Part shown: piece by piece, positions 1 to 64,000 of the stretch | Layout of the letters: each line of letters begins with the position of its first letter | Position numbering within the stretch: position 1 is the stretch's first letter | DNA from: a virus | Taxonomy: Duplodnaviria; Heunggongvirae; Uroviricota; Caudoviricetes | Strand: one strand, 5' to 3' | Length of the DNA: 64,000 nt | Virus record (IMG/VR): IMGVR_UViG_3300025000_000063 | Span: 1 to 64,000 of that record | Notes under the pieces: model-generated | Databases searched by the model: none | The model's input: the letters and a program-made list of their open reading frames with translations, nothing else | What the model was told of the DNA's origin: nothing | Translations under genes and position numbers: made by a program

Positions 1-26
1 GTCCATGGAAGAAAGCTGTAGAGATT

Positions 27-563
27 TCATAGGCCCCCCTCCTGTAGCGGTTCTTCACGCTTCCAATGATAAAATATTATACCTAACGTTAAATAGAAAA
101 TTCTAACGCTTGTTAGGTAAACTTTATGTAAGTTACTGATTATAAAAGATTTAAACCATGGGTGGCTTGGATTCTCAGGCAGACCAGCAGAGTTGAAACC
201 CTTGCCTCTCTTACGCTGGTGGCGTATCTCATGACAATCACGGCAGAGTGACATTAGATTGTCCATATCCAGGCGCTTTGACGGATCGTCCTCAACAGGG
301 ATGATGTGATGTACCACTACGGCCGGCCGGATAACACCGGCACCTTGGCAATCAATACATAAGGGGTTTTGTTTGAGATACCAATTCCGGAGCCGCTCCC
401 ACGCCGTATCGTAGCCGCGCGCCCTGGAGCTGGGCCGCTTATCTTGGTCTTGTCGGTATGATTGTTTTTTAGTGTCTTGGATGGACTGGCAGGCAGGGCA
501 GTACGTTGATGTGGTTAGATTCTTTTTACATTTTAAACATGGTTTGTTAGGTGTTTCGGGCAT
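27..563 (-). mobile_element. HNH homing endonuclease (Zn-ribbon + HNH motif)
   Basis: The translation has an N-terminal CxxC...CxxC ribbon. The HNH core reads VVHHIIP...NLMSLCRDCH...H. It sits at the edge of the early region, as is typical for phage homing endonucleases. Confidence 0.6.
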
Positions 564-696
564 TTATATACTGTTGCACTCCGTATGATACACAATTGCC
601 TCACAATACGCTTATGCTTCATGCTTGTCAAGAAATAAGAATTCATATGTCCTATTTTATTTTAAACAATGGTATATAAAACATTTGAAACGCTTT

Positions 697-1125
697 ATTA
701 TCAAAGCTTTCGAAACAAACAAGACGCGCAATGTCCTATAATAAATCAAAGAAGCGCGATGTCTGATTCACTATCTTGAACCAATAAACAAAACCTTGAA
801 AGCCTTTACAGTTAGGGATACCAAGACAAACAAGACATTCAATGTCTTATATTATGTTCAATATTTTGAATCTTTATTGCAATGACGAAAAGCCTTGATA
901 CGCAAAGCTATAAACATCAACAAGACAGTCAAGGTCTGACTATGAGTTCATAATCGTGAACCGATATAAAGATTTAAAGCTTTGGAAAGAACCAGGGGAA
1001 AAAACTTTAAATAGGACTGAAAGCCTTTATTATCAACATTCTTCAATTAAATTTAAAATACTTGGTATGTTTGGCATATGGATTGCATTAAAGAAAAGCA
1101 AGACCGACAATGTAAACACTAAATA
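697..1125. repeat. AT-rich iteron array of about four degenerate ~100 bp units. Each unit carries AAAGCCTT, then AACAAGAC-N3-CAATGTC (an internal palindrome), then TCKTGAACC.
   Basis: The direct repeats are visible at 720-738, 828-846, 918-936 and 1096-1114. AAAGCYTT recurs at 703, 803, 889, 975 and 1019. The region is noncoding. Confidence 0.5.
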
Positions 1126-1139
1126 GAAAGGAACAACCC

Positions 1140-1355
1140 ATGTATAAAAGAACTCCCGACAAATCTGAAATATACCCTCCAGAAGAAGACATAATTAAAA
1201 TAAGCCATATCACTCTTATCCATCAACTACAAAAGAAGATAAGCATGAAACAAACGGATTTTAACATTCTTTGGAAAAGATCCGCGGAATATCTGGAAAG
1301 TTTCAGAAACGACTTGGTTATGGTTTATAACCGAAAAATAAAAGAGGAGAAATAA
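1140..1355 (+). CDS. hypothetical early protein (71 aa)
   Basis: ORF with an AGGAA RBS. No recognisable domain. Confidence 0.4.
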   Translation: MYKRTPDKSEIYPPEEDIIKISHITLIHQLQKKISMKQTDFNILWKRSAEYLESFRNDLVMVYNRKIKEEK

Positions 1356-1360
1356 ATAAA

Positions 1361-1606
1361 ATGATAAAAACAGCCAAAACAATCAAAGATTTTAAAGCCG
1401 ATTTTAAGGGGTATAATATCCTTATCCCCGCGGGATCAACCGTATCAAATAATACAGCCCGCGGACCAGACGACAGCTATCATTTTTGGGTTGATTTTAA
1501 AGAACACGCTGAAAAAATAACCGGACATAAAAACAGTATCTTAAATCATGATCTTACTTACTACGGAATCAACGTCCCGGCTGAATTTTGTGAACCTTAT
1601 TTATAA
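1361..1606 (+). CDS. hypothetical early protein (81 aa)
   Basis: GAGGAG RBS 8 nt upstream. Tightly packed after the previous ORF. Confidence 0.45.
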   Translation: MIKTAKTIKDFKADFKGYNILIPAGSTVSNNTARGPDDSYHFWVDFKEHAEKITGHKNSILNHDLTYYGINVPAEFCEPYL

Positions 1607-1622
1607 AATAGGAGATAAAACC

Positions 1623-2132
1623 ATGAACGAATACCAGAAACAAGCAATCGACTTTTTGACAAAAACCGGCGCAACAATGGACATTATTAAAACGGGTCAC
1701 GGCCTTTATTTCGAAGACGATAAACAAGAAAGAGATATCTATCAAATCACAATCAAACGAGACAAAAGGCAATACTCTTTCCCGTTCGGCCAGTCCATCG
1801 CCAAGTCCGGAATCTACAGGGATAAAGTAACAAAAAAAGAATATTATCCGGACGGATCACCGGTCAACCCATACGGTAACAAAAAAGTTTCACCATCTTT
1901 TCTATCAGATTTTTGCGTCTTTATCCCTGGAAAAGCGCCGTCTGAATACAACGTCCTTGCAGCCTTAACAAAATATGAACCCGGAACCTTTGAAGATTTT
2001 TGCAGCGATTATGGCTATGATTCAGACAGCCGAAAAGCTGAAAAAGTATACAAAGCCGTAGTAAAAGAACTCAAGGCGCTTCAAACACTTTTCAGCGATG
2101 AAGAACTGGAAGAAATGCAGGAAATAAACTAA
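1623..2132 (+). CDS. hypothetical early protein (start adjusted to MNEYQK)
   Basis: An AGGAGA RBS precedes the ATG at 1623. The longer table ORF 1548-2132 probably starts internally. Confidence 0.5.
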   Translation: MNEYQKQAIDFLTKTGATMDIIKTGHGLYFEDDKQERDIYQITIKRDKRQYSFPFGQSIAKSGIYRDKVTKKEYYPDGSPVNPYGNKKVSPSFLSDFCVFIPGKAPSEYNVLAALTKYEPGTFEDFCSDYGYDSDSRKAEKVYKAVVKELKALQTLFSDEELEEMQEIN

Positions 2133-2163
2133 TTTGGCCATAACCTATACGGTTTATAAAACA
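2133..2163 (+). promoter_or_regulatory. early promoter-like motif copy (TTGGCC-N17-TAAAAC with a TACGGTTTATAAAA core)
   Basis: Member of a family of about 10 conserved motifs placed directly upstream of RBS+ATG of early genes. Confidence 0.45.
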
Positions 2164-2176
2164 GGAGAATAATACC

Positions 2177-2788
2177 ATGAGACAAAAAACAATAACGAGA
2201 AACGTTTACAAATTTGAAGAATTGTCAGAAAACGCAAAAGAAAGGGCCCTATATGAATACGGCCTTTTTCTGTCCGCCGAAAATAACTGGCATGAATACG
2301 AGATTGAGTACTGGGCCGAAAAACTTCAAAAAATAGGTTTCCTGAACGCTGATATACGCTTCTCCGGTTTCTGGTCTCAAGGCGACGGCGCAAGTTTTAC
2401 GGCCGACGTTGACCTTGATACTATCGTCAATTCATTGTTATGCTCTGATTATAACCGGTCTTATCTTGCTCTATGCACTATGCAAGATAAAAGCATAATC
2501 GATATTGATATTGACGTAACAAGAAATTCACACCATTACAGCCATGAAATGACCTGCGGCGTCAACATCGACTGGAATTGCTGGGATAAACCTATAAAAT
2601 TTGAAAATTGGTTAATCAGTGTCGTTGACAGCCTTGAAAAAGATATTGAATCGTTACGGTATGATCTTTGCCGGGAAATCTATAAATCCCTGAAAGAAGA
2701 ATATTATTATCAGGTTTCTAAAGAATCGTACAAGGAAACTTGTGACGCTAACGAATATGAGTTTTATTCAGACGGTTCTATGGCTTAA
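2177..2788 (+). CDS. hypothetical early protein (203 aa, acidic, Trp/Tyr-rich)
   Basis: ORF with an AGGAGA RBS, preceded by the promoter motif. Confidence 0.5.
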   Translation: MRQKTITRNVYKFEELSENAKERALYEYGLFLSAENNWHEYEIEYWAEKLQKIGFLNADIRFSGFWSQGDGASFTADVDLDTIVNSLLCSDYNRSYLALCTMQDKSIIDIDIDVTRNSHHYSHEMTCGVNIDWNCWDKPIKFENWLISVVDSLEKDIESLRYDLCREIYKSLKEEYYYQVSKESYKETCDANEYEFYSDGSMA

Positions 2789-2789
2789 A

Positions 2790-2820
2790 TTTGATCATAA
2801 CACGCACGGTTTATAAAAAA
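2790..2820 (+). promoter_or_regulatory. early promoter-like motif copy (TTGATC-N17-TAAAAA)
   Basis: TTTGATCATAACACGCACGGTTTATAAAAAAGGAGA lies directly before the ATG at 2834. Confidence 0.45.
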
Positions 2821-2833
2821 GGAGATAACTGAA

Positions 2834-3211
2834 ATGAAAATTAACACCACGAAAAAAGAAGAAATTTTAAAAGCAATTGAAACTGTTGAACTCAAACAAA
2901 AAGCCCGGCTTTTTAATCCTGATAGAATCACGGCCGGAATAAACGCCGCTGAAAAAATCCTTTCCCAGATGTGCCCGGAAAAATACTGGGCAGGTTCTAC
3001 CATAGAATTTTATCCAGAAAAACTGCCCAATGCTTATAAATCCATCGCTATGGGCACTCATGTACGCGCAGAAAAATATCCTTCGGGATGGTTTATCACA
3101 GATATCCGCCGGGGATATTGCGGAAAAAAGGCCTATGGTTCCGGTCCATCTTCTAAACTTTTTTTGTCAGATCTTACAAAGACAAATTTAAAAACTGAAT
3201 TCATCCTGTAA
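2834..3211 (+). CDS. hypothetical early protein (125 aa)
   Basis: ORF, RBS and promoter motif all present. Confidence 0.5.
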   Translation: MKINTTKKEEILKAIETVELKQKARLFNPDRITAGINAAEKILSQMCPEKYWAGSTIEFYPEKLPNAYKSIAMGTHVRAEKYPSGWFITDIRRGYCGKKAYGSGPSSKLFLSDLTKTNLKTEFIL

Positions 3212-3218
3212 ATTTGTT

Positions 3219-3249
3219 TTTGATCAACAGGTATACGGTTTATAGAATT
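3219..3249 (+). promoter_or_regulatory. early promoter-like motif copy (TTGATC-N17-TAGAAT)
   Basis: TTTTTGATCAACAGGTATACGGTTTATAGAAT. It is followed by an ATCGAYAA repeat cluster rather than an immediate gene. Confidence 0.4.
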
Positions 3250-3434
3250 TGAAAGGACAAAACCTTGACTTATTCACACATCGACAAACAAAACATAATC
3301 GACAACATTTACCAGACTCGATTAAGATTAATCAACCGGCACAAAATCGATTATACCAAGTCAGTTAAAATTTATATTTACTTCATGAATGCCTGGTTAG
3401 GCCGGGTATTTATTTAAAAAAGGAGAACGCTAAA

Positions 3435-3929
3435 ATGAACTCATTTAGAAAGATCAACCCTGCAAGCCCTGAAACAATCCTCAACATGACGGACGAAAAT
3501 CTTGCTATAATGGCCGCCATTACCGGCAAAGATATCAGTATCGGGCAGGCGCCTTTAATTGGCAGGTATGGCAACATTGACGGCAAAAGAATATCCGAGA
3601 CAGAACCAGCCCATGCGGACCTTGACTTTGCCTTTGAATGGGCGGAATCGGGAGAATTATGCCGTATTTATGTGGGCTCCAGAATTCACGGGCCTTTGAT
3701 GTCATGGTCAAGCGATGGATGGCGGAATTGTTACGGACACGGAAATCATGGAAAAAACGGGAGCCATGGCGGAACCTGGTCTTCCTCGTCAAAAGAGGTA
3801 TGGGCTACAATGGCTGAAGCCCTGGAAAACAGATCATACAAAGTCAGCGGAATTATGATGCACAAAAACCGGCTGATTGAAGGCCCTGCGCTTATCGAAG
3901 CGCTTCAAGAAATCGCAAAAACAGAATAA
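3435..3929 (+). CDS. hypothetical early protein (164 aa, Gly/His-rich C-terminus)
   Basis: ORF with an AGGAGA RBS. A truncated motif copy, GGGTATTTATTTAAAAA, lies upstream. Confidence 0.5.
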   Translation: MNSFRKINPASPETILNMTDENLAIMAAITGKDISIGQAPLIGRYGNIDGKRISETEPAHADLDFAFEWAESGELCRIYVGSRIHGPLMSWSSDGWRNCYGHGNHGKNGSHGGTWSSSSKEVWATMAEALENRSYKVSGIMMHKNRLIEGPALIEALQEIAKTE

Positions 3930-3930
3930 A

Positions 3931-3990
3931 TTTGACCTCATGCCCTACGGTTTACAGTTTCTGACCGCGGGACATAGGGTTTATAAAAAC
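3931..3990 (+). promoter_or_regulatory. tandem early promoter-like motifs (TTTGACC..CTACGGTTTACAG and TCTGACC-N17-TAAAAA)
   Basis: Two motif copies sit back to back before the ATG at 4003. Confidence 0.45.
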
Positions 3991-4002
3991 ACAAGGAGCT
4001 CC

Positions 4003-4401
4003 ATGAGAATAAAAGCAGGAAGAAAAAGCGACGGCCCTTGTGAAAGAGCCGAGGAATGCGCCCGGGAAAACGGCTTTACCTTAGAACGGGAGCCTTTTGG
4101 AAAAAGAGGAACAAACGTCGAAATATACTTAAACGGGAAAATGATAGGATACCGAAAAAGCTATCAAGGCGCTATAAATTTTATGAAAAAACACAAAGGA
4201 GAACCAAAACAAATGAGACCAAAATCGAACGTGAAAAATCCTACAGCTATGATAATTAAAAACATCCCCAAATCCTTAAGAAAGGCCGTAAATATTGCCG
4301 CTCAAGAAGCAGATATCACCGCCCAGGAATTACATCGCCGAGCGCTATTCTGGGCTATCAATAACATGAGCACCATTAAAAATATGGAAAACGTGATATA
4401 A
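4003..4401 (+). CDS. small basic protein with a C-terminal ribbon-helix-helix-like (Arc/CopG) DNA-binding motif
   Basis: The C-terminus reads IIKNIPKSLRKAVNIAAQEADITAQELHRRALFWAI, a beta strand followed by two helices. The start at 4003 has a GGAGCT RBS. Confidence 0.4.
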   Translation: MRIKAGRKSDGPCERAEECARENGFTLEREPFGKRGTNVEIYLNGKMIGYRKSYQGAINFMKKHKGEPKQMRPKSNVKNPTAMIIKNIPKSLRKAVNIAAQEADITAQELHRRALFWAINNMSTIKNMENVI

Positions 4402-4409
4402 CGGAATAG

Positions 4410-4456
4410 CATACGGTTTATAGTTTTTGACCAATACGTGTATGGTTTATAAATTT
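4410..4456 (+). promoter_or_regulatory. early promoter-like motif copies (TTGACC-N17-TAAATT)
   Basis: CATACGGTTTATAGTTTTTGACCAATACGTGTATGGTTTATAAATT. Confidence 0.45.
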
Positions 4457-4473
4457 TAATGAAAGGAAAAACA

Positions 4474-4581
4474 ATGACTGAAATTTTTGAATACATTGAC
4501 TCCCTGCCGGATAGAGTTTTCTTAGAGCTATTCGTTCTTTGGGTTATAATTTTACTGGCCCGGCCTAAAACCACCAATTAA
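4474..4581 (+). CDS. very small hydrophobic protein (about 35 aa)
   Basis: ATG 4474 follows a GAAAGGAAAAA RBS. It is below the 60 aa cutoff of the ORF track. Confidence 0.3.
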   Translation: MTEIFEYIDSLPDRVFLELFVLWVIILLARPKTTN

Positions 4582-4594
4582 AAAGGAAAACATC

Positions 4595-4756
4595 ATGAAT
4601 CTTAAAAAAGCACTGCCGGCCCTTGGTTTTTGTTTTGGTCTATTACTTGCATCCAATGACGGGAAATACTTTCCGGGGGTCAATATCGTGGGTCTGTTAG
4701 TCTTCGGCTTAAGCTGTTTTAAAATGAACAAGAATGGTGCGGTTTATAAACTTTGA
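4595..4756 (+). CDS. small membrane protein (53 aa)
   Basis: Translates as MNLKKALPALGFCFGLLLAS...GLLVFGLSCF, with two hydrophobic segments. An AAAGGAAAA RBS is present. Confidence 0.35.
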   Translation: MNLKKALPALGFCFGLLLASNDGKYFPGVNIVGLLVFGLSCFKMNKNGAVYKL

Positions 4757-4781
4757 CCAAGTATAAGACGGTCGAAAAAAC
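4739..4781 (+). promoter_or_regulatory. early promoter-like motif copy (TTGACC-N17)
   Basis: GCGGTTTATAAACTTTGACCAAGTATAAGACGGTCGAAAAAAC. Confidence 0.4.
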
Positions 4782-4796
4782 TTAAAGGAGAAGAAA

Positions 4797-5150
4797 ATGC
4801 GTCAATGGATGGCCGATCCTTCCTTGATGTGTCGTAAGCATTTACTTGGTGAACATGTTGAACACCATATGTTTATCGGCGCTTTAAAAAGAGAAAAGAA
4901 TGTGAACGGATACCTGGAAAAAGGCCTTTTAGAACCGCGATCTTTATTCAAGCGCCATGAAGAACTTGTCAAAGAGATGAAAAAGAGAGGGTATAAACAC
5001 TCTTCTCCTTTAACTAAAGAAGACGCGACTTGCATATCTTACCTTACCGAAAAACAGAAAAAAGCTAAAATAAACGCCGCTGTATCTTACAAAGATCTTG
5101 TATTAAGATGCCCTGAATGCTTCAAACTCATGATGGAGGAAATACGATGA
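4797..5150 (+). CDS. pyrimidine dimer DNA glycosylase (T4 endonuclease V / DenV-like)
   Basis: The N-terminal pattern SLMCRKHLLGEHVEHHM and the LFKRHEELVKEMKKRGYKH block resemble the DenV family, which has L.DQHL.AE.RE near its N-terminus followed by ...L..E..KRGF. This was compared by eye only. Confidence 0.45.
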   Translation: MRQWMADPSLMCRKHLLGEHVEHHMFIGALKREKNVNGYLEKGLLEPRSLFKRHEELVKEMKKRGYKHSSPLTKEDATCISYLTEKQKKAKINAAVSYKDLVLRCPECFKLMMEEIR

Positions 5151-5359
5151 TGACAAGAAAAGACATAGGAAAAAGAGTGATTGTATACCACGAAGAAGAA
5201 TTTTTAACCGGTAGGATATGCCAAGTAATTGAGGGCAACCCTTCTATCAACATCGGGGTAGAATTCGACAAGCCCAAATACTACTTTCATGACTGTGGGA
5301 AAACTTGTTCTAAGGGCTTCGGGTGGTATGTAAATGAAAAAGATATTACCTTCGATTAG
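5147..5359 (+). CDS. hypothetical protein (70 aa)
   Basis: Start MMTRKD overlaps the stop of the previous gene. Confidence 0.45.
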   Translation: MMTRKDIGKRVIVYHEEEFLTGRICQVIEGNPSINIGVEFDKPKYYFHDCGKTCSKGFGWYVNEKDITFD

Positions 5360-5370
5360 CCTGGATGAGT

Positions 5371-5432
5371 ATTTGATCGAAAGTGATACGATCGATAAAC
5401 TTTGATTGAACACGGTATGGTCAAGAAGTTTT
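5371..5432 (+). promoter_or_regulatory. early promoter-like motif copies
   Basis: ATTTGATCGAAAGTGATACGATCGATAAAC, then TTTGATTGAACACGGTATGGTCAAGAAGTTTT, lie before the RBS. Confidence 0.4.
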
Positions 5433-5445
5433 AAAGGAGAACATT

Positions 5446-5844
5446 ATGCAAGTAAACGAATACGCAAAGCACTTCTTCCTGTACGCAAAAGGCTGATATA
5501 GAAGATCGGAAGATCCATGGAAAGACTTAAAAAAGCTTAGGGGGATACACTTTCTAACAGTAGACGGGAAAGAAGAGAAAGATTTAATCCTTAACAAAAT
5601 AACCCAATGCGCTATTGAATGTATTTTAGAACACCCAAAACACAGAACTTTAACTGAATTCCAAGAACTGTTAACCAAACTGTCCCCCAACTACTGGTTA
5701 AGGAACTTTAACAAACCCCCAAAACCCTATGTCTATGAAACCGAACTATTAGAAATATGCTTAAACATTATGCGCTTTTCTAACATTGAAAACTTGAACC
5801 CTGATAAGGATTGCCGGTTTGATGTTTTGCCATCTCCTGAATAA
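5446..5844 (+). pseudogene. 132-codon reading frame interrupted by one in-frame TGA at 5494-5496 (16 aa leader + 115 aa continuation with no start codon)
   Basis: The frame is continuous from ATG 5446 to TAA 5842 except for one TGA. The downstream part reads as plausible protein (…LTVDGKEEKDLILNKITQCAIECILEHPKH…). Confidence 0.35.
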
Positions 5845-5854
5845 CGGCGGCATC

Positions 5855-5918
5855 TTTTTGACCGACAGAGGGATGGTTTCTAAAATTTGATCATAAGGTG
5901 TATGGTCGATAATTTTTT
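5855..5918 (+). promoter_or_regulatory. early promoter-like motif copies (TTTTTGACC... and TTGATC-N17-TAATTT)
   Basis: GGATGGTTTCTAAAATTTGATCATAAGGTGTATGGTCGATAATTTTTT. Confidence 0.45.
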
Positions 5919-5931
5919 AAAGGAGAAAACC

Positions 5932-6156
5932 ATGAAAATAGAAACAATTAAAAAAGCAAACATATTACTGGATAACATCGATAAAGTGGATTTTTTAATG
6001 CGGGATTATGTCCACATCGGCATTTTTACGAATCAAGACAGAGGACCCCAAAGCAGTGAACTCGCCGGCGAAGTAGCAAGCATACTGATAGGTGTGATCA
6101 AAACAGAACTGCCTAAATTGCGGACAAAATACCAAAAACAGCTCGAAGAACTGTAA
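5932..6156 (+). CDS. hypothetical protein (74 aa)
   Basis: ATG 5932 follows an AGGAGAAAAC RBS. Confidence 0.5.
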   Translation: MKIETIKKANILLDNIDKVDFLMRDYVHIGIFTNQDRGPQSSELAGEVASILIGVIKTELPKLRTKYQKQLEEL

Positions 6157-6200
6157 GACAGCACATGAGAGTTTTTACCGCCGCCCGAATAACACTAAAA

Positions 6201-6307
6201 TTTTTGACCCCAACCTGTACGGTCGATAAAAATTCAGAAGCCTTCTTTTTGATCAAGAGGGGTATGGTTTCTAAAATTTGACCAAACCCCTTACGGTCGA
6301 TAAAAAC
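6201..6307 (+). promoter_or_regulatory. three orphan copies of the early promoter-like motif with no downstream plus-strand gene
   Basis: TTTTTGACC-N17-TAAAAA at 6201, TTTTTGATC...GGTATGGTTTCTAAAA at 6246, TTTGACC-N17-TAAAAA at 6277. They abut the 3' end of minus-strand gene 6310-6714. Confidence 0.4.
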
Positions 6308-6309
6308 TT

Positions 6310-6714
6310 CTAAGGTCTGAAACCATCAAACAGAGAACGATTCTGGTTTTCTATTTTAGACATGTCCGCCTTTTCTAAAACCCTAATTCTTTTACGGCCC
6401 TTTATCACATCTTTTTTAACGACAAACACACGGCTGTCAAAATAAACCAAGTATCCAACAAGAAGGGGTAAAATTTTTTCACTCTCTTCCGTCAACCCCG
6501 CAACCTGTATAATCTTCTCAGGTACGGCAGACACAGGCATGAAACCGCCGCAATTGCCGAACTGATTCAACCCCTTACAATCTCCAGGAACCCAATGACC
6601 GTACATAGGGCTGCGGTTAGCGTATTTTGTACACCCATGAATAAAATCCAATTGGTTTTTATACTCAGGCCTTACAAAATATTCACACTCCATGCAAACA
6701 GAAACTACTTCCAT
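6310..6714 (-). CDS. hypothetical Cys-rich protein (134 aa)
   Basis: ORF with a GGAGA RBS. The N-terminal CMECEYF...C...C pattern suggests a metal site. It is the last gene of the leftward operon. Confidence 0.45.
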   Translation of the reverse strand: MEVVSVCMECEYFVRPEYKNQLDFIHGCTKYANRSPMYGHWVPGDCKGLNQFGNCGGFMPVSAVPEKIIQVAGLTEESEKILPLLVGYLVYFDSRVFVVKKDVIKGRKRIRVLEKADMSKIENQNRSLFDGFRP

Positions 6715-6732
6715 TTTTATTTCTCCTTTTTT

Positions 6733-6902
6733 TTATATTTTTTCCAGCTCTTTGTCTATCTCATACCTTCTCCGGGAATTCAAAACAGCAACCAAAAGCC
6801 ACGCCGGAAGCCAAAATCCGGCGGTAAACAAAGTCATGAACAAATGAAAAATATGACTAGTTTGACACGATTGACGCTTTGCTAACAGAACTGATTCTTT
6901 CA
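6733..6902 (-). CDS. small membrane protein (about 56 aa, start MKESVLL)
   Basis: A GGAGGAGAAAAAA RBS precedes the internal ATG. A hydrophobic stretch, LFMTLFTAGFWLPAWLLVAVL, is present. Confidence 0.35.
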
Positions 6903-6929
6903 TTTTTTTCTCCTCCGCGACCAAAAACA

Positions 6930-7700
6930 TTACTTCTTCTGAAACAGTAGCCGTTTTTTCAATTCTTCTTTTGCCCGAAACGCTATAGGCTCTTTTTTTC
7001 TTGCACCACGATTGCAAACTATTTCTATCTCGGTCAGATACCCATCAGATGTTGACTGGTGGGTTATTAAGCTGGGGTACTGTTTAATCTTTTTCTTGAA
7101 GTCAGAGGCGCGGAACTCAGGAACACACATAGCCCTCGACAGGGCTGTAACAAACGGCTTTGATGAAGCGTATTTAAGGCCCAGGCTTTGCATATACAGA
7201 ACCACGTCTTTTATTCTGTCGGTGAGCTTTGTGCTGGTGACTTTGTATGTCCCGTTAATAAACATATCACTGTAGTTTCCGCCGGAACCGGAAGGACTCC
7301 CTCTAAAAAACCCGATGGCGGTCGCGAGAGGAATCCTTGTTTCTTCGATAAAATCCTTTATCACAATATAATCTGGTCTTCCGTCTCTGACATACCCGTT
7401 CAGGAAATCGTGGAGAGACCATTTATTAACCGTCTTGGCCAAGTCGGGGATTGATATATCATCATTGCAGACAACGTATTTCGCCGGTATCCCCAAACTC
7501 TGAGCCACTTCAAGCCGGTGATGGCCGTCAATGACTTTAAATTTTTTGTTACCGTTGACTCTGACATGGCATGGATAAGCAGGTATCCAACCATGTTCAC
7601 GCATTGCCTTTGTTAAAAATCTGATCTTTGAAACATCCCGGTTGATCGGATGGAGTTCAAATTTTTCATAATCTGTCGTTGACCTTACTAAATCATTCAT
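6930..7700 (-). CDS. ParB/Srx-fold N-terminal domain protein (ParB-like nuclease domain)
   Basis: KVIDGHHRLEVAQSLGIP is the characteristic ParB N-terminal GxxR box. The start codon overlaps the upstream gene. Confidence 0.6.
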   Translation of the reverse strand: MNDLVRSTTDYEKFELHPINRDVSKIRFLTKAMREHGWIPAYPCHVRVNGNKKFKVIDGHHRLEVAQSLGIPAKYVVCNDDISIPDLAKTVNKWSLHDFLNGYVRDGRPDYIVIKDFIEETRIPLATAIGFFRGSPSGSGGNYSDMFINGTYKVTSTKLTDRIKDVVLYMQSLGLKYASSKPFVTALSRAMCVPEFRASDFKKKIKQYPSLITHQSTSDGYLTEIEIVCNRGARKKEPIAFRAKEELKKRLLFQKK

Positions 7701-8467
7701 GATACAATCCTTTCTATGTGGTTATTTATCCAAGCGACGACCCTCTCAAAAGCCTCTCTTCTTTGGGGGTCGTCGCTTCTAATCCTTTCTAATTGAGAAA
7801 TCGCCATCGTTGAGAACTGCATTGCAGAAGATGCTCGTTTGATATCTTCTTTTTTTGGCTCAACATTAATTTTCTTATAAGCCCCGGCAACACTCTTGTT
7901 AAGATCCTTCTTTAATTCTTTGGCCTTCTCAGGGTCAGATTGTTTCAAGCTGTCAATAGCATCCACAACAGCAATTGCTTTTTCAGCCGTTTTCCCTGAC
8001 CATCCTACTTTTGCGGCTGCGATGTCACGGGACTTACCTTCGCTTAGTGGTGGTAAATTTTCCACAACTAAAGGTTTGCCTGTTTTATGGACTTCCAGGT
8101 TTTTTGCACCGGCGGCAGCTTGTCTATCAGCCGCCCTCTTATCCTCAATCGCCTTCAACACTTTAACCTCCCTGGCTTTCTGTTCCTTGGTCTTCTCCCT
8201 CTGGACGTTGGAAGCTATAAGAATTTCCACCAGCTTATCCGGGTCGGTTTCTTCAATCTCCTGAACCGGGATGACTTCATGTTTGAGAGCTTTGCAGACA
8301 TTCCAACGACGATGCCCGGAAATGATGGTGAAATCTAAGGTAACGATTACCGGAGAGGTAATGCCGTGTTTTTTTATGCTCTGATAAAGATCGTCGTCAA
8401 ACGAATCACCATATATGAGGTTGTTTTGCGGGTGAGGTTTAAGACTATTAATAGGAGCATGATTCAT
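7697..8467 (-). CDS. ParB-like N-terminal domain protein with a Lys-rich C-terminal half
   Basis: LKPHPQNNLIYGD...ISGHRRW is a ParB-N motif. It is arranged in tandem with the second ParB-like gene. Confidence 0.6.
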   Translation of the reverse strand: MNHAPINSLKPHPQNNLIYGDSFDDDLYQSIKKHGITSPVIVTLDFTIISGHRRWNVCKALKHEVIPVQEIEETDPDKLVEILIASNVQREKTKEQKAREVKVLKAIEDKRAADRQAAAGAKNLEVHKTGKPLVVENLPPLSEGKSRDIAAAKVGWSGKTAEKAIAVVDAIDSLKQSDPEKAKELKKDLNKSVAGAYKKINVEPKKEDIKRASSAMQFSTMAISQLERIRSDDPQRREAFERVVAWINNHIERIVS

Positions 8468-8649
8468 CTCTTCTCCCCCACTTTAATTTTAAAATGTGAT
8501 TCCCATTGAACCGGCACGTTACCTGATTTTTCCCACGCAGTAATCGTGGCCGGATTGATGCCCAAAAACGCCGCCGCAGAAACTTTCGGCTTCGGCGTAT
8601 CTTTAAAATGATTCAGTAATTCTTTTACTTTCATATTGTATCCCTTCAT
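8464..8649 (-). CDS. small HTH DNA-binding protein (Cro/YdaS-like)
   Basis: SAAAFLGINPATITAWEKSG is a helix-turn-helix. A TTGACA-containing palindrome, ACTTGTCAAGT, lies upstream at 8662-8672. Confidence 0.45.
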   Translation of the reverse strand: MKGYNMKVKELLNHFKDTPKPKVSAAAFLGINPATITAWEKSGNVPVQWESHFKIKVGEKR

Positions 8650-8707
8650 GTTTCTTGCACTTTAATCTTTTAAAAAAGACTTGTCAAGTATTTTTTTTTA
8701 TTTTTTT

Positions 8708-8953
8708 TTATTCATCATAAAAGGACGCACAGGTTTCGGTCCCTGGCTCCAATTCAGTGTGACCGGCGTCCTTCACAACAAATGCTCCTTTCTCAAATAC
8801 TATCTCTTTAAATTTCTTATCACTGACGGCCAGCACCACCACATTCATATAATACTCTTTGTGATTAATACCCGTAGCTGCGTGAACCGCTTGAGCGGCC
8901 AACTTACCAGGCGACATTTTCAAATTTTTCCGGTAAATTATTTTGAGTCTCAT
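8708..8953 (-). CDS. PTH2-family peptidyl-tRNA hydrolase-like protein (short, 81 aa)
   Basis: NLKMSPGKLAAQAVHAA matches the PTH2 signature (GKGK[IL]AAQ..HAA). The protein ends with DAGHTELEPGTET and appears to lack the last about 25 residues of canonical PTH2. Confidence 0.5.
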   Translation of the reverse strand: MRLKIIYRKNLKMSPGKLAAQAVHAATGINHKEYYMNVVVLAVSDKKFKEIVFEKGAFVVKDAGHTELEPGTETCASFYDE

Positions 8954-9044
8954 TAAAACACCAAAACATAAATAAACTGAGCCACGGTTGATACGGTCAA
9001 AGACAACAAAATAACCGCCACGGCCATCAATAAAAAATAAATAA

Positions 9045-9620
9045 TTATTTCAATAATTTGCATATTTCCCCCGCAAAATCTTTCAGTTCACCAAAAGCAG
9101 GACGGCACCTGAGATCCCACCCCCTATATTTATCCAAGGCTGTTTCTGAACTGTGACGAGCGGCCGGGCCGGACTCCCAACCAACATAAGGGTCAATCCG
9201 GACAAGAATTCCGCCATTGTCTTTAACGAACTCAGCCTCATCTTCAAAACGAACGTCATCAATTACCACCCCGGGGCAGTCGTTGTCTTGGAGTTCATTC
9301 AAGCGCCTTTTCATCTGTTTTGTCCAGTACGCCAGGTCTTGTTTACGCCGGATTTCAGTAGCGTGCCATTGAAGCAAATCACGAACAGTTGTTTGAGGAG
9401 GTGTATACTCCACACCGTCAATAAAATATTTTTCTCTCAACTGGCAAGCCCATTGTTTGTGATGATAACAAACCTCAAGGGGAATCCCATAAATCTGGCT
9501 AACTTCCTGTTTAACCGGGTTTGCAAAAGACGCCCTGACAAACCCTGTTAATCTCACCAATTCTCTGGAGGTCTCTGTTTTACCTGATCCTATTTTTCCC
9601 GAGATACCGATTAATTTCAT
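9045..9620 (-). CDS. P-loop kinase, deoxynucleoside monophosphate kinase family-like
   Basis: MKLIGISGKIGSGKTET is a Walker A motif. FANPVKQEVSQIYGIP resembles the phage dNMP kinase (T4 gp1-like) substrate loop. Confidence 0.55.
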   Translation of the reverse strand: MKLIGISGKIGSGKTETSRELVRLTGFVRASFANPVKQEVSQIYGIPLEVCYHHKQWACQLREKYFIDGVEYTPPQTTVRDLLQWHATEIRRKQDLAYWTKQMKRRLNELQDNDCPGVVIDDVRFEDEAEFVKDNGGILVRIDPYVGWESGPAARHSSETALDKYRGWDLRCRPAFGELKDFAGEICKLLK

Positions 9621-9621
9621 C

Positions 9622-10980
9622 CTACTCTCCTTTTACCGCTGAAATTTTAGAAGGTATTCCTGCTTTTCTAAGAATATCCCCATAATGACTACATACCCCC
9701 ACATTTCCTACTACATTTATCCCCCCCGGTTTACTTTTTATCAGGGAATGCAACCGGGTTAGTTTATCCTTCGTAGACCCCTCTTCTGGAATAAAGAAAT
9801 CGACATATTCAACACCTTCGGCCCCCTCAACAATAGTAACCCCGTCACTCTGAGCGCCAAACTCCCTGTGGAGCTGAACACACCACACTTCAGCTCCGTC
9901 AAACACCCATTCCATTTTTACGCCGCATAAAACCTGCTCCGCTTTTTCATATACCTTTTTAACCGCCGACACAACTTCTTCGGGGATATCCTCTGCCTGT
10001 TTCCCCATCATAAACTCGTCGCCAGCCCCCGCCACCCCTTGGACAAAACCTCGAACAACAGCCCCAGACCACACAGACTTGACGCTTTCTTGACAGATAA
10101 TAGATTTTATAGGCACGTCTTCTTCTTCCTTGATCATCTCAAAAGGGTCTTTCCACCCGAAAAAAGTGGAATAATACCCAGGATGCGGAACTTCCGGACA
10201 AGTCCGTATCCATTTCTCAGTCTCACCCGTTTTTTTACCAAAAACAAAGACAGCAACGTTTCTGGGAATAACCGTCGTCTTAGGCACCCTCAAGCCTATG
10301 GCCTGAGCCACAAGAAGGCCAAAAACTTTATCCCCAAGAAAGCGACTGAAATTATTAGGCCATAAAATTTCAGAATTTACAGGTGAGAAAGAATCAAAAA
10401 CCTCTAACTCCCAAAAAATTATGTGATCATGAGCGTAACCGACTTTTTTCGGATGCAGACTAAACTCTATCCTTTCACCCGGCCTGGGATTCAGCCGAAT
10501 CGGAAACTTATAAACCTCTTCCAAAAGCATAACACCCATGCCAACCGGCAACCGACACGCCCCCGGTTTATCGACACATTTTGGCGTGTCGCCAGGAGAA
10601 AATTCAATGACGCCTCCAAAAACAACCCCTGATACGCCCCCGTCATGAATAGAAATGCTCTCATTCACTATGACGTGGTAACCTTTTTCAAAAGCTTCAT
10701 CCAAACACCTCATAACCTCAGAAACAGAACCGAGATCGAAGATAAGCGACGTCCCTTTAGGGTCGTCAGGGGTAAATCTCCGGATATTGACCGATGAAAC
10801 ATTTTTCAGCAGCCTCTCCACACCCTCTTCAACACAGGGAAAAGAATAATTCGGTTCCGCCCCTCTTATTCTGCAAAAAGTTTGTTCGTATCTGGTTTCC
10901 CCCGGAACAAACGAAATAAACTGAGCCACATTACCTCTTTCTGACAAGCTATTCAAAATCTCATCTTTTTTCATTCTCAC
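9622..10980 (-). CDS. PEP-utilising-enzyme-like ATP-grasp protein (PPDK_N / PEP synthase N-domain-like), 452 aa
   Basis: GDKVFGLLVAQAIGLRVPKTTVIP resembles GGKxANLxExxxxGxPVPxGFxI. The later block EWVFDGAEVWCVQLHRE resembles the EWAxDGxxLxxLQxRP motif of PEP synthase / rifampin phosphotransferase ATP-grasp domains. Confidence 0.4.
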   Translation of the reverse strand: MRMKKDEILNSLSERGNVAQFISFVPGETRYEQTFCRIRGAEPNYSFPCVEEGVERLLKNVSSVNIRRFTPDDPKGTSLIFDLGSVSEVMRCLDEAFEKGYHVIVNESISIHDGGVSGVVFGGVIEFSPGDTPKCVDKPGACRLPVGMGVMLLEEVYKFPIRLNPRPGERIEFSLHPKKVGYAHDHIIFWELEVFDSFSPVNSEILWPNNFSRFLGDKVFGLLVAQAIGLRVPKTTVIPRNVAVFVFGKKTGETEKWIRTCPEVPHPGYYSTFFGWKDPFEMIKEEEDVPIKSIICQESVKSVWSGAVVRGFVQGVAGAGDEFMMGKQAEDIPEEVVSAVKKVYEKAEQVLCGVKMEWVFDGAEVWCVQLHREFGAQSDGVTIVEGAEGVEYVDFFIPEEGSTKDKLTRLHSLIKSKPGGINVVGNVGVCSHYGDILRKAGIPSKISAVKGE

Positions 10981-11002
10981 TCTCCTTCAAATTATGCGTT
11001 AT

Positions 11003-11401
11003 TTAGCGTCCTATAGGGTCAAATTCTTCGAAATCAGCTAAAGTGTATACTTTGATACGCGGCGCCCAAATTTCGGTTGATTTTCCCTTCTCTTTTTTGA
11101 TCTTCCTCCAGGCGATCAATTCAAGGGCTGTCCCCGGGGTCGAAAGCCAATCTATAGCGTCTTGTCTTTTCTCGATCAGAATCTTTTTGTCGTGTCCGGA
11201 GAAATCTTGTCCGGCGGACTGGATACCAAGTACCCCGCGAGAGGGGTCGAGAGCTATTATGTCTATAATGCCCCACAGGTCTTTCCTAATACCTCTCTGA
11301 CCGTTCTTCACCCATACCTGAGCGACGTACCTCTCAACGATACCCGCTTTCATGCCTCGGCTTTTCAGCAGTTTAAGAGTTCGTTCTGTATTTGACGACA
11401 T
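11003..11401 (-). CDS. Holliday junction resolvase, archaeal Hjc-like PD-(D/E)xK nuclease
   Basis: The pattern ERTLKLLKSRG...RKDLWGIIDIIAL...GVLGIQS aligns by eye with the Hjc GSxxER...RKDxxPDIIAL...IEVKS pattern. Confidence 0.5.
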   Translation of the reverse strand: MSSNTERTLKLLKSRGMKAGIVERYVAQVWVKNGQRGIRKDLWGIIDIIALDPSRGVLGIQSAGQDFSGHDKKILIEKRQDAIDWLSTPGTALELIAWRKIKKEKGKSTEIWAPRIKVYTLADFEEFDPIGR

Positions 11402-11410
11402 CTTTTTTCA

Positions 11411-11623
11411 CTACTCCTTTTTTCCGGTGCTCCATTCAGCATACCAATCCCTTTCCGCTTTAGTTAAATCCTTTCTGTATTTGACAACATCTTTTTTCCT
11501 TTTCAAATTTTCAGGGTAATCATACCACACATATCTTCTTGCTGTGTGTTTTAATGTTCCACATTTAATACACCACTCTAAATTTTCTTTTCCTTTTTTC
11601 ACCCATTGGTGTTCACATTTCAT
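11411..11623 (-). CDS. small zinc-ribbon protein (70 aa)
   Basis: CEHQW...CIKCG is a Cys4-type ribbon. A GGAAA RBS is present. Confidence 0.4.
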   Translation of the reverse strand: MKCEHQWVKKGKENLEWCIKCGTLKHTARRYVWYDYPENLKRKKDVVKYRKDLTKAERDWYAEWSTGKKE

Positions 11624-11635
11624 TTAATTTTTCCT

Positions 11636-11695
11636 TTCATTTTGCCCGGTATTTCCTATTGGGGAAAAACCGGCTAAAAGCGGTTTTCCCTTATA
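11636..11695. other. long imperfect hairpin (about 25 bp stem, 8 nt loop)
   Basis: GGTATTTCCTATTGGGGAAAAACCG-GCTAAAAG-CGGTTTTCCCTTATAGGAATACC. A GC-rich mini hairpin follows at 11713-11733. Confidence 0.5.
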
Positions 11696-12033
11696 GGAAT
11701 ACCGATATTCAATCGAAACCTGAAGCCCCGCAATGGGCGGGCATCTCCAAGGTCGTGTAACTTTATGAAAATCTGAAAAACGTTCAATACTCGAAATTTA
11801 AAGTTAGCCGCTTTTGAAGACAGGCTATAGACTATTGTTTTAGAATTAGCTTTAAAGTCGAAAAAATTGAACGGTTTTTGACATCTTCGATATCCTTTAA
11901 AGTAACTCGCGCTTCGTCTGCTTACTCCTGCTATTATCTTCGCCGTTACATTAGAGACTCGATTTTTCAGTGTGTATTTTTTTACCCAATTTTCCTGTAA
12001 ATCGCTCCAGGCTATTGTTTCAGAATTAGCCAT
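11674..12033 (-). CDS. doubtful ORF (119 aa) inside a structured, repeat-rich noncoding-looking region
   Basis: No convincing RBS. The composition is Arg/Lys/Phe-rich and odd. It contains two copies of a 24 bp DNA repeat. It may not be coding. Confidence 0.2.
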   Translation of the reverse strand: MANSETIAWSDLQENWVKKYTLKNRVSNVTAKIIAGVSRRSASYFKGYRRCQKPFNFFDFKANSKTIVYSLSSKAANFKFRVLNVFQIFIKLHDLGDARPLRGFRFRLNIGIPIRENRF

Positions 12034-12394
12034 TTTTTCTGTTCCCTTTAGAGAAATTTTAAATTTATTTTAGAGTTCATCGCCTGTTAAAACCTTTGAT
12101 ATACTATTAACACAGAGTTACAAATAAAGCAAGTTTAGAGAACATTTAAAGTACAGCCTTTTTCGCTAACCAGGAGATAATAGCCCAGCAAGGTTCTCCA
12201 GCTTTTAGCAATAAATGCAATCTTTCCGAGCAGGCGTTCACCACAACCTCCGCCACAGGCTGTTGTTTCAGAGTTACAGAGGCTTTCATGGTGAACGCCC
12301 GCTCGGAATCGTTTTGTCGGGTTTTTTAGTGTTTTGTCGGTGTTAAAAATAGGTCGGCCGTCGGGTGAAAAGCGGTTAGATTTTCCGTGAAACA

Positions 12395-12613
12395 TTATGG
12401 GTTTTTTATCCAATCTATGGCCTCTTGAAATAGCTCAATCGCTTCTTCTCTTGTAAAATAACCGGAAAACCATCCACCACATTCTTCCCTGACGCGGATT
12501 AATTTTCCCTCGTCAAACTCCGGGTCTTCATTCTTTTTAATGCTGAAAAGGCGATCATGACCGTATTTTTTAAAGCATAGTTTACCGGGCTTTGTTTCTT
12601 CAAAGTATTTCAT
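12395..12613 (-). CDS. hypothetical protein (start MKYFEET)
   Basis: ORF overlaps the upstream gene stop. No domain recognised. Confidence 0.4.
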   Translation of the reverse strand: MKYFEETKPGKLCFKKYGHDRLFSIKKNEDPEFDEGKLIRVREECGGWFSGYFTREEAIELFQEAIDWIKNP

Positions 12614-12617
12614 TGTT

Positions 12618-13130
12618 CTACCTCGTTTCAAAAAGGATTTTATAAGGAGAGGTCTTCTTTATTTTATCCTGCATCTCGGAAGTTTCAAACCTCTCCAAGC
12701 GTATGGTTTTTATTTCCGCGCCAGTTACATTTTCAAAGTCTGCTATCAGTTTAAGGATTTCATCTGCCAATACTTCTTTTAAATTTTTATCGTTCATTAT
12801 TTCCCCCCCCCCACAAAAATATTTCTTTATTTCACTTCTCGTTATAGCCGGTCGGGTCCATTCTCTTTGAAACCTTCTCCAGTTTTTGTCTTCATCCCCG
12901 GCAAAAGAATTAAAAGCCGGTCCGTCCATTTCTGCCGGAGCAATCTTTGACCACGCTTTATAAAGATATTCAGCCTTTTCGATGTCATAAGTGAATAAGG
13001 TGCTGATATGAACTCTTGTTATATCCTTTGGGGTGCTCTCGTTCGGAACATCGAAAAAACAGAGATGATCCTCCGGGGAAGCCGAAGTTTTTCTTGGGAA
13101 CACTCTTGCAAGGCCTATCTCTCCCAGCAT
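12618..13130 (-). CDS. hypothetical protein (170 aa) containing a C10 homopolymer tract at 12803-12812
   Basis: The ORF overlaps the primase stop. GGG codons are encoded by the poly-C run. The C-terminal 57 aa may be a separate product, because the run G10 AAATA ATG could act as an RBS. Confidence 0.35.
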   Translation of the reverse strand: MLGEIGLARVFPRKTSASPEDHLCFFDVPNESTPKDITRVHISTLFTYDIEKAEYLYKAWSKIAPAEMDGPAFNSFAGDEDKNWRRFQREWTRPAITRSEIKKYFCGGGEIMNDKNLKEVLADEILKLIADFENVTGAEIKTIRLERFETSEMQDKIKKTSPYKILFETR

Positions 13131-15055
13131 GTCAGTACCCTCCTGTTCCCGGATAAGGGGTCAAGTCTGTATTCTTTTTTACCGTGTTCGTGGATCATTG
13201 AAAAAATCTCCTCTAAGTTATCGGTTATGGTGTTGACCGCCTTGCTCGATACTCCTGCTGCTTTTATTTCTTCCGCTATTTTCTTTAATGTGGTTGGGCC
13301 TTGTCTATCGACAATAGACATAGCCGCTGAAGCCAGAGACTCGTTCGATCCTGAGCCTATAACTTGGTCGAGTTGAACGGCTTCCAGGACGCCGGTGGTT
13401 TCGTCGTTGTCGTAGAACAGTTTTACTGATTTCTTTTCAAACCATTCAAATGACTCTGAAGGCGGCGCAAGGTTAGCTTTGGCGGAATCAAGGCGGGTGT
13501 ACCAGGAAGCCCGGGCGGGCGTTATACCGTATTGCAGGGCCTCTTTTTCGCTCATGGTATAAAAGGTATGGGCTATGCGGGCGGCACTTGCTAAAGCGGA
13601 TGCGCCGCGTGCTTTGTCCATGTTCCCGTGGGTGTCTTTGGCGCCTTTAGATGTGTGGTGGACAATGGATATGGCGCAACCGGTTTCTTTGGCTATCTTT
13701 CGGAAGGACCGCATAACCATGTTGATTGCCCCATTGTCGTTTTCGTTGACTTGATGGCATTCTACAAATGGGTCGAGAATGAACAACTTAATACGCCGTT
13801 GGCGTATCTGGTTGACAATAGCCCCGAGAAGAGGTTCGTTTATAACGGGTCGGTTCCGGTCATCATATGAAACAAGGGTCAACGGGTTGTCGTAGGCTGA
13901 ACTGTAATAAAAGTTTTCAAGGTCTTCTTTGGTTAAATTATATTGCTTTGCAGCCGCCATTATTCTAAGGGAGAGTTCGTCGAACGGATCTTCTGTGTTG
14001 AAGAGCCATACGGCCCCCGGTAATTTAACCTCGTCATGGGTGAGTCGTTTTCCGGACGCCACTGAGATTGCTTCGAGGATGGTGAGGAGGGATTTTCCTG
14101 CGCCTCCTGGGGCGATGGTGAGGGTGGTGAAACCGAGTAAATAGCGATGTCCGAGGAGCCATTGTCGGGGTTGAAGCTGCTCGATTTTGGTTTCTGCGGC
14201 GCATTTGACCATGGCTGTGGAAGAAATACCACTGGAAAACATCGCTTCTGGTGTTGCATTGCCTGGTCTGTCTTTTGCGTACTTGAAAGCGTTTGCAATT
14301 TTCTTTTCAAGTTCAGTCTGGTCCCAGGGGGGAAATGCCTTGGTTTCGTTCCAGTGCTCTGATAATAATTCCAGGGCAGTGGCTTCTGAGACATTGAAAT
14401 CCCGTAATTTGCACGCAATTTGGAATGTAACAGCATCTCCTCCATTGCCTTGAATTGCTTCGGGTGCATAGCTTTTAAGCCATAGAATAGCTCTTTCAAC
14501 GTTGGAGTTTTTGTCTGGTTCTGATATGGGGATGTCATAATCCTCTCTCCTTTCTGTTGGTATTCCTACGAAGTTTATTATCCATTCCGGCAGGGGGGCG
14601 GGGATACCTTTTTTGCACAGAACGTACTCCCCCTTTCCCTTCACGTGTTGGCCCGGTAAAGGGATCATCACGGGTATGTCTATTCCTTTTGCTAATTTGT
14701 CTACTCCTCTGGCGCAATACCCTTTGAATACGTAATGAACTCCCGCATTGGGGGTTTTCGCTTCCATAGTTTCTGGTAGATTGCCGTATTGATTTTCAAG
14801 GTTTACAAGGTTTATTCCCCCTTTTTTTCCTTTTTTGTTGTCGACATCAACAACAGTCAGTCCAGAAGCTTTTAAATTCACGCAAAAATAACAGTTGGGC
14901 CATTGTTCGACCCATTTTTCCAACGCAGGTATTTCGGAAGAAGATTTGGTACTCCATTCTATGCAGGGGTAATGTTTTTCATTACTCCAACGGGAGGGGA
15001 ACAGCTTCCACCCCGCTTTTGCAAAAGGTATAGCGTTTAACAGATTTTTATTCAT
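13115..15055 (-). CDS. bifunctional primase-polymerase (PrimPol) / RecA-like replicative helicase (AAA_25, RepA/D5-like)
   Basis: The N-terminal half reads PSRWSNEKHYPCIEW...VVDVDNKKG..., which is PrimPol-like. The C-terminal half has Walker A LTIAPGGAGKSLLT and Walker B/arginine region LFILDPFVECH...ISIVHHTSKG. Confidence 0.75.
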   Translation of the reverse strand: MNKNLLNAIPFAKAGWKLFPSRWSNEKHYPCIEWSTKSSSEIPALEKWVEQWPNCYFCVNLKASGLTVVDVDNKKGKKGGINLVNLENQYGNLPETMEAKTPNAGVHYVFKGYCARGVDKLAKGIDIPVMIPLPGQHVKGKGEYVLCKKGIPAPLPEWIINFVGIPTERREDYDIPISEPDKNSNVERAILWLKSYAPEAIQGNGGDAVTFQIACKLRDFNVSEATALELLSEHWNETKAFPPWDQTELEKKIANAFKYAKDRPGNATPEAMFSSGISSTAMVKCAAETKIEQLQPRQWLLGHRYLLGFTTLTIAPGGAGKSLLTILEAISVASGKRLTHDEVKLPGAVWLFNTEDPFDELSLRIMAAAKQYNLTKEDLENFYYSSAYDNPLTLVSYDDRNRPVINEPLLGAIVNQIRQRRIKLFILDPFVECHQVNENDNGAINMVMRSFRKIAKETGCAISIVHHTSKGAKDTHGNMDKARGASALASAARIAHTFYTMSEKEALQYGITPARASWYTRLDSAKANLAPPSESFEWFEKKSVKLFYDNDETTGVLEAVQLDQVIGSGSNESLASAAMSIVDRQGPTTLKKIAEEIKAAGVSSKAVNTITDNLEEIFSMIHEHGKKEYRLDPLSGNRRVLTCWER

Positions 15056-15151
15056 GAATGATAAGTTCCCTCGAAATCTTTAAATGGATATTTACTGCCG
15101 GGTAGGATGGGGAAAACATACCATCCTTTCTCGGCGAACTTTATGGCGTAA

Positions 15152-15421
15152 TCATTCATTAGGCTCCCCGTCCAGGTCTTTTATTTGTCGAAGCAATATC
15201 GTTTTTAGAGCTTTCTCATATTCTTTTTTAGATTTAAAACTATTAAGGATTTTATTGCAGTCGGTGCAAATTTCAGCGCCGTAGTCGCTGACATAAGGGT
15301 ATTTTTCCCAAGTCCAGAATTTGGTGTTTTTATGCAGGCATTCCAGCGTCGTGACGCGCCTTTGTAATTGGTCTATTTTAGATTCTAAGATTTTAAGTCT
15401 GCGGTCAGTAAGAACTAACAT
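15152..15421 (-). CDS. hypothetical protein (89 aa, coiled-coil N-terminus, CxxC)
   Basis: ORF only. Confidence 0.4.
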   Translation of the reverse strand: MLVLTDRRLKILESKIDQLQRRVTTLECLHKNTKFWTWEKYPYVSDYGAEICTDCNKILNSFKSKKEYEKALKTILLRQIKDLDGEPNE

Positions 15422-15446
15422 TTGTTTTTTCTCCTATAATAAGATT

Positions 15447-15656
15447 TTATTCATGAATGATAAGCTCCAAATGATGGAAATGAGCGTTGACTAAGTTTTT
15501 TAGCCCGCGGCGTTTTAGGGGGTAATGGAGAAACCATAGGTCTACAGCATCTATCCAATCACATATTTTTTCTGAATTTTTCTCCAACTCTTTATAATTC
15601 TTTAGCAGTCTGGTTTTTAAAACGATGAGGTCTGTTTTCATTTTATTTGTCCTCAT
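15447..15656 (-). CDS. hypothetical protein (69 aa)
   Basis: ORF only. Confidence 0.35.
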   Translation of the reverse strand: MRTNKMKTDLIVLKTRLLKNYKELEKNSEKICDWIDAVDLWFLHYPLKRRGLKNLVNAHFHHLELIIHE

Positions 15657-15796
15657 CCAAAATGGCGATATCGTGCAACCAAGTTAAAAGAACTCCCGCG
15701 GTTAAAACTAACCACCACAAAAAAGTATTCTCGGGTATGATCGTAACCGCCAGTAGCGACCCAAGGTATGCGAAAATTAGATATCTGAACATAAAG
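15647..15796 (-). CDS. small two-TM membrane protein (about 49 aa, MKNFMFRYLIFAYLGSLLAV...)
   Basis: Found by manual translation of the minus strand. It is strongly hydrophobic and is missing from the ORF track because of the length cutoff. Confidence 0.3.
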
Positions 15797-15805
15797 TTTT
15801 TCATT

Positions 15806-16225
15806 TCATTCCCCCCAGTTAATAACCCAGTTCTTTTCTTTGCAAATAGCTATGATCAAATCTGAGTCTTTCATTGTTGGAGGACCGGGAACCCACAGGT
15901 CTCTTTTCTCTTGGAAAAAATGCAATCTTTCAACTTTTTTCCCGCCATATGGGCATGGGCCGCCATCCGCCCAGATATCAAACATTTCGGGCTTTGGATG
16001 CGCCCAAGCGTCTCTTCGCATAAGTTCAAGCGTGAGAGCGGGTGGCAATTTACCAAGTTGGCATCTTAATATGCTGACCGGGAAGAAAGCAAAGCTGCAC
16101 CGTTCTGCAAAGCTGCACTGTTCCGGGAAGTTTTTGATTAACGAATAATCCCCGGTAGGGCAGTGTTTGACTCTATGATAGTCAACAGGAAATAAATCAA
16201 ATTCTTTTTGTGTGTACTTTTTCAT
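15806..16225 (-). CDS. hypothetical protein (139 aa)
   Basis: ORF. Its stop overlaps the upstream Thg1-like gene. Confidence 0.45.
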   Translation of the reverse strand: MKKYTQKEFDLFPVDYHRVKHCPTGDYSLIKNFPEQCSFAERCSFAFFPVSILRCQLGKLPPALTLELMRRDAWAHPKPEMFDIWADGGPCPYGGKKVERLHFFQEKRDLWVPGPPTMKDSDLIIAICKEKNWVINWGE

Positions 16226-16926
16226 TTCACCAGCTCCTCTATAATTTCCTTGTTTTCAGTGAAAATCGCATCAGGCCTTGCAGAAATCCCCTCCGCTCCT
16301 CTAAACATAAATCCCCCGTTTTTCCATACCGGGTCGAGATCTGCCCAGTTGATTCCTTTTGTGTAGAGCAATTCATGCAGGTCCGGTGTCTTTTTGTTTT
16401 GGAGTTCCTTGTGCGGGAAATGAGCCTGGGCCAGCATTTGAATAGAATTTCTGAGCCAATCTTGTTGCCTCCAGATGAAATAATTACACACCTCTTCCTT
16501 TGGGATATTGAACACCCGGCAGTCGAATAGCCCGTCTTCGCCAAAGGTTTTTGAAAACTGAACCGAGGCCATACCCGCTGCGACTGAACACATTTTTTGG
16601 ATATTGTAATCAAACCATGCCTCGGTTGTTAACAGTTCGTAGTCTGTCAATAATAAGGAGATTTCATCTGATTGAACGTAGGCGCATTTAGCGCCCTGTA
16701 CTTTCGCTAAAAGGGTCAAAGCGGTTGAGCCCATACACTGTCTGAACATATCGTCAAAAGGTTTGTTGCATTGACGAGTCAGCGTGTGAAAGGCCTTGCC
16801 GTCCAGTCGCATTATGACTGGCGTTCGCCGGGTGAGTTTTAACCGGTAGCGGTCTTCATAATTCTTTTTCATTCTGTCGCCTAAACTGTCATTCTTCATA
16901 TAAACCCCCTTTCCTTCGCCAACCAT
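16222..16926 (-). CDS. Thg1-like protein (tRNA-His guanylyltransferase family, 3'-5' nucleotide polymerase)
   Basis: VIMRLDGKAFH and VQSDEISLLL match the two catalytic aspartate-containing motifs of Thg1/TLP ([VI]V[VI]R.DGR.FH and GQSDEYSF). The C-terminal region, YFIWRQQDWLRNSIQ, also resembles the family. The true start is probably MKNDS at about 16899. Confidence 0.7.
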   Translation of the reverse strand: MVGEGKGVYMKNDSLGDRMKKNYEDRYRLKLTRRTPVIMRLDGKAFHTLTRQCNKPFDDMFRQCMGSTALTLLAKVQGAKCAYVQSDEISLLLTDYELLTTEAWFDYNIQKMCSVAAGMASVQFSKTFGEDGLFDCRVFNIPKEEVCNYFIWRQQDWLRNSIQMLAQAHFPHKELQNKKTPDLHELLYTKGINWADLDPVWKNGGFMFRGAEGISARPDAIFTENKEIIEELVK

Positions 16927-17162
16927 TCCGGCATTGTTATTTCCACGGCCTCACCGACCTCCACAGGGTCAGAAACTTCGATTTGGCTTTTGGGTATCCA
17001 TACAGCGTCGTCTTTATTGCCTGTCTCGGAAACAAGGTACGAACGCTCTGTTTCATGATGAATTTCTAAGGTGATTTCGATGTTACTCACGATTGCTCTC
17101 CTTCCATAAAGATCTGAATTTTTCCAGCTTCTCCGCTGGGATAGACACCTGGGCCAGCTCAT
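16896..17162 (-). CDS. hypothetical protein (88 aa)
   Basis: ORF in the operon. Confidence 0.4.
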   Translation of the reverse strand: MSWPRCLSQRRSWKNSDLYGRRAIVSNIEITLEIHHETERSYLVSETGNKDDAVWIPKSQIEVSDPVEVGEAVEITMPEWLAKERGFI

Positions 17163-17304
17163 ACCGCGATATGTCCGCCTGAGTTACTTTGATCATTTTC
17201 GGGTCTGTTTCATTGAACAGTTCCGTGAACTGTTTTTGGGTTAAGCCGAGTTTTAACCGGATCAACCTTATTTCATAGCCTATTTTTTTCTTGATGTCAC
17301 ACAT
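17083..17304 (-). CDS. XRE-family helix-turn-helix transcriptional regulator (Cro/CI-like)
   Basis: IRLKLGLTQKQFTELFN...ISRYE is a classic XRE HTH. The gene is adjacent to the divergent promoter region. Confidence 0.6.
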   Translation of the reverse strand: MCDIKKKIGYEIRLIRLKLGLTQKQFTELFNETDPKMIKVTQADISRYELAQVSIPAEKLEKFRSLWKESNRE

Positions 17305-17545
17305 TCTTTTTCTCCTTTTCGTTTTGCATTTTCCCTATAAGATCCCAAACATCTGTTTCGTGTACGTAGTTCCAATTGCCGTCTTTTTTGCCTTCTTCAT
17401 TGAAAGGCCGAATCTGCTTTCGGTCTTTGACGAATTTATAAGGGTTAAATTCTTTATCCTTCTGTAAGAGGTTTTCGTATTCCTTTTTTGTATCGGGATC
17501 TTTGAGAGCTTCTGCTTTGAAACTTTTGTAACTTAAATCGTTCAT
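17297..17545 (-). CDS. hypothetical protein (82 aa), first gene of the leftward operon
   Basis: ORF with an AGGAGAAGGAA RBS. Confidence 0.45.
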   Translation of the reverse strand: MNDLSYKSFKAEALKDPDTKKEYENLLQKDKEFNPYKFVKDRKQIRPFNEEGKKDGNWNYVHETDVWDLIGKMQNEKEKKNV

Positions 17546-17584
17546 TTCCTTCTCCTTTATATAGTTAAGGGTTTGCCATCAGGT

Positions 17585-17700
17585 GTACAGTATAAAAATA
17601 CTCGTGTCAAGAGTATTTAAAATATTTTATGGAAAGAAAAAAAACTCTTGACACGAGTATTTTAGGTCTATAATATACATCTCACGAGTAAGCCGTAGAC
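17585..17700. promoter_or_regulatory. divergent promoter/operator region: an inverted pair of 21 bp sites, AATACTCGTGTCAAGAGTATT / AATACTCTTGACACGAGTATT, and a consensus rightward promoter TTGACA-N17-TAATAT (TATAAT overlapping)
   Basis: The sites are at 17595-17620 and 17650-17672. The rightward -35/-10 elements are at 17655-17690. The leftward copy also embeds TTGACA on the minus strand. Confidence 0.6.
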
Positions 17701-17740
17701 CTCGTTAATGGGGAGCGGGCCAACAACAAAGGAGAAAATT

Positions 17741-19732
17741 ATGGATTTTAACATTTTTAAAAAGGCAATGGAATCCCAGTTTGCAAAAATGACCGGGGAG
17801 TTTTTTGTAACTGACGTGGACAAAGATGAGATGTGGAATCTTTATCTCAACAGTTTCCCTCCTGGAACAAACGAAATTTACAGAACAAGACGGGAGTATG
17901 ACTGCCAATGCTGTAAGCAGTTTATCCGGGCCTGCGGTAATGTTATTTCGTTTTCAAGCGGAGAGAGGATGTCTATCTGGGATGTTCAAGTGGATGGCGC
18001 TTTTAAAGTGGTTGCCGAAGCCATGTCAAGATTCGTTAAGGCTGCGCCGGTTAAAAACGTTTTCCGGTATTTCCAAAACAGAGTCGGAACTGACCACAAT
18101 GTTCAGATGGGCGAGGAAGGGAGAATGATAACTTGGAACCATTTTTCACTTGATTTGCCCGCGAGCGTTGTCCGGCCTGCGGACTCAATTGATTCTTTGA
18201 TCGGTGAAATTCGTAGCAGTCAGGAAGTGTTTTTCAGGGGGCTCAATGAAATAACTGTTGAAGCTCTGGAAACGGTTCTGGAATTGATCGCTCAGAATTC
18301 TCTTTACCGGGGGGAAGAACATCAGGCGGCGGTAAAAGCTTTTTCCAAGCTCAAAAAAGAATTCGATAAAAGCGCCGAAAAAATTGATTTTTCATGGATT
18401 CACTCCGGTGCAAAATGCGCCAGAATTCGGAACACTGCAATAGGAACTCTTCTGGTTGATATTTCTAACGACATGCCGCTGGATCAGGCCGTCAGGATGT
18501 TTGAATCGAAAGTCGCCCCGGCCAATTACAAACGTCCTACCGCCCTTGTTACCAAAGGCATGATTGAAAAAGCCCAGAAAACGGTGGAAGAACTGGGCAT
18601 TGAATCTGCTTTAAAACGTCGGTTCGCTGTTGAGCAGGATCTGACCATTAATAACATTCTGTTTGCGGACAGGGCCACCAAAGTTTCCATGAACGTGTTT
18701 GATGACCTGAAAGACGACGTTTCCGTACCAGTGAAGTCGTTGGAGAAAGTCGAAGAGGTCAGTGTCGGGGCGTTTGTTGAGAGCATTCTCCCCCAAGCAT
18801 CCAGTATATCTCTTTTGTTTGAAAACAGGCATTGCGGGAACCTGGTGTCTCTGATTTCCCCGTGCGATCTTGCTGCCAAAAATATTTTCAAATGGAAAAA
18901 CAATTTCTCCTGGTCGTATAAAGGGGAGTTTGCCGACTCGATTAAAGAAAGAGTGAAGGCCGCCGGCGGGAGTGTTACCGGGGATTTACGACTGTCCATT
19001 GGCTGGTTCAATTATGATGATCTGGACAATCATCTGGTAGAACCAGGAACATTCCATATCTATTTTCCATCAAGTAACCGAGTTAACCCCATCTCTTTGG
19101 GGCAACTCGACGTAGACATGAACGCAATGAGTGGTAAATCCAGATCCGCCGTTGAAAACATAACTTACCCGGAAAAGAGGAGGATACAGGAGGGGTACTA
19201 TACTTGGTTCGTTAACCAGTTTACCAGGAGAGAAACTGTAGATGTGGGTTTCACTGCTGAAATGGAGTTTGAGGGAAAGATTTACACATTCAATTACCCT
19301 AAAGCGGTTGTGGGCAATGTTATCGTGGCAAAGTTTAAATACTCTCACACAAACGGGATAGAGATCCTTGAGTCTCTTCCATCAACAGAAACCTCTAAAA
19401 TTGAATGGTGTTTGTCTACCCAGAAATTCCATGACGTTTCGATGATTATGAACTCTCCAAACCATTGGGATGGTAACGAAACAGGCAATAAACATTATTT
19501 TTTCATGCTTAAGGGATGTAAAAACGTTGATTCAGCCCGGGGTTTTTACAACGAGTTTTTGAACGAGGGGTTAACAGAACACCGGAAAGTATTCGAAATT
19601 TTAGGATCTAAAATGAAAGTAGAACCCTCGGATAACCAATTGAGCGGGTTGGGCTTTTCTTCCACTCAAAGAAATCATGTTTTCTGCAAAGTCGCAGGAA
19701 ACTTTACCAGAACAATTAAAATCGTATTTTAA
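17741..19732 (+). CDS. large hypothetical protein (663 aa), first gene of the rightward operon
   Basis: AAAGGAGAAAATT RBS before ATG 17741. I recognise no family. An N-terminal Cys cluster, CQCCKQFIRAC, is present. Confidence 0.55.
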   Translation: MDFNIFKKAMESQFAKMTGEFFVTDVDKDEMWNLYLNSFPPGTNEIYRTRREYDCQCCKQFIRACGNVISFSSGERMSIWDVQVDGAFKVVAEAMSRFVKAAPVKNVFRYFQNRVGTDHNVQMGEEGRMITWNHFSLDLPASVVRPADSIDSLIGEIRSSQEVFFRGLNEITVEALETVLELIAQNSLYRGEEHQAAVKAFSKLKKEFDKSAEKIDFSWIHSGAKCARIRNTAIGTLLVDISNDMPLDQAVRMFESKVAPANYKRPTALVTKGMIEKAQKTVEELGIESALKRRFAVEQDLTINNILFADRATKVSMNVFDDLKDDVSVPVKSLEKVEEVSVGAFVESILPQASSISLLFENRHCGNLVSLISPCDLAAKNIFKWKNNFSWSYKGEFADSIKERVKAAGGSVTGDLRLSIGWFNYDDLDNHLVEPGTFHIYFPSSNRVNPISLGQLDVDMNAMSGKSRSAVENITYPEKRRIQEGYYTWFVNQFTRRETVDVGFTAEMEFEGKIYTFNYPKAVVGNVIVAKFKYSHTNGIEILESLPSTETSKIEWCLSTQKFHDVSMIMNSPNHWDGNETGNKHYFFMLKGCKNVDSARGFYNEFLNEGLTEHRKVFEILGSKMKVEPSDNQLSGLGFSSTQRNHVFCKVAGNFTRTIKIVF

Positions 19733-19743
19733 GGAGAACCATC

Positions 19744-20157
19744 ATGTTTATTATGGCAGCGAAGAAAAAATTCCGTTTTGAGACACCCAAAGGTTTTTTG
19801 ACCGTCGAAGATCTGTTTGATTGCCCCTTGATCAGCCGGAGCGGTACTGGTGTGTCTTTAGATAACATCGCCAAAGGCATTCATCGGCAGCTCAAGGCCA
19901 CGGAAGATGAGAGCTTTGTTCTGGCCTCCAGTAAAAAAGATACTGAACTGGAAACAAAGCTGGAAATCGTGAAATACGTTATCGCTGAAAAGAAAGCAGA
20001 ACTGAAGCGCCGGGAAACCTTGGCCGCGAACAAGGCTAAGAGGGAAAAGATTCTCGAAATCATAGCCTCTAAGGAAGACGATGGCCTGCGTCAGTCCGGC
20101 GTGGATGACTTGAAGAAAATGTTGGCCGAGATGGAAGCTGTGGAAAATAACGCTTAA
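19744..20157 (+). CDS. hypothetical protein (137 aa, Lys/Glu-rich coiled-coil C-terminus)
   Basis: ORF with a GGAGAACC RBS. Confidence 0.5.
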   Translation: MFIMAAKKKFRFETPKGFLTVEDLFDCPLISRSGTGVSLDNIAKGIHRQLKATEDESFVLASSKKDTELETKLEIVKYVIAEKKAELKRRETLAANKAKREKILEIIASKEDDGLRQSGVDDLKKMLAEMEAVENNA

Positions 20158-20163
20158 GAAGGT

Positions 20164-20200
20164 GAAAGGCTCTCCTCGGCTAATTTTTAAAGGAGAGCCT
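20164..20200 (+). other. perfect 11 bp-stem hairpin (AAGGCTCTCCT / AGGAGAGCCTT) right after the stop of 19744-20157, with no T-tract
   Basis: Seen directly. It could be an RNA stability or attenuator element rather than an intrinsic terminator. Confidence 0.4.
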
Positions 20201-20251
20201 TAAAAACAAAGCCGGAATAAAACGGGAAACCGTGAAAGTGAAGGTGTTTTG

Positions 20252-20422
20252 ATGGCTAAGATAGAAGTTCAGAAGACTAAGACTTACACTCTGCATTTAA
20301 ACGAGGCTGAGTTAGCTTTTCTGTGTGATTTATGCGAGAAATACTGGAAGACGTATCCAAGCAGCCTTAATGAGGCCGCAAAGAGTGTTGCGAGGGTTAT
20401 CAATGAGGGAATAAACGCTTGA
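20252..20422 (+). CDS. small hypothetical protein (56 aa)
   Basis: ATG 20252. Its stop TGA overlaps the TTG start of the SNF2 gene (TTGA). Confidence 0.4.
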   Translation: MAKIEVQKTKTYTLHLNEAELAFLCDLCEKYWKTYPSSLNEAAKSVARVINEGINA

Positions 20423-21981
20423 TCGCCTTCAACCAAAAACATAACCTTTTTATTTGGTCCGGTCGGTATGAAGACCGGCATAATCCCCAAAAAGCCGGGT
20501 TCACTTGGCATGAAGAGGGAAAAGCTTGGGTCACGCCGTCGGTCTATATTGCCTGCCAGCTTTATGGACAGTGCGACAATCTCGCAAAGCAAAGGCTTTC
20601 CAGGGTTGTCCGCAATATCAAAATGTCGGCTGTTCATGAAGAAGACCCTTTGTCGATTTTCCGGATTCCTCTTCCCCCAGGAAAAGCCCTCTACCCTTTT
20701 CAAGCTTCTGGGATAGAACACCTTGTGACTCAGTTACGGTCTGGCAGGAAGGCAGTAGCGTGTTTTGACGAGCAAGGTCTTGGTAAAACTGTTCAGGCAA
20801 TAGGGATTGCAAATGTTTTGGGTTTAAGTAAACTTGCGGTTGTTTGCCCTGCTCATCTTCGGTTGAATTGGGAAAAAGAAATAAACGGGTGGCATTTTTT
20901 CAATAAAGGCGTGAAGGTAATTTTAAAAGGGTCTGACAGTTTTGATTATGCTCAGTCCTGTGTTGTTTCTTACGAGCTTTGTCATAAGATAAAAGATTTC
21001 AATCCAGAGCTTCTTATATTGGATGAAATTCATTATGTCAAAACTCCTGGAACAAAGAGAACCACGGCCGTCCTCGGTAATGTTGAAAAAAATATCAAAG
21101 GTTTGGTCATGGATACCAGAACGATCTTTATAGACGGAACTCCTTTACCCAACGGCAAACCCAACGAACTTTGGCCGATCCTTTTTAAAACGGCGCCGGA
21201 TGCTATCTCATACATGAAACTCTGGCCCTTTATTCAAAAATTTTGTGAGATATGGGAAGATGGTGCTGAATATAAAGTCGTCGGCGCCAAGAACAAAAAA
21301 GAGTTATTCACCCGATTGCGTGGATCAGGTTTCATTCTGCGCCGACTGAAGAAAGATGTTCTAAAAGACCTTCCCCCCAAAGTTTTTAAGATGGTTGTTT
21401 TTCCGCAGGACAGTAAGACCAGGAAGATAATTGACAAGGAATCCGAGTTCAATGAAAAAGAAATCCTTCTTCACGGCGCTCCGGTTGGAACAGTTTTGCC
21501 TGAACTCAGAAGAGAAATGGGCTTGGCTAAAGTCGAAGACTCTTTGAAATATATAACCGATCTTCTTGATGGCGGGGTAAAAAAGGTCGTAGTTTTTGGC
21601 CACCACAGGGATGTGTGCTTTGGGTTGAAAGATGGTTTGAAAAAGTATAACCCGGTAATTTATATCGGTGGTTTGAGTGACAAGGCAAAAATGTTGGCTG
21701 AATCAGTCTTTCAAACGGATTCGAGATGTCGGGTATTTATCGGCAACGAAGCGGCGGAAGAAGGAATAACTTTGACGGCCGCCCAGAACTTAATCGATGT
21801 GGAGCCGGAATGGGTTCCCGGAAAAAGCGACCAAAGGTATGACCGTCTGCACAGAATAACCCAAACAGGCAGCGTGGTTATCCATATTTTAGTCGTTGAG
21901 GGTTCACTGGATGCAAAGATACTCGGCTCCGCTGCAAACAAGAAAAAAGATAGCAAGGAGGTGTTGGATGGACAGCATTAA
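20419..21981 (+). CDS. SNF2-family DEAD/DEAH-box helicase (TTG start)
   Basis: FDEQGLGKTVQAIG is motif I. LILDEIHYVK is a DEIH motif II. The helicase-C block reads QTDSRCRVFIGNEAAEEGITLTAAQNLIDVEPEWVPGKSDQRYDRLHRITQT. Confidence 0.7.
   Translation: MIAFNQKHNLFIWSGRYEDRHNPQKAGFTWHEEGKAWVTPSVYIACQLYGQCDNLAKQRLSRVVRNIKMSAVHEEDPLSIFRIPLPPGKALYPFQASGIEHLVTQLRSGRKAVACFDEQGLGKTVQAIGIANVLGLSKLAVVCPAHLRLNWEKEINGWHFFNKGVKVILKGSDSFDYAQSCVVSYELCHKIKDFNPELLILDEIHYVKTPGTKRTTAVLGNVEKNIKGLVMDTRTIFIDGTPLPNGKPNELWPILFKTAPDAISYMKLWPFIQKFCEIWEDGAEYKVVGAKNKKELFTRLRGSGFILRRLKKDVLKDLPPKVFKMVVFPQDSKTRKIIDKESEFNEKEILLHGAPVGTVLPELRREMGLAKVEDSLKYITDLLDGGVKKVVVFGHHRDVCFGLKDGLKKYNPVIYIGGLSDKAKMLAESVFQTDSRCRVFIGNEAAEEGITLTAAQNLIDVEPEWVPGKSDQRYDRLHRITQTGSVVIHILVVEGSLDAKILGSAANKKKDSKEVLDGQH
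21953..21972 (+). repeat. 20 bp direct repeat GCAAGGAGGTGTTGGATGGA (copy 1). It contains an RBS and a start codon.
   Basis: An identical copy lies at 22323-22342. Both flank the 21967-22351 gene. Confidence 0.6.
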
Positions 21982-22351
21982 AACTGGAAGCCGGTGGCGT
22001 CGCCCCGGGTACTCAAAAGACAAAGGGCCTTATAATGGGTACACTGTTTTGTTTGTAACGAATACTAAAAATTTGAGCGATTTTCACCCGCCCCAAGTCG
22101 TATACCGGGGCGACAATGGAGGAAATTGGAGTATGCCTCTTTCAGATTGGCCTGGAAAGCTTATCCCTGAAGAACGGGTTGGTGGCCATGTGCTTTATTC
22201 GAAAGAAGATTTTGAAGATGAAAACCCCCATAATATTGAAGCTGTGGCTGATTTAGTCTGTAATGGCGGGTTAGGTATTTGTATGTTTTGTCTGGCGGCT
22301 GAATCGGAACTTGATTACCCTTGCAAGGAGGTGTTGGATGGAAAAAGTTGA
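21967..22351 (+). CDS. hypothetical protein (128 aa) flanked by 20 bp direct repeats
   Basis: ATG 21967 lies within repeat copy 1. The C-terminus has VCNGGLGICMFC. Confidence 0.45.
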
Positions 22352-22369
22352 GAAGGGGGAGAATAAAAA

Positions 22370-23014
22370 ATGAGTAGCCTATATTGGGATGATTTTGAAA
22401 GACGTATATCTGAAACTGTTTCAGCCGTTAATTCAAAAACCAAACCCCCGGTCAGGCGTGTGGCTGTTTTTATAACGAACCGGTGTAATTTCAGGTGTCA
22501 TTACTGCAATGTAAACCAAAACGAAAAAACATTATCCGAAGAAGCTTTTAATGGCATCATTAATCGCTACGGGAGTGGCGCGATAATCCATATAACTGGT
22601 GGTGAGCCTTCCGTTGTTCCTTGGTTATACTCTTATATGGAAAACAGAAAGGATGTCCGGTTTCATTTAAATACTAACGCCTATTTAGCTCCTCCTAAAA
22701 ACATTAAAAGGTTAAAAGTTTCACTGGACACTCAGTATAAAGATTATTTTAATTTTTTAATTGGGGTTAATTTTAACGCTTTCGATTCGGTGGTGGAAAA
22801 TATAAGGCAAGCGTGTAAAAATACGGTTGTCAGTATAACCTATACTTTGACAAAAGAAAACCATAAGGATTCCGTTGAATTCGCCAAATGGGCGTTAAAA
22901 CAATTCCCCGGTCTATACGCTGTTTTTTTCAGTGTTTACAAAGGAGATAATAAGAGGTTTAAGTTTGATGATTTGTCAGTTAAAGTTTTTTTAATCAGGT
23001 GTTACCTAAGTTGA
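22370..23014 (+). CDS. radical SAM enzyme, N-terminal core (CxxxCxxC = CNFRCHYC; ITGGEP SAM-binding motif)
   Basis: VAVFITNRCNFRCHYC and IIHITGGEPSVVP are present. The frame ends just after the slippery run TTTTTTA at 22987-22993. Confidence 0.65.
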   Translation: MSSLYWDDFERRISETVSAVNSKTKPPVRRVAVFITNRCNFRCHYCNVNQNEKTLSEEAFNGIINRYGSGAIIHITGGEPSVVPWLYSYMENRKDVRFHLNTNAYLAPPKNIKRLKVSLDTQYKDYFNFLIGVNFNAFDSVVENIRQACKNTVVSITYTLTKENHKDSVEFAKWALKQFPGLYAVFFSVYKGDNKRFKFDDLSVKVFLIRCYLS

Positions 23015-23310
23015 AAAAGAGCCTGAACCCTGAGAGCTTGGAACTTATTAATGAAACAATAGATGAAAAGCTTAGGCTTATACAGGGGGTTAGATTCCCT
23101 GAGAATAAAAGAGAAAACTCGTGCTATATCTCTATGTCTGAAAGAGTAATTTCACCCTCTGGAGAAATCTTCAGGTGTTCTCATTTATACCGGGATAAAA
23201 TTAACCATAAAGACAGCGAAAAACATGAAAAATGTTTGTATGGGTGCAACAGAAGATTAATAAGTTTTAATGAGGAAGTTGAAAGGAGGATAAAACGTGT
23301 ATATTTATGA
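22984..23310 (+). CDS. C-terminal Cys-rich (SPASM/twitch-like) continuation of the radical SAM gene, in the -1 frame
   Basis: The frame is open from 22984, and the table ORF 22999-23310 starts at GTG. Five Cys lie in CYISMSERVISPSGEIFRCSHL...KCLYGCNRR. The combined length of about 315 aa is typical for a radical SAM protein. Confidence 0.45.
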   Translation, partial: SFFNQVLPKLKKSLNPESLELINETIDEKLRLIQGVRFPENKRENSCYISMSERVISPSGEIFRCSHLYRDKINHKDSEKHEKCLYGCNRRLISFNEEVERRIKRVYL

Positions 23311-23361
23311 CAAGCAAAAGAACGAGATAGCTGGAAAAACAGCTTTTAAGGAAGGCTTATA

Positions 23362-23841
23362 ATGCCAGAACAACAGATATGGTACGTCTGTGAAGAATGC
23401 GGCTGCCGGGTCCCTCAGTCGGGCATGACGAAAATTAAATCCGGTCCTGATTTCGTCTTCAGGTGCGCGAAGCACTTGACCAAAGTTGATCACCGGGAAG
23501 CGACATGCCTGTGGCCTGGATGTACTGAGATTTTCAGTCAGTCAAGGAGCGGTTATATTTCAAAGTTCTGCCCCAAGCACAGAAAAACGAACGCTGTGAA
23601 AGTAGCCCAGGAATATCGGGAAAACCACTCTGAGACTTTTGGGATTAGAATTAAAAAGCGGTCTATGAAGCTTTATGACCCGTCGAAGATACATTGCGCT
23701 AACCGGTTGGAATGCTGTGGCAAGTACGACGGCTACGCATGTTTACCCTGTAAAAACTGCCGGGATTATCGGCTTGAGCACGGTAATGTTGACCCGATGG
23801 CTATGAGGCGGGATGGGGAAGCATCAAGGTTGTGTTTATAA
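23362..23841 (+). CDS. Cys-rich zinc-finger protein (159 aa)
   Basis: Several CxxC pairs. AAGGAAGGCTTATAATG RBS. Confidence 0.5.
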   Translation: MPEQQIWYVCEECGCRVPQSGMTKIKSGPDFVFRCAKHLTKVDHREATCLWPGCTEIFSQSRSGYISKFCPKHRKTNAVKVAQEYRENHSETFGIRIKKRSMKLYDPSKIHCANRLECCGKYDGYACLPCKNCRDYRLEHGNVDPMAMRRDGEASRLCL

Positions 23842-23854
23842 ATAAGGAGGAAAC

Positions 23855-24049
23855 ATGAAAATTTATTGTTGGCTTGTAGGATTGGCTATTATTATTGGGT
23901 TATTGATCGGCGTGGTTTTGCCAGGCTTGATCTCGTCAAATAGCTCGGAATTGTTTTTGATTGGGGTGGTTTTGATAATCGTATCAATCCCGCTCGTTTA
24001 TTTCATAGGAAAGAAAATATATAAGGAGATTCAAAATGCAAAGATTTAA
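23855..24049 (+). CDS. small two-TM membrane protein (possible NfeD-like partner of the SPFH protein)
   Basis: Hydrophobic, 64 aa. Its stop overlaps the SPFH start. Confidence 0.4.
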   Translation: MKIYCWLVGLAIIIGLLIGVVLPGLISSNSSELFLIGVVLIIVSIPLVYFIGKKIYKEIQNAKI

Positions 24050-24884
24050 ATGGTTTTTTGTTTTGCTGGTGCTTTTGTCAACGGTTGCCTGTTCAAAGGT
24101 TCCTGCTGGTCATGTCGGGGTAAAAGTGTACCTTCTTGGTGGTTCAAAGGGTGTTGAGTCTGAGCAGTTGGGCGTGGGGCGGTATTGGATTGGATGGAAT
24201 GAAGAACTGTATCTGTTCCCTGCGTTTACTCAGAATTACGTATGGACCAAAGATAAAAACGAAGGCAGCCCCAACGACGAGTCAATATCATTTCAAACAG
24301 TTGAAGGCATGAGCGTCAACGCCGATGTCGGGATTTCATACTCAGTTAAACCAGAAAAGGTTGCAGAAGTATTTCAGAAGTACAGAAAGCAGATGGGTGA
24401 AATAACAGATATTTATCTCAGGAACATGGTGAGAGACGCTTTCGTGTCAATAGCGTCCACAATGCCGGTTGAAAACGTGTATGGCGCTGGCAAGGCAGAA
24501 CTTTTAAAATCTGTTGAGGATTATGTTAAAAGCCAGTGCGAGGATATGTTCAATATAGAGCGTATTTATTTAGTCGGTGATCTTAGGTTGCCACAGCAGG
24601 TTACGGCGGCTCTAAATGCTAAAATACAGGCTACTCAGCAGGCCCAGCAGGTGGAAAATGAGATTCGGGCGGCAAAAGCCCAGGCCGAAAAGAAAATAGC
24701 CGAGGCAAAAGGTGAAGCTGATTCATTGCTTCTTGTTGCTGAATCACAGGCCAAAGCCAATAAAATTCTTGCGGCATCTTTGACCCCTGAATTTGTCCAG
24801 TACCAGGCGTTGAAGCAATGGGACGGCAAATTGCCAGGAATAATGATACCGGGCGGTGCCGTTCCGTTCGTGTCGGTGAAATAA
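24036..24884 (+). CDS. SPFH/band-7 (prohibitin/HflK-like) domain lipoprotein
   Basis: Signal peptide with lipobox LSTVAC. VPAGHVGVKV is the SPFH start motif. An Ala/Gln-rich coiled-coil C-terminus follows. Confidence 0.65.
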   Translation: MQRFKWFFVLLVLLSTVACSKVPAGHVGVKVYLLGGSKGVESEQLGVGRYWIGWNEELYLFPAFTQNYVWTKDKNEGSPNDESISFQTVEGMSVNADVGISYSVKPEKVAEVFQKYRKQMGEITDIYLRNMVRDAFVSIASTMPVENVYGAGKAELLKSVEDYVKSQCEDMFNIERIYLVGDLRLPQQVTAALNAKIQATQQAQQVENEIRAAKAQAEKKIAEAKGEADSLLLVAESQAKANKILAASLTPEFVQYQALKQWDGKLPGIMIPGGAVPFVSVK

Positions 24885-24922
24885 TAAGCGCGTTTTTAAC
24901 AAAAAAAAAAAGGAGAAGTAAA

Positions 24923-25660
24923 ATGCTTGAAAGTTTGTTTGAAAGATTGGTTGTGGCTGTAGAGGGTTTGCTCATTGAATCGAGAAAAAGAACTGAAATC
25001 GCAGGAAATTGGGTACAGGTTGAGTTGCAGGAAACCCAGACCTCGGTAAAAGAGATGCCGGATTTTAAAAAGCTTAGTCCGGGGTCTCTTGAAGAAGAGC
25101 CCATTGGAGTGACTTCTTTCAAAACATATGAACAGCTTCTTGAAGAACACGGCCTCCCGTACCTCAAAGGGTTGTGTGAAAAACGTGAAATTAACTTCCC
25201 AAAGCTGGCTCGGTCCAACACTATTATCGCTTTGCTGAAGGATAGCGACAAAGAAGCTGGTCTACCGGGTTCCTGTTTGCCTGAAACCAAGGAGGCTGCC
25301 ACACCCGGCCCGGAAACATCCACCCCGGCCGACCCTTTCGCCGTGGAAGCGCCCGTTGTCGAAGACCCGTTCGCCACTACTCCCGCACCTGAAACCGATC
25401 CTTTGGCGGGTTCTGAACCGGAATCCAAAAAAGAAGTAACCGAAGATGAAGTGAGATCCCGGATGTACGAGCTTAAAAAGGTTTATGATGCCAAGTTCGA
25501 AGGTCAAGGCATCGGCATGATTGTGGCTTTTCTGGAAAAACAAACCGGCGTCAGGGGGTTCAACACTTGGGCGGATAACATCCCTAAAGAAAACAGGAAG
25601 AAAGAGTTCTCCGCTATGCTTAAGATAGTTAATTCTGAAATATCCGGGATGTCCAAATAA
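24923..25660 (+). CDS. hypothetical protein with a Pro/Thr/Glu-rich low-complexity linker
   Basis: GGAGAAGTAAAATG RBS. The longer table ORF starts further upstream inside the poly-A region. Confidence 0.45.
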   Translation: MLESLFERLVVAVEGLLIESRKRTEIAGNWVQVELQETQTSVKEMPDFKKLSPGSLEEEPIGVTSFKTYEQLLEEHGLPYLKGLCEKREINFPKLARSNTIIALLKDSDKEAGLPGSCLPETKEAATPGPETSTPADPFAVEAPVVEDPFATTPAPETDPLAGSEPESKKEVTEDEVRSRMYELKKVYDAKFEGQGIGMIVAFLEKQTGVRGFNTWADNIPKENRKKEFSAMLKIVNSEISGMSK

Positions 25661-26898
25661 TGAGTGAACATTCTGAAATCAGCCCCAGCGGGCTTCACCG
25701 AGTTTTGAATTGTCCAGGCAGCGTTCGTCAATGCCGGGGGTTGGAGAGTAAGTCTTCGATGTACTCTATGGATGGGTCAATTGTCCATGACTTGAATAAA
25801 CTCTGTTTACTTCGGGGTCAAGATGCTGAAGACTACCTTGGGTACTGGGGTTGGTATAATAAAAACAATGCAACCGGGGTGCAAGAATTAAAGCCGACTG
25901 ACAAAGGCCTGCTCCGGGTTATCCAGATAACAGAAAAGGAGGTACAAAGTAGTCAGATATACCTTGATGTGATTCGGGCTTCCCGGGCAAAACACCCCAG
26001 CGCCGAATACAAAGTTGAAGAGAAGATGGATATGGGTTGGATATCCCCTGGAATGAAAGGGACCGGGGACCACATTATCCGGGAATTTTTTGGAATTTTG
26101 ATCGTCGATGACTATAAAAACGGGTTCAATGAAGTGGAAATTGAAATGAATCCCCAGTTTCTTACTTACGCTCTCGGCGCCCTCGGTCCCAACAACGATC
26201 AAGCCATTGAAGATGTTATGATCCGGGTTATCCAGCCCAATGGGATGCACCATAAAGGACTAGTGCGAAGTCAAGTTCTATCAGTAAAGAGAGTTTATAA
26301 GTGGAAAGACGAGGTTCTTCTTCCTGGCATCGCCAGGGCTCAGGACCCAAATGCGCCTTTAATACCCGGAAGTTGGTGTTTCTTTTGTGAAGCTTCCAGG
26401 CAGCATAAATGCCCAAAGCAAACAGAATTAGCCGTTGATACTATGTTTGGTACTCCGATTGATCTGACAAAGGATTTTCTGCCAGAGCCGCCCGACCCCA
26501 AGACGTTGAGCCGAGTCCGGATGGATAAGGTACTGAAAGTGGCTGACATGATGGAAAGCTGGCTCAAAGCTGCAAAGGAGGAAGCATACAGAAGATTGGA
26601 AGTAGGAGACCCGGACGCGCCGGTTAATTTCAAACTGGTGGACGGCCCGTTAAGCGACAGGAAATGGGCGGATGAACAAAAAGTCGTCGAAGCGTTTAAA
26701 CCTTTAGGTGTGGAAGTCTATCAGTCACCAAAAATTAAATCCCCGGCTCAATTGGAAAAAGATTTGGTTAAAAAATATAAACCTAAAGAAAGAGAGGAGA
26801 AAATCAAACCGCTGTTGGCAGAAAGAAAACGAGGCAAGCCGGTCATGGTTCCGATAACAGATGAACGGCCGTCAATAGTTGATAAAATGTTTGGATAG
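25660..26898 (+). CDS. DUF2800-family PD-(D/E)xK nuclease (Cas4-like Cys cluster)
   Basis: The N-terminal pattern SPSGLHRVLNCPGS matches the DUF2800 hallmark (LS.SS..RWL.CP.S). The C-terminal CFFCEASRQHKCPK is a Cys cluster. It lies upstream of the DUF2815 gene and the PolA gene. Confidence 0.55.
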   Translation: MSEHSEISPSGLHRVLNCPGSVRQCRGLESKSSMYSMDGSIVHDLNKLCLLRGQDAEDYLGYWGWYNKNNATGVQELKPTDKGLLRVIQITEKEVQSSQIYLDVIRASRAKHPSAEYKVEEKMDMGWISPGMKGTGDHIIREFFGILIVDDYKNGFNEVEIEMNPQFLTYALGALGPNNDQAIEDVMIRVIQPNGMHHKGLVRSQVLSVKRVYKWKDEVLLPGIARAQDPNAPLIPGSWCFFCEASRQHKCPKQTELAVDTMFGTPIDLTKDFLPEPPDPKTLSRVRMDKVLKVADMMESWLKAAKEEAYRRLEVGDPDAPVNFKLVDGPLSDRKWADEQKVVEAFKPLGVEVYQSPKIKSPAQLEKDLVKKYKPKEREEKIKPLLAERKRGKPVMVPITDERPSIVDKMFG

Positions 26899-27054
26899 GA
26901 GCCTGAAATGGAAGATAAATGTTTTAAGATCGCATGTGTGCTCGTGTCGGGGATTATCAGCTCATTCTGGCTTGGAATTTTAAGTGTTGAAGTTTATTTC
27001 CTGTTGTGGGCGCTTAAACACTATAACGTTATATAAAAACAAAGGAGAAATAAA

Positions 27055-27339
27055 ATGAAGATAGGTTCAGAAGAGATTTCCGGGATAATGGAGTTGTTTG
27101 AAAATGCTGAAGATTTCCGGCCTCTTGTTAAAAAGGTACTAAACGTTTTGACCAGCTTCGGGCCGGAGATAGAAGGTATCCCTAAAAAGGTATCTAAATG
27201 GCTGGTTCAGAATCGGATTGAATCTGTTAAAATGTACAAGGCGGCCGGTTTCACAACAGAACAAGCCGTCGACATGACCATGGACGACGTTATGGCGCTT
27301 AAAAGAGCAATCCGCTCAATAAAAACGAAGGAGAAATAA
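27055..27339 (+). CDS. hypothetical protein (94 aa)
   Basis: AAAGGAGAAATAAAATG RBS. Confidence 0.45.
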   Translation: MKIGSEEISGIMELFENAEDFRPLVKKVLNVLTSFGPEIEGIPKKVSKWLVQNRIESVKMYKAAGFTTEQAVDMTMDDVMALKRAIRSIKTKEK

Positions 27340-27343
27340 AATT

Positions 27344-28024
27344 ATGGCAAGTAAGACAGCACATTCAGAAAACAGCACAACCCCGGAAGTGGTGGTAACA
27401 TTTCCCAATATTTTTAAACTTAAGAGCTACCAGGGCGGAACACCGTCGAAGTCAATTCGGTTGCTGTTCAACAAGACGAACAAAGAGCATATGGACTACC
27501 TGAAAGGCCTGGTTGCACAGATGAACGCAGTTCTGGCCGAACAGTGGCCCAACGAAGCCGAGCGCCCCCGCATCCCTATGGTTGGCCATGACAAGTCAAC
27601 CATTAAAGACGGCGATAAAAGCTGCAATGGCCAGGGAATCCCTTATAAAGAAAAAAACCCGGAAGTCGCCGGCCACTACTTTTTGACTGTATCGAAATAC
27701 CCCAATGAAAGTAACCCGGACGCCACCCTGCCCATTGTTGATCGGAACAAGGCCGATATCCTGAACGCCGGGGAAATCTTTTCCGGGTGTTACTGCAAAG
27801 TGAACCTGAACGCCTATGCCCGCACCAGAACTGACAACAAAGGTATCAGCCTCGGCCTCAATGGGGTCCAGAAAATCAAAGACGGTGAAAGAATTGGCGG
27901 CGGCGGTGGCCCGAGCGTGGACGATATGTTTGAAGCGTCAGGTGCATCTGATCCGTTGGCCTACGGCAAGGAAAATGACTTCTTCGGGTCGGTGTCTGTT
28001 GTTGATGACGATATTCCTTATTAA
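27344..28024 (+). CDS. DUF2815-family ssDNA-binding-like protein
   Basis: CYCKVNLNAYARTRTDNKGISLGLNGVQKIKDGERIGGGGG is typical of DUF2815 proteins that accompany DUF2800 and family A polymerases. Confidence 0.5.
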   Translation: MASKTAHSENSTTPEVVVTFPNIFKLKSYQGGTPSKSIRLLFNKTNKEHMDYLKGLVAQMNAVLAEQWPNEAERPRIPMVGHDKSTIKDGDKSCNGQGIPYKEKNPEVAGHYFLTVSKYPNESNPDATLPIVDRNKADILNAGEIFSGCYCKVNLNAYARTRTDNKGISLGLNGVQKIKDGERIGGGGGPSVDDMFEASGASDPLAYGKENDFFGSVSVVDDDIPY

Positions 28025-28062
28025 CTTTTAATTACCCGGGGCGTGGCGGAATAGGAGTTGAT

Positions 28063-28335
28063 ATGCGACTGAGAATGAATGATTACGATAGAAGATGGAA
28101 CAACAAAAGTAGACGATGGGTTTATAAGCACCGTGAAATTATGGAGTTAAAAATAGGCCGGCTATTGGAAAAAGGAGAACATGTGCACCATATTGACGGT
28201 GATTATTTAAATAATGATCCAAATAACTTAAAAATAGAAAGTCTGCCCAGCCATATGTCTAAGCATTCGCCCGTATATCAAAGAAAATTTAGACCAGTTA
28301 AACGAGGGGTTCAAACCCCCGCCGCCCCAAAATAG
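28063..28335 (+). mobile_element. HNH homing endonuclease (90 aa)
   Basis: GEHVHHIDGDYLNNDPNNL...H is an HNH motif. It is inserted between replication genes. Confidence 0.6.
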
Positions 28336-28592
28336 TAAAGACGAGGAAAGTAATGGACGAAAATAAGCCGTATAGCGAGAAAGATTGTCAAGATGCCTTG
28401 TCTAAAGGGTTTGATTTAGATGATTGGATGGATTACCAAAAATATTATAAATTAGGCGAAGAAGCATAACCAATAAAGACCGGCACCGGGTTGGCCGGGT
28501 GGATTTTAAAAAAACAATAAGAAATTAACGTTTCTGTTCTTCAAGACTGCATCCACAGCCGGTCTTTAACAAAATAAAAAAAGGAATTAATT

Positions 28593-28982
28593 ATGGCGGT
28601 AAATGACGGTGAAAAAGAAAGATCGATCAAGGTGTTGGAAGACCTGATTCGTGATATTAAAAAAGAGTCTATGCATATTTTATACGTCGCTATGAAAAAA
28701 ACTATTGAAGAAGGTCCACCAGAAGATGGGTTTAAAACATACCGCTCTACTGGGGAGCTTTCTATTACTATTCACGCCGTCAAAAAACCACTTTTGGATA
28801 AATCTGATAAAGCCGATGCTGAAAGATTTAGGTACTTTATATCCTGGATCACGTTTCAAGAGTCAGGAGGTAATTTGTATTTTATTGGGGAGGGCGTTAC
28901 TGAAGAAGAAAAAGATAAAACAAGGAGAAAAATTGATGAGGCTATTCAAAGAAAGTGTGGAACAAAGGAGAAAACAAAATGA
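28593..28982 (+). CDS. hypothetical protein (129 aa)
   Basis: AAAGGAATTAATTATG RBS. Confidence 0.45.
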   Translation: MAVNDGEKERSIKVLEDLIRDIKKESMHILYVAMKKTIEEGPPEDGFKTYRSTGELSITIHAVKKPLLDKSDKADAERFRYFISWITFQESGGNLYFIGEGVTEEEKDKTRRKIDEAIQRKCGTKEKTK

Positions 28983-29518
28983 TTCACGTAATGGTAGATT
29001 TAGAGACATTAGGCACAAAGCAAAATTCAGCTTTCATTTCAATCGGCGCCTGCCAGTTTGAACCGAGCACTGGGGAAATTGGAGAAACCTTCTACGCCAA
29101 TATTGACTGGGACGACGCACTGAAAACCCGTCAAGTAACCGGTGGGACAATAAAATGGTGGCTCAGACAAAGCAAAGAAGCGATAGACCGTGTTTGCGCT
29201 CCAGGGAAGCCTCTGAAAGAAGTTCTTGGAACTTTCGGCCGTTGGTTCCGTAAAGACGGCGTGGAGCGCCGCCCCTGGGGTAACGGGGCGTGTTTTGATA
29301 TCAGTATGCTCGAAAACGCCTATGAACAACATTTCGGGGTAACACCTTGGAACCATTGGGCTGTTCGGGATGTCCGGACGATTGTTGACGTTGTGGCTGG
29401 TATTGTCAGTAAAGACAGTGTTCCCTTTGAAGGAACTCAACATGATGCACTGGCAGATGCGATCCATCAGGCAAAATATGTGTCTGCGATGTGGCAGGCG
29501 TTGAGGGGAGGGAAATGA
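28979..29518 (+). CDS. DEDDh 3'-5' exonuclease (DnaQ/RNase T-like)
   Basis: MIHVMVDLETLG is Exo I. NGACFDISML is Exo II. HDALADAIHQA is Exo III with the DEDDh His. Confidence 0.65.
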   Translation: MIHVMVDLETLGTKQNSAFISIGACQFEPSTGEIGETFYANIDWDDALKTRQVTGGTIKWWLRQSKEAIDRVCAPGKPLKEVLGTFGRWFRKDGVERRPWGNGACFDISMLENAYEQHFGVTPWNHWAVRDVRTIVDVVAGIVSKDSVPFEGTQHDALADAIHQAKYVSAMWQALRGGK

Positions 29519-29519
29519 T

Positions 29520-29741
29520 ATGATAGAACCAGCCGAAGCGATTCTTTGGAGTGCGCTTTTCTACGTAATAGTCGTATATTGTTTGCTTTTAATTGTGAAG
29601 GTCCTGTTCATAAAGAACCCATGTTATGTCCTGCCCCCTCCACCCAGTAGAAAAGACGCTGGTGAGCTTTCAAGAAGAACGGACATGTTTTTGGAGTATT
29701 ACTCAACGCATCAAAGGAAAAGTAATGAAAGCTTGTCTTGA
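29520..29741 (+). CDS. small hydrophobic protein (73 aa) overlapping the PolA start
   Basis: ORF with an N-terminal TM helix. Confidence 0.3.
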   Translation: MIEPAEAILWSALFYVIVVYCLLLIVKVLFIKNPCYVLPPPPSRKDAGELSRRTDMFLEYYSTHQRKSNESLS

Positions 29742-31947
29742 TTTTGAGACCCGGAGCAAAGTTGATCTGAAAACCGCCGGTCCATGGAAGTACGCTGCTG
29801 ACCCGTCAACCGACGTGGTTTGTCTTTCGGTTAAAAAAGACGACCAACCTTCACGAGCGTGGATTCCGGAATGGGTTTCAAAAAAATTAAACGGAATGAA
29901 AGGATTCATCTCTGATCGAGAGTTATCAGAAAAAATTCAAACTGCCGAAAGTTATTCCGCTTTCAATGCTGAATTCGAGCGCGCTATCTGGCATCACATT
30001 ATGCACAAGCGTTACGGCTTTCCCGATTTAGACCTCAATAAAATGCACTGCTCCGCCGCTGCTGCCGCATATATGAACCTGCCCCGGAAACTTGAAAAAG
30101 TTTGCGAGGTGCTGAATCTTCCTGTTCAAAAAGACGACGCTGGCCATCGGTTGATGTTGAAGATGTGTAAGCCTCGGAACCCGACAAAAAAAGAAAAAGC
30201 GGAAAATCCGAATTGGTCAAATATGACCTTTTGGCATGAGAAACCAGAAGACATTATTCGGCTGATCCAGTATTGCAACACTGATACAGATGCAGAATAC
30301 GGAGTTTCTAAGGTGGTTATGCCTCTTTCTACTTTAGAGCGCCCTGTATGGCTATTAGATCAACGTATAAATCAGCGAGGGGTTCACATAGACCTTGATA
30401 ATGTAACATCCATTGTGGGTACTCTGGCAATACATGAATCGAAATTATTAGGCAGGATGTTTAAACTAACCGACGAGATAGTAAAAAGCCCTCGGCAGAC
30501 AGATAAGTTAAAAGAGTGGTTAAAAATTCAGGGTGTTTTTATTAATGATGTTCAGAAACAAACTATAGCAGAGTTGTTAGACAGAAAAGGCTTATCCGAC
30601 GAGGTTAAAGAAGTTCTTCAGATTCGGCAGGCCCTCGGAAAAGCCAGCACATCAAAATTTGGGGCCATGCTGAACCGGGTTCAGGAAGATCAAAGATGCA
30701 GGGCTTTGTTCATGTATTCAGGGGCGGGAACCCACAGGTTTACGGCCAAAGCAATTCAACCTCAGAACATGGTTCGGGATTCCTATTCTGGGAAGAAACT
30801 CGAAGATGCCTATGAAGCTTTTCGACAGGGAGATATTGAATGGATAAAATGGGCGTTCGATGATCCTTTTCCTGCCGCAAGCCGATGTTTGCGTGGGTCA
30901 ATTATGGCGGCTCCGGGGAAAATATTTCGCTGTGCGGACTACCATTCTATTGAGGGCCGGGGTAATGCCTGGCAGGCTGGTGATGAAGAAAAAATGGACC
31001 AGTTCAGAAGAGAGGACAATAAGACCGGCCCAAAGATCTACAATTTAGCTGCTGCATCTATATTCGGCATCGATCCTTACAAGATCACCAAAGACATGCC
31101 AGAATACCTTGTTGGTAAGGTTGAAGAGCTGGCCAGGGGTTATCAAGGGGGCATCGGCGCAGGGGCGTCCATGGCTAAAAACTACAACCTTAGTTTAGAG
31201 ATCCTTCCTCCATTGGTTCTCCCCTTGGCGACTCCGGAAGAATTGAATGGGCCATATGGAGCCCGGTCTCTGGCTGAGAAATATCTGAAAAAGAATCCCG
31301 GGTCCATGAGTATGAACGCAGCCATTGCCTGCGATATCCTTAAAAGAAAATGGCGGGCAAAGAATATGCCTATTGTTCGATCCTGGAAGCAGCTTGAAAA
31401 CGCAGCAAAGATGGCCGTAACAAACCCAGGGGAAACTTTCACTTTTCGGAAAACAGCTTATAAGACTTGGGTTGATCCGAATAAAAACAGATACCTTCTT
31501 TGTCAGCTCCCCAGTGGAAGAGTGCTGTTTTATTTTAACCCCCAGGTCCGTATGGTTAGAAATGATTTCTTGGATGATGATCTCGATGTCGAGGAGACGC
31601 GTCCTGGGAGTATAGTTGTCAAAGCAGTTAAATATCGTGAAGTAATTACCTGCAACGTCGTTGACTCGGTGACAAAACAGTGGCTCCGCCGCCCGCTCTA
31701 TGGGGGCCTGCTATGTGAAAATAACATCCAGTCTTTTTGCCGGGATTTGTTGGTGGAAGCAATGCTCCAGGTAGAAGCGGCTGGGTATCCCGTGGTTATG
31801 CACGTCCACGATGAAATCCTGTCGGAAGTAGACAAGGGCTTTGGCAGCCTTGAAGAATTCATTAAAATAATGGAAATTGTTCCGACCTGGGCAACGAACA
31901 TGCCAATTAAAGCCGCGGGTTGGGAAGGAATGAGGTTTAGGAAATGA
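29737..31947 (+). CDS. family A DNA polymerase (phage PolA type, N-terminal 3'-5' exo)
   Basis: MKACLDFETRSKVDL is an Exo I-like start typical of the PolA partnered with DUF2800/DUF2815. A C-terminal palm motif region, VHDEIL, is present. Confidence 0.75.
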   Translation, partial: LDFETRSKVDLKTAGPWKYAADPSTDVVCLSVKKDDQPSRAWIPEWVSKKLNGMKGFISDRELSEKIQTAESYSAFNAEFERAIWHHIMHKRYGFPDLDLNKMHCSAAAAAYMNLPRKLEKVCEVLNLPVQKDDAGHRLMLKMCKPRNPTKKEKAENPNWSNMTFWHEKPEDIIRLIQYCNTDTDAEYGVSKVVMPLSTLERPVWLLDQRINQRGVHIDLDNVTSIVGTLAIHESKLLGRMFKLTDEIVKSPRQTDKLKEWLKIQGVFINDVQKQTIAELLDRKGLSDEVKEVLQIRQALGKASTSKFGAMLNRVQEDQRCRALFMYSGAGTHRFTAKAIQPQNMVRDSYSGKKLEDAYEAFRQGDIEWIKWAFDDPFPAASRCLRGSIMAAPGKIFRCADYHSIEGRGNAWQAGDEEKMDQFRREDNKTGPKIYNLAAASIFGIDPYKITKDMPEYLVGKVEELARGYQGGIGAGASMAKNYNLSLEILPPLVLPLATPEELNGPYGARSLAEKYLKKNPGSMSMNAAIACDILKRKWRAKNMPIVRSWKQLENAAKMAVTNPGETFTFRKTAYKTWVDPNKNRYLLCQLPSGRVLFYFNPQVRMVRNDFLDDDLDVEETRPGSIVVKAVKYREVITCNVVDSVTKQWLRRPLYGGLLCENNIQSFCRDLLVEAMLQVEAAGYPVVMHVHDEILSEVDKGFGSLEEFIKIMEIVPTWATNMPIKAAGWEGMRFRK

Positions 31948-32372
31948 AATATCTTAATCTTTTAAATCAAAGCTTCGAACAGGCTAAAGATACGGTATGC
32001 GATGACATTATGGGGCGGCTGGAGTATCTCGCGGGCTACATATTCAATTTTATCACTTATGAAAACATCGCGTCGTCTTTGATGGCCCAGAAAGCCCTTG
32101 AGGTAGGTAAAGCAATCTCTGATCGAAAAACGTTCGAGTATATTAGATCAGAAGAGGGGAATCTTTGGTTTCTGATAATGGTTAATATGCCGTTTTTTGA
32201 ATGTAAACTTAGTTGGGGTACGTCCATACGAGGGGCGTTCTGGGACAGAAAAAAGTTTACAGTTGAGTCGTGCGGGTTGTATGACGGGTTTAACCAGATA
32301 CTTGAATTAGAGGTTGATTGGGTTGAATTTGTCGAAGACATGATTTCTTTTTCGAAGGAGGAGTGGAAATGA
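31944..32372 (+). CDS. hypothetical protein (142 aa)
   Basis: ORF overlapping the PolA stop. Confidence 0.45.
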   Translation: MKYLNLLNQSFEQAKDTVCDDIMGRLEYLAGYIFNFITYENIASSLMAQKALEVGKAISDRKTFEYIRSEEGNLWFLIMVNMPFFECKLSWGTSIRGAFWDRKKFTVESCGLYDGFNQILELEVDWVEFVEDMISFSKEEWK

Positions 32373-32563
32373 AATTACCAGAAAGAATATACTTGGTCCA
32401 GCCATATCCAGACACGGCGGATTGTGAATGGTGTGAAGACCCAGGGCTGTTTGGGGTTAAGAAAGAAGAGGCTACATTATATGTTCGGGCTGATTTTGTT
32501 TGTGGCGTACTTAATGACTATAAGAAAGTTACTGAGCTATTAGATTCATTGGAGAGAGAATAA
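32363..32563 (+). CDS. hypothetical protein (66 aa, CxxC)
   Basis: ORF with a GGAGGAG RBS. Confidence 0.4.
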   Translation: MEMKLPERIYLVQPYPDTADCEWCEDPGLFGVKKEEATLYVRADFVCGVLNDYKKVTELLDSLERE

Positions 32564-32752
32564 ATGATAAACAAATATCAAAAACACGAGTTTTGTCGAG
32601 ATGTGGAGTGTGAAGGGTTAAGGTCTGATTTAAATGGCGACAAGACCCAGTGCCCATATTATGCAGAATATTGTTTGAAAACTGCTAAGGAGTTTCATGA
32701 TTGGTTGAAAAACAAAGGTTTTAAAATAACCAAAGAAGGAGAAGGCGAGTAA
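32564..32752 (+). CDS. hypothetical protein (62 aa)
   Basis: ORF. Confidence 0.4.
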   Translation: MINKYQKHEFCRDVECEGLRSDLNGDKTQCPYYAEYCLKTAKEFHDWLKNKGFKITKEGEGE

Positions 32753-33291
32753 TGGACTCCCTAATTTTAACCCAATCAGGAAATTATTTCGATCTTCTTC
32801 GCCCGGAAGAAAGTTGTTTTTCTATTAAGGACATTGCCCACGGGCTATCAAACCTATGTCGTTTTACAGGTCATTGCAGAGAGTTTTATTCGGTGGCGCA
32901 GCACAGTGTACTGGTTAGCAGGATATTACCCATAGAACTTAAATTTGCGGGGTTAATGCACGATGCAGCAGAAGCGTTTTTAGGTGACGTGTCTTCTCCG
33001 TTAAAACACCTTCTCCCGGAATATAAAAAGATTGAAGAGAATGTCGAGAAGGCTATTTTTGATAGATTTGGTGTTTCGTGGGACCAAGTTAAAAGTAAAG
33101 AAGTTAAAAAGGCTGATTTGATTCTTCTTGCTACAGAGAAAAGGGATTTGATGCCCATTACAGGTTATCAATGGGAAATATTAAAAGGCATCGGTCCTTT
33201 GGATTTTATGCGGATACACCCTTTGCCCCCGGAAAAAGCTTTTAATTTATTTATGGAAGAATACAATAAGCTTGACATAAGGAGGGTGTGA
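32752..33291 (+). CDS. HD-domain phosphohydrolase (YfbR-like 5'-deoxynucleotidase family)
   Basis: YSVAQHSVLVS (H) and LMHDAAEAFLGD (HD) motifs are present. Confidence 0.6.
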   Translation: MDSLILTQSGNYFDLLRPEESCFSIKDIAHGLSNLCRFTGHCREFYSVAQHSVLVSRILPIELKFAGLMHDAAEAFLGDVSSPLKHLLPEYKKIEENVEKAIFDRFGVSWDQVKSKEVKKADLILLATEKRDLMPITGYQWEILKGIGPLDFMRIHPLPPEKAFNLFMEEYNKLDIRRV

Positions 33292-33292
33292 A

Positions 33293-33574
33293 ATGGAAGA
33301 AATAAAAATAACTAAACGAGCATTATTTTTGAACAATGATCAAGCGGTATTGCCTAGGAAGTTGACGGCTGAGAATGGGGCAAAGGCATTACTTAGTGGA
33401 AAGTTTTTTGAGAAAAGTTATCGTCTTTGTCTGAATTGTCAATGGGATTATGATGGTGATCTATGTGAGTTTTGCAGTGGAACCGGTTTTGTGGTTGAAA
33501 AAATACCTGTATCATGGACCACAATCGAGGTCATCTATGACAAAATCGTTGAAGCTTTGGAGGTTAAACCATGA
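33293..33574 (+). CDS. hypothetical protein (93 aa, C-x2-C...C-x2-C)
   Basis: ORF. Confidence 0.4.
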   Translation: MEEIKITKRALFLNNDQAVLPRKLTAENGAKALLSGKFFEKSYRLCLNCQWDYDGDLCEFCSGTGFVVEKIPVSWTTIEVIYDKIVEALEVKP

Positions 33575-33725
33575 AAATAGGAGGGTTCAAAAGCAAGCCA
33601 ATTTTAGGAATCAGGATGTTGAAGATCACATTTGAATCACCCATTAAAAAGCACAAGACAGGGTTAATCAGCTCGGTATCGTTTTTTGGGGTAACAATAA
33701 CTTGGCTGAAATCAAAGGATGAGAA

Positions 33726-33920
33726 ATGAAACTTATAATCATTTCAGCCCTGCTAATCTTCATCCTCACCGGTTCTATATCGTGTGGCGAGATACCCGAA
33801 GATAAGACCAAAGCTCACATTGAAAAACATGGCTCAGGGGTAGACATGACTGGAATATGGGATGATGGGAAAAGCAATATGCAATTGAAAAAGAAAAATT
33901 TTATACCGAAAGGAAGGTGA
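33726..33920 (+). CDS. small secreted/lipoprotein-like protein (64 aa)
   Basis: Hydrophobic N-terminus ending in SISCG. Confidence 0.35.
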   Translation: MKLIIISALLIFILTGSISCGEIPEDKTKAHIEKHGSGVDMTGIWDDGKSNMQLKKKNFIPKGR

Positions 33921-34133
33921 ATGATGGAAAAATATTATCGGGTATGTAATCAATGCTGCCAAAAGATAGGTCTTAAAATTAACTCAGACATAGAAAGCAG
34001 ATGCCATAGAAAGTATTGTGATATCTGCGGATTCAGTTCTGATAGTGATTTATCTTCCATTTCAGAGAAAGCGCTTGAAAAGCGAAGACGGATAAAACAC
34101 CAATTTCAAAATGAAAGAAAGGAAGGTGAATGA
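33921..34133 (+). CDS. small Cys-rich protein, paralog 1 (MMEKYYRVCNQCCQK)
   Basis: Preceded by the repeated RBS/start block GAAAGGAAGGTGAATGATGGAAAAAT. Confidence 0.45.
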   Translation: MMEKYYRVCNQCCQKIGLKINSDIESRCHRKYCDICGFSSDSDLSSISEKALEKRRRIKHQFQNERKEGE

Positions 34134-34366
34134 TGAAAACTCCAAAAGAAAAATACATGCACGATCCAGAATACCATCATCTGGTTAATACTCTGGAACA
34201 GCTTATCGAGCAAGCCAGATTTACTCCGTCTGAACTGAGAGAGGCTTGTATTCTTGCAAGCATCAATTATGAAATGAGACATGTCAGGGATCAGCATATT
34301 GACCCAAGAGTTGAAGACGCTTTCAGGATATTGGATATGTTTTTTATTAATAAGAAAGGGAGGTGA
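34130..34366 (+). CDS. small protein (78 aa) with the same repeated RBS/start block
   Basis: GAAAGGAAGGTGAATGATGAAAAC at 34117. Confidence 0.45.
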   Translation: MMKTPKEKYMHDPEYHHLVNTLEQLIEQARFTPSELREACILASINYEMRHVRDQHIDPRVEDAFRILDMFFINKKGR

Positions 34367-35011
34367 ATGATGGAAAAATGCTGTAAGAAATGTAAGAATA
34401 CACGATGGCATAACGAAATCCCTTGCCCTGTTATTGGGTGTTTTGATTATAAATATTTTGACCCTATAGATCAGCCATTTGTCCAGGAACACTTCTCCGG
34501 GCTTAACGTTGATGAAGCTGAGAAGCTAATTGGAAAAAAGGTTGAGTTTTCGGATCAGGGAATTCAATGGGTTACAAGCATCCTTTTAAGAATACAATCT
34601 GGAACTGCTTTTAGGTACTTAAGTGAAAATAATAGGAGCTATATTTACATCCGCACCACGCCAGAAACATTCAAGCCGGAAAAACCATCCATCTTGTCAG
34701 CCCTGGAAATGTCGTGGTTACAGTGGAAAATTATGGCTATGACGGGGGAAGGTAAAAAAGAAGTATATGAGTTTTTGGGAGGTAACCCTAAGTCTGGCCG
34801 CTTTTATTCTTGTTTTTTATGTGATTTTACAGAGCATAACGGCGGTATTTCTGGCTGTGATAGATGCCTGGATTGGGCAGGCAGCAATGGTACATGTACC
34901 GATTCAGGCTCTGTTTTCAACACTTGGAAGAAAAACCCAACCCCCGAAAACGCCCAAGCCGTGGCTGATTTTTTGCATAAAAAATATATTGAATTGTCGA
35001 AGGAGGAATAA
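34367..35011 (+). CDS. Cys-rich protein, paralog 2 (MMEKCCKKCKNTRW), 214 aa
   Basis: GAAAGGGAGGTGAATGATGGAAAAATG at 34355. Confidence 0.45.
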   Translation: MMEKCCKKCKNTRWHNEIPCPVIGCFDYKYFDPIDQPFVQEHFSGLNVDEAEKLIGKKVEFSDQGIQWVTSILLRIQSGTAFRYLSENNRSYIYIRTTPETFKPEKPSILSALEMSWLQWKIMAMTGEGKKEVYEFLGGNPKSGRFYSCFLCDFTEHNGGISGCDRCLDWAGSNGTCTDSGSVFNTWKKNPTPENAQAVADFLHKKYIELSKEE

Positions 35012-35302
35012 ATGACACAAAAATTTAAAATAGGCGAAACAGTCTTTTGGGCCTCACAGTCAAACGGTTCTTTAAAGGTTAAAACCGGCAAAATTGTTCA
35101 CATTTTAAAACGTGACATGGGGAATTGGAAATCAAATCCATGTCATATTGCGGATAGGCTTTTCCCAAATCACAAACGGATGTTCGACGGCTTCCAGATC
35201 CCTGGAGGAGCAGAAATAGGCTGTCTTGTTGAAGTCTTGCCGGAAGGCAAGGGCAAGCCAAGGCTGTATATGCCGAGACCGAATCAATTAAGAAGTTTAT
35301 GA
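35012..35302 (+). CDS. hypothetical protein (96 aa)
   Basis: ORF. Confidence 0.4.
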   Translation: MTQKFKIGETVFWASQSNGSLKVKTGKIVHILKRDMGNWKSNPCHIADRLFPNHKRMFDGFQIPGGAEIGCLVEVLPEGKGKPRLYMPRPNQLRSL

Positions 35303-35520
35303 TGAAAACATTTGAACAATTAATATCTGAATGCCCTTGGTATCACAAGAGAGTGCATTATGAGTGCGCTGCGAATGATTTCGATCCTGTTTGTTACGAA
35401 GCGAACTGTGCACCATATTACTTTTACCGCATGGCGTTACAATCTGATTCGTACGGAATGCCGGGCAATGACAATCTGATTGTCAAAGACATGAACGGAA
35501 CAGTAATAGAACCAGGGTAA
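35299..35520 (+). CDS. hypothetical protein (73 aa)
   Basis: ORF. Confidence 0.4.
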   Translation: MMKTFEQLISECPWYHKRVHYECAANDFDPVCYEANCAPYYFYRMALQSDSYGMPGNDNLIVKDMNGTVIEPG

Positions 35521-35593
35521 ACCGTATGTCAATTGCATTTCGGTTATTGCCCTCACTGCGTTAACGGAGAATGTGAATTGGAGGAAAAATAAA

Positions 35594-35905
35594 ATGAATA
35601 CAGCGACATGCCCGTATTGTGAAAATGAATGTGATATGGATTCTTTTGAAAACGATTGTGCCGAATTGGATTGGGAATGTGAACATTGCGGGAAGGAGTT
35701 CCAGATTGAAGTTGAGTATGATCCTTATTTCCATGCCAGTAAAATCATAATTAAAACCTGCCAGGCTTGCAATAAAAAAACCAGAGAATTCGGAGAGAAG
35801 GGAAAGAGGTATCCATTTCCAAAGACCCCATACGAAACACTTTGTGACGCATGCTATGCCAAAATGATGTTTGTTGAAATAGCCGCAAATAAAAAGGAAA
35901 AATAA
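35594..35905 (+). CDS. zinc-ribbon protein (CPYC...CEHC...C..C)
   Basis: GGAGGAAAAATAAAATG RBS. Four CxxC pairs. Confidence 0.45.
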   Translation: MNTATCPYCENECDMDSFENDCAELDWECEHCGKEFQIEVEYDPYFHASKIIIKTCQACNKKTREFGEKGKRYPFPKTPYETLCDACYAKMMFVEIAANKKEK

Positions 35906-36232
35906 ATGTCATCATCAATAGAAGAAATTAAAAAGACTGGGGAATTCACCTGGGGCAAGCTGGTGGCCTGGCATGAGATAGGGCCGTATACGCTGCTTGA
36001 ATATCATCCCCATAAATTTAAGGATAACCGGGCAATTCACAACGAGTATACAGACGAGGTATCATTCCACGGTTGGATAGACGGAAAGGATATCCATGAA
36101 TCCTGGCCCACGTTGGAAACTGGAATAATCGGCCTGATATGTAAAAAACATAGCGGTGGTTCTGCTTTGGAATATTTCTTTTGCAGGGGCATCCAGGCAC
36201 CGCTGTATGATGGGAAGGAGATAAAAGAATGA
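35906..36232 (+). CDS. hypothetical protein (108 aa)
   Basis: ORF. Confidence 0.4.
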   Translation: MSSSIEEIKKTGEFTWGKLVAWHEIGPYTLLEYHPHKFKDNRAIHNEYTDEVSFHGWIDGKDIHESWPTLETGIIGLICKKHSGGSALEYFFCRGIQAPLYDGKEIKE

Positions 36233-36606
36233 GGACGATAAAATTCAGACAGTGGGATTCTGTGTCAAGAACAATGATGTCTGGCTTCGGAGCCACATTC
36301 CCCAGCGGATGGTCAGGATTCCCGAAGGTATCGTGGGAAAGATACCCGATCATGCAATTTACCGGCCTGAAAGATAAAAACGGGAAAGATATTTATGAGG
36401 GAGATATTATCTCTCTGTCTTGTGGGTGCTGCCTTTACGAGGTTGTTTGGGATGAAAAAAAATTGTGCTGGTGGCCTGTGGATGACAGTTTTTCACAGGT
36501 TCACGGCTTAGATGGCTTCGATGTTTGGACGCATAGAATTGAGGTTGTCGGGAATGTTTATGAAAACCCTGAAATGGCTATCCGTTTTGAGGGGGTGAAA
36601 GAATGA
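36229..36606 (+). CDS. hypothetical protein (125 aa)
   Basis: ORF. Confidence 0.4.
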   Translation: MRTIKFRQWDSVSRTMMSGFGATFPSGWSGFPKVSWERYPIMQFTGLKDKNGKDIYEGDIISLSCGCCLYEVVWDEKKLCWWPVDDSFSQVHGLDGFDVWTHRIEVVGNVYENPEMAIRFEGVKE

Positions 36607-36959
36607 GACCAAAACCAAAAGTAGGCCAGATACTTTATAGCCTGAACGTAGGCAATGCAGCCAGGCACACTGAACAAAAATTAACCCCTGTTGTGGTCAA
36701 AAAGGTTGGCCGTAAATATTTTAAAGCTGGTCAAGATGGCAACAATTGGTCAGACAGGGAGTATTCTATAGACAGTTGGGAAGAAAGCAGCAACTATTTT
36801 CCGACTTCTATGCTTTATGAAACCGAACAAGAATGGCTCGATGAGAAAGAAAAAGCAGAGCTATTCGTTTTGATCCGAAATAGATTCGGCTGGGGTGCTG
36901 AAAAGAAAATCACCCTTGAAAAACTTAGGGCCATTAAAAAAATATTGGAGAGAGAATGA
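36603..36959 (+). CDS. hypothetical protein (118 aa)
   Basis: ORF. Confidence 0.4.
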   Translation: MRPKPKVGQILYSLNVGNAARHTEQKLTPVVVKKVGRKYFKAGQDGNNWSDREYSIDSWEESSNYFPTSMLYETEQEWLDEKEKAELFVLIRNRFGWGAEKKITLEKLRAIKKILERE

Positions 36960-37261
36960 AACAATACAAATTTTTCTGTGATGGTCATAACGCACCAGCA
37001 TATAGCTGTGATACACCGGGGGACAATTCAGGGGTATATTATAAAAAAGAAGATGTGGATAAACTGTCAATAGAAATAATAAATATTCAGGTTGACAACA
37101 CTGCGGAAAACCTGGTTATTGATACCGGCAAGAGGGCTTATGCCCTTGGTAGGATATTAAGTCAAATAATTAAGCTAGCATATCAATTAGGCCACCGAGA
37201 TGCAAGACACACCGCTGCGGAACTGGTATTCATAAAGGAGAGAGAAAATGAAAAGGGATGA
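36956..37261 (+). CDS. hypothetical protein (101 aa)
   Basis: ORF. Confidence 0.4.
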   Translation: MKQYKFFCDGHNAPAYSCDTPGDNSGVYYKKEDVDKLSIEIINIQVDNTAENLVIDTGKRAYALGRILSQIIKLAYQLGHRDARHTAAELVFIKERENEKG

Positions 37262-37496
37262 GCATGATTATTGGGATAGCTTGACTGCCGAACAAAAAGA
37301 AAAACATTTACTGGAAAAAGAGAAGGAATTAGGGCTTCCTGAAGGATGTATTAAGCTGTGTCAGCCCTATTTTGAAAGACGCCAGGGCAAAAACATCCAA
37401 GGAATAGAAAGAATAGAAAAACATAGATACTCTTTCTTCCATAAATGCTCAAGCCCTTATTATGCAGTCCCAGGAGGAGAAAATAAAGATGAATAA
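37248..37496 (+). CDS. hypothetical protein (82 aa)
   Basis: ORF. Confidence 0.4.
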   Translation: MKRDEHDYWDSLTAEQKEKHLLEKEKELGLPEGCIKLCQPYFERRQGKNIQGIERIEKHRYSFFHKCSSPYYAVPGGENKDE

Positions 37497-37749
37497 ACAT
37501 GATCCAGAATGGTTAAAACAAAGCGGTTGGTTCAAGTCATTAGAGAAAGACATTTTATTCCCTGAAAAAGCAATCCAGCTTTTAATTGAATCAGATTTTA
37601 AGGTTGAGATTTATTCATCCGATGAGGCGGAAACGCCTCAATGGGTCATCTGCCCTGAAAGAGATCCGTCTTTTTGGCTCAATGCGTTTAAAACAGAACA
37701 GGGGGCCCGGAACTTCTGCCGGGAAATGGAATGGGATATTGTGGAATGA
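37462..37749 (+). CDS. hypothetical protein (95 aa), last gene of the rightward operon
   Basis: ORF. Confidence 0.4.
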   Translation: MQSQEEKIKMNKHDPEWLKQSGWFKSLEKDILFPEKAIQLLIESDFKVEIYSSDEAETPQWVICPERDPSFWLNAFKTEQGARNFCREMEWDIVE

Positions 37750-37751
37750 AA

Positions 37752-37780
37752 TGCCCCCGGCTGGACTCGAACCAGCGCGT
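37752..37780 (-). other. tRNA-like 3' fragment: T-arm (GCTGG-TTCGAGT-CCAGC) + acceptor 3' strand CGGGGGC + discriminator A. No matching 5' acceptor strand was found.
   Basis: Reverse complement of 37752-37776. A cloverleaf could not be completed by hand. Confidence 0.35.
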
Positions 37781-38040
37781 GAAGCTTGACCATCCGATTG
37801 GACCACTGGGGTTAATACCATTCATCATGAACTGAAGGAGCTTTCCTTTCTTGTATCGTAAGCCTTTCACAAGCATACGTCAAAACTGACCGTCTTGGAT
37901 TTTTGCATGATTGACAAGAGCAAACAGTATTGTTTTTTCTCAGTGATCCGATAGATGGAGTGCCCCAAATTTTCCGGCACAATCTTTTCTTAGCTATCAG
38001 ATTCGCTTTTTGAAGCCTTAAATAATTCATGATTTTTAAC

Positions 38041-38070
38041 GGCCTTGGTCGGGAATCGAACCCGGCATGG
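38041..38070 (-). other. second tRNA-like T-arm/acceptor fragment (GGG-TTCGATT-CCC core) next to an 8 bp-stem hairpin (GGCTTGTC...GACAAGCC)
   Basis: Reverse complement of 38041-38125. No full cloverleaf was found. Confidence 0.3.
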
Positions 38071-38196
38071 CTTGTCTGCTGAGAGTACCTCTTTCGACTG
38101 AGGACAAGCCCAGTACTCACATGACCAACTGTTTTTAAAATGCTGGTTACGTTTCCGGCGCTGATGTTTTTGGCAGAGCAGCCGATTTGTGTAGAG

Positions 38197-38243
38197 CCGC
38201 ATCTTGAAGCCAGTTTTTACAGACAAATCAAGATGCGGCCCAT
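38197..38243. other. strong hairpin (12 bp perfect stem GCCGCATCTTGA / TCAAGATGCGGC, 20 nt loop) in the noncoding region
   Basis: Seen directly. No U-tract follows on either strand. Confidence 0.4.
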
Positions 38244-38421
38244 TCCAACTCCTTAAGCGTTCTCAAGGCGATATCCGATCTGGATCTACTGGTGCGCTTG
38301 TGTAAACCGGCTTTGAACCCGATGACAGAGGCGAGTATGGTTTATTATCCATACCAAAGCTGTTTGATTATGTCAAGCTATTTTTGCATAAAAAATCAAT
38401 GCAAATGTTTAAATCGATAAA

Positions 38422-39288
38422 CTATCTCGCCCGTTCGGCATCGTATTTTATACAGTGGTCTGTCCGGCTGTACCAGAAATTAAGCCATGTTGCGCCCTTG
38501 ACTTTAGGCGAAAGCCCTTTTTCAACAGCGAATCCGGCGCTCTGATTCGTGGTTTCATCTTTATATGATGGCACCGAACAATGAATCTGTTCATCAATAG
38601 AAAGCGTTCCTTGGGCCGATATCCGTTCCCTCGGGACCGGGACTATCCATGTGTCATGAGAATGACCCGATAGGATTATATGGGCGTCCGGATGCGTCAC
38701 GGCCCGGCGATTAGTGTTTATGACGCCTTTTGTAACAGGTGAGTTACCACCCGATCCGTGAATGTAACGGATATTCACAGACTGCCTTGCTCCGTTTGCC
38801 CCCTTATATTCAAACTGGACCTTTAACCAGCCAGCATACCCGCCCAAAATAACCGGAGAGCCTTCTTTGTTTAGACGGCTCACAAGCCTTTTTAGAAGGT
38901 TTGTTTCAGAATGTTTCAGCACAGACGTTTCATGATTGCCGAGGCAAAACAGCATAAGATTATCTTTATACGGTGATATGAACTCAAACCCATAATCCAC
39001 CAAGCTATCAAAATATTCCTCTTTGTCACTGACTTCCGGACGCTGGACCCGGCTTCGTCTGTTGTCGTTTCTGCCAGCCATTGAATCAAAGAAATCCCCT
39101 AAGTCAATAACAGGCCAGCCGTTGACCTTGGCGATATCCAGATGCTTTTTTTGCAAGGTAACATCTGAATAGAGGCTGTCTACATGTCTGTCGGACGTTA
39201 CAAGGATTCTGAATTTCCAATTGTTCGCTTGCCTGTACTGTATTTTTAGCTTTGCAACAACTCCTGAAACAGATTCTATTTGCCACAT
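38422..39288 (-). CDS. calcineurin-like metallophosphoesterase
   Basis: DRH/GDFFD, GNHE and GHSHD motifs are present. Confidence 0.6.
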   Translation of the reverse strand: MWQIESVSGVVAKLKIQYRQANNWKFRILVTSDRHVDSLYSDVTLQKKHLDIAKVNGWPVIDLGDFFDSMAGRNDNRRSRVQRPEVSDKEEYFDSLVDYGFEFISPYKDNLMLFCLGNHETSVLKHSETNLLKRLVSRLNKEGSPVILGGYAGWLKVQFEYKGANGARQSVNIRYIHGSGGNSPVTKGVINTNRRAVTHPDAHIILSGHSHDTWIVPVPRERISAQGTLSIDEQIHCSVPSYKDETTNQSAGFAVEKGLSPKVKGATWLNFWYSRTDHCIKYDAERAR

Positions 39289-39307
39289 GAAAGACCTTTT
39301 TTAAAAG

Positions 39308-39673
39308 TTAATAATTACAACCGACACCTAAAAAAGCTCCTACTCTAACTCCAAGATACCCGACTTTTTTTGTAATCCACCACGATGTCATACCGACATC
39401 ATTTTCAAATTCTTTATCTGCCCATGCTCTTTCTTCTTTGGTTTTAGCATTGTCGCATCTCCAATCATGGCGGCAAGAAGCAATAGGGTGATTGTGCTTA
39501 GGGAAGGCCCATCTCAAAAGTAAGGGAGTAGAATTCCCATTCCAAACATAATCAAAAGGAACATAGCCATCAGAACCATCATAATTCTTGCAATATAATG
39601 GCGCTGTTAATGCCCTGAGATCATCTGTGCCAAGGACGTTGCGCATGAATATTATTGTTCCAGAATGCGCCAT
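39308..39673 (-). CDS. hypothetical protein (121 aa), possibly DUF1353-like
   Basis: DGSDGYVPFD and CRHDWRCD resemble the DGAS.P / HD..Y pattern. This is a weak match. Confidence 0.3.
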   Translation of the reverse strand: MAHSGTIIFMRNVLGTDDLRALTAPLYCKNYDGSDGYVPFDYVWNGNSTPLLLRWAFPKHNHPIASCRHDWRCDNAKTKEERAWADKEFENDVGMTSWWITKKVGYLGVRVGAFLGVGCNY

Positions 39674-39915
39674 TATTTTCTTTGCTCCTTCACAATTGTA
39701 GCAAGTTCGTTTACCAAGGCTTCATACATGGCTCTAAGTTCTGGAACTTGCTCCGGATCATTGACTGACACTCCGGTGGCAAGTTCGTTTCCGGCTTTAT
39801 CCTTGACTGTCATAAAAAATCCGTTATCGGTCTTGCCCTGGAATCCGGCAAAATCAGCCACACATCCCGTCATTAAAAACATTGCCGTGATTAAAATCAA
39901 AAATAGCTTTTTCAT
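39673..39915 (-). CDS. lipoprotein (signal peptide + lipobox LMTGC). Candidate spanin-like lysis component.
   Basis: MKKLFLILITAMFLMTGC. Confidence 0.45.
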   Translation of the reverse strand: MKKLFLILITAMFLMTGCVADFAGFQGKTDNGFFMTVKDKAGNELATGVSVNDPEQVPELRAMYEALVNELATIVKEQRK

Positions 39916-40075
39916 TTAAATCCTCTCTAATCAGTTCTTGTAAATCGTCCATCCATCCAGGCAGGCCAGTATGCTCATTCACCCACCCAACCCTGCACCA
40001 ACAATTCACAATCCCGAAGTTTTTACGGTCTGCTGTGATTAAATTGCCGTTGCAGTTCGGGCAGGTGATAAACAT
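39854..40075 (-). CDS. small Cys-rich protein (CPNCNG...C.C)
   Basis: ORF overlapping its neighbours. Confidence 0.35.
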   Translation of the reverse strand: MFITCPNCNGNLITADRKNFGIVNCWCRVGWVNEHTGLPGWMDDLQELIREDLNEKAIFDFNHGNVFNDGMCG

Positions 40076-40076
40076 G

Positions 40077-40439
40077 TTATCCGCTTATCTGGAAATGAAT
40101 ATGGTCTTTCATTCTCGGCAGTCCATAGTCTTTCGAAACAGCTTGAGCAATCCCTATGCTTTCCCCTGCCTTAACGCTTTTCCCAACCAGCCATTTGTGC
40201 GGTTGGAAATAAAACATCTTACCCTTAGTTACCCCCTTAGTCCATGCTATGCCAGAAAGAGGGGAACCGGCTTTAGGGATAGCTTCTCGTTCTATTATAA
40301 GATCGAATGGAGCAACGATCATTTGATTCTCGTCGCACAGATAGTCAATGCCGTTATGGAGCCGGTTACCTCTGGGTGCACCGTATTCCCCTGAGCCTTC
40401 TTCATCATTCCTAATGCCCTTACCTGTCGGTGATATCAT
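40077..40439 (-). CDS. M23-family zinc metallopeptidase (putative endolysin / lysis enzyme)
   Basis: RLHNGIDY (HxxxD) and DHIHFQI (HxH) are the M23 zinc-binding motifs. Confidence 0.6.
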   Translation of the reverse strand: MISPTGKGIRNDEEGSGEYGAPRGNRLHNGIDYLCDENQMIVAPFDLIIEREAIPKAGSPLSGIAWTKGVTKGKMFYFQPHKWLVGKSVKAGESIGIAQAVSKDYGLPRMKDHIHFQISG

Positions 40440-40454
40440 AATCCCCCTTATCGT

Positions 40455-40724
40455 TTATTTAAACGGAGCCCAACCTTTAAAGAATGCAATAACCATACCC
40501 ACAGATATACTTATGGCTGAAAAAATAGCGATAACCGAATCTATCGTTTTGCGTTTCAATAAAAATTTTGTGTCTTTTTCAATAGCTTTAAACCGTTCAT
40601 TGCAGTTGATTGGGTGTTTATCAAGCTGCTCGATGATCCTTAAATTCATGACAAACAACATCCCAAGTTTTGTTTTAACCGGGGCATCATCAAAGACTTC
40701 TTTCGAATATTCGTTTATCGGCAT
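40455..40724 (-). CDS. small membrane protein with a C-terminal TM helix (holin candidate)
   Basis: IAIFSAISISVGMVIAFF. It is immediately upstream of the peptidase in transcription order. Confidence 0.35.
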   Translation of the reverse strand: MPINEYSKEVFDDAPVKTKLGMLFVMNLRIIEQLDKHPINCNERFKAIEKDTKFLLKRKTIDSVIAIFSAISISVGMVIAFFKGWAPFK

Positions 40725-40821
40725 TCGTAATTCCTTTTTATCTTATTATACAATACTACTATTCAAAATTTAAAAGTCCCGCATTTAGCCTTTCTACTCA
40801 GGGGGGGGCTCCTTTTTATAA

Positions 40822-41181
40822 TCAGCTCACAACATCCGTTTGCCCAACCAATTTATCAATTGTAAAAACACATTCTGCCGTGAGAGGTAAATCTGTTCCT
40901 GCGGACGAATCGTAAGCGGCTTGAAAAGAGATAACCCTATTTCCTGAGTCCCTGGAACCAAAAATAGCCAAGTCATCCCCACTGATAACCCAAGAAAGGC
41001 CTGTCAAAGCAGAAAGGGCAAATGTTCTGTCATTGACGACTGTCCCGTCAGTTTTCATAAGCTGCCATTGAGGATTAGTGAGTTGCCCAAAAGTCAAGGC
41101 AACTCCATCTTCATCCACAGGGACAATTGTCACAACAGCCGTGCCTTTTTCAGAAGGTCTTATACTGATAAAATCAGTCAT
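40822..41181 (-). CDS. structural/hypothetical protein (119 aa)
   Basis: ORF at the end of the tail module. Confidence 0.4.
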   Translation of the reverse strand: MTDFISIRPSEKGTAVVTIVPVDEDGVALTFGQLTNPQWQLMKTDGTVVNDRTFALSALTGLSWVISGDDLAIFGSRDSGNRVISFQAAYDSSAGTDLPLTAECVFTIDKLVGQTDVVS

Positions 41182-41584
41182 GGATTACTCCTTTTGTTAT
41201 CCTGGGATGGATATGCGCTTTAAATTCTTGTAAAAGAGATTCATACTTTTTTATCAACACCCCTGATTTAAAATCATAGTCCTCAAGATAACAGTTTTTA
41301 CCATCTGTCCATCCCGCAGTCCAGATACGGATGGCTTCGTACCTGTCAAATTTGCCGTATTTATATATAGGGTGCTGTCCACCCCACCGGAAAACCATAA
41401 AAAATTGAAAAGCGGGATTCTGGCAGGTAATGGAATGGGTGAATTGTTTCAGGTGGGTATCCACCCGGATAACTTTTTCCCACTCCACTTGTCGCCAATT
41501 CACTTTCCGGCTATCAGCGGTTTCCCCGGTGACCAGGTGGTACTCTTGCCACCTATCCCGATATTGTGAATCTAAGTGCATCAT
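41174..41584 (-). CDS. structural/hypothetical protein (136 aa)
   Basis: ORF. Confidence 0.4.
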   Translation of the reverse strand: MMHLDSQYRDRWQEYHLVTGETADSRKVNWRQVEWEKVIRVDTHLKQFTHSITCQNPAFQFFMVFRWGGQHPIYKYGKFDRYEAIRIWTAGWTDGKNCYLEDYDFKSGVLIKKYESLLQEFKAHIHPRITKGVIHD

Positions 41585-42156
41585 GAATAGCTGTACTTGA
41601 ATGAAAATTGCAGTTCGTAGCCAGCATCAGTGCCTTTGTATGTACCGGTTGTTTCACTGGCAGCAATTGCGGCGTACATGGCCCACATAACCACATCATC
41701 TGATGTTGTAGAAAGTACCATATCGGCCCCTTCATCTGTCGGCCATACGTTCTGTGCCGGTTCTGTTTCGGGCATAGTTGCCCAGGTGTAGCTACCCACG
41801 ACTGCGTTAGCGACATAATTTTGGGTGTTACTGGGCGATGCCTGATCCCCTCCGGATAAGGGTTGCATTTTAATTACCGACCCGGCCTGATCAAAACCGT
41901 TGCTGGACAACCAAAGTTTAAATGTCTCCACCTTGGTATTGCCTCCGTCAGCGGTCACGTCCCATAGGATCGTTTGAACACCTGAATTTGCGGCACCACC
42001 TGAAATATCGACGGTGCCAAAGTCAGCCTCATTGCCACTTCCCGTAGAGACAACCGCTTCACTTGCAATAGCTGCAAGTCTTTCCGCGGCAGTATCTAAA
42101 GCCGTTGTCGCGGTAGCCAACGGAATTTTCCTGAATCTTGTAGTCGGTTCTGCCAT
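41581..42156 (-). CDS. structural/hypothetical protein (191 aa, Ala/Thr/Gly-rich)
   Basis: ORF. Confidence 0.4.
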   Translation of the reverse strand: MAEPTTRFRKIPLATATTALDTAAERLAAIASEAVVSTGSGNEADFGTVDISGGAANSGVQTILWDVTADGGNTKVETFKLWLSSNGFDQAGSVIKMQPLSGGDQASPSNTQNYVANAVVGSYTWATMPETEPAQNVWPTDEGADMVLSTTSDDVVMWAMYAAIAASETTGTYKGTDAGYELQFSFKYSYS

Positions 42157-42167
42157 GTTTTTTCTCC

Positions 42168-44096
42168 TTAAACAACACTAAATGTTATGCCTGGTGTTTT
42201 TAAATCAAAAGTGATACCGGGCGTTTTTAAATCAAATGTTATCGTTACCTTGCCGTGAGCAAGAGCAGTTAAAATAATTTTACCGTCAAAAATGTTTATT
42301 GCGCTATCTGAAGCTATTACAAGTTTCCCATCCAGAATAGTTGTCCCATCGTCTCCTATAATTATCTTGCCATCCAGCAGCCCAATAGATGCAGTTTTGA
42401 CAGACAGATTACCATCAAATAAATTAACAACATTCGTTTTTATCGCAATTTTACCGTCAAGCAAGTCAGAAGCGATATCTTTGACTGTCACTTTGCCATC
42501 TAAATTTAAAGCGCTGTTTTTGAATATTATCAACTTACCATCGAGAGATAAGGTGGAATAGTCCTGGATTGAAATCAGACCATCCAGATAATCCGTTGTA
42601 ATAGACTTGATTGATATTTTACCGTCCAATAAGTCATAAACCGTGCCCCCGGATTCCAGCAGCATTTTACCGTCAAGACTGTTAGTGACGTTGGACGGGA
42701 CAGTGATCTTACCGTTCAACAGGTCGGAAGCAGTGTTTTTAATTTGGGCTTTGCCATCCAAATAGTTTAGCGCAATATTCTGTACAGTGACCGTACCGTC
42801 GAACAAATTCATTCCGGCGGATTTCAGAACAAGCTCACCATCCAATATGGTGATTCTGTCATCATTGATATTTACGCTACCATCCAGAGTATCCTGTCCA
42901 ACATTGCTTACAGCCACCAAACCATCCAATAAAACGGCCGCCGAATCCCGTATAGCCAGGGACCCGTCCACCAAGGCGGTTGCGGTATCCTTCACCGTCA
43001 ATTCACCATCAAGCAGATTTGTTACCGACGTTTGTTCTAAAATTTGAACCTGACCATCTAATAAGTTCAAAGCATCGTCTTTAATTTTTAATAAGCCGTC
43101 TAACAAAATGCTTGATGCGGATATAATTTTTATTTTTCCATCGAATATAGGCGATAAAGTTGAACCGCCACTCATATACTCATCTGCCCCAACATCCCAC
43201 GCTGATCTGATATCTCCATCAATATCTGTAGTAAATGTTCCTGATAAATCAACTCCATAAACGCCGAAAAGGGCATATCCGGTATTTTTCAGATGAAAAT
43301 CACCATTCGCATAATCAACAAAATAAGTGCTATAGTTGGTTTTAGATGTTGCAACGGTTGTCCCTGGAGCGGTAGCATCCGATGATACATTGTTATCAGT
43401 TCCGGAGACAAATGTACCTGCAAAGCAAGCAGTATCAGAATCTGAAACAATGACATTTTTAGCCGTTACCCTGGATTTATTTGAATTAATACCAGTATCG
43501 CAACTACAAACCGTACAATTGTATAGGTTTAAATACGCCCCAGTAGACGATCCGTCTGAATAGCCATATCCATTGCTAACACCATTACCAATAAAAATAT
43601 TATTATAAGCGTTTACTGTTATACCTGAGTTGCTTGCAGACAATAAAATTGTGCTTGCGGAATTATTGGCTCTAATGATGTTATTTTGTATAGCACATGA
43701 TTGCGATACGGACAAAGCTATCCCACCAAGACCCCTTGAATGATCTATGATAAGGCCGTCACAAACAATACCCGCATTACCAAAAAACACGCCTGGTGAT
43801 GCAGAAGATGCAGCTAATATATAGACGTAATTCCCATCTTCCAACCTTGTATCTGCATATTTCCCCTCGTGCCTGTATGATTCGTTAACTATTATCTGTG
43901 GAATGACTCCAGCCTTCCATCCAGTAATTGATAGGACGGTAGCATCTTTGGCAGATGTAGTTCTCAGACAATCCGCTATAACAATGTCGCCTGAGTTGTA
44001 CCCATCGGATGCAATGTCTTGTGCTGCTTCCCACGCTGATAATGAGGTGTAATCGCCACTACCACCAGGATCAACTATGAAAGAATATATAGTCAC
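42168..44096 (-). CDS. tailspike / tail fiber: N-terminal right-handed beta-helix (pectin-lyase-like) domain + about 20 tandem 13-residue repeats (consensus xLLDGKxxIKxxx)
   Basis: Asn/Ser/Gly-rich beta-helix rungs (NNIIRANN, IFIGNG) are present. Periodic 39 bp DNA repeats span 42260-43100. A C-terminal duplication, ITFDLKTPG, repeats twice. Confidence 0.65.
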   Translation of the reverse strand: MTIYSFIVDPGGSGDYTSLSAWEAAQDIASDGYNSGDIVIADCLRTTSAKDATVLSITGWKAGVIPQIIVNESYRHEGKYADTRLEDGNYVYILAASSASPGVFFGNAGIVCDGLIIDHSRGLGGIALSVSQSCAIQNNIIRANNSASTILLSASNSGITVNAYNNIFIGNGVSNGYGYSDGSSTGAYLNLYNCTVCSCDTGINSNKSRVTAKNVIVSDSDTACFAGTFVSGTDNNVSSDATAPGTTVATSKTNYSTYFVDYANGDFHLKNTGYALFGVYGVDLSGTFTTDIDGDIRSAWDVGADEYMSGGSTLSPIFDGKIKIISASSILLDGLLKIKDDALNLLDGQVQILEQTSVTNLLDGELTVKDTATALVDGSLAIRDSAAVLLDGLVAVSNVGQDTLDGSVNINDDRITILDGELVLKSAGMNLFDGTVTVQNIALNYLDGKAQIKNTASDLLNGKITVPSNVTNSLDGKMLLESGGTVYDLLDGKISIKSITTDYLDGLISIQDYSTLSLDGKLIIFKNSALNLDGKVTVKDIASDLLDGKIAIKTNVVNLFDGNLSVKTASIGLLDGKIIIGDDGTTILDGKLVIASDSAINIFDGKIILTALAHGKVTITFDLKTPGITFDLKTPGITFSVV

Positions 44097-44545
44097 TATT
44101 CAACGATTTCCTCGGTTACCGTGATACTTAGCTTCTTAGCCCTATTTTCCGGTATGTACGAATAGTTGTTGCCGAGTTGTCCGATCATGGCAAGTTTCAC
44201 CTCTTTACTGATAGCGGAACTTTGGAAAGCAGTCTTTTGCTCTTCTGTAAGCCCGGCTGTGGTCCACATATACTTCGGTTCTTTCTCTAGTTTTTTCCAA
44301 GGCTCATTTGGTGAATTACGCCACATCTTGATGGATGTGTCTTCTGTTTTAACTTCTTGCAGCTCAGGAAATTTTAAACTTGAAATAAGTTCATCACGGG
44401 TTATGTTTGGCACATAGCCAATTACAAACATGATATGTTCAGTTGGCGTAAATACATGAGAATCATCGAAAATACCCACGATATCACCAATCTGATTCAC
44501 ACCGTCTTTAAATGTTTCCGCCGATATTAAAAGTAGTTGTGCCAT
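44096..44545 (-). CDS. hypothetical tail-associated protein (149 aa)
   Basis: ORF. Confidence 0.4.
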   Translation of the reverse strand: MAQLLLISAETFKDGVNQIGDIVGIFDDSHVFTPTEHIMFVIGYVPNITRDELISSLKFPELQEVKTEDTSIKMWRNSPNEPWKKLEKEPKYMWTTAGLTEEQKTAFQSSAISKEVKLAMIGQLGNNYSYIPENRAKKLSITVTEEIVE

Positions 44546-44637
44546 TTACACTTTATCCCCAATTAAGTTTATTTTAAGTTCCCGCATTTCTTTAAAATAC
44601 CCATTCTATAATTTCCGCAATGGACTCCAATTCTTCT

Positions 44638-45087
44638 TTAGCCTACGCCCATAATAATTTTAATCATTTCCAACTGTTCCTGGAGTTCCTCTGTTGTCAA
44701 TTTCTTGCCTTGCGCTTCAACACTTATTTTTTTCAAAGATTCTTTGGCTTCTGCCACTTTGAGTTCTTTGTTTATTAATTCTTTTTTAACATTTTGGACA
44801 TCTTCCAATCTTTTTATTTCAGCAGAATCCTGCGGAACAAGGCCCCACTGTTGCGTCCACACCCCTTCAACTTCTACAGGGGCAATTTCCTGTAAAACAT
44901 AATAAACGGGATCATATTCAGGGGGCCGTGTTAAAAGGACGCGTTTGTACCCGTCCGGAGGGGAGAATGGCTGCCTAAAAGCTTTTCTTGGGAATTCTCT
45001 TTTAACGTCTTTTTCTGATAACGGATATTTTTTATCTGAAATTCTTATAAACATTTTGTACTCCTTAATGAATAACCATATATACAT
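44638..45087 (-). CDS. hypothetical protein (149 aa, coiled-coil C-terminus)
   Basis: ORF. Confidence 0.4.
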   Translation of the reverse strand: MYIWLFIKEYKMFIRISDKKYPLSEKDVKREFPRKAFRQPFSPPDGYKRVLLTRPPEYDPVYYVLQEIAPVEVEGVWTQQWGLVPQDSAEIKRLEDVQNVKKELINKELKVAEAKESLKKISVEAQGKKLTTEELQEQLEMIKIIMGVG

Positions 45088-46027
45088 AAGTTGATCCGTT
45101 TGCGTTCACATCGGTGTCAGTACTGGTGAGTTGAAATCCGTTGGAATTCACTTTTAATAAATCCTCAGACGATTCGGCCGCACTTGAATTAAGACGGGTA
45201 ACAGCGTCATTCCCAGTCTCTGAAATGCCTCTTTCTGAATCCACTACCACCCAATCTCCAGTTCCACCAATTGACCTTTTAATCATGATATATTTAGGTT
45301 CCATACCTGTTGTAACGATTGGCCCTGTTATGGAACCATTCCCGGGATAACTCCCACAGACTATTTTACCTAAAGTGGAAGCATCGTGAGCGAAAGCCAT
45401 TACATCCACGACAGTGGGGGATGCTATATCGGCAGCATGTAGTGTTACGTCGGTTCCTGAAACAGTAATTGCGCCGAGCGTGGCCTCCTCTGCATTTGTG
45501 TTAAGCTTTAAAAGTTTTCCACTGGTTAGAGACCTATGCCAAACAAAAAATGAGTTGCCAGTTACATCAAAACAAACGACCATACCGATTGTCTCTAAGT
45601 CTGCGAAAGCTATAGTGTTGTCGGAAGTCACAGGAACAGAAGGGCTATAATCAAAGAATTTAGGAGATTCTCGGAATGTATGCACAACATAAGTCCCGCC
45701 CGATTCATTTATATTAACATCTGTTGTTGTGATATCTATCCCGATTTCAGTCCAGTCCCCAATATCGAATGCAGTTCCTACAACAGAACCATCCCCACCA
45801 GAAGAACAAGTTAAATACGCATAACCACCTGCCACTGCTCCATTATAAAAAATGGGGTAAGAAGACGCATTCCGTCGCTTGAAAAATTGAACCCCTGTCT
45901 CATTTAACAGATCTACATCATTAACTATACTGACAGGCGGGGTTGCCCCAGTATAAATATCAGTACTGAATACACCTTTTAACAAGGCTTTGCTACGGTT
46001 CATAAAAAGTCTTTTTCTTATCGTCAT
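45065..46027 (-). CDS. tail / baseplate-associated protein (320 aa)
   Basis: Positioned within the distal tail genes. Gly/Thr/Ser-rich. Confidence 0.4.
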   Translation of the reverse strand: MTIRKRLFMNRSKALLKGVFSTDIYTGATPPVSIVNDVDLLNETGVQFFKRRNASSYPIFYNGAVAGGYAYLTCSSGGDGSVVGTAFDIGDWTEIGIDITTTDVNINESGGTYVVHTFRESPKFFDYSPSVPVTSDNTIAFADLETIGMVVCFDVTGNSFFVWHRSLTSGKLLKLNTNAEEATLGAITVSGTDVTLHAADIASPTVVDVMAFAHDASTLGKIVCGSYPGNGSITGPIVTTGMEPKYIMIKRSIGGTGDWVVVDSERGISETGNDAVTRLNSSAAESSEDLLKVNSNGFQLTSTDTDVNANGSTYVYMVIH

Positions 46028-46800
46028 CTTGCAACAATCCCATATTTAGTGGTTCCACCATCTATAGTCCAAATCAACACAAGATCGATCCCACTTGCAT
46101 GTAATGGAGTTTCATTTTCCGAAAACACTGTAGTTAAATCCCCATTTGGTAAAATCCAATTTGTTGTTGGAAGATCCGGCTCATATCCCCCAGCGTCGAT
46201 TAACCAAAGCAGAACCTCACCATATTCACCGGATGGGGGCCAATTGACGATTGATAAGTCAAAATATCCAGTGGCGGTGAGTATCCCAATATTCCCGTCC
46301 TCGATATCCATCTCAATGGCAGCAGAAAATGTCAGTACTTGGGTTTTTTCAGATGTGTTTTTAAAAACGGTATTTGATTGAGTATACCCGTTCGCATCTA
46401 CATCTTGATTCCATTTGTTTGTAAATGGGATCTCCGCATAATCCGTATTTGCTACGGCTGGTTCAGACACTGTGACATCCGACAAAGCAACCGCCACAGA
46501 CCACCACCCGGATGTTCCGGTTACTGCGTGATAATAAGTCCAGCCAACAGAAGCAGCCCCGGTAGCCGCAGACCAGTAACCTTTGAAATTAGCTGCGCCT
46601 TGAGCGATTAAAGCCACAGTCGCTGCGTTTTCGATATCTGGGATCAAGGCGTTTATGCCGGATATACTGGCATTCATGTTTGCGGCAAGCGTTGCCTCAT
46701 ATGTCAATTGCTGTGCCGTATACGTACTAAAATTGGTTTTTTGTCCTCTGATTGGAACCCCCCCGGTATAAACCGGAACAGGTAATATTGGTGTAGTCAT
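46024..46800 (-). CDS. tail protein (258 aa)
   Basis: Position only. Confidence 0.4.
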   Translation of the reverse strand: MTTPILPVPVYTGGVPIRGQKTNFSTYTAQQLTYEATLAANMNASISGINALIPDIENAATVALIAQGAANFKGYWSAATGAASVGWTYYHAVTGTSGWWSVAVALSDVTVSEPAVANTDYAEIPFTNKWNQDVDANGYTQSNTVFKNTSEKTQVLTFSAAIEMDIEDGNIGILTATGYFDLSIVNWPPSGEYGEVLLWLIDAGGYEPDLPTTNWILPNGDLTTVFSENETPLHASGIDLVLIWTIDGGTTKYGIVAR

Positions 46801-47718
46801 TTAAATAAACCCCTCAAATGTTATGGAACATTCACTAACTGCCGGACCCGGAACCACTATGGAAAAATCCGTGAAAAACCCGTAACCGTTCATAGACGTT
46901 ATCCCGTAATCAACATCATCCCCGATAAAAGCAACCCCTACCGCATCCATTTCCGACAATATAGAATCCACCTCATCAACAAATTCATTTTCGATAATGA
47001 TATCCAGTTCAACTTCTCTGGCGCTTGGTCGTTTAGTAAACTCAACCCTACCGTACTCATCTCGATCAGTTTTGGAAAAAGATAAGCGCCCTATTTTTGG
47101 CCCCCACACAGTTTTCCCCAAAGACATCAACTTTCCTACCACAACCGCGCCAGCTTTGACGGTCTCACCGGAATAAGAAATTGTGATAGTCGTAACCGCA
47201 TCCGGGTATGGCGGCAAATCAAGATCCACAATTGTTTTGATGTATCGAACCGGTTTAAAATAGTAATCGTAATAATCATCAACTTCCATGTCAATCGCAG
47301 AATGTACTTTACGATAAACCTCACCCTCAACGGGATCAGTCATAACGATAGTCACCGTTTCGGCCTCAATATTAAAAATAGCACAGGCGTCTATTATCTC
47401 TCCGGGCGTAATTTCCACCACGATTTCATCTGTTGTAACCGTCTGAGAGTTAACAAACTCGTCAGACAGCATTTTCCACGGGTTAGTAGCTCCTAAATAA
47501 ATCCATTTCGGGGTGGCAGATACCCGATCATCCGTTGTATTTGGATCATTCCCGATATTACTCCCAGCCACACTTTCCCATTCTTCGTGCTGAGCAGCGA
47601 TCATCACGGTATCCCCCGCGGCATATGTTGTACCCACCGCCCATTCCGGATTATCTGTTTCCGGGACATCCGTAGTTGTGTTTACATCTGTTAAAAGGAC
47701 AGGGATAATGGCTTTCAT
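46801..47718 (-). CDS. distal tail protein (Dit-like), immediately downstream of the tape measure
   Basis: Position after the tape measure protein (TMP). Size 305 aa. Confidence 0.45.
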   Translation of the reverse strand: MKAIIPVLLTDVNTTTDVPETDNPEWAVGTTYAAGDTVMIAAQHEEWESVAGSNIGNDPNTTDDRVSATPKWIYLGATNPWKMLSDEFVNSQTVTTDEIVVEITPGEIIDACAIFNIEAETVTIVMTDPVEGEVYRKVHSAIDMEVDDYYDYYFKPVRYIKTIVDLDLPPYPDAVTTITISYSGETVKAGAVVVGKLMSLGKTVWGPKIGRLSFSKTDRDEYGRVEFTKRPSAREVELDIIIENEFVDEVDSILSEMDAVGVAFIGDDVDYGITSMNGYGFFTDFSIVVPGPAVSECSITFEGFI

Positions 47719-50700
47719 GCAATCACCCTCACTTTCATAGCGTCAACATCGTTAAACCGCTTCAGCAATTTTGTAGTTTCCAAAGTATTTTTAACCGTTT
47801 GATAATTCAAAGTCTCCAGACGCTCTGTCTGTTTTTCAATAGCTTTGACAACGGCATCATTGTCAGGAAGTTTTTTGTTTGGGATAATCCATTCATCCCC
47901 GTGGAAAGTGGCATCCGGCATTTTATACCCAGAATCAGGTCCAGAGATAAACCCCCCGTCCCGGAACTGCCTGCCCTCGTTCAATCCGTACATCAGGTAA
48001 TGTTCCAGCCCACTGGCAAATTGCCCGGATTGTACTGCCTGGGCTACGTCTAAATTGTTGGCAAGGTATGTGTCCTCTTTCGTCAAAGAGGCGTATCCAG
48101 TGGCTCCACGGCCTTCATATTTGCCATACAAGTCATAGTGTTCTTGGCCGCTGGTAAACTGCCCGGCAGCCACAGCCGCGGCTACGTCAGGATTCGCAGC
48201 CAGATAAGCAGCTTCCGGGTCTGCCGTTGTTTGTGCTGTAATCAATGCGGCTTGGGCAGCAAAGAAGGCTTGCATTAACTGCTCGATGGTTTGGGAGCTG
48301 TCCAACAAACTTTTCAAAGTCGCAATTTCTTCCTGCATCCAGGAATTATCCAGTTCCATTTGTGCTGATTCGTATGCAGCACGGGCAGCGGCAATATCCG
48401 TCACGTTGGAAGAAACCCCATTGACTTCGTCCATCAAGCCTTCCAAGTATTCGGTCTGTTTTTCAGCTTCAGATAATTGATCAACGGCGGAGTCCTCAAC
48501 CCCAGTCAACAAAACGGAAGTCTTTGCCAAGTCACGGGCATAATCAATCCAAGAAACTGAAGTGGACTTGGCAGTGTCCAGATACTTTTCCGAAACCGAC
48601 AATAGGCTGTCTATGGATTCTGTATCCCCTGACATGGCTGAACTTGCCAGAGACGACATTTGAGATGCATAAATGCTTTTACCGGTAACGCCGATTGTCC
48701 CGGCAGTTGACCACATTTCAGACTTGAAATCTTGCAAACTTTTGATGGCCGGAGTAAGCGCCGACACGATATCTTGCTGTGCGCTCAGTTCATCGTCTAA
48801 AAGACTCAGATAATTTTCTTTGGCCGTGGCCGCCTTATCCTCCAGGATGGATAATTCGCTTTCAAGGGCAGATAAATATTCCTGGCCGGCGGAATTCCTG
48901 GAAGAAGTAAGAGAATCAATATCTATCCCGGCATTATCAAAAAAGTCATCCCATTTTTCGGACAAAGCGTCCACTTCCGAAATAATGCTGGATATATCAA
49001 GTTGGTCTATGATGTAAGGCAAATAATCAAACATCTTTTCAACATCACCGCCCACGGCATCAAAAACTTCCCCCAGCTTAATATTAAAAGGAGTGATATA
49101 TTTTTCAATGACTTCGTTTGTCAACGAAACAGCCAAAGAGGAGGATACTGACTGTTTCATGATATCAGAAATCAAGCTCCCGGTATCTCCGCCCATTATT
49201 GCCTGTTGCAAGGCCGAGCTTACGTTTGTGGCAGTTAGCCCACTGACCTGCATACCCAAGGCCGTGGTGCGATTTTTCTCAGCTTCCGTGACCTCTTCCA
49301 GCGTAGCCAAAGAATCATTAAGGGCGTCAATCCACGTCTCAAACTGATCAATGATTTGAACCAGGGGATCTGTAATTTTTATCAATGGGTCCATCATGGC
49401 ATCCATTTCCGTAAAAACACCCATGATCGATTCCAAATTCAAAAAAGCCTGCAAAGAATCATCCCCCAAAGCTGCCATCTGCCCGGAAAACTTTTCAAGG
49501 AAATCAGTAGTCCCTTCAACAACCGTATTAAAATCTATAAACGCCTGAAAAAGGTCCTCATCATCCCCTTTTATAGATTCAAAAAAATCAACCCCGAAAG
49601 ATTCGAACCCGGCACCCATCGTTACCGTTTTTAAACCGTCTAAAATACCTTCAAAAACATTGTTGCTAACCGCTTCCAGGATTGCGTCGGTATCCATGCC
49701 TTCAGTGTACACCCAACCCCTATTTTTGGCCCCTGCATCGTATTTTTCCAGGGTTTCGGCGAATGCCCCGGAAAGTGCTTCATCTACCGCAGCAAACCGA
49801 GTATCAAAAAACTCCAAAAGGGTGGCAGAAGATTCACCCCCCATGTCCTGAGCAAAGAGTTTGTAATTGTATTTGGTTGAGTTCAGGCTCCCTGTCGATG
49901 GAGATTCTTCCTCCCAAGACCCACCTTGTATTCCTATTGCCGGGGTCGGATCATCTTCAAAGAGAGAAGTAATCAACGGGATAGCTATGGCTGCAATAGC
50001 CGCATAAGGAGCGATGGCAGAAAGCGTAGAAGCTATACCCGCTGTTCCGGCAGCTTCAGCTCCGGCCGCGACCATATATTCAGCTCCACCATAATAAGCA
50101 GCACTCGTACCCGCCATTGAAGCGCCTGTCCCGTACCAATTGGAATTACCGAATATGCTGGAGCCTACTTTTCCCCCAAGGCCAGTTGTTAGAAATTGGG
50201 AAGTTCCTCCGTTGAAAGCATTATATATGGAATTGGCCCCTGAAGCCGTACTGAGAATATTAGAACTGGCCCCGGACATGTTTGAAAAGGATGTCCCATT
50301 CCAAGTTGCGCCCAAAGCGGAACCAATTTGTAAACCAATAGGAATAACGAATTTCTGAGCAATTATTGAAGCGGCGATCTCATAAAGCATGTCCTTGAAG
50401 ATGCTGACAATCTTATCAGCCATATTTTCATGGGATTCAATAATATCCTTAATATTATCTTTTATGGTGTCAGAAAAATCAGTGTAAGCTTCAAGAGATT
50501 TTTCCTGAGATTTTTTATACTCCTTGGCCCATCTCTCCCGGAACTTTGCAAGATCTTCTTCAGCCTTCTTACGATCTTCAACGGCTTTCAATTCTTTCTC
50601 TGCCAGGTAAGCAATCTGAGCCTCCTGGGTTAAGAAGGAATCGTCCCAGGCCATACCAAGTGCCATATTGGAATATCTGTTTTTGAAGCCCTCTTCTTGG

Positions 50701-52151
50701 TCAGCGAGCAGCTTCATTAATCGGGCAGTTTCTTCTATACCTTCATTTGTTGCTCCGATTACTTTTACTTTTTCTTTACGCCAATTATCTACTTCCAGAT
50801 ATTTTAATTGCTTTTCTGCGTCAGCATAACCTCCGGTGCTTATTTGTAATTGTGCTAACAATTTTGCGACAGACTCATTTGCACTTATTTGTTTTTTGGT
50901 CAGAGCGATACTTTCTTTGACTGCCGAGGCAACAACCCCAGATATTGTGCCAGCATATTCCGAATACCCATCGGTACTCTCGGAAATAGTTTTATTCACC
51001 CCGTTTAAACTAATATCAAAATCCAGAACACGCTGCCGCATTTGGTTCGTGCTGGAAGTTAAAAATTCGGCTAAAGACATTTGCCCACCAGCAACCATGC
51101 CAGCAGCTTTAGAATTAACCATAACACTATCTAACGCAGTGTTCACCAAGGACAATGCTGCTGCCGCAACTTGCCCAGCAGCAGCCACTCCACGCAACGT
51201 TACCGCAATAGATTGGATTAATTCTGGTAAATGCTGTTTAATTAATTCAGAATTATTATCAACCCAATTCGCAAATTCTTGAGAAACTCGCTGTAACTCT
51301 GCTTGAATTTCCGGCTGAACAATTGCTGTATTCAAATCCTTCATTAAATTGGTTACTGCTTTTACGGCATCGGCGGTTGCTGGATTAAATGCCTCTCCCA
51401 TTTCGATCTTAAAATCATTGATATACCTGGGTAAAGAAGTGATTTGTTTTCCAGCGGTTTCCATCGCAGCTTCATACGTGCCAATTTTTTTAACACCTTC
51501 TTCCATAACCGCATTGGTACGCGCTTGCATTTTCTCTTGTTCAGTTAATGCATTTGAGGTTTTACCAAGTTCCTTCGCCAATTTAGCGTAAGAAGCTTCA
51601 AAAGAAACATTGATACCAATAGACCTCAATACGTCAGTTTGAGCTGTCTGGATACCATGAATCATCCTTTCAAGTGCTTCCGATGAATTTATATTTCCAA
51701 TAATAGCCGCATCCTGCGCAATACGAGCAAGCTGCTGCGATTTCGACAAGTCGATTTGGGCTTGTGCCATACGGATTGTAACCTGTCTGGCAATATCCAT
51801 CTGGATACCAGCGTCTTTTACTCCAGCAGCGTATTTATTCATTTCCTGGGAGGAGTACCCCATATTTTTACCAACCTGGGTTAATACCACTCCAAGGGTC
51901 TCGTACCTGGCGCCAGCCATTGCAACATCTTGTAGAAATGTCTTTAACTGCAAGCCGGCAAAAGCAGTACCAATCAACCCTACTGATTTTACAATAAAGG
52001 CAGATGAACTCCCCCAACCCCTATTCACTTTAGACAAGGCATCATCTGTCTTCCTGGAGTACTTTTCCAGTTCAGAATTTGCCTGAGCCACAGCGGATTT
52101 CAGGTCTGTTATGTCTGCACCGATTGTTGCAAGTAAGCTGCCGATATCCAT
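47715..52151 (-). CDS. tail tape measure protein (1478 aa)
   Basis: Very long Ala/Gln/Glu-rich coiled-coil protein downstream of the G/GT chaperones. This is typical of tape measure proteins. Confidence 0.85.
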   Translation of the reverse strand: MDIGSLLATIGADITDLKSAVAQANSELEKYSRKTDDALSKVNRGWGSSSAFIVKSVGLIGTAFAGLQLKTFLQDVAMAGARYETLGVVLTQVGKNMGYSSQEMNKYAAGVKDAGIQMDIARQVTIRMAQAQIDLSKSQQLARIAQDAAIIGNINSSEALERMIHGIQTAQTDVLRSIGINVSFEASYAKLAKELGKTSNALTEQEKMQARTNAVMEEGVKKIGTYEAAMETAGKQITSLPRYINDFKIEMGEAFNPATADAVKAVTNLMKDLNTAIVQPEIQAELQRVSQEFANWVDNNSELIKQHLPELIQSIAVTLRGVAAAGQVAAAALSLVNTALDSVMVNSKAAGMVAGGQMSLAEFLTSSTNQMRQRVLDFDISLNGVNKTISESTDGYSEYAGTISGVVASAVKESIALTKKQISANESVAKLLAQLQISTGGYADAEKQLKYLEVDNWRKEKVKVIGATNEGIEETARLMKLLADQEEGFKNRYSNMALGMAWDDSFLTQEAQIAYLAEKELKAVEDRKKAEEDLAKFRERWAKEYKKSQEKSLEAYTDFSDTIKDNIKDIIESHENMADKIVSIFKDMLYEIAASIIAQKFVIPIGLQIGSALGATWNGTSFSNMSGASSNILSTASGANSIYNAFNGGTSQFLTTGLGGKVGSSIFGNSNWYGTGASMAGTSAAYYGGAEYMVAAGAEAAGTAGIASTLSAIAPYAAIAAIAIPLITSLFEDDPTPAIGIQGGSWEEESPSTGSLNSTKYNYKLFAQDMGGESSATLLEFFDTRFAAVDEALSGAFAETLEKYDAGAKNRGWVYTEGMDTDAILEAVSNNVFEGILDGLKTVTMGAGFESFGVDFFESIKGDDEDLFQAFIDFNTVVEGTTDFLEKFSGQMAALGDDSLQAFLNLESIMGVFTEMDAMMDPLIKITDPLVQIIDQFETWIDALNDSLATLEEVTEAEKNRTTALGMQVSGLTATNVSSALQQAIMGGDTGSLISDIMKQSVSSSLAVSLTNEVIEKYITPFNIKLGEVFDAVGGDVEKMFDYLPYIIDQLDISSIISEVDALSEKWDDFFDNAGIDIDSLTSSRNSAGQEYLSALESELSILEDKAATAKENYLSLLDDELSAQQDIVSALTPAIKSLQDFKSEMWSTAGTIGVTGKSIYASQMSSLASSAMSGDTESIDSLLSVSEKYLDTAKSTSVSWIDYARDLAKTSVLLTGVEDSAVDQLSEAEKQTEYLEGLMDEVNGVSSNVTDIAAARAAYESAQMELDNSWMQEEIATLKSLLDSSQTIEQLMQAFFAAQAALITAQTTADPEAAYLAANPDVAAAVAAGQFTSGQEHYDLYGKYEGRGATGYASLTKEDTYLANNLDVAQAVQSGQFASGLEHYLMYGLNEGRQFRDGGFISGPDSGYKMPDATFHGDEWIIPNKKLPDNDAVVKAIEKQTERLETLNYQTVKNTLETTKLLKRFNDVDAMKVRVIA

Positions 52152-52160
52152 TATTTGTCC

Positions 52161-52643
52161 TTATTTACCTGTATCCCCATTTGTTTTAAGCCGTCTGGGT
52201 TTTCTTACTGACGCTGCTGGTTGAACTTGGGAAAGCCGTTTGGGGGGCTTTGTCCTTGTTGCAAACTCTTCCAAGGCATAATTGTACCATTTTCCGTCAG
52301 TGCCTTGAACTTTTTTAACTTCAACTTCATCTTTCTTTGCCCAAGCCTTTGCTTTTTCATCCCCTGATTTCAACAAAATGTTTTTAAAAGAGGATAACAA
52401 ACCTGAAGCAACTTCTTTCTTTGCTGCTTTACTGGAAGTTGTCTTGGCTTTCTTTTTCCAGGGCATGAAATCCTCAATACTGAATTCAGCCCCATCTTTT
52501 CTTTTAACTGTTGCGGATGCAAATAATTGGGCAACATATGCGATCTGAAGCAGAATAACATCCTCAAAAGACGGATTGTCTTTCGCAAATATTTCCCATT
52601 CGAGTGCTTGTTTTGCTGTCATGCTGCCCATAAATGCATCCAT
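52161..52643 (-). CDS. tail assembly chaperone gpT-like frame, expressed as a gpG-T fusion by a -1 frameshift
   Basis: The frame is open for 22 codons upstream of its ATG and overlaps the gpG 3' end. A slippery heptamer, A AAA AAC, lies at 52703-52710 on the minus strand. Confidence 0.6.
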   Translation of the reverse strand: MDAFMGSMTAKQALEWEIFAKDNPSFEDVILLQIAYVAQLFASATVKRKDGAEFSIEDFMPWKKKAKTTSSKAAKKEVASGLLSSFKNILLKSGDEKAKAWAKKDEVEVKKVQGTDGKWYNYALEEFATRTKPPKRLSQVQPAASVRKPRRLKTNGDTGK

Positions 52644-52672
52644 ATTATATTGTCCCGCCCTACGTGCTTCTG

Positions 52673-53143
52673 TTAACCAGAAACGACGCTCTGGGCGTTT
52701 AAGTTTTTTTCAATGGCGTCCTCGTCTTCTTTTGTTACGCCAGAAGCCGCTCTCAGTGCCTCCTGAAGCCGGTTGATGACTGCGGCTGACTTATCCCCTA
52801 AAGCGTCGATATCCGATTCTTTGAAGATAAGAACCTTTCCTTCCGGGTCTGCGCAAAGCATTTTAACCAGTAAAGAAGCGGAAAGGTTTTTCACAGTCAC
52901 TTTACCAGGGGTTCCGTCTGCTGATTCCTGTGCATCTTTATTCAAGAAAAAATAGGACGCTTGCCAGTCGTCACGTTCTTTTGCGGTCATTGAACGCACA
53001 TACACAGTAACCCCGCCCCATTCCGGAACAACCTGGGGGATCACAGGCAAATCATTCGCCTGTAAAATGATGTTTCTGAGTTCTTCTGCTGTTAGAAAGG
53101 TTGCTGCTGTAGGAGCCTGATTGGTTCCGTTGATTTCAGTCAT
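52673..53143 (-). CDS. tail assembly chaperone gpG-like
   Basis: Located between the major tail protein and the tape measure. It ends 20 codons past the canonical slippery site. Confidence 0.6.
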   Translation of the reverse strand: MTEINGTNQAPTAATFLTAEELRNIILQANDLPVIPQVVPEWGGVTVYVRSMTAKERDDWQASYFFLNKDAQESADGTPGKVTVKNLSASLLVKMLCADPEGKVLIFKESDIDALGDKSAAVINRLQEALRAASGVTKEDEDAIEKNLNAQSVVSG

Positions 53144-53255
53144 TTTGTTTTCTCCTGTTCAATTTGTTAAATTTGTTTAATTTGGTGAACCTTTGATTAG
53201 GTTTTCTTTTTATCTTTTAATTACATTTCATACGTCTGACAATTGGTAATACCGG

Positions 53256-53690
53256 TTATGCGTGTGTCACTGTGCCCGATCCGGAATTAACTGTCACCGG
53301 GCCTGAAATCTTAACCGTTACATTGATACTCATGGGGCCTTCAGGGATTGTCAACGGGAGATCCGTCACAAACCCAGAGAACTCCAATGTTGTATGGTCA
53401 TCATCGGGGAGGATAATCTCAAAGTCAACCAAATCATCCGAATTGAAATTAGCCAGGGCGGCATCAAAGTCAGCCCTGTTAAACCACATCGTAAACTGGA
53501 GGGTGCCTGGGTCTTTCAATCCAACAATAAATTCCCGAAATCCACCTGTACTTGCCAAACTTGTGACATCATGCGTTGCTTTGGTCATTGACGGGCCAGT
53601 AATGTTTGTCACTTCCCCAAAACTTACCCAAGCTGCTCCACTGTAATACCTTACAAGAGCACCAACGCCACTTTTTGCTTCTGAAGCCAT
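53256..53690 (-). CDS. major tail protein (144 aa)
   Basis: Position immediately upstream of the G/GT pair. Size is typical of siphovirus major tail proteins. Confidence 0.5.
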   Translation of the reverse strand: MASEAKSGVGALVRYYSGAAWVSFGEVTNITGPSMTKATHDVTSLASTGGFREFIVGLKDPGTLQFTMWFNRADFDAALANFNSDDLVDFEIILPDDDHTTLEFSGFVTDLPLTIPEGPMSINVTVKISGPVTVNSGSGTVTHA

Positions 53691-53731
53691 TATATTCTCC
53701 TTACATTATATAGTGCTTGTGCACAGTTGTG

Positions 53732-54133
53732 TTAATTCCCAGACCGCCAAATACTGAAATTCAGTGTCCAAGAATGCCTATTTTTTTCATCTTGCCCAAT
53801 ATATAAAATATCGGAGCGAGTTTCAATCTGGATGTATCTTGTCCCATTCCAGATTTCCCCATTTCTTGCTTGATGCAAATAGTATTTAATGTCCCGAATT
53901 AAACGGTACCCAGTTAAATAATCAATATTTCTGACACGGACTTGTACATTTGGCCGTTCTAATGCATACTGTAACTGAGGTAATCCTCCAGTATCATACA
54001 AACATACAGCATTATGCGGCATATCAGGCAAAGAGGACAAAAATAAATTGGTACCAAAAGTCAACACCAGTCCAGAATTTGAATTATCCAACATGTCTTT
54101 CAAATCTAAACTGGGTGGATTTACTTGACTCAT
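53732..54133 (-). CDS. head-tail joining / tail completion protein
   Basis: Position only. Confidence 0.4.
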   Translation of the reverse strand: MSQVNPPSLDLKDMLDNSNSGLVLTFGTNLFLSSLPDMPHNAVCLYDTGGLPQLQYALERPNVQVRVRNIDYLTGYRLIRDIKYYLHQARNGEIWNGTRYIQIETRSDILYIGQDEKNRHSWTLNFSIWRSGN

Positions 54134-54549
54134 ACTTTTGCCTCTTTCTGTATCATTTCCAATATAGATTTTGCATTCCTGTCTAAAGCACTTTCCAAAA
54201 ACTTTGCCCCGGAACCGGGCCTCTGAAAAGTAACATTTACTGCTTCATGCACTTTCACAGCATAATTAGCGGAGAAACCTAAAGCTACGTAAGGGCCAGG
54301 GACTGCTTGTTTTGGTACTCCTGGATTCGAACCATCCCGCGTATCACCATTACTGGTAACCAAAAAATAACTGGAGCGCAAGTTCCCAGTGTCTACTGGT
54401 ATTTTAGGCTTCGTTTGTTCCATATCCCTACGGACAATTATTGCTGCCCGGATTAACCCTTTTAGAGTTTTACCTGGGATAGCGTCTGTGGCTTTTTTTA
54501 ATTTGCCCAAAACGTCATCCAATCCCTTTAAGTATTTTGCTGGATACAT
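54130..54549 (-). CDS. head-tail connector protein (start adjusted to MYPAKY)
   Basis: The internal ATG gives a clean overlap with the upstream gene stop. Confidence 0.4.
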   Translation of the reverse strand: MYPAKYLKGLDDVLGKLKKATDAIPGKTLKGLIRAAIIVRRDMEQTKPKIPVDTGNLRSSYFLVTSNGDTRDGSNPGVPKQAVPGPYVALGFSANYAVKVHEAVNVTFQRPGSGAKFLESALDRNAKSILEMIQKEAKV

Positions 54550-54550
54550 T

Positions 54551-54895
54551 TTATAAAAACACCTTCGAAACAAACGTCCCGCCCTGCAAATCGTATGATT
54601 TATTCCTGCCCCTGACTGGCAAAGCACCTGTAACAAGCATTGGGTCTGCCTTTTGTCCAGCAGATAAAGAAGCTAAACTCCCAAGCCATAAATAATCATC
54701 AAAATCAATAGAAGTTTCTGCGTAAACTACATGTGCACTGACTTCTTCTTTCCCGGTTTGGCTGATAAACAATTTTGAGCTTTCTTGCCAACGGACATCT
54801 AATAAAACAGCAGTGTTGTACGTAATCTTTCCGTATCCATCAGTGGTATTTTTAGACCACAAAACTGCTGCTTGATTTAATGCCCCGCTTAACAT
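54551..54895 (-). CDS. head-tail connector protein (114 aa)
   Basis: Position only. Confidence 0.4.
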   Translation of the reverse strand: MLSGALNQAAVLWSKNTTDGYGKITYNTAVLLDVRWQESSKLFISQTGKEEVSAHVVYAETSIDFDDYLWLGSLASLSAGQKADPMLVTGALPVRGRNKSYDLQGGTFVSKVFL

Positions 54896-55297
54896 CTAAA
54901 GGACCTCACTGTCATCAAATGATGGTATAGCTTCAATCTTTGCTGTACTTTTCCCGGTATCCACCAAAATACCGGTATAATCTAACTGAGCTACAATCAC
55001 ACCATACGTCGTTGCTTTTAAACCCTCACCAAGCTTCGCGTAACTTTCAGATGCGTCACCAACGGATTTATTTTGTACCTGTCTTTTAACCGTGGTATAA
55101 AGGAGGTGGGCAGTTAAAAACTGCTCGATCTGCTCCAGTAAAGTGTCATCCATACCAGAGGTTGCAACGGTATTGTCAACCATAGTGGAGGCAAGCACGA
55201 TAAAAGCATCAATCACAATTGAGGAAATTGTATCCGGGATAATTGCCTGAACCTCTACATGATTTGTTCTGCTCATTTGTTCCTCCTGGCACGCCAA
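54896..55297 (-). CDS. head-tail connector / head completion protein (133 aa)
   Basis: Position only. Confidence 0.4.
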   Translation of the reverse strand: MACQEEQMSRTNHVEVQAIIPDTISSIVIDAFIVLASTMVDNTVATSGMDDTLLEQIEQFLTAHLLYTTVKRQVQNKSVGDASESYAKLGEGLKATTYGVIVAQLDYTGILVDTGKSTAKIEAIPSFDDSEVL

Positions 55298-55992
55298 AGC
55301 CGTGGCTCAATAAATTCCATAACTGCTTGGCCATTCCACTGCAATCCTGCCCATTCAATGGCATCTTTCAATTCAGAATAATCTGCTTTGACCATCTTTT
55401 CGGGCCAAATTACTTTGGTATTGATCCCTTGATTGATAATCTCATTAAATTTATTTTCGTGAAATTCTACCCAGTAATTCCATCCTTCTTCCGGTTGTTT
55501 AAACCCCATTCTGCGCAGAATATGTGGCTGGTTAAAACTCCGCATAAAAGCAGTTTGCATGCATGAGAATATGATATCCTCTTTTCTCCTGCGAACGATG
55601 ATCCATTTGCTTTCAGGAAAGGCAAAAGCCCAAACAGGCCATAACAAAGACATCTTTGCACATTTGTACATCCAAATGGTTTCCGGGGTCCATCCTTGTT
55701 TTGTAATATTGGCCAAAACCCTCTGCCGTAAATCAAACGGGATCTTCACTTTATTTGTAGGAGGCAATGGAAATTGGCCCAGAGGATCATATCCTAAATC
55801 CCTAAACAAAGGCTTTACAATCTCTTGCCGCAAAGGAAGGTTCTCAAACATCCCCTTCTCATTGTATGCAGACGGGCCTCCGGTATCACCTTTCCAAGCG
55901 CCACACAGGTGGAAACAAGCAGCAACCATAGAAGTTCCAGAACGAGCCGCACCAGTGATTAAGATTGGTTTACTGGAATAGTCTTTTAGCAT
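55273..55992 (-). CDS. sulfotransferase (Stf0 / Sulfotransfer_3-like)
   Basis: PILITGAARSGTSMVAACF is a 5'-PSB-like PAPS-binding P-loop resembling carbohydrate sulfotransferases. Confidence 0.55.
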   Translation of the reverse strand: MLKDYSSKPILITGAARSGTSMVAACFHLCGAWKGDTGGPSAYNEKGMFENLPLRQEIVKPLFRDLGYDPLGQFPLPPTNKVKIPFDLRQRVLANITKQGWTPETIWMYKCAKMSLLWPVWAFAFPESKWIIVRRRKEDIIFSCMQTAFMRSFNQPHILRRMGFKQPEEGWNYWVEFHENKFNEIINQGINTKVIWPEKMVKADYSELKDAIEWAGLQWNGQAVMEFIEPRLWRARRNK

Positions 55993-56381
55993 ACTAAATT
56001 CCTCAAATTCTTCATTTGATATAAAGATAAAGGGTTTTCGTCCTCACCCGGTTCCTCATATTCTGTACCAGGCCACAATGTTCCACCCGGGATATGAATT
56101 AATGCTGCCCCAGGGACTTTTTCAAGCATCATTTGCCGCCATGATTTTTTCGGCATTATTGCTGCTATGATAACATTATTACCTTGCTCCCGGATAAGTG
56201 CTGCAAGACTTGCCATCCTGAATAAATGCTGTTCTCGATCTTGGTCAGAAAATCCTGTGGGATAAATTGCCCGGATAGCGTCACTGTCTAACAGCACAGC
56301 ATCAATATTTTTTGCCAAAGAAGTTGCCAATGTAGTTTTACCCGCACCAGCTTTCCCTGTTATTAAAATAACTTGATTCAT
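55986..56381 (-). CDS. adenylylsulfate (APS) kinase-like P-loop kinase
   Basis: ITGKAGAGKTTLA is Walker A. LLDSDAIRAIYPTGFSDQDREQHLFRMASLAALI resembles the CysC LDGDN[IV]R..L..DLGFS..DR.ENIRR..EVA.L pattern. Confidence 0.55.
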   Translation of the reverse strand: MNQVILITGKAGAGKTTLATSLAKNIDAVLLDSDAIRAIYPTGFSDQDREQHLFRMASLAALIREQGNNVIIAAIMPKKSWRQMMLEKVPGAALIHIPGGTLWPGTEYEEPGEDENPLSLYQMKNLRNLVC

Positions 56382-56448
56382 GCGACTGTCCTCACATTGG
56401 TGAATTCTTTACGCTCTTTGGCAAACAAATCGCTGTTTCTTTTTAGCA

Positions 56449-57204
56449 TTATAAAGTCCTTGCGATCTTGGTAGATAAAAAGGGCAATTCCTTATCCATT
56501 ACTTGATCTAAACGTTCTTTGGAGTAAATAATCTTATTTCGAGTAAATAACTGTGAAAAATTATTGGGCCGGGGCTTCTCGTGCCATTGATGCGTAACTT
56601 GAAGATCATCCCGAAATACAAAAGGGATATTTGAGTAAAAAACCCTATCTCGGAATGAGTCATCATCATACCCATAGCCAATGGTGTATTCCTCGTTAAA
56701 ACCCTTTACCAAATTAAAGTTCTCCCGGGATAAAGCAGTGCAAAAATTCAAAGCCCGGTTTCCGTGGATACTATGTTGATACCATCGTCTAAAAGAGCCA
56801 TCAGGATTGGTTGCTTTGCAAGAACAGATCACATACGCTCCCATGTTCTTTTGAAATTCTGCATCCAGCCCTTTTAAAATATCCACATCGTGCTGACATT
56901 CAGGGCTGCTTAGAATAAGAAAGTCTCCTCTCGCTTCTTTGGCTCCATCATTATAAGCGGTTGCCGGATCATACGCAATCTTTGCACTACAAGGTATAAG
57001 TCGTATTTTAAAGAAAGCATGAAAAGCATCAACCAAGTTCAATAATTCCCTGGTCATCACCAGGGTTTGTTTTTGATCCAGAATAAATAAGATTTCTACA
57101 TCTTCCCTGGTCCCATAAAAAGTAACCAAAGAAACTAAAGTGGCCCTGGTTTGGGGAATCCTATCCAAATAAGGAAATAAAAAAGTATATTTTATGCTTT
57201 GCAT
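56449..57204 (-). CDS. GT-A fold glycosyltransferase (family 2-like)
   Basis: ILSSPECQHD is DxD-like. The C-terminus has GYGYDDDSF. Confidence 0.5.
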   Translation of the reverse strand: MQSIKYTFLFPYLDRIPQTRATLVSLVTFYGTREDVEILFILDQKQTLVMTRELLNLVDAFHAFFKIRLIPCSAKIAYDPATAYNDGAKEARGDFLILSSPECQHDVDILKGLDAEFQKNMGAYVICSCKATNPDGSFRRWYQHSIHGNRALNFCTALSRENFNLVKGFNEEYTIGYGYDDDSFRDRVFYSNIPFVFRDDLQVTHQWHEKPRPNNFSQLFTRNKIIYSKERLDQVMDKELPFLSTKIARTL

Positions 57205-57899
57205 TTTCTTTTATACGCCTTAAAAATAGGAAGATTCCTTTTTTCATCCAACTGAGGGGTATGCCATAAATGGATAACGGAATAAGATAAATTGCGTTTT
57301 ATTTTACATTTATGTATTTTCAGCTTAATATCAAAAACGGTGTCCTCATGACCATAACCGATACATTGTTCCGGAAATCCACCCACCTGAATAAAAACAT
57401 CCTTTTTAATGCAAAAACATCCACCAGAAATTACTGAAGAATCTTGGATTTTGATAGGGTTTTTGACAATTACATCAAATCCCGCGAGGATTACCGCGCT
57501 GGGTATATTTCCTACATAGACAACCTTCCCATAGGGATCAACCACATCATTTTCCTGGATATCTTTGATGGTGGTTAAGTAAACATCTTCTGATACCACC
57601 AGGTCAATATCATGGAAAAACAGAATGGCATACTTAGCGTTCAGGGCACCCAAATTATACAAAAAGGATTTGTAAAATAGCCCTGGATCGTTAACAAAGA
57701 TAACCTCAATACCTTCTTTAAAAAAAGTTTGTTTTACGCCCTGCTCTACCACAATAATTTGTTTTTCAATCGGTAAAGCTTCTATCCGTTTCAAAACAAA
57801 TTTGATGTTTTCTTCCCTGAATTGATCCGCCGCTTTATATGAAAGGATAAAGGAAATCATCACACAAACTCCAAATGGTCGTATTCGGTTGTCATGCAA
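57192..57899 (-). CDS. GT-A fold glycosyltransferase (GT2 / Glyco_transf_7C-like)
   Basis: LFFHDIDL is DxD. GGCFCIKKDVF...GGFPE...GYGHED is a galactosyltransferase-like C-terminal motif. Confidence 0.55.
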   Translation of the reverse strand: MHDNRIRPFGVCVMISFILSYKAADQFREENIKFVLKRIEALPIEKQIIVVEQGVKQTFFKEGIEVIFVNDPGLFYKSFLYNLGALNAKYAILFFHDIDLVVSEDVYLTTIKDIQENDVVDPYGKVVYVGNIPSAVILAGFDVIVKNPIKIQDSSVISGGCFCIKKDVFIQVGGFPEQCIGYGHEDTVFDIKLKIHKCKIKRNLSYSVIHLWHTPQLDEKRNLPIFKAYKRKCKA

Positions 57900-58843
57900 T
57901 CCAAAGCCGTATTATACTCTTGGTAATAGCATCTATAGCAACTGGAACCCTCATAAACTTTCTGAGAAGCAAAATAAGTAGGAATATCCTCAATATGACA
58001 CATCCGCATTTCTTCCGGGAAAACGCCCTGTGTTTCAGGCAAAGCATACTGAACACCACAACAAGGGTAAACAAATCCATCAGGAGCAATCACAGGCTTC
58101 AGTAAACTGATCTTACATTTACTCGTTCCCATGCTGTATTCCTGCCGGGATTGGTAAATGACGATAGAATCATCCACTCCGTATTCTTTCATTAATTCCC
58201 GGATAAAAACCGGCGATGGAACCCGATCAAGGTCAAGGAGATCGCTCACGGCCCTCACGTGGGTGAATCCATGATCGTTTGCAAACTGGACTGCCTTGGC
58301 AAACTTCTGAATTTTAAAATTCCTGGTGACGACATAACTGAATGCCCAATCAATTTTATTCTCTGTGACCAAAGGAAATAAAATGGAAAAGAGTTTGTCT
58401 AAATCCCTGTCATCAGATACACTCACCCGGCACCAAGTCAGGAGTGAAATTTCCTTTAAAATCCTTTCAATGAGATATCCGTTAGTGACAAGCCCTAATT
58501 TAAACCGGGCACCGCTTAAACAACGGATTATCTCAGGTAGATTCGGATGACAGCAAGGTTCCCCACCCCCAGTTATTGTCACAGCCGCTGAACCCAAAGA
58601 ATAAAAGATATCTGAAAGATTTTGCACCTGTTTTAAAGAAAGCTGTTGCGATTTCTCCCTGGCGGAACAAGAACAAAAAGCACAATTCAAATTACATGCA
58701 TTTGTTGGGCACAATTGAAAATGAATTGGTTTGATAAATAAATCATACGTCAAACAAGTCCTGGCAATTCTAAGCAATTTCCCTGGGAGAGTGTTCGCAG
58801 ATGAATATGAAACTACTTTATCAACTGGATTCATTTGTGCCAC
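57860..58843 (-). CDS. radical SAM enzyme with a C-terminal SPASM/twitch-like Cys cluster
   Basis: CPTNACNLNCAFC is CxxxCxxC. ITGGGEP is a SAM-binding motif. The C-terminus has PCCGVQY...C..C...C. Confidence 0.65.
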   Translation of the reverse strand: MAQMNPVDKVVSYSSANTLPGKLLRIARTCLTYDLFIKPIHFQLCPTNACNLNCAFCSCSAREKSQQLSLKQVQNLSDIFYSLGSAAVTITGGGEPCCHPNLPEIIRCLSGARFKLGLVTNGYLIERILKEISLLTWCRVSVSDDRDLDKLFSILFPLVTENKIDWAFSYVVTRNFKIQKFAKAVQFANDHGFTHVRAVSDLLDLDRVPSPVFIRELMKEYGVDDSIVIYQSRQEYSMGTSKCKISLLKPVIAPDGFVYPCCGVQYALPETQGVFPEEMRMCHIEDIPTYFASQKVYEGSSCYRCYYQEYNTALDCMTTEYDHLEFV

Positions 58844-59574
58844 CTATACCCATTCCAAAGTGACGATAATTCCTGGTGAATGATATCGTTCCCATTGTTT
58901 AATTCATGCAGCCTGGGTTCACCAGACCAAGCAATCACAGAAGCTTCATCCGGGATCTTATTGGCCAGATGGATAATTCTTTTACCGACAATGTAGTTTT
59001 CCTGGAGGTGCTCTTGCAGTCTGGGGACGTTATCAACCCCTATTACGGAAGCAATAAAACCCTGGTCTCCGTGCATCCAATTTTCTTGTTTGATGGTCAT
59101 AAATCTTTCAGGGTCTTCAAGGAATAACTCATACACGGGCGAATACTCCCAGAAAGAACCTGCCATAATCCCGCTGGCAAAATTCAGGCTTCCAGGCTTC
59201 CTGAACTTATTGCTGAACCCCCTCAATACAATAAAAGAATGAGAATGAGCTTGCTGGGTAAGTGCGTCGATATTGCCTTTTATGATGGTGTCAAGGTCAA
59301 AATAAACAGAAGGAATTTTGGGCAAGTCCTGCCGAAATAACTCAATCTTGGACCACCAACCCGGCCAACCGTGTTTCAGTTTTTTGGTCTTACATACTTT
59401 TTTGGAAATAAACGCTTCATCATCAGTCAGGCAAAGGAAGGAAATATTTTCAGTAGAATACCGTTGTACTCCTTCCAAAAGACGCAAAACATATTCATCC
59501 GTGTAAGGCCCCCCGGTCTTATACACACATAAAATCTGCGTCTTGGTATTTATGGTCAGACTATCTGTTAACAT
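58831..59574 (-). CDS. putative nucleotide-sugar glycosyltransferase (GT-A-like)
   Basis: CVYKTGGPYTDEYV...FLCLTDD is an N-terminal Rossmann-like region plus DxD. The family assignment is weak. Confidence 0.35.
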   Translation of the reverse strand: MLTDSLTINTKTQILCVYKTGGPYTDEYVLRLLEGVQRYSTENISFLCLTDDEAFISKKVCKTKKLKHGWPGWWSKIELFRQDLPKIPSVYFDLDTIIKGNIDALTQQAHSHSFIVLRGFSNKFRKPGSLNFASGIMAGSFWEYSPVYELFLEDPERFMTIKQENWMHGDQGFIASVIGVDNVPRLQEHLQENYIVGKRIIHLANKIPDEASVIAWSGEPRLHELNNGNDIIHQELSSLWNGYRWHK

Positions 59575-60322
59575 TATTGCTCCTTGCTTTCTTGGTTAGA
59601 GTCAAGGCTTTCTTTAAAGCGGTCTTTAAATCTATCTTTTCAAAACAATCCAAAGCAGAATCAGGCGATACATTCCAGATTTTAACCCCGAGCTTTTCAG
59701 CATCACTGGCGATAAAATGATAATTCTGCATATGGATTTTAAAAGGCACTGGGCTTTCTTTTGTGGGGATACCTTTGTGCAGGTGTTTTATTGTGGGGGT
59801 TTTACCCTTATCCGGGTACCCAGAATGCCAATGAACCCGGCCTCTGGTTTCTTTAAGGTCAATCCCCAAAAGAAATATTTCCCTGCACCCCAAATGGTAT
59901 GCTAAACTGATGGCACCACAAGCGGAATTGTAAGCAACCCAGGACACTTCATTCGGTTTCCTGGTAATGCCGTGTTTATGGCTCTTGTACACGTGATAAA
60001 TGGAAGTAAACATGGGCTCGACGAACTTACCGGCCCCAGAAACTTTAATCCCTCCAAAATCATCATACCAACTCCGGAAGTCACTATACGTGTCGGAATC
60101 ACCAAAAAATGCCACCGGTATTGCATCAGAAACGAAAGCACCTACGTTTACCCCAATGACATGATCACGCATAATTGGCTCCAAGTAAGAACCGAATTCA
60201 TAGTATTCTTCCCGGGTTGTAGGAATAAGGGTTTCAGGCACACCAAATTGATCAGCTACGGAAACCCCTCCGCCCAATATCCAACAATAGCCAGACCATA
60301 TTTGTGGGATAGACCAAAGCAT
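59561..60322 (-). CDS. MAF/DUF115-like (sialyl/nonulosonic-acid-transferase-like) protein
   Basis: YCWILGGGVSV resembles the DUF115/Cst GNGPS nucleotide-sugar motif. This is weak. Confidence 0.3.
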   Translation of the reverse strand: MLWSIPQIWSGYCWILGGGVSVADQFGVPETLIPTTREEYYEFGSYLEPIMRDHVIGVNVGAFVSDAIPVAFFGDSDTYSDFRSWYDDFGGIKVSGAGKFVEPMFTSIYHVYKSHKHGITRKPNEVSWVAYNSACGAISLAYHLGCREIFLLGIDLKETRGRVHWHSGYPDKGKTPTIKHLHKGIPTKESPVPFKIHMQNYHFIASDAEKLGVKIWNVSPDSALDCFEKIDLKTALKKALTLTKKARSNNVNR

Positions 60323-60816
60323 CAGTCGTCGTATTCCTCCTCGTCATCTTCCTTTTCCTCAGGCTCTTTGCCTTTGGTTTCCGTGGATTTCTTCTCAGGT
60401 GGTTCCAGGGGCTCAGGGCCAGTTGGAAGGGATTGGCCTTCTTCCAAAAAAGCTTTTGCGGATGTGGCATCCAATGGGGAGTCGTTAAGGATATCGCCGG
60501 TCAGGATATTAATTACATTCCAGCAGTTCTTGCCGGCAGGTGCCAGCCCTACTTTAATACCGGGGTCTGCCGAGGCTGTAATTTCATCCAAGCAAATAAA
60601 ACTGGAAGCAAACCCTGCTGGGATTTCTTCTGGGTAAGCGAGGAAGATCTCATTTTTACGGACAGGTTGCTTTGTGGCAGAAAAGAAAATGCCGCCGGTC
60701 ACTTTCTTATACCGAAGTTTTTTTCTTTCAGGCACGGGCTTGGGTGCCGGTTTTGCAATTTTAACTTTACGGCCGGGTGTTTGATTATCTCCGGGTTTCT
60801 GTGTGCTTTTTATCAT
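60322..60816 (-). CDS. hypothetical virion-associated protein: Lys/Pro-rich N-terminus, Ig-like middle, acidic C-tail
   Basis: Sits between the major capsid gene and the glyco/sulfo cluster. The C-terminus reads EPEEKEDDEEEYDD. Confidence 0.4.
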   Translation of the reverse strand: MIKSTQKPGDNQTPGRKVKIAKPAPKPVPERKKLRYKKVTGGIFFSATKQPVRKNEIFLAYPEEIPAGFASSFICLDEITASADPGIKVGLAPAGKNCWNVINILTGDILNDSPLDATSAKAFLEEGQSLPTGPEPLEPPEKKSTETKGKEPEEKEDDEEEYDD

Positions 60817-60902
60817 TTGAACCTCTCTTGTTTTATCTTTACAAAATGGGCTTGATTACCCATTGTTAATTAAATACGTGGTATTAAGGGCCTTCACTGA
60901 AA

Positions 60903-61967
60903 CTATGCGGAAAGGACTGTGATACCGCTATTCCCTGCCTGGTCTGCTCTCATCTGGGGCACCTGGATGGCCATAACCTTAAAATGATGGATCATGCCGC
61001 CCTGACTGGACCACTGAATGACTTTGGGGCTGAACCCATTAATCAAACGAACGGTGTCCGATGTCATCTGCGCCAAAATAACTTTGTTCGCAGTGAGTCT
61101 GTCGGCAACCTTAATAGCAGTAAGACCTTCAATCTCCATCAAACGCTGCATAATGGACTTGGGGTACCCGGTTGCATAGTCTTCCGACATCTTTGTCTGA
61201 TATGCCGTAGGAATATAAAGAACCCAGGGGCCATAATGCTTTGCTGTAATGGATGCTTCGATCATGTTCAAAACATCAGCCAGAATGAGTGCGCCGGTTT
61301 TACCAGCAGCATCCCAATTTGCGGAAAGGGTCACTTCATTCTTGGAAGTGAAGGACAGATAGGAATAAATGGTTCCGCCCCCGAACGCATAAGTGGTATT
61401 GGTGAACAGGAGGTCTTCCAGTTTTTCCGTTACTCTGCGGGTGTGTGCTTCAACAATGGTCGTATCAAGGGCATCACCTGAGTTTCTGCTGGCTTCCAGT
61501 GCCCTCTGCCCGATGGTGAAATCAGAATGAATAATGGGGATGGGCAGGTATTTGGTCTGGAAATCAGGCCGGTCGCCTTTACCCTGAGTTGCCCCGTCCA
61601 TGCTCATTGCTGCTTCACCGGGGTCATCCATATCCTGGTATTCAAACACGGTCTTACCCATGGGATTGGTCAGATTGTATGTGAGGCCCCGGCCGAGAAG
61701 ATCAGCAGCACCAACAAGGCGCTCACGGGAAACCTTCTGGACAACTTTATCAATTTCTATCCATTCGTCTCTGAGCAGGGCAGCATTAGCGGTTACCTTT
61801 ACCGCTTTCATTTTGCCGTCAAAGCCTTTCTGGTTAATATATACATGGCCTTTGTGCCAATACGGGCGCATGGCATTCACGTTAAACGATGTCCCCAACA
61901 TGCTTCCGACTTCTGAATCAGAAAATCTTCCGCTCTGAGGATCAACAAAAGTGGTATTCGCTTCCAT
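60903..61967 (-). CDS. major capsid protein (lambda gpE-like, 354 aa)
   Basis: Size and position after a decoration-like gene and a protease/scaffold gene. Highly expressed-type RBS. Confidence 0.55.
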   Translation of the reverse strand: MEANTTFVDPQSGRFSDSEVGSMLGTSFNVNAMRPYWHKGHVYINQKGFDGKMKAVKVTANAALLRDEWIEIDKVVQKVSRERLVGAADLLGRGLTYNLTNPMGKTVFEYQDMDDPGEAAMSMDGATQGKGDRPDFQTKYLPIPIIHSDFTIGQRALEASRNSGDALDTTIVEAHTRRVTEKLEDLLFTNTTYAFGGGTIYSYLSFTSKNEVTLSANWDAAGKTGALILADVLNMIEASITAKHYGPWVLYIPTAYQTKMSEDYATGYPKSIMQRLMEIEGLTAIKVADRLTANKVILAQMTSDTVRLINGFSPKVIQWSSQGGMIHHFKVMAIQVPQMRADQAGNSGITVLSA

Positions 61968-62035
61968 CTATTTTCTCCTTGTACATTTATGTTTCAATTT
62001 AATTTATTCTGTGTCTCAGTAAATCTTACTTTGGA

Positions 62036-62533
62036 TTAGATAATCATAATCCAAACAGCTACGTTGCCGGCGCCATCAGTGGTACCGATTGCAGCATCTG
62101 CTCCGGAAGAGGAGGAAAGGTTGGCCGCTTCCATTGCAATGCCAACGATCTGTTCCGTCAAATGTGGGTCATTTGAATCATCCGCAACGTGTACCTGGAG
62201 CAGGCCAGCCCCTGCGCTTTCCAACCTGGAACCGATGGAGGCATTCTGGCCGTTTTTAAGCCAGGCCTGGATGAAATCACCTCTCTGGGGTATAATACCG
62301 ACAACATTATCACCGGCAGCATAGGTATCGCCAACGTCTTTCCCCTGAAGCTCATCTTCAATGGCAAACATTACCGGGGACACCTGTCCACCAGCAGTAG
62401 CATGCATCCGGAATTTATTGGTGCTCATCAGTTCGATAAGGTGGCCGGGCTTCAAAGCCGCATTTGCCAGTCGTTCAAGCTGCACTCTCTGGGACTGTCC
62501 CTGGCGCAGATAAATCGTATTCTTGGAACTCAT
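62036..62533 (-). CDS. head decoration-like protein (165 aa)
   Basis: Position between the scaffold and the major capsid protein, as in lambda gpD. Gly/Ala-rich. Confidence 0.35.
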   Translation of the reverse strand: MSSKNTIYLRQGQSQRVQLERLANAALKPGHLIELMSTNKFRMHATAGGQVSPVMFAIEDELQGKDVGDTYAAGDNVVGIIPQRGDFIQAWLKNGQNASIGSRLESAGAGLLQVHVADDSNDPHLTEQIVGIAMEAANLSSSSGADAAIGTTDGAGNVAVWIMII

Positions 62534-62592
62534 CGTATTTCTCCTTATTGCTATTTATCTTGTATTTGGTTGTTCAATGCAAATCCACAGGG

Positions 62593-64000
62593 TTATTTTG
62601 CGTCTTTCCAGGCGTCTTCCAGTTCAGGGAGGGGTTCAACCCCTTCGGAATTGATAACCTGCCGGGCACCGCCGTTGCCGGCCCAATTTACGGGCGCGGG
62701 AACCATGGCAGCGAGTTTACCAAGCATATCCAGGCTGAAAGCCTTCAATTCATCATCGCTGAAGGAATTGGCCTTATTGGTTTTGATCCGGGAAACCAGG
62801 TTTTCTCTTTCCTGGGCAACAAGACGCTGTCCGTGCTGGATGGATTCCTGAAGCTTGGGGTCTGCATTTGCCAGCAGTTCATCAAAGGTTTTGGATTCTG
62901 CATTGACCTTGACTTCTTTTTCAACGACCTTGACCACTTCCTTTTCCACAACAGTGGGGGCGGACAGGTCAATAACACGGGCAAAAGCATCTTCTGACAT
63001 ATTCAGGAGCATCTCTTTGTCCGTTTCCTGGAATTTGGCATTGGCCTTGATCAGCTCATCGACCTTTGCCGGGCAACATTCACGCATTGTCTTCATTTCG
63101 TTCTCCTCGTTCTTCTTGTTATTTATTTCGTTTGCTGTTACATTGGTTTGAATTTCTTTGTACGTAATTTCCTGCTGAACCTCAACTGGCTCGGAAGTCC
63201 ATTCCACCTTACCATCCATCATTTTGTATTCTTTTTTGAAAAGCTTTGTGCCAGTGAATTTAGATTCCCTCTCATACACGATGTAATCCGGATACGCTGC
63301 CCTTATATAATGGTATACTTCACCATTAATATCATTAGGATAAAGGGCTGCACGTAAAGCGTCCATAATCCCTTGGTACGATTGGGGGTCTTTCGCTTTG
63401 TTCTCAGAAGGATGGATTAATTCTTCTCCGAAATTGATGGTGAAGGCAAGGGGGATAAGGGCTTCTTCCTGTTTGATGAATTCAGTGTTCTCATCGATAC
63501 CGGTAGAATTAACCACCGGGGGTTTTCTTCTTCTCATTTTTGGTTTCACCTCCTTTCCTTCTTTATTCTCGGTATTCGCTATATTGGCTCTCACGCCACA
63601 CCCATCTTTCCAGGAACAAGCCCCAGTTTCCCCTGGTAAAAGGGCCAAATGATCGGGTCGGATATTGTGAGCAACCGCCACATAATCCTGTCCGTTAAAA
63701 TTCCCAGTAACTTTCGGCCCTTCATCAAATAGGCCTGTGCTCACATCCAGCTTCATCCCAACCCGGAGTCCATTTAATAGTCCAGGAGCAAGCATTTCCA
63801 ATTTCTGCTCGTTCAACCAAAGTTCCGCTTTCAGTTTATTGTCTTGGAAGGTGGTATTAAATACGGTACCGACAACTTGGGTTTTATAGATTTCAGGCTG
63901 GTTTGCGCTGACAGGGGTGCCATTGAGATCAGGGTGTTTTAATGTAACAGGGGTGCCATTCCAGGTTTGGTGGAAATTGGCAAGGGTTTGCGCAGTGTAA
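62593..64000 (-). CDS. head maturation protease / scaffold fusion-like protein (partial, continues beyond the window end)
   Basis: The frame is open to the window edge. The C-terminal half is a Glu/Lys-rich coiled coil (EKEVVKVVEKEVKV), typical of scaffold domains. Confidence 0.45.
   Translation of the reverse strand, partial: YTAQTLANFHQTWNGTPVTLKHPDLNGTPVSANQPEIYKTQVVGTVFNTTFQDNKLKAELWLNEQKLEMLAPGLLNGLRVGMKLDVSTGLFDEGPKVTGNFNGQDYVAVAHNIRPDHLALLPGETGACSWKDGCGVRANIANTENKEGKEVKPKMRRRKPPVVNSTGIDENTEFIKQEEALIPLAFTINFGEELIHPSENKAKDPQSYQGIMDALRAALYPNDINGEVYHYIRAAYPDYIVYERESKFTGTKLFKKEYKMMDGKVEWTSEPVEVQQEITYKEIQTNVTANEINNKKNEENEMKTMRECCPAKVDELIKANAKFQETDKEMLLNMSEDAFARVIDLSAPTVVEKEVVKVVEKEVKVNAESKTFDELLANADPKLQESIQHGQRLVAQERENLVSRIKTNKANSFSDDELKAFSLDMLGKLAAMVPAPVNWAGNGGARQVINSEGVEPLPELEDAWKDAK

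What the first reader, a model, noticed from the sequence alone, without database searches (positions are those of the whole stretch)
2133..6307. Family of about 10 near-identical extended promoter motifs driving the small early genes, including three orphan copies
Each early gene from 2177 to 5932 is preceded by TTGAYC-N17-TAAAWW with a conserved inner block, TAYGGTYKATAAAA. Some copies extend to 20 nt of identity (GGATGGTTTCTAAAATTTGAYC at 5871 and 6260). Conservation beyond the -35/-10 hexamers suggests recognition by a phage-specific factor, or a UP/extended -10 design like the T4 early promoters. Three copies at 6201-6307 face the 3' end of a convergent minus-strand gene and have no ORF to drive. 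They may produce an antisense or sRNA transcript, or act as binding-site decoys.
Basis: seen in the sequence. Interest (0 to 1): 0.5.

Follow-up and report, generated by a model that had tools for sequence, protein, structure and literature searches.

The report
Promoter-like repeats at early-gene cassette junctions
An uncultivated groundwater phage carries 14 copies of a 29-base, promoter-like repeat between its small early genes, and comparison with two relatives shows that genes are gained, lost and swapped exactly at these repeats, a pattern already known from T4-like phages.

Summary
The repeat family is real. There are 14 full and 2-3 partial copies of a 29-nt unit, TTGAYC-N11-GGTYKA-TAAAWW. 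All lie on the + strand within 2134-6306. None occurs elsewhere in the ~72-kb genome, in 185,579 reference genomes or in IMG/VR. A metagenome scan recovered two relatives (~80-90% identical where alignable) with 17 and 8 copies.

The unit reads as a medium sigma-70 promoter (-35, 17 bp, -10). However, the most conserved bases (C6, A16, G18, G19) are not positions sigma-70 constrains. The key -10 T is kept in only 62% of copies. The predicted start site falls inside or after the Shine-Dalgarno in 8 of 17 gene-proximal copies. Single units show no RNA-hairpin covariation.

Insertion, deletion and replacement breakpoints between the three phages fall on the copies. Tandem or "orphan" copies are gene-less junctions. 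Some fold into 17-20-bp hairpins, including the conserved one at the convergent end of the operon.

Best reading: compact early promoter/operator modules that also act as homology patches for cassette shuffling. They are analogous to T4-type PeSLs and to mycobacteriophage ESAS. A conserved ribbon-helix-helix protein encoded inside the array is a candidate binding factor. This is a new variant of a known kind, of moderate interest.

The parts
2134..2162 (+). Repeat unit, single copy. It starts 1 nt after the stop of gene 1623-2132. The SD of gene 2177 begins 1 nt after the unit.
   Evidence: PWM 32.5 bits; geometry
2791..2819 (+). Repeat unit, single copy upstream of gene 2834-3211. That gene is absent in relA, where two units sit in tandem instead.
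3220..3248 (+). Repeat unit (TTGATC-17-TAGAAT) upstream of gene 3265-3417.
3932..3989 (+). Tandem pair (units 3932 and 3961) upstream of gene 4003. The spacers are partly complementary and the pair folds at -17.7 kcal/mol (z = -2.7). The orthologous relA pair folds at -22.1 kcal/mol (z = -4.2).
4213..4401 (+). Candidate cognate factor: a 62-aa ribbon-helix-helix-like protein with an internal SD/ATG inside ORF 4003-4401. It is conserved in all three phages and was found nowhere else.
   Evidence: Sub-threshold FitA-like_RHH Pfam hits in all three orthologues. Foldseek top hits are RHH domains, but all have E > 1. Homologues were found only in this lineage. Binding is an inference.
4398..4455 (+). 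Partial unit (3' half only, 4398) followed by a full unit at 4427, upstream of gene 4474.
4724..4781 (+). Degenerate unit at 4724 (inside the end of ORF 4595-4756) followed by a full unit at 4753, upstream of gene 4797 (pyrimidine-dimer glycosylase). This is the left boundary of a cassette that is replaced in relA and absent in relB.
5373..5430 (+). Tandem pair (units 5373 and 5402) upstream of gene 5446-5844. This is the right boundary of the replaced cassette.
5858..5915 (+). Tandem pair (units 5858 and 5887) upstream of gene 5932-6156. Unit 5887 and the gene are absent in relA.
6204..6232 (+). Gene-less ('orphan') unit, first of the terminal array.
6249..6306 (+). Gene-less tandem pair (units 6249 and 6278). 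The spacers GAGGGGT/ACCCCTT are complementary, and bases 6249-6300 form an imperfect ~18-bp hairpin (-23 kcal/mol, z = -4.2). The pair ends 3 nt before the stop of the convergent gene 6310-6714(-). The orthologous pairs in relA and relB keep the hairpin with different spacer sequences.

Best explanation
The element is a lineage-specific 29-bp intergenic repeat, T-TTGAYC-N8-TAYGGTYKA-TAAAWW. It marks the junctions between small gene cassettes in the variable early region of a ~72-kb tailed phage.

Shown:
- All copies lie on the coding strand of the early operon.
- Each copy fills the whole gap between the stop codon of one gene and the Shine-Dalgarno of the next.
- The copies are absent from the rest of the genome and from reference genomes.
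- Insertions, deletions and replacements that distinguish three related phages begin and end in these copies.
- Tandem copies, including the three 'orphans', are junctions without a gene.

Inferred:
1. Each unit is a compact promoter/operator module. TTGAYC and TAAAWW, 17 bp apart, let the host sigma-70 polymerase start or reinforce early transcription with very short leaders.
2. The more strongly conserved bases (C6, A16, G18, G19, T20, ATAAA), which form an imperfect dyad TTGAYC/GRTYRA, are the site of a phage early regulator. The candidate is the conserved ribbon-helix-helix protein encoded inside the array. It would modulate or shut off these promoters.
3. Because about 20 of 29 bp are shared, the copies act as homology patches for the phage recombination system. 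ORFs between them are thereby excised, duplicated or exchanged.
4. Two adjacent units are nearly a palindrome. Where their spacers have become complementary they form long hairpins. At the convergent end of the operon these probably act as a transcription barrier or a 3'-end stabiliser.
For: - Copy number, strand and confinement to the early region.
- Absence elsewhere: (only single chance hits apart from the two relatives).
- Promoter-likeness: -35 TTGAYC matches TTGACA at a mean of 4.2 of 6 positions. Spacing is exactly 17 bp. In the -10 TAAAWW, T1 is present in 35 of 39 copies and A2 in 37 of 39. An A/T-rich stretch lies upstream.
- The same phage has a canonical TTGACA...TATAAT promoter at 17650, so the host reads ordinary sigma-70 signals.
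- No sigma factor or RNA polymerase was found among the families reported for 74+24 ORFs.
- Extra constraint: C6 37/39, A16 39/39, G18 and G19 38/39, with a variable N8 spacer. This indicates selection rather than recent duplication.
- Junction role: 37 of 91 homology breakpoints lie within 15 nt of a unit, against 7.8 +/- 2.7 expected. Within the window's motif region the figure is 14 of 18.
- Specific junction cases: gene 2834-3211 is missing in relA, leaving two tandem units; 4760-5387 is replaced in relA and missing in relB, bounded by units; relA and relB carry unrelated 61-aa ORFs between conserved unit+SD and the next unit; a minus-strand gene in relA is flanked by + oriented units.
- Hairpins: the three orthologous terminal pairs have z = -4.2, -3.2 and -4.5 with different spacer sequences.
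- RHH candidate.
- Precedent: PeSL promoter-stem-loop cassettes that mediate ORFan shuffling in T4-type phages (PMC2839356, PMC4122927).
Against: - T at the last -10 position, nearly essential for sigma-70, is present in only 24 of 39 copies. No copy has the consensus T at -10 position 3 or A at -35 position 6.
- A start 7 nt after the hexamer lies inside or after the Shine-Dalgarno in 8 of 17 gene-proximal copies.
- relB and the first three window genes have no copies, so the copies are not needed for early-gene expression.
- Mosaic breakpoints also occur at copy-free gene boundaries in relB. Part of the breakpoint enrichment therefore reflects gene boundaries in general.
- The RHH assignment rests on sub-threshold matches, and nothing links the protein to the motif except co-occurrence in three close relatives.
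- The terminal hairpins lack a U-tract on either strand.
- No transcription data exist.
Confidence: 0.5

Rival explanations
1. The copies are protein-binding sites only, comparable to stoperators or roadblock operators. They are not promoters. The early operon is transcribed from the repeat-rich region at 600-1130. A phage (or host) DNA-binding protein binds the oriented sites between genes to attenuate or silence elongation or to organise the DNA.
For: - The best conserved positions are not those sigma-70 constrains.
- The arms form an imperfect dyad.
- All copies have one orientation relative to transcription, sit in short intergenic gaps and are absent from host-type genomes. These are the same properties as mycobacteriophage stoperators (PMC9283540).
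- An RHH-like protein is conserved inside the array.
- The start-site geometry is unfavourable for promoters.
Against: - A -35/-10 pair at exactly 17 bp in a conserved 29-mer is unlikely by chance. The scan finds about 0.001 promoter-like sites per position.
- Stoperators are spread over whole genomes of temperate phages. Here the sites cover 4 kb, and no integrase or immunity repressor appeared among the families reported.
- The half-sites are 17 bp apart centre to centre, which is unusual for small dimeric binders.
Confidence: 0.2
2. The element acts at the RNA level, as proposed for the SAS/ESAS repeats of Cluster K mycobacteriophages. Transcribed as part of the polycistronic early mRNA, the sequence just 5' of each Shine-Dalgarno would act in translation initiation, processing or stability. 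For example, it could be the site of a translational regulator or an endonuclease. The tandem-pair hairpins could be RNase III sites or 3' protectors, as in the T7 early mRNA.
For: - The last unit always abuts the Shine-Dalgarno, 1-12 nt away.
- All copies are on the sense strand.
- Variable positions Y5 and Y21 both face a constant G, so the variation is neutral for G-U wobble pairing.
- Tandem pairs fold better than shuffles, and compensatory spacers occur in six pairs.
- The anatomy resembles ESAS: an imperfect inverted repeat with a variable spacer, start-associated, in one orientation, confined to the non-structural region (PMC3203893).
Against: - Single units fold no better than shuffles (z = +0.7 to +1.8 for the three single-unit regions and the 4398/4427 region).
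- No covariation at any of 9 candidate pairs in 39 copies. Positions 2/22 are mismatched in 27 of 39 copies.
- There is no Rfam match.
- About 40% of copies are not next to any Shine-Dalgarno. One relA copy (5778) lies antisense within a minus-strand gene pair.
Confidence: 0.12
3. The orphan copies (6204-6306) are active promoters that make an antisense or small RNA against the convergent minus-strand operon, or act as decoys.
For: Units 6249 (TTGATC-17-TAAAAT) and 6204 are among the best promoter matches. They face gene 6310-6714(-). The array is conserved in relA and relB.
Against: - The gene they face is not conserved. It is replaced by an unrelated 68-aa gene in relA and is absent in relB, so there is no conserved antisense target.
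- The conserved feature is the hairpin formed by the tandem pair, maintained by compensatory spacer changes.
- Gene-less tandem copies also occur inside the operon, where genes were lost.
Confidence: 0.1
4. The copies are functionless repeats that spread by duplication and recombination, either selfish or mere scars.
For: Copies come and go between close relatives. Tandem duplications with near-identical spacers occur (relA 2903/2932). Many early genes do without copies.
Against: Twenty positions stay conserved while the 8-nt spacer diverges freely, even between orthologous copies. Strand and placement relative to stop codon and Shine-Dalgarno are strict. The element is retained in three phages that are 10-20% diverged.
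Confidence: 0.08

Closest known systems
PeSL (promoter-early stem-loop) cassettes of T4-type phages (Arbiol, Comeau et al. 2010, PMC2839356; Comeau et al. 2014, PMC4122927)
   Same: - Short conserved sigma-70-like early-promoter motifs with an A/T-rich upstream stretch.
- Concentrated in variable regions full of small early genes of unknown function.
- Insertions, deletions and replacements between close relatives begin and end in the motifs.
- Associated stem-loops often built on GGGG...CCCC. The complementary spacers here are GAGGGGT/ACCCCTT, GGGGG/CCCCCC and TAGGGTA/TACCCTA.
   Different: - The phage is unrelated: it has a long tape-measure protein, lambda-like tail-tube and tail-terminator domains, and the host is unknown.
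- The unit is only 29 bp and has no separate stem-loop. A hairpin appears only when two units are in tandem, and it then contains the second promoter-like site.
- The -10 is weaker.
- The unit abuts the Shine-Dalgarno.
- Promoter and terminator activity and mini-circles were shown experimentally for PeSLs. Nothing has been tested here.
Extended start-associated sequences (ESAS/SAS) of Cluster K mycobacteriophages (Pope et al. 2011, PMC3203893)
   Same: - Imperfect inverted repeat with a variable spacer, placed immediately upstream of the ribosome-binding site.
- One orientation.
- Restricted to the non-structural part of the genome and absent from host genomes.
- Associated with genes of different families.
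- No support for an mRNA hairpin from co-variation.
- Function was still unknown in 2025 (PMC12699233).
   Different: - The sequences are unrelated.
- ESAS arms are 17 bp with a 4-13-bp spacer. Here the arms are 6 bp with a fixed 11-bp spacer.
- ESAS are not promoter-like and do not occur in tandem arrays.
- Cluster K phages are temperate actinobacteriophages.
Stoperators of Cluster A mycobacteriophages (L5 gp71 sites; PMC9283540, PMC6550527)
   Same: Many copies of an asymmetric site in short intergenic gaps, oriented with respect to transcription and bound by a phage regulator.
   Different: Stoperators are 13 bp and spread over the whole genome. They act in lysogeny through the immunity repressor. 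Here the copies are confined to 4 kb, and no lysogeny genes appeared among the families reported.
Multi-promoter early regions of lytic phages (T4 early promoters; SPO1 host-takeover module). This comparison rests on general knowledge and was not checked in papers here.
   Same: Many small early genes served by a series of similar host-type promoters whose conservation extends beyond the two hexamers.
   Different: Those promoters match the consensus closely and have leaders long enough to carry the ribosome-binding site. Here the match is moderate and predicted leaders are 7-19 nt.

Membership tests
sigma-70-type promoter | -35 hexamer close to TTGACA | tested here: met
   TTGAYC: T1 31/39, T2 38/39, G3 38/39, A4 36/39; mean 4.2 of 6 matches. 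Position 6 is C in 37/39 and never A.
sigma-70-type promoter | 16-18 bp between the hexamers | tested here: met
   Exactly 17 bp in all 39 copies.
sigma-70-type promoter | -10 hexamer close to TATAAT with A at position 2 and T at position 6 | tested here: inconclusive
   TAAAWW: A2 37/39, but T6 only 24/39 and T3 0/39; mean 3.9 of 6 matches. Five of 14 window copies pass the standard scan.
sigma-70-type promoter | Start site placed so that the mRNA carries the ribosome-binding site of the gene it serves | tested here: not met
   A predicted start at +7 lies inside or after GGA(G) in 8 of 17 gene-proximal copies. Leaders would be 7-19 nt. This is a prediction only.
sigma-70-type promoter | Mapped transcription start or activity in a reporter | not testable with these tools
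   Uncultivated phage; no transcript data.
PeSL cassette (T4-type phages) | Located in a variable region, flanking small early genes of unknown function | tested here: met
PeSL cassette (T4-type phages) | Indel and replacement breakpoints between close relatives fall in the motifs | tested here: met
   37 of 91 breakpoints within 15 nt, against 7.8 expected; 14 of 18 inside the motif region. Caveat: all gene boundaries in that region carry a copy.
PeSL cassette (T4-type phages) | Stem-loop that works as a terminator, placed upstream of the promoter | tested here: not met
   Single units have no stem-loop. Hairpins arise only from tandem pairs, overlap the second unit and lack a U-tract.
PeSL cassette (T4-type phages) | Circular DNA formed by recombination between flanking motifs | not testable with these tools
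   Needs inverse PCR on phage DNA.
PeSL cassette (T4-type phages) | Carried by a T4-like myovirus | tested here: not met
   Tape-measure protein of 1478 aa, lambda-like tail-tube and tail-terminator domains, and no T4 core genes among the Pfam hits.
ESAS/SAS (Cluster K mycobacteriophages) | Immediately upstream of the start codon or ribosome-binding site, in one orientation, in the non-structural region | tested here: met
   About 40% of copies are internal members of tandem arrays or are gene-less.
ESAS/SAS (Cluster K mycobacteriophages) | SAS consensus GGGATAGGAGCCC and 17-bp inverted-repeat arms | tested here: not met
   The sequence is unrelated, with 6-bp arms and an 11-bp spacer (PMC3203893).
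Stoperator | Copies spread through the whole genome of a temperate phage with an immunity repressor | tested here: not met
   Copies lie only in 2134-6306 of ~72 kb. No integrase or repressor family was reported, although only the 25 commonest families were listed.
Structured RNA element (hairpin within one unit) | Stability above shuffles and compensatory changes | tested here: not met
   z = +0.7 to +1.8 for the three single-unit regions and the 4398/4427 region. Shuffle controls reach the observed values in 218-252 of 500 trials. No dependence at 9 candidate pairs in 39 copies. No Rfam hit.
Intrinsic terminator (terminal tandem pair 6249-6306) | G+C-rich stem followed by a run of U | tested here: not met
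   The stem is present (-23 kcal/mol, z = -4.2). It is followed by UAAAAACUUCU on the + strand and AAAGAAGG on the - strand.
Ribbon-helix-helix DNA-binding protein (for ORF 4213-4401) | Significant match to an RHH family, or the beta-alpha-alpha fold | tested here: inconclusive
   FitA-like_RHH E = 0.066, 6.7e-4 and 4.7e-3 for the three orthologues, all below the gathering score. The monomer model has mean pLDDT 82. Foldseek top hits are PutA, ORF56, VapB, CopA, FitA and Arc RHH domains, but all have E > 1.

The most novel reading that the evidence does not exclude
The 29-bp unit is not primarily a host-type promoter. Instead it is the recognition site of a lineage-specific factor, most plausibly the conserved ribbon-helix-helix protein encoded in the middle of the array. 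Together they would form a dedicated system that regulates early genes and also directs precise gain, loss and exchange of single-gene cassettes. This would be a functional counterpart of the unexplained ESAS repeats, or a recombinase-free analogue of an integron cassette array, in a lytic phage.
Probability: 0.2. Interest if true: 0.6.

Novelty: new variant of a known kind. Interest (0 to 1): 0.4.

Why it matters
Oriented, gene-start-associated repeats in the early regions of phages are seen repeatedly (PeSLs, SAS/ESAS, stoperators). Their function is established for only some of them. This lineage offers a compact example: 29 bp, with three natural variants from one aquifer. In these variants the same repeat can be seen bounding insertions, deletions and replacements of single ORFs. 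The conservation pattern also separates a promoter-like frame from an additional recognition block. If the promoter/operator reading holds, it extends the PeSL principle from T4-like myoviruses to an unrelated tailed phage of an unknown environmental host. In that principle, regulatory repeats double as homology patches for shuffling accessory genes. If the reading fails, the element joins ESAS as an unexplained class worth an experiment. It also has practical value: the motif is a precise marker for finding the early, hypervariable region in related metagenomic contigs.

Tried and rejected
- RNA hairpin within one unit (TTGAYC pairing with GGTYKA). Rejected: only the middle 4 bp pair consistently, there is no covariation, and folding is no better than shuffles.
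- Known RNA family. None reaches gathering score in 1-9000; the only listed match (drz-agam-1, 2947-2994, E = 0.55, 22.8 bits against a 37-bit cut-off) lies outside any repeat unit.
- Host genomic repeat or host promoter type. Scanning 185,579 species genomes gave 26 single hits, fewer than chance expectation. IMG/VR gave 43 single hits.
- Relatives found through the primase-helicase (L044-L048). These are 60-66% G+C and carry no motif. No phage record is similar at the DNA level. The early protein 2177-2788 is a widespread phage accessory protein and says nothing about close relatives.
- ParB-like protein (7697-8467) as the binding factor. Rejected because relA lacks that gene but keeps 17 copies.
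- Phage sigma factor or RNA polymerase. None appears among the families reported for about 100 ORFs.
- Other promoter classes, compared by eye with consensus sequences recalled from memory; none fits:
  - sigma-28 (TAAA-N15-GCCGATAA): GTCGATAA is present in about a third of copies, but the upstream element is 5 nt out of place.
  - sigma-B type (GTTT-N12-14-GGGTAT): the key G bases are missing.
  - sigma-54: no GG/GC pair at the required spacing.
  - Bacteroidetes -33/-7 (TTTG...TAnnTTTG): one base out of register, and the genes have strong Shine-Dalgarno sites.
  - Archaeal TATA box (TTTATAAA): the predicted start would fall after the ATG.
  - TAYGGT as the true -10: there is no -35 element 17 bp upstream.
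- Terminal hairpin as an intrinsic terminator. There is no U-tract on either strand.
- Spacer complementarity as a general property of tandem pairs. It holds for only 6 of 16 pairs (permutation p = 0.06 overall). Dimer-hairpin covariation is marginal (20-29 of 500 shuffles reach the observed values).
- Search for more RHH homologues to test co-occurrence. Six proteins were found; the four whose contigs were fetched are re-assemblies of relA or relB, and two were not fetched.

Full report
**1. What is in the sequence**

Window 1140-6156 is a + strand run of small genes with strong Shine-Dalgarno sites. From 2134 to 6306 the gaps between them are filled by a 29-nt unit: TTGAYC, 11 nt, GGTYKA, TAAAWW.

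A weight matrix built from the copies finds 14 sites at 23-37 bits, all on the + strand. Their starts are 2134, 2791, 3220, 3932, 3961, 4427, 4753, 5373, 5402, 5858, 5887, 6204, 6249 and 6278. The next best sites on either strand of the 64 kb are the partial copies at 4724 (14 bits) and 4398 (10 bits) and one 11-bit chance site. Shuffled windows reach 12-15 bits. A third partial copy (3' half only) lies at 1305.

Adjacent copies are exactly 29 nt apart. A single copy begins 1-4 nt after the stop codon of the upstream gene. It ends 1-12 nt before the GGA(G) of the next ribosome-binding site, so it occupies the whole 44-46-nt gap.

- There are 14 full copies rather than about 10.
- Mean column identity is 65%, not near-identity.
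- 8 of 12 genes between 2177 and 5932 are directly preceded by a copy.
- The exact block shared by 5873 and 6264 is 18 nt.

**2. Where the window comes from**

The exact proteins are on record in groundwater metagenomes (PRJNA268031 and related ENA/JGI assemblies). Those contigs are 99.9-100% identical to the window.

Gene content is that of a tailed phage:
- HNH endonuclease, ParB-like protein, primase-helicase, SNF2 helicase and family A DNA polymerase;
- a 1478-aa tape-measure protein and lambda-like tail-tube and tail-terminator domains;
- a capsid protein, with terminase and portal just beyond the window end.

The genome is about 72 kb. The 8 kb outside the window has no copy of the motif. 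There are no tRNA genes and no similar phage record at the DNA level.

No sigma factor, RNA polymerase or integrase appeared among the families reported. For one search only the 25 commonest of 39 families were listed.

A canonical promoter, TTGACA followed by TATAAT, sits in the divergent region at 17650. The host therefore presumably reads ordinary sigma-70 signals.

**3. Relatives**

The motif pattern gave only single, chance-level hits in IMG/VR (43) and in one genome for each of 185,579 species (26). In JGI metagenomes it picked out three contigs from a sister sample of the same aquifer that carry many copies.
- relA is L108 joined to L092, 6094 nt, with 17 copies.
- relB is L107, extended by L127 to 14.2 kb, with 8 copies.

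All copies are on the gene strand, none is on the other strand, and none lies outside the early region. Both relatives are about 80-90% identical to the window where they align.

Thirty-nine copies give the consensus T-TTGAYC-(R/A-rich N8)-TAYGGTYKA-TAAAwwTT.

**4. Is it a promoter?**

For:
- TTGAYC and TAAAWW are 17 bp apart in every copy.
- TTGAYC matches TTGACA at 4.2 of 6 positions on average. The second hexamer has T1 in 35 of 39 copies and A2 in 37 of 39.
- The stretch upstream is A/T-rich.
- Promoter-like sites occur at only about 0.001 per position in this region, so the resemblance is unlikely to be accidental.

Against:
- T at the last -10 position is kept in only 24 of 39 copies. 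None has the consensus T at -10 position 3 or A at -35 position 6.
- The strongest constraints lie where sigma-70 has none: C6 (37/39), A16 (39/39), G18 and G19 (38/39).
- Only 5 of the 14 window copies pass a standard scan.
- A start 7 nt after the hexamer would lie inside or after the Shine-Dalgarno in 8 of 17 gene-proximal copies. Leaders would be 7-19 nt in all. By contrast, the canonical promoter at 17650 has a leader of about 70 nt.
- About ten early genes of relB, and the first three of the window, have no copy.

The copies may well be promoters, but they are neither required for nor well placed to 'drive' the adjacent gene. The conserved inner block also needs another explanation. The 8-nt spacer diverges freely, even between orthologous copies, so the block is under selection rather than recently copied.

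**5. Is it an RNA structure?**

TTGAYC and GGTYKA are partly complementary, with 87% of cells pairing. However:
- Only the central four pairs are constant, and positions 2/22 are mismatched in 27 of 39 copies.
- No pair shows dependence between its two sides.
- Shuffle controls match the observed values.
- Single copies fold no better than shuffles.
- Rfam has nothing above threshold.

A hairpin within one unit is rejected.

Two adjacent units are almost a 52-nt palindrome around the TAAAWT junction. Of 16 tandem pairs, nine fold with z below -1.5. Six have complementary spacers that give 17-20-bp stems of -18 to -24 kcal/mol.

The pair at the end of the operon keeps this hairpin in all three phages with different spacer sequences:
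- window: GAGGGGT/ACCCCTT;
- relB: AGGGGCAT/ATACCCCT;
- relA: TATAGGGTA/TACCCTATA (z = -4.2, -3.2 and -4.5).

This is suggestive of compensatory change, but it rests on few sequences. The overall covariation test is marginal. The hairpins are not followed by a U-tract on either strand.

**6. What comparison shows directly**

Homology between the three phages breaks at the copies.
- Gene 2834-3211 of the window is absent from relA. There the units corresponding to 2791 and 3220 are adjacent (2903/2932).
- Window 4760-5387 (pyrimidine-dimer glycosylase plus a 70-aa gene) is replaced by unrelated sequence in relA and is absent from relB. Both boundaries lie inside units.
- Unit 5887 and gene 5932-6156 are absent from relA.
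- relA and relB carry unrelated 61-aa ORFs between a conserved unit+SD and the next unit.
- In relA a 68-aa minus-strand gene sits between two + oriented units (5529 and 5778). One copy therefore lies antisense inside a minus-strand gene pair.

Of 91 internal breakpoints, 37 lie within 15 nt of a unit, against 7.8 +/- 2.7 expected. Inside the window's motif region the figure is 14 of 18.

One caveat applies. In that region every gene boundary carries a unit, and relB shows mosaic boundaries without units. The units are therefore sufficient markers of junctions, not proven causes.

Tandem and 'orphan' copies are best read as junctions that currently hold no gene.

**7. The three orphan copies**

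The arrangement is one unit, a 16-nt gap, then a hairpin-forming tandem pair. It is conserved in relA (with an extra unit) and in relB. It fills the space between the convergent + and - transcription units, ending 3 nt from the stop of 6310-6714(-).

The gene the copies face is not conserved: it is unrelated in relA and absent in relB. This argues against a specific antisense target. A barrier or 3'-end-protecting hairpin between convergent units is the more economical reading. It is inferred, not shown.

**8. Candidate factor**

The ParB-like gene is missing from relA, so it is excluded as the factor.

The only putative DNA-binding gene inside the array that all three phages share is a 60-62-aa protein. 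In the window it is 4213-4401, with its own SD inside ORF 4003-4401. Evidence that it is ribbon-helix-helix-like:
- sub-threshold FitA-like ribbon-helix-helix matches in all three orthologues;
- a monomer model (mean pLDDT 82) whose best Foldseek neighbours are ribbon-helix-helix domains (PutA, ORF56, VapB, FitA, Arc), all with E > 1.

Homologues were found only in this lineage. Small repressors of this fold that bind within a promoter are known. An example, from general knowledge, is P22 Arc at Pant. The idea that this protein binds the dyad TTGAYC/GRTYRA that overlaps the -35 and the spacer is an inference with no direct support.

**9. Comparison with known systems**

The closest functional analogue is the PeSL of T4-type phages. 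PeSLs are conserved early promoter plus stem-loop cassettes that flank ORFans in hyperplastic regions, and recombination between them produces indels and replacements (PMC2839356, PMC4122927). The present element shares the location, the promoter-like frame, the GGGG/CCCC-type stems and the breakpoint pattern. It differs in phage type, size (29 bp) and the lack of a separate terminator stem-loop, and it has no experimental support.

The closest anatomical analogue is the ESAS of Cluster K mycobacteriophages. These are imperfect inverted repeats with a variable spacer just upstream of the ribosome-binding site, in one orientation, confined to the non-structural half, without hairpin covariation, and of unknown function (PMC3203893, PMC12699233).

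Stoperators share orientation and intergenic placement, but they are genome-wide sites of an immunity repressor (PMC9283540).

The element is not a member of any of these families. It works most like a PeSL.

**10. Verdict**

The best-supported account (confidence 0.5) is a compact early promoter/operator module that doubles as a homology patch for shuffling single-gene cassettes, with gene-less tandem copies forming hairpins.

Rivals:
- protein-binding sites without promoter activity (0.2);
- an RNA-level start-associated signal (0.12);
- antisense promoters for the orphan copies (0.1; this rival concerns only those three copies, so the figures are not meant to add to 1);
- functionless repeats (0.08).

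This is a new variant of a known kind, of moderate interest.

Noticed in passing
window 600-1130: The non-coding region upstream of the early operon has its own repeat families. There are four copies of AACAAGAC-N3-CAAKGT (712, 823, 913, 1091), several followed by TATAAT-like hexamers. There are also three copies of TTCAnTATnTTGAAYC at a 90-nt period (767, 857, 947). The region is about 80% conserved in relA and relB. It is probably the primary early promoter/regulatory region or an origin.
   Followed up: partly
window 5446-5844 (TGA at 5494-5496): This 132-codon early gene has an in-frame TGA at codon 17, where the relA and relB orthologues have TGG (Trp). The TGA is identical in several independent assemblies. 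It is either a nonsense mutation (a truncated gene or pseudogene) or a read-through or recoded codon.
   Followed up: partly
window 17590-17665 and 17083-17304(-): Two perfect 15-bp inverted repeats, ACTCGTGTCAAGAGT and ACTCTTGACACGAGT, lie about 35 nt apart in the divergent intergenic region. Each contains TTGACA, and the right one is followed by TATAAT. They sit next to a 73-aa XRE-like helix-turn-helix gene. This looks like a classical repressor/operator switch for the middle genes.
   Followed up: no
window position 1 (and 37 nt to its left): Several independent assemblies from different samples end at window position 1 or 37 nt before it, next to the HNH endonuclease gene 27-563(-). Small terminase, large terminase and portal lie beyond the right end of the window. 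This suggests a physical genome end (cos or terminal repeat) there and a genome of about 72 kb.
   Followed up: partly
window 4003-4401: The ORF joins a 70-aa N-terminal part to the RHH-like 62-aa part. The latter has its own Shine-Dalgarno and ATG at 4213. In relA and relB the RHH gene stands alone directly after the tandem units. The window may therefore make two products or carry a gene fusion.
   Followed up: partly
window 6310-8953: The segment next to the early region is also mosaic. relA lacks 6914-8953 (two 256-aa genes, including the ParB-like one) and has an unrelated 68-aa gene in place of 6310-6714. relB lacks 6310-6714 and 6914-8696.
   Followed up: partly
window 8708-8953(-), 16222-16926(-) and the structural module 55000-60000: The accessory genes are unusual for a phage. 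They include a PTH2-type peptidyl-tRNA hydrolase, a Thg1-like tRNA-His guanylyltransferase, a ProQ C-terminal-like domain protein (position not determined), and radical SAM, glycosyltransferase and APS-kinase-like genes among the structural genes.
   Followed up: no

Follow-up and report, generated by a model that had tools for sequence, protein, structure and literature searches.

The gene at positions 8708..8953 on the minus strand of the window, a stretch of 64,000 nucleotides of tailed-phage DNA, encodes an 81-residue protein of the PTH2 family of peptidyl-tRNA hydrolases, named here mini-PTH2. The protein belongs to a reduced form of the family that is a clade of its own and not a truncation, and it is probably expressed as an active minimal PTH2-type esterase that would maintain the tRNA pool in infection. 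The reading frame, predicted originally with exact coordinates, was confirmed from the ORF list and the sequence to run from an ATG start through 81 codons to a TAA stop, and its full translation is MRLKIIYRKNLKMSPGKLAAQAVHAATGINHKEYYMNVVVLAVSDKKFKEIVFEKGAFVVKDAGHTELEPGTETCASFYDE; no strong Shine-Dalgarno sequence was seen on inspection of the sequence. The phage setting that had also been proposed is evident from the genes for a major head protein, a tape measure, a tail fibre, a DNA polymerase, an exonuclease and a primase-helicase in the window. Independent metagenomes contain at least 16 contigs with the identical mini-PTH2 gene, and the same phage, unchanged in this gene and in its gene order, was seen again in independent groundwater and other metagenomes. 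No match was obtained when positions 1-25000 of the window were compared by megablast with 50,697 phage records; the phage therefore has no close relative among these sequenced phages and is not a sequenced isolate.

The assignment of the protein to the Pfam family PTH2 follows from the HMM score, the fold and the active-site residues. The match to PF01981 (E 1.1e-10, profile positions 2-95 of 115) reaches 42.1 bits, above the gathering cut-off of 23 bits, and it is the sole Pfam match of the protein even at E up to 10; neither a Pth1 (Pept_tRNA_hydro) nor an RF-1 domain was detected in Pfam at that threshold, and the GGQ motif is absent from the 81-residue sequence. In the search of the PDB sequences with phmmer, the significant matches were only the archaeal Pth2 proteins (1xty, 1rlk, 2zv3, 1wn2, 1rzw) and human Bit1/PTRH2 (1q7s), with nothing but noise below them, and the profile of 69 family members likewise retrieved from the PDB only Pth2/Bit1, at E 1.4e-18..1.9e-12. 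The scores for the NCBIfam models NF003314 and TIGR00283 were 46.8 bits, with a cut-off of 126 bits, and 42 bits, with a cut-off of 82 bits, respectively, and the protein is thus a PTH2 family member, but below the NCBIfam criteria for an archaeal Pth2 equivalog. Scores lying so far under the equivalog cut-offs speak against reading the protein as an active hydrolase.

A compact and very confident AlphaFold2 model (mean pLDDT 95, pTM 0.83) was obtained from the family alignment, with the predicted order of elements beta1(2-8), alpha1(15-28), beta2(38-43), alpha(45-55), beta3(58-61) and beta4(73-80). When this model was compared with the PDB by Foldseek, the top 13 matches were all PTH2/Bit1 structures (probability 1.0, TMq 0.64-0.81), the next match after them having an E of 0.43, while in a viral structure library it matched annotated peptidyl-tRNA hydrolases of giant viruses and phages. 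The archaeal and eukaryotic Pth2 proteins (1XTY, P. horikoshii 1WN2, A. fulgidus 3ERJ, and human PTRH2/Bit1 1Q7S) have the same fold core as mini-PTH2, share with it the motif GK(L/I)AAQ..HA on alpha1 and D-A-G-x-T-E-(V/L)-x-P-G-T on the beta3-beta4 hairpin, and are its best and only significant matches in sequence and structure. The bacterial Pth1 (Pept_tRNA_hydro) and the ArfB/ICT1 proteins of the GGQ type are expected to catalyse the same reaction, the hydrolysis of the peptidyl-tRNA ester, but their folds and active sites are unrelated to those of mini-PTH2. The original prediction of a PTH2-type protein and not one of the bacterial Pth1 type is therefore borne out by the HMM, the fold and the residue conservation, with a PTH2 HMM match and a predicted structure that resembles PTH2 and not an unrelated small alpha/beta protein.

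Two segments carry the conserved residues. Residues 10-26, NLKMSPGKLAAQAVHAA, encoded at 8876..8926 (minus strand), form a loop and the N-terminal part of helix alpha1 with K17, A19, A20, Q21 and H24, and residues 62-67, DAGHTE, encoded at 8753..8770 (minus strand) by the codons GAC GCC GGT CAC ACT GAA as read directly from the sequence, open the beta3-beta4 hairpin with D62, G64, T66 and E67; all of these residues are invariant in an alignment of 69 sequences with 40-85% identity. K17, D62 and T66 are conserved in 182-186 of the 186 short-form sequences, and in the alignment with 1xty they coincide with K18, D86 and T90 of the S. solfataricus Pth2, which mutagenesis by Fromant et al. in 2005 is said to have found essential for activity. 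By this correspondence K17 and D62 may serve as an acid-base pair, with T66 as the putative nucleophile.

The canonical Pth2 proteins consist of 116-120 residues with four strands and four helices (PMC11202043). The model of the 81-residue protein has four strands and only two helices and falls short of the full canonical architecture. According to the residue-level alignments, the alpha2 segment after alpha1 (about 10-20 residues, e.g., 'SMKINRDVFNEWYDEGQRK' in 1rlk), a few residues flanking the third canonical helix, and the whole C-terminal helix 'GP..ID.ITG.LKL' after beta4 are missing, and the four-stranded sheet, helix alpha1 with its GK..AAQ..H motif and the D-x-G-x-T-E hairpin are kept. 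Unlike the Pth2 proteins of 115-121 residues, with their four helices and the sequence I-G-P, mini-PTH2 is phage-encoded and ends in an aromatic-x-acidic C-terminus; the difference of 34-40 residues is in line with the shortening by about 30 residues noted originally. The lack of two of the four canonical helices is a feature that tells against an active hydrolase.

The form of 80-95 residues is common to more than 100 sequence clusters, almost all of them from phages or metagenome contigs. The large protein search returned 87 relatives, nearly all of 69-100 residues and all with a precomputed PF01981 match, and the exhaustive profile search gave 5,203 PTH2-like representatives with an E-value of 1e-3 or lower, of which 763 reached 1e-10 or lower; the best 150 were overwhelmingly short. 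Both catalytic motifs were present in 207 of the 229 retrieved family proteins, and 186 of these 207 had the short K-to-D spacing (60 residues or fewer, mostly 40-54) of the short form, the spacing in the full-length forms being about 55-84. At the C-terminus of the short form, the position D+16 is aromatic in 156/186 sequences (84%) and D+18 is acidic in 144/186 (77%), where the canonical proteins have I-G-P and then a helix. Besides the short form, IMG/VR contains a long form of 110-150 residues in which alpha2 and the C-terminal helix are kept, and in a further subclass of long proteins the motif is D-A-C-x-T-E and the hairpin carries an insertion. The codon comparison of mini-PTH2 with two homologues of 70-79% identity gave a pN of 0.13-0.21 and a pS of 0.77-0.89, and since pN lies well below pS (pN/pS about 0.17-0.23, the synonymous sites being saturated), the gene is under purifying selection. 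In the scan of 185,579 genomes of cellular species, the best 80 relatives were almost all archaeal full-length Pth2, with a single short-form match on a 2.6-kb contig of a Dyadobacter MAG, and the short clade is therefore essentially phage-restricted. One such contig is too weak to propose Dyadobacter as the host.

Some entries of other lengths were discarded as true size variants. Thus, those of 69-71 residues are start-codon miscalls, with the missing beta1, 'MTRLKIVYRRNLK', encoded in the upstream frame, and that of 106 residues has an over-extended start, the extension being unconserved. Ten longer relatives were checked for fusions, with the result of one Fic domain and one weak, below-cut-off match to DUF7695, the rest having unannotated extensions or being full-length, eukaryote-like PTH2 proteins; the Fic fusion is one case, too few to argue from.

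Phage PTH2 genes, some of them for homologues of about 90 residues, had been published and annotated before, and the novelty that the original prediction implied for such a gene was overstated. PTH2 was noted in 2013 as ORF188 of the Klebsiella phage RaK2; it was noted together with RF-1 and tmRNA in the tRNA arrays of the cluster C mycobacteriophages (PMC5966550) and discussed with Thg1, the CCA-adding enzyme and RNA ligases as a component of RNA repair in jumbo phages (Iyer et al. 2021, PMC7824862), and further viral representatives were reported from the Agrobacterium phage Atu_ph07 and giant viruses. These previously reported viral proteins are of the same family as mini-PTH2, are likewise predicted to recycle tRNAs and are likewise associated with tRNA and RNA-repair genes, but most of the full-length phage PTH2 retrieved have 110-150 residues, with alpha2 and the C-terminal helix. 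To the short clade itself belong gp109 of the Pseudaeromonas phage KLEP7 (93 residues, annotated as 'peptidyl-tRNA hydrolase, Pth2 domain'), gp147 of the Vibrio phage ICP1 and proteins of Aeromonas phages (annotated as 'hypothetical'), and PHROG 31188 and 1866 ('unknown function'); these annotated short homologues have a full-length identity of 37-42% to mini-PTH2 and come from other phage lineages and other neighbourhoods. Many of the metagenome relatives bear the automatic JGI label 'peptidyl-tRNA hydrolase'. Because PTH2 in phages has been published and is annotated automatically, the conceptual gain from one more gene is small, and its presence in a large phage is no surprise to a specialist, the small size being its one unusual feature. 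In the literature searched, the proteins with two helices are nowhere set apart as a phage-restricted clade of reduced architecture with a C-terminal motif of its own, and no experimental work or assay on any phage PTH2 was found. The minimal fold and the association with tRNA arrays deserve a short experimental follow-up, and the family includes such tractable phages as the Vibrio phage ICP1 (gp147) and the Aeromonas phages.

Placement in tRNA arrays is the strongest context signal of the phage PTH2 genes. At least three tRNA genes lie within 5 kb at 9/26 loci of the short form and 16/49 loci of the long form, compared with 5/76 of the phage Thg1 loci taken as a control (Fisher p 0.001 and 3e-5, respectively, both approximate, as the loci are not phylogenetically independent), and the density of tRNA genes per kb is 0.39, 0.33 and 0.057, respectively, i.e., an enrichment of about 6-7-fold. 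Thus, in the Microbacterium phage Pumpernickel, PTH2 directly follows 13 tRNA genes, and in many metagenomic loci 13-22 tRNAs surround the gene, in one case with a tmRNA. The short and long forms are alike in this association, an argument for a common function of the two, and the strength of the placement suggests a service to the phage-encoded tRNAs.

When 222 neighbouring proteins (at least 95 residues long, within 4 kb of PTH2) from 26 non-redundant loci of the short form were scanned against Pfam, no family recurred and no conserved partner emerged, and an operon or a two-component system with PTH2 was therefore rejected. The scattered neighbours included RNA_ligase, RtcB, YAcAr (twice), LDcluster4, HAD_SAK_2, PolyA_pol and RF-1. 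Among the individual loci, an RNA ligase is directly downstream of PTH2 in L008, the gene order in L012 is PTH2-YAcAr-RtcB, and in L006 an ArfB-like RF-1 protein is 3.5 kb from the short-form PTH2, with an RNA ligase in addition. In the phage KLEP7 a CCA-adding enzyme is three genes from gp109, and in the phage of a 70%-identical homologue (locus L175) RlaP is two genes from PTH2, with a CCA-adding enzyme at 7 kb. In at least seven phage lineages, PTH2 has a Thg1-like gene no more than 10 kb away; in four of these, all with the long form, Thg1 is within about 1.1 kb or abutting. In the reverse test, PTH2 was within 10 kb at 1/80 of the best phage Thg1 loci, which rules out an obligate pair; Thg1 and PTH2 share an accessory gene pool and form no module.

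The window itself contains a gene for a Thg1-like 3'-5' nucleotidyltransferase at 16222..16926 on the minus strand (Pfam Thg1, E 1.5e-25; PHROG 4717, tRNA-His guanylyltransferase, E 1.9e-81). It is 7.3 kb upstream of PTH2 and belongs to the same block of co-directional genes, so that the Thg1-like gene predicted 7 kb away is real. On the minus strand, the order is as follows: the Thg1-like gene, small ORFs, a Prim-Pol/AAA_25 primase-helicase, small ORFs, a protein of 452 residues of unknown function, a dNMP kinase, an ORF of 36 residues, and PTH2 as the last gene of the block, PTH2 being placed within a module of replication and nucleotide metabolism. ARAGORN found no tRNA genes in the 64-kb window, and a tblastn search of the window with the seeds of RtcB, RNA ligase, CCA-adding enzyme, ArfB, RlaP, YAcAr, SLOG and DUF4326 found only a DUF8224 homologue, leaving Thg1 as the only other tRNA-related gene found in the window. 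The original prediction of a phage toolkit for tRNA repair or translation maintenance is thus supported at the level of the family, with its tRNA arrays and sporadic repair-gene neighbours, but Thg1 and PTH2 are not a conserved pair (1/80), and of the toolkit members sought the window has Thg1, with 0 tRNAs and no matches to the ligase, RtcB, CCA, RlaP or ArfB seeds. A window lacking tRNA genes and repair-seed homologues, like the want of a conserved partner in the 26 loci, speaks against an active hydrolase for tRNA maintenance.

The catalytic activity and the substrate of mini-PTH2 are predicted from its family, active-site residues and gene context. The probable role, in our reading, is that of an active minimal esterase which would strip peptidyl or N-blocked aminoacyl groups from tRNAs dropped off or released from ribosomes, by which the host and phage tRNAs may stay available during infection. 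The enzyme would belong to a loose accessory set for tRNA maintenance together with the tRNA arrays, Thg1, CCA-adding enzymes, RNA ligases and ArfB-like factors. The main substrate of Pth enzymes is peptidyl-tRNA that has left the 70S ribosome; stalled ribosomes are rescued by factors of the ArfB or tmRNA type, for which some of the PTH2-bearing phages have separate genes. The rescue of stalled ribosomes, as originally suggested, is, therefore, an imprecise wording for a substrate that is mainly ribosome-released peptidyl-tRNA. That bacterial hosts already own an essential Pth1 counts against this reading, as no reason is apparent for a second hydrolase. The maintenance role now favoured has been put forward for phage PTH2 before (PMC7824862, PMC5966550), and mini-PTH2 adds to the picture of large phages bringing their own genes for the maintenance of the tRNA pool. 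If the protein is active, its 81 residues would mark the sheet, helix alpha1 and the hairpin as the minimal catalytic core of PTH2, useful both for enzyme minimalism and for mapping the parts of Pth2 that recognise tRNA. It would then be smaller than any other peptidyl-tRNA hydrolase known to us.

The same esterase activity may have been selected for tRNA damaged by host immunity or toxins, which we regard as unlikely. The substrates would be, e.g., N-acetyl-aminoacyl-tRNA produced by GNAT toxins of the TacT/AtaT type or the peptidyl-tRNA halves left after the attack of anticodon nucleases, such halves requiring deacylation before the repair by RtcB, RNA ligase, Thg1 or the CCA-adding enzyme. 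Consistent with this are the reversal of the TacT acetylation of aminoacyl-tRNA by the bacterial Pth (PMC9241777) and the proposal of Iyer et al. (PMC7824862) that phage PTH2 hydrolyses the peptidyl links on cleaved tRNAs, as well as the genes that adjoin the short-form PTH2 in several phages (RtcB, RNA ligase, RlaP, CCA-adding enzyme, HAD_SAK_2, YAcAr/SLOG), one homologue located beside DarA/DarB-like anti-restriction genes, and another one fused to the Fic domain. However, these repair neighbours are sporadic, without a conserved partner, no ligase or RtcB is present in the window, and the strongest association, that with tRNA arrays in general, fits a housekeeping role equally well; moreover, the restriction of phages by tRNA-acetylating toxins is an assumption. 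A bolder version, which we consider quite unlikely, is that the short clade is a minimal peptidyl-tRNA esterase specific to phages, smaller than any other known, and that the loss of alpha2 and alpha4 has retuned its substrate range towards immunity-damaged tRNAs. If so, mini-PTH2 would be a dedicated counter-defence enzyme acting upstream of the repair by Thg1, the CCA-adding enzyme and ligase, and not a duplicate of the housekeeping Pth.

It is very unlikely that the protein is a non-catalytic remnant, which would bind tRNA or the CCA end, act as a decoy, or inhibit a host factor. Two of the four helices are gone, the score is under the equivalog cut-offs, and the ICP1 homologue has Q in place of G16 and V in place of Q21, two residues that are invariant elsewhere, as such a remnant might. 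On the other hand, the proposed catalytic K, D and T with the surrounding motif are invariant over the deep clade, which is the pattern expected of an enzyme and not of a binder, and the lost helices are peripheral to the region of alpha1 and the hairpin motif. A still slighter probability is given to a role in host shut-off or on another substrate, in which the protein would reprogramme the host translation, and not recycle tRNA, by deacylating ordinary aminoacyl-tRNA or some other ester (aminoacylated nucleotides or lipids, for example). The loss of alpha2 and alpha4 could have relaxed or changed the substrate recognition, and NCBIfam names TIGR00283 an 'aminoacyl-tRNA hydrolase', but the location inside phage tRNA arrays argues for supporting the tRNA function and not for destroying it, and nothing in the data points to another substrate. 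The chance that the gene is an artefact, i.e., a truncated pseudogene or a chance ORF, as the shortness of the ORF and the lack of a strong Shine-Dalgarno sequence could suggest, is negligible and already refuted by the conservation data, with the identical gene in at least 16 contigs, the same length in more than 100 clusters, a compact high-confidence model and purifying selection.

The immediate surroundings of the gene have some features of their own. The hydrophobic 36-residue ORF between the dNMP kinase and PTH2 (8953..9063, minus strand; ORF list and sequence) was also gene-called in two independent metagenome contigs of the same phage, and the overlap of its TAA stop with the ATG of PTH2 (TAATG) suggests translational coupling. 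Just downstream of the PTH2 stop, a scan for the consensus found the promoter-like site TTGACA-17-TAAAGT at 8659..8687 on the minus strand (10/12 matches), which is a consensus match only, of a kind no more numerous than in shuffled sequence. It is followed by an HTH gene and two ParB-like genes, and such a site would end the unit of PTH2 and open a new HTH/ParB unit.

Two of the loci in which the short-form PTH2 gene lies within a tRNA array carry further genes of translation rescue, namely a 142-aa RF-1 domain (ArfB-like) protein in one (L006, 11733..12161) and a tmRNA gene with the tag ANESFALAA in another (L027, 18410..18862). Since the RF-1 protein or the tmRNA shares an array with the short-form PTH2, these phages encode several translation-rescue layers. 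Arrays of tRNA genes also house many of the PTH2 genes of a long phage subclass of ~145-150 aa, in which D-A-C-x-T-E-L is found where others have D-A-G-x-T-E, with an acidic insertion of ~10 residues ('TPEEVDENGVGRT') within the beta3-beta4 hairpin. This subclass is represented by the loci L048-L053, L058, L059, L061, L063 and other IMG/VR loci.

Within the short clade, the homologue gp147 of the Vibrio phage ICP1 (L001, 5980..6288), annotated as hypothetical, has replaced G16 by Q and Q21 by V ('SPQKLAAVCTH'), both positions being invariant in the remaining members, but retains K, H, D, G, T and E; gp147 may have an altered activity. A different kind of variant is the metagenomic relative P0108 (239 aa), a short-form PTH2 fused with a C-terminal Fic/DOC domain (Pfam Fic, E 1e-7), in which the HPFxDGNGRxxR motif is intact; it was the only fusion with a known domain above the Pfam cut-off among the 10 longer relatives scanned. 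The length of some other database entries reflects gene calling: those of 69-71 aa starting with 'MSPGK...' (P0006, P0013, P0015, P0020, P0023, P0037 and others) are start-codon miscalls in which the strand beta1 has been lost, and in the phage locus L175, where this was checked, the frame upstream of the start encodes MTRLKIVYRRNLK. The start of the 106-aa entry P0003 is, in reverse, over-extended.

In the window, the PTH2 gene is immediately followed downstream by a gene for a 61-aa HTH regulator and then by two tandem ParB-like genes of 256 aa each (6930..8467, minus strand). Of the two ParB-like products, just one scores above the Pfam ParB_N cut-off, and its partner is detected by PHROG 12305 only. 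Two genes upstream of PTH2 lies the gene of a 452-aa protein (9622..10980, minus strand) without a match in Pfam, PHROG, NCBIfam or PDB sequences. Its 629 homologues (~45% identity), every one named 'hypothetical', occur in Rhizobium, Sinorhizobium, Agrobacterium, Roseovarius, Acidobacteria, Larkinella and Firmicutes, and many of them reach ~685 aa, with an N-terminal extra of ~235 aa. The predicted model (pLDDT 91.7) contains an ATP-grasp domain with RimK/Ddl-like Foldseek matches over ~180 aa, and the C-terminal 'G.VG.TSH.GD.LRKA.IPS', which is invariant, looks similar to the phospho-histidine swivel motif found in PEP-utilising enzymes. The protein appears to be a member of an uncharacterised enzyme family common to bacteria and the window phage.

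Divergent from the Thg1-like gene, at a distance of ~0.8 kb, is the gene of a 674-aa protein (17708..19732, plus strand) assigned to PHROG 1735 of unknown function (E 3.9e-263) and to DUF8224 in precomputed Pfam. Its 46%-identical homologue in the related phage of L175 (11767..13779) directly follows a RlaP nucleotidyltransferase gene, close to the short-form PTH2, and the DUF8224 protein may be part of an RNA-related gene set.

The window also encodes two radical-SAM-like proteins, at 22370..23014 (plus strand; Pfam Radical_SAM, E 1.1e-11) and 57860..58843 (minus strand; PHROG 13987, E 2e-6). Together with PTPS/QueD, which in the neighbour census adjoins the short-form PTH2 of locus L022, and with GTP cyclohydrolase I and QueC, which were among the pooled neighbours of the same census batch, this pair hints at 7-deazaguanine metabolism in this phage group.

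Follow-up and report, generated by a model that had tools for sequence, protein, structure and literature searches.

A protein with two predicted ATP-grasp modules and an invariant C-terminal histidine, co-translated with a dNMP kinase in an uncultured phage: a candidate nucleotide-acting dikinase

What would a relative of PEP synthase do in a tailed phage, directly ahead of a nucleotide kinase? The question is raised by two minus-strand genes in a 64,000-nucleotide stretch of caudoviricete DNA (hereafter the window). Both open reading frames, at 9622-10980 (452 aa from a GTG at 10980; stop codon 9622-9624) and at 9045-9620 (191 aa), lie where an earlier note on this DNA had placed them. The true start of the larger gene is probably the ATG at 10974, which is preceded by a GAAGGAGAG ribosome-binding site, is the start used in public gene calls and yields a product of 450 aa; an identical 450-aa protein (P0001) is encoded on 16 metagenome contigs. 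This gene ends with the codons AAA GGA GAG TAG, such that a Shine-Dalgarno sequence (GGAG, 9627-9630) lies within its last codons, and a single nucleotide (9621) separates its TAG (9622-9624) from the ATG of the smaller gene (9618-9620). This junction (9618-9630) confirms the translational coupling that the note had proposed, and it recurs identically in the related phage L103, where the two encoded proteins are respectively 88% and 72% identical to those of the window. In this comparison dN/dS is 0.14 for the larger gene and 0.25 for the smaller.

The 191-aa product is a phage-type deoxynucleoside monophosphate kinase with a Walker A motif (GSGKT) and a DDVRF motif. It matches phrog_139 ('deoxynucleoside monophosphate kinase') with an E-value of 1.1e-32 and the Pfam DNMK profile (PF21448) with 1.5e-7, its 31.7 bits lying above the curated cut-off of 27.1, and it also matches AAA_18; a profile score above the cut-off combined with the Walker A and DxR(F) motifs places it firmly in the dNMP kinase family, to which the note had assigned it. 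The annotation of every one of its 315 phage relatives (31-35% identity) is that of an ordinary dNMP kinase, and amongst the known phage enzymes of this kind (PF21448/phrog_139, T4 gp1-type) it is unusual only in its coupling to the ATP-grasp gene. Across 93 non-redundant loci encoding homologs of the larger protein, a DNMK-type kinase adjoins them solely in this phage lineage, and we accordingly reject the idea of a widely conserved ATP-grasp/dNMP-kinase module.

The larger protein received no annotation from Pfam, PHROGs, NCBIfam or PADLOC, from phmmer searches of PDB sequences, or from searches of the same sequences with a profile of its family. It does possess the two motifs from which the note had recognized an ATP-grasp domain of the PEP synthase/pyruvate-phosphate dikinase (PPDK) type: one of the form GxKxxxLxxxxxxGxxVPxxxVI at residues 216-237 (GDKVFGLLVAQAIGLRVPKTTVI) and one of the form EWxFDGxxxWxVQ at residues 357-369 (EWVFDGAEVWCVQ). 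Within them K218, L222, P233, E357, W358, D361, W366 and Q369 are invariant columns in a 68-member alignment of the family. A profile of the C-terminal half scored above all 1000 shuffles against the nucleotide-binding domain of PEP synthase (PpsA), supporting the proposed enzyme class and identifying a PPDK_N-type ATP-grasp nucleotide-binding domain of the PEP-utilizing dikinase superfamily. Structure prediction, which the note had called for, produced a confident AlphaFold model of the phage protein (pLDDT 91.7), in the form of two ATP-grasp folds, and a further model with a pLDDT of 94.4. The modeling and the alignments show that the protein belongs to an uncharacterized family in which a tail of about 75 residues, with an invariant histidine, follows two ATP-grasp modules arranged in tandem. 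The C-terminal module (residues ~206-375; 9856-10365, minus strand) is of the PpsA/PPDK/rifampin phosphotransferase (RPH) type and displays the motifs GDKxxGLL, WIRT and EWxxDGxxxWxVQ. The remainder ahead of it (residues 1-205; 10366-10980, minus strand) adopts a second ATP-grasp fold and is the most conserved part of the protein. Invariant residues of the N-terminal module (K5, R67, E172 and E193) occupy helix-start, strand and hairpin elements equivalent to those holding K218, R259, E357 and Q369 of the C-terminal module, as judged from the alignment and the AlphaFold model. At the sequence level the N-terminal half shows no detectable similarity to any ATP-grasp domain or to the C-terminal half, and an hhalign comparison of the two halves, though co-linear, was not significant (P 0.11); the call of tandem modules derives from structure. 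No distinct acceptor domain, be it a PEP/pyruvate TIM barrel or a rifampin-binding domain, is present, and the protein would therefore be dikinase-like in its workings while standing outside every described subfamily.

The tail (residues ~376-452; 9625-9855, minus strand) forms a C-terminal mini-domain with the invariant His432 (codon 9685-9687) embedded in an element comprising a strand, a T-S-H loop, a helix, an I-P dipeptide and a further strand. In the family alignment H432, R438, G425 and G428 are invariant, and T430, S431, D435 and P443 are conserved in at least 90% of the members. The motif aligns in register with the histidines of PpsA (His421; equalled in 7 of 2000 shuffles, P about 0.004) and PtsI (His189; 78 of 2000 shuffles), and the pattern G.[TNC][SC]H.{5}R.{3}[ILVMR]P retrieves 56 of 68 members along with PpsA and PtsI themselves. 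In profile searches the tail matched nothing in PDB sequences and nothing significantly in Pfam; the PEP-utilizers profile (PF00391, the swiveling phospho-histidine domain, whose catalytic His stands in G-[GA]-x-[TN]-x-H...R) gave a sub-threshold match in one of 76 members (E 0.067), and among 13 weakly matched Pfam families PEP-utilizers and PPDK_N were each hit by the C-terminal segment of a single member. The element is also much shorter than the canonical swivel domain (~75 as against ~100 aa). We propose that the mini-domain is a phospho- or pyrophospho-histidine carrier, an assignment that hangs on one short sequence motif.

On this basis we tentatively favor, at somewhat less than an even chance, the reading that the protein is a histidine-mediated dikinase or pyrophosphokinase with a nucleotide-type acceptor, which modifies the deoxynucleotide pool together with the coupled kinase. 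Its mode of action would resemble that of the PEP-utilizing dikinases (PEP synthase, PPDK and RPH). The C-terminal PpsA-type module, proposed as the donor site, would bind ATP; His432 on the mobile tail would attack the beta-phosphate and become phosphorylated or pyrophosphorylated, with release of AMP; and the tail would then swing to the N-terminal module, proposed as the acceptor site, to pass on the phosphoryl or pyrophosphoryl group. As this second site is an ATP-grasp fold that retains Lys, Arg, Glu and Glu at nucleotide-phosphate and Mg positions, the acceptor is most likely a nucleotide, which is also what the genomic neighbors of the family point to. Candidate acceptors include a dNMP, a dNDP or a nucleoside derivative, and the enzyme would then be a nucleotide-to-nucleotide (pyro)phosphotransferase. 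The gene appears to close an early/replication operon, and the ordinary dNMP kinase translated with it may make or consume the same nucleotide, so that the pair would reshape or modify the deoxynucleotide pool during infection. Alternatively, the N-terminal half could be a degenerate, non-catalytic domain that binds a non-nucleotide ligand.

The mechanistic template is RPH, in which an ATP-grasp domain and an acceptor domain are served by a swivel histidine at the C-terminus (PMC4844700). RPH (PDB 5hv1/5hv6; PMC4844700) has one ATP-grasp domain, a 430-residue rifampin-binding domain and a swivel domain of ~100 residues, whereas the phage protein, at half the size, has a second ATP-grasp module as its proposed acceptor domain and a histidine element of ~75 residues; none of the sequence searches connects the two. 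Unlike PpsA and PPDK (1vbg), it has no PEP/pyruvate TIM barrel, has two ATP-grasp modules rather than one, bears its histidine element at the C-terminus rather than centrally, and belongs to a family that falls below the Pfam thresholds for PPDK_N and PEP-utilizers. The two-component kinase HpeHI (HpeI, PDB 9goj; PMC12167813) acts on hydroxyphenylethanones with its functions split over two proteins and, unlike the phage family, is linked neither with nucleotide genes nor with mobile or defense contexts. The likeness to the carbamoyl-phosphate synthetase large subunit (1a9x) is confined to the fold, as that far larger protein has tunnel-coupled sites and no phospho-histidine carrier. If the dikinase reading is correct, the family would represent a previously unrecognized route of phosphate transfer between nucleotides, by a dikinase with a second ATP-grasp module for its acceptor site. 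It would then join a growing number of immune and counter-immune enzymes with the nucleotide pool as their target, and would give a name to about 660 protein clusters currently labeled 'hypothetical'. With a small (450 aa) and confidently modeled protein and an obvious active-site mutant (H432A), it is directly testable in vitro.

The phyletic distribution of the family bears on its biological role. This widely transferred family comprises 659 clusters among 1.84 billion, with at least 279 genomic hits, and none of the Pfam, NCBIfam, PHROG or PADLOC models covers it; its members, from more than 10 phyla, share about 45% identity. Most are bacterial and lie mainly within defense islands, with neighbors that match DruA, KwaAB, AbiE, MADS, dGTPase, CapP, a type I restriction-modification system and Bub genes; PADLOC-DB 2.0 models matched these neighbors only, with zero hits to the phage ATP-grasp protein, to its kinase, or to either the short or the long form from bacteria. 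Operons in bacteria include the arrangements AAA+/NDT-like/ATP-grasp, ATP-grasp with HD (Sinorhizobium) and NDT-like with ATP-grasp (Larkinella). Other nucleotide kinases, and hydrolases acting on nucleotides, are found repeatedly near the bacterial genes, including CMP-kinase-like genes, kinase::adenylosuccinate-synthetase fusions, YfbR-like HD, dGTPase-like and calcineurin-like phosphoesterase genes. A further partner is a DUF4406/NDT-like domain, which is fused to the ATP-grasp protein in 10 of the 93 loci, encoded by an adjacent gene in 24 and missing from 59, the linkages spanning more than 10 phyla; the NDT-like label rests on consistent DUF4406 matches that are individually sub-threshold (E 0.002-0.13), and a profile of the domain found nothing in PDB sequences. 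Such defense-island contexts with nucleotide-processing partners suggest that the family has been exchanged between bacterial defense systems and phages; enzymes of this family are carried by the defense islands of more than 10 phyla and by uncultured phages. Our keyword-based search of the open-access literature found no description of this family, of DUF7002, or of an ATP-grasp/phospho-histidine enzyme in phage defense.

This raises the possibility that the phage captured its copy from bacterial immunity and employs it not in the biosynthesis of phage DNA but in superinfection exclusion, or in a counter-defense by which the nucleotide pool would be restored or protected or a nucleotide immune signal inactivated. 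Almost all members come from bacteria, where defense genes surround them, and in Sinorhizobium one copy immediately follows a gene for a CapP-like regulator. The closest relatives of the phage protein outside its own lineage are the long NDT-fused forms (49-51% identity), and viral loci are few: there are 10 in IMG/VR, several of them resembling defense operons, and blastn and tblastn searches of 50,697 GenBank phage genomes, and thus of cultured phages, recovered none. Against this, PADLOC has no model for the family, and the phage members are located in replication modules, either coupled to the metabolic kinase or adjoining a DnaG-type primase, which fits a function in supplying nucleotides. 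We regard a captured immune gene as rather unlikely; this reading concerns the biological role and is compatible with the dikinase mechanism. A bolder version, which we offer as speculation with little weight, combines the two: the family would be a new class of nucleotide (pyro)phosphotransferases, with a histidine shuttling phosphate or pyrophosphate between two ATP-grasp sites, at the core of an undescribed bacterial anti-phage system from which the phage took only the synthetase, linking it to a dNMP kinase of its own. Its product might be a phosphorylated nucleotide of an uncommon kind, for example an alarmone-like signal, a toxic analog or the outcome of a one-step dNMP-to-dNTP conversion, and swappable partners (the NDT-like glycosidase, HD nucleotidase, calcineurin-like or dGTPase-like hydrolases, or an AAA+ ATPase) would remove or regulate it, much as small alarmone hydrolases neutralize toxic alarmone synthetases.

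The phage has one other nucleotide-pool enzyme, an HD-domain dNMP phosphatase of 179 aa (32752-33291, plus strand; YfbR-like, 2.1e-5), whose best PDB match is Atu1052 (2gz4, 2e-16). It is 45-50% identical (E-values down to 5e-54; HMM of the cl2 group, 8e-62) to the HD proteins encoded beside the family at some 24 loci of alphaproteobacteria, and equally similar (~50%) to those of 344 ordinary phages in which the ATP-grasp family is missing. We therefore reject a specifically co-inherited ATP-grasp/HD pair, and the 24 or so bacterial loci are probably one lineage-specific island.

Taken as a whole, the points that we count for a dikinase are the RPH template, the confidence of the models, the profile score of the C-terminal half against PpsA, the register of the histidine, the weak PEP-utilizers and PPDK_N matches, the equivalent invariant residues of the two modules, the dN/dS of 0.14, the retained coupling to the dNMP kinase, the NDT-like and other nucleotide-related partners and the defense-island setting. 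Those counted against it are the short tail, the N-terminal half without sequence similarity to ATP-grasp domains, a nucleotide acceptor deduced from gene neighbors, the sub-threshold NDT-like call, the 59 loci that have no such partner, the non-specific HD link, the lineage-limited pairing with the kinase and the ranking of structural matches by Foldseek, which places ATP-grasp ligases (D-Ala-D-Ala ligase) at the top. This last result leaves room for a different chemistry, namely that of an ATP-grasp ligase which converts ATP to ADP and Pi via an acyl-phosphate and joins a carboxylate to an amine, as a peptide or amino-acid ligase or a nucleotide amidoligase, with the C-terminal histidine being structural or a general base. 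Such carboxylate-amine ligases (Ddl/RimK type) combine an ATP-grasp core with a pre-ATP-grasp domain. We consider a ligase improbable.

The earlier note had itself suggested that the two genes, together with a radical SAM gene at 22370, could form a split pathway of DNA or nucleotide modification, and had pointed to YuA/M6-like phages; in its specific form this would be a pathway that hypermodifies thymidine (5-hmdU-derived) in the phage DNA, as in M6, ViI or YuA-like phages. Known clusters of this type (M6/ViI/SP10; 5-HMUDK with AADT/aGPT-Pplase, with or without radical SAM and PLP enzymes; PMC8989533) share with the phage a type of replication module: the note's DUF2800/DUF2815/PolA module is borne out by a DUF2800 protein and an Enc34-type ssDNA-binding protein ('DUF2815'), while PolA is reduced to a weak match below the Pfam cut-off. 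The phage also has a P-loop kinase, a radical SAM enzyme, an HD hydrolase with weak similarity to M6 gp59 and two ParB-like genes; the published clusters contain P-loop kinases and radical SAM enzymes as well as unassigned 'amidoligase' genes and, in some cases, ParB (PMC8989533, PMC13229309), and we count this overlap in favor. However, comparison with the M6 proteins found none of the defining enzymes in the 64-kb window. The kinase lies outside the 5-hmdU DNA kinase subfamily (E 5.4 against M6 gp54, the 5-HMUDK, with no window ORF below E 0.07). For M6 gp51 (AADT/aGPT-Pplase) blastp and phmmer, as single-sequence tests over window ORFs of at least 50 aa, gave nothing below E 0.4. Likewise, no ORF of the window matches gp52 (a PLP enzyme), gp53 (a radical SAM isomerase) or the dUMP hydroxymethylase gp58 (ThyA family), for which the note had proposed a search; a TET/JBP dioxygenase would be another source of 5-hmdU, several ORFs of the window are unannotated, and the genome may extend further, as contigs of up to 137 kb exist. 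The radical SAM enzyme is generic, encoded 11 kb away on the opposite strand, and never co-occurs with the ATP-grasp family at the other loci searched. Moreover, the 50,697 phage records without the family include every known hypermodifying phage, and its members are chiefly in bacterial defense islands. The lack of matches to a 5-HMUDK, AADT or dUMP hydroxymethylase in the window and the lack of co-occurrence with radical SAM thus leave the pathway unsupported and, in our estimation, very improbable. What survives of the note's proposal, as we infer, is its looser form: a nucleotide-acting enzyme working alongside a nucleotide kinase.

A Z-base (2-aminoadenine) cluster was likewise rejected, as the HD protein is not DatZ-like and a PurA/PurZ homolog is missing from the window; the kinase::PurA fusions of bacteria fall within a short adenylosuccinate synthetase clade that includes PurZ and are uninformative for this phage. 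A PTH2-like gene (8708-8953) lies directly downstream and a Thg1-like gene lies 5 kb upstream. Although these neighbors and the ATP-grasp-related modules of RNA ligases (PMC7824862) could be read as favoring an RNA or tRNA repair module, in which the P-loop protein would serve as a polynucleotide kinase and the ATP-grasp protein would modify or ligate RNA ends, we give this almost no credence. Terminator consensus matches in the region do not exceed shuffle expectation; the single match, a terminator-like hairpin (9010-9028, minus strand) 17 nt after the kinase stop, is a weak candidate for the end of the transcription unit.

The 452 aa protein encoded from a GTG on the minus strand at 9622-10980 is followed on the same strand by an ORF of 191 aa (9045-9620). 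The ATG at 10974, which is preceded by GAAGGAGAG and is the start used in public gene calls (giving 450 aa), is more likely to be the true start of the large gene than the GTG at 10980. The 3' end of this gene reads ...AAA GGA GAG TAG, and the kinase ATG lies one base past its stop, so that a GGAG Shine-Dalgarno falls inside its final codons; the ORF pair and the coupling described in the earlier note were thus both recovered. The two genes form the end of a minus-strand early/replication operon, which also includes a PrimPol-helicase, a Thg1-like gene and several small ORFs. A terminator-like hairpin after the kinase (9010-9028) is a single consensus match, no more than expected by chance, and downstream of the kinase lie a short PTH2-like gene and two ParB-like genes. 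The divergent plus-strand operon codes for a SNF2 protein, a radical SAM protein, DUF2800, an Enc34-type SSB, an exonuclease, a weak PolA match and an HD hydrolase, and the remainder of the window consists of structural genes. Its source is a real phage, as yet uncultured, and groundwater metagenomes contain identical copies.

The large protein matched nothing in Pfam, PHROGs, NCBIfam or PADLOC, nor any PDB sequence when used either singly or as a family profile. A word-indexed search recovered more than 629 homologs, annotated throughout as 'hypothetical' and none with a Pfam domain, with identities of 41-51% in Alphaproteobacteria, Acidobacteriota, Cyanobacteria, Bacteroidota, Bacillota, Saccharibacteria and others. 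When 1.84 billion cluster representatives were searched exhaustively with HMMER, only 659 were returned at E <= 1e-3 (340 at E <= 1e-30), nearly all aligning end to end, and relatives are encoded in 279 stretches among the genomes of 185,579 species. Judged from these comparisons the family is small, sharply bounded and strongly conserved. Keyword searches of open-access text found neither the family nor its architecture described.

A confident AlphaFold2 model built from 68 homologs (pLDDT 91.7, pTM 0.88) shows a predicted tandem ATP-grasp fold, and Foldseek searches with this model retrieved ATP-grasp ligases (E about 1e-4 over about 180-215 columns). At the sequence level only the C-terminal module is recognizable: when its profile is aligned to E. 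coli PEP synthase (PpsA), the EW..DG...W.VQ block falls on 294-347 with a score reached in 0/1000 shuffles, which bears out the PEP-utilising/ATP-grasp class assigned in the earlier note. The N-half profile gave no signal (160/1000 shuffles reach its score), and an hhalign comparison of the two halves was not significant (P 0.11), yet co-linear. Both halves display an invariant Lys opening the first helix (K5 and K218, each with Leu at +4), an invariant Arg within a strand (R67 in VNVRS and R259 in WIRT) and an acidic/amide pair in a beta-hairpin (E172 and E193; E357 and Q369). By analogy with dikinase ATP-grasps, these residues would bind phosphate and Mg; rifampin phosphotransferase (RPH) employs Lys22, Arg117 and Thr136 (PMC4844700).

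The C-terminal tail (residues about 376-452) ends in the pattern strand/G-x-T-S-H/helix/I-P/strand, in which H432, R438, G425 and G428 are invariant and T430, S431, D435 and P443 nearly so. In the tail, T(-2), H(0), R(+6), [IL](+10) and P(+11) are spaced as they are at the phospho-histidine sites of E. coli PpsA (GGRTCHAAIIARELGIP) and PtsI (GGRTSHTSIMARSLELP); a regular expression for the motif matches 56 of 68 members together with both E. coli proteins. The family tail profile aligns right at the phospho-His sites, with scores equalled in 7/2000 shuffles for PpsA and 78/2000 for PtsI. Tail profile searches gave nothing significant, and in length the tail falls short of a canonical swivel domain; 76 tails searched individually against Pfam gave one weak match apiece to PEP-utilizers (E 0.067) and PPDK_N (E 0.095). 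The sequence likeness to the PpsA/PtsI site is suggestive rather than proof, and a His-carrier role for the tail is moderately supported.

In RPH an ATP-grasp is combined with an acceptor domain and, at the C-terminus, a swivel His (PMC4844700), and the parts of the large protein and their order parallel this layout. By this analogy the protein most likely works in the manner of a PEP-utiliser dikinase, whose His tail would carry a group to an acceptor held in the N-terminal ATP-grasp-like site. As that site is a nucleotide-binding fold keeping the hallmark residues, we infer that the acceptor is most plausibly a nucleotide, and likewise the direction of transfer. The protein would differ in one defining feature from all described PEP-utiliser dikinase subfamilies, as its acceptor domain would be a second ATP-grasp.

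The partner is an ordinary phage deoxynucleoside monophosphate kinase, in line with its earlier placement among P-loop kinases of this family: it matches phrog_139 in PHROGs (1.1e-32) and exceeds the cut-off for PF21448 (DNMK) in Pfam, and relatives 31-35% identical occur in 315 GenBank phage records, all 315 annotated as dNMP kinase. A DNMK-type kinase adjoins the family only in the window phage and its 88%-identical relative (among 93 non-redundant loci). This relative retains the cassette and junction with different genes upstream, and dN/dS between the two is 0.14 for the large gene and 0.25 for the kinase. In this same relative (L103:1555-3534 and L104) three genes, one of the PAPS-reductase family, stand between syntenic flanks where the window has ORF 12618-13130, a position which is a small swappable cassette next to the PrimPol-helicase.

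The ATP-grasp enzyme, the kinase and the radical SAM protein (214 aa, 22370-23014, plus strand, between unannotated ORFs of 151 aa and 159 aa) had been proposed to form a split DNA or nucleotide modification pathway. Thymidine hypermodification requires a 5-hmdU source (dUMP hydroxymethylase or TET/JBP, at times with ParB), the kinase 5-HMUDK and aGPT-Pplase/AADT (PMC8989533, PMC13229309); in a recent finding, ParB homologs act as activators of phage thymine dioxygenases (PMC13229309). None of the phage M6 proteins gp51 (AADT/aGPT-Pplase), gp52 (PLP enzyme), gp53 (radical SAM isomerase), gp54 (5-HMUDK) and gp58 (dUMP hydroxymethylase) matched any ORF of the 64-kb window, which may be less than the whole phage genome, and the kinase showed no similarity to gp54 (E 5.4). 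The sole M6 protein with a match was the HD protein gp59, weakly similar to the window HD protein (2e-5). The radical SAM protein is generic, its matches to MoaA (3.5e-12), NrdG (2e-9), viperin (1.5e-7) and QueE each falling far short of the cut-off, and the family has no member in GenBank phage genomes, those of known hypermodifying phages included. Together these observations make a hypermodification pathway unlikely.

Returning to the putative nucleotide-directed dikinase, we called ORFs and clustered neighbors in the 93 loci (10 viral, 80 genomic and others). The most frequent partner, encoded directly upstream on the same strand in 24 loci, measures about 207 aa, and its domain also makes up the N-terminal extension of long forms of about 685 aa (10 loci). 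This domain gives consistent sub-threshold matches to DUF4406, a nucleoside 2-deoxyribosyltransferase (NDT)-like domain (E 0.002-0.13); its profile retrieved nothing among PDB sequences. At least ten phyla show the association. Other neighbors are IetA-like AAA+ ATPases and a transmembrane protein (11 loci each), CMP-kinase-like proteins matching the PADLOC 'pVip-kinase' model (3 loci), calcineurin-like phosphoesterases and dGTPase-like HD proteins, and in Alphaproteobacteria a YfbR-like HD protein (about 24 loci by blast) and a convergent pair of DUF7002 and kinase::adenylosuccinate-synthetase genes (about 20 loci). PADLOC detected dGTPase (5e-120), DruA (5e-176), KwaA/KwaB, AbiEi/Eii, MADS, PDC-S01/S72, SoFic and CapP among 148 immediate neighbors, and single loci adjoin a type I RM system, Bub ubiquitin-like genes or toxin-antitoxin pairs; the family itself is covered by no PADLOC model. 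This mixture of nucleotide-processing and defence genes identifies the family as a nucleotide-centred component of defence islands.

In the convergent alphaproteobacterial pair, which is conserved (e.g. L070:8047-9651, minus strand, and the DUF7002 gene L042:7365-8057), a P-loop kinase domain is fused to a short-type adenylosuccinate synthetase. Among solved structures archaeal AdSS come closest to this synthetase, followed by phage PurZ of the 2-aminoadenine pathway; the literature searched made no mention of DUF7002. Three operons (L008:3596-9052, L058 and L075) join a CMP-kinase-like gene, matching the PADLOC pVip-kinase and VakA models, to an IetA-like AAA+ ATPase of about 800 aa and to the NDT-like domain and tandem ATP-grasp, which are fused in L008 and separate genes in L058 and L075. 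These look like a multi-gene defence system so far undescribed, and the L008 operon adjoins DruA. In Sinorhizobium the gene immediately before the ATP-grasp and HD pair encodes a CapP-like M78 peptidase (L005:5605-6546, plus strand; PADLOC capP 1.7e-60) and itself has small ORFs upstream, an arrangement similar to that of CapH/CapP regulators in defence operons such as CBASS.

The window HD 'dNMP phosphatase' (32752-33291, plus strand) is 45-50% identical to HD proteins adjoining the family in Alphaproteobacteria. A reading of this as co-inheritance was set aside, since its subfamily occurs at about 50% identity in 344 ordinary phage records lacking the family (ST64B and temperate phages of E. 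coli and Klebsiella), making the link non-specific. The phage thus has a gene for a dNMP phosphatase as well as one for a dNMP kinase. The radical SAM, PTH2-like, ParB-like, Thg1-like and upstream 132-aa genes never stand beside the family in other loci. The two ParB-like genes (7697-8467 and 6930-7700, minus strand) overlap and encode 256 aa each. The Thg1-like gene (tRNA-His guanylyltransferase family, PF04446; 16222-16926, minus strand) and the truncated PTH2-like peptidyl-tRNA hydrolase of 81 aa (8708-8953, minus strand) share one early operon, which hints at tRNA/RNA repair or manipulation. The plus strand further encodes an SPFH/Band 7 protein within the replication module (24036-24884; phrog_200 'lipoprotein'), a 674-aa ORF assigned DUF8224 in a public gene call (17708-19732) and a T4 endonuclease V-like pyrimidine-dimer glycosylase (4797-5150).
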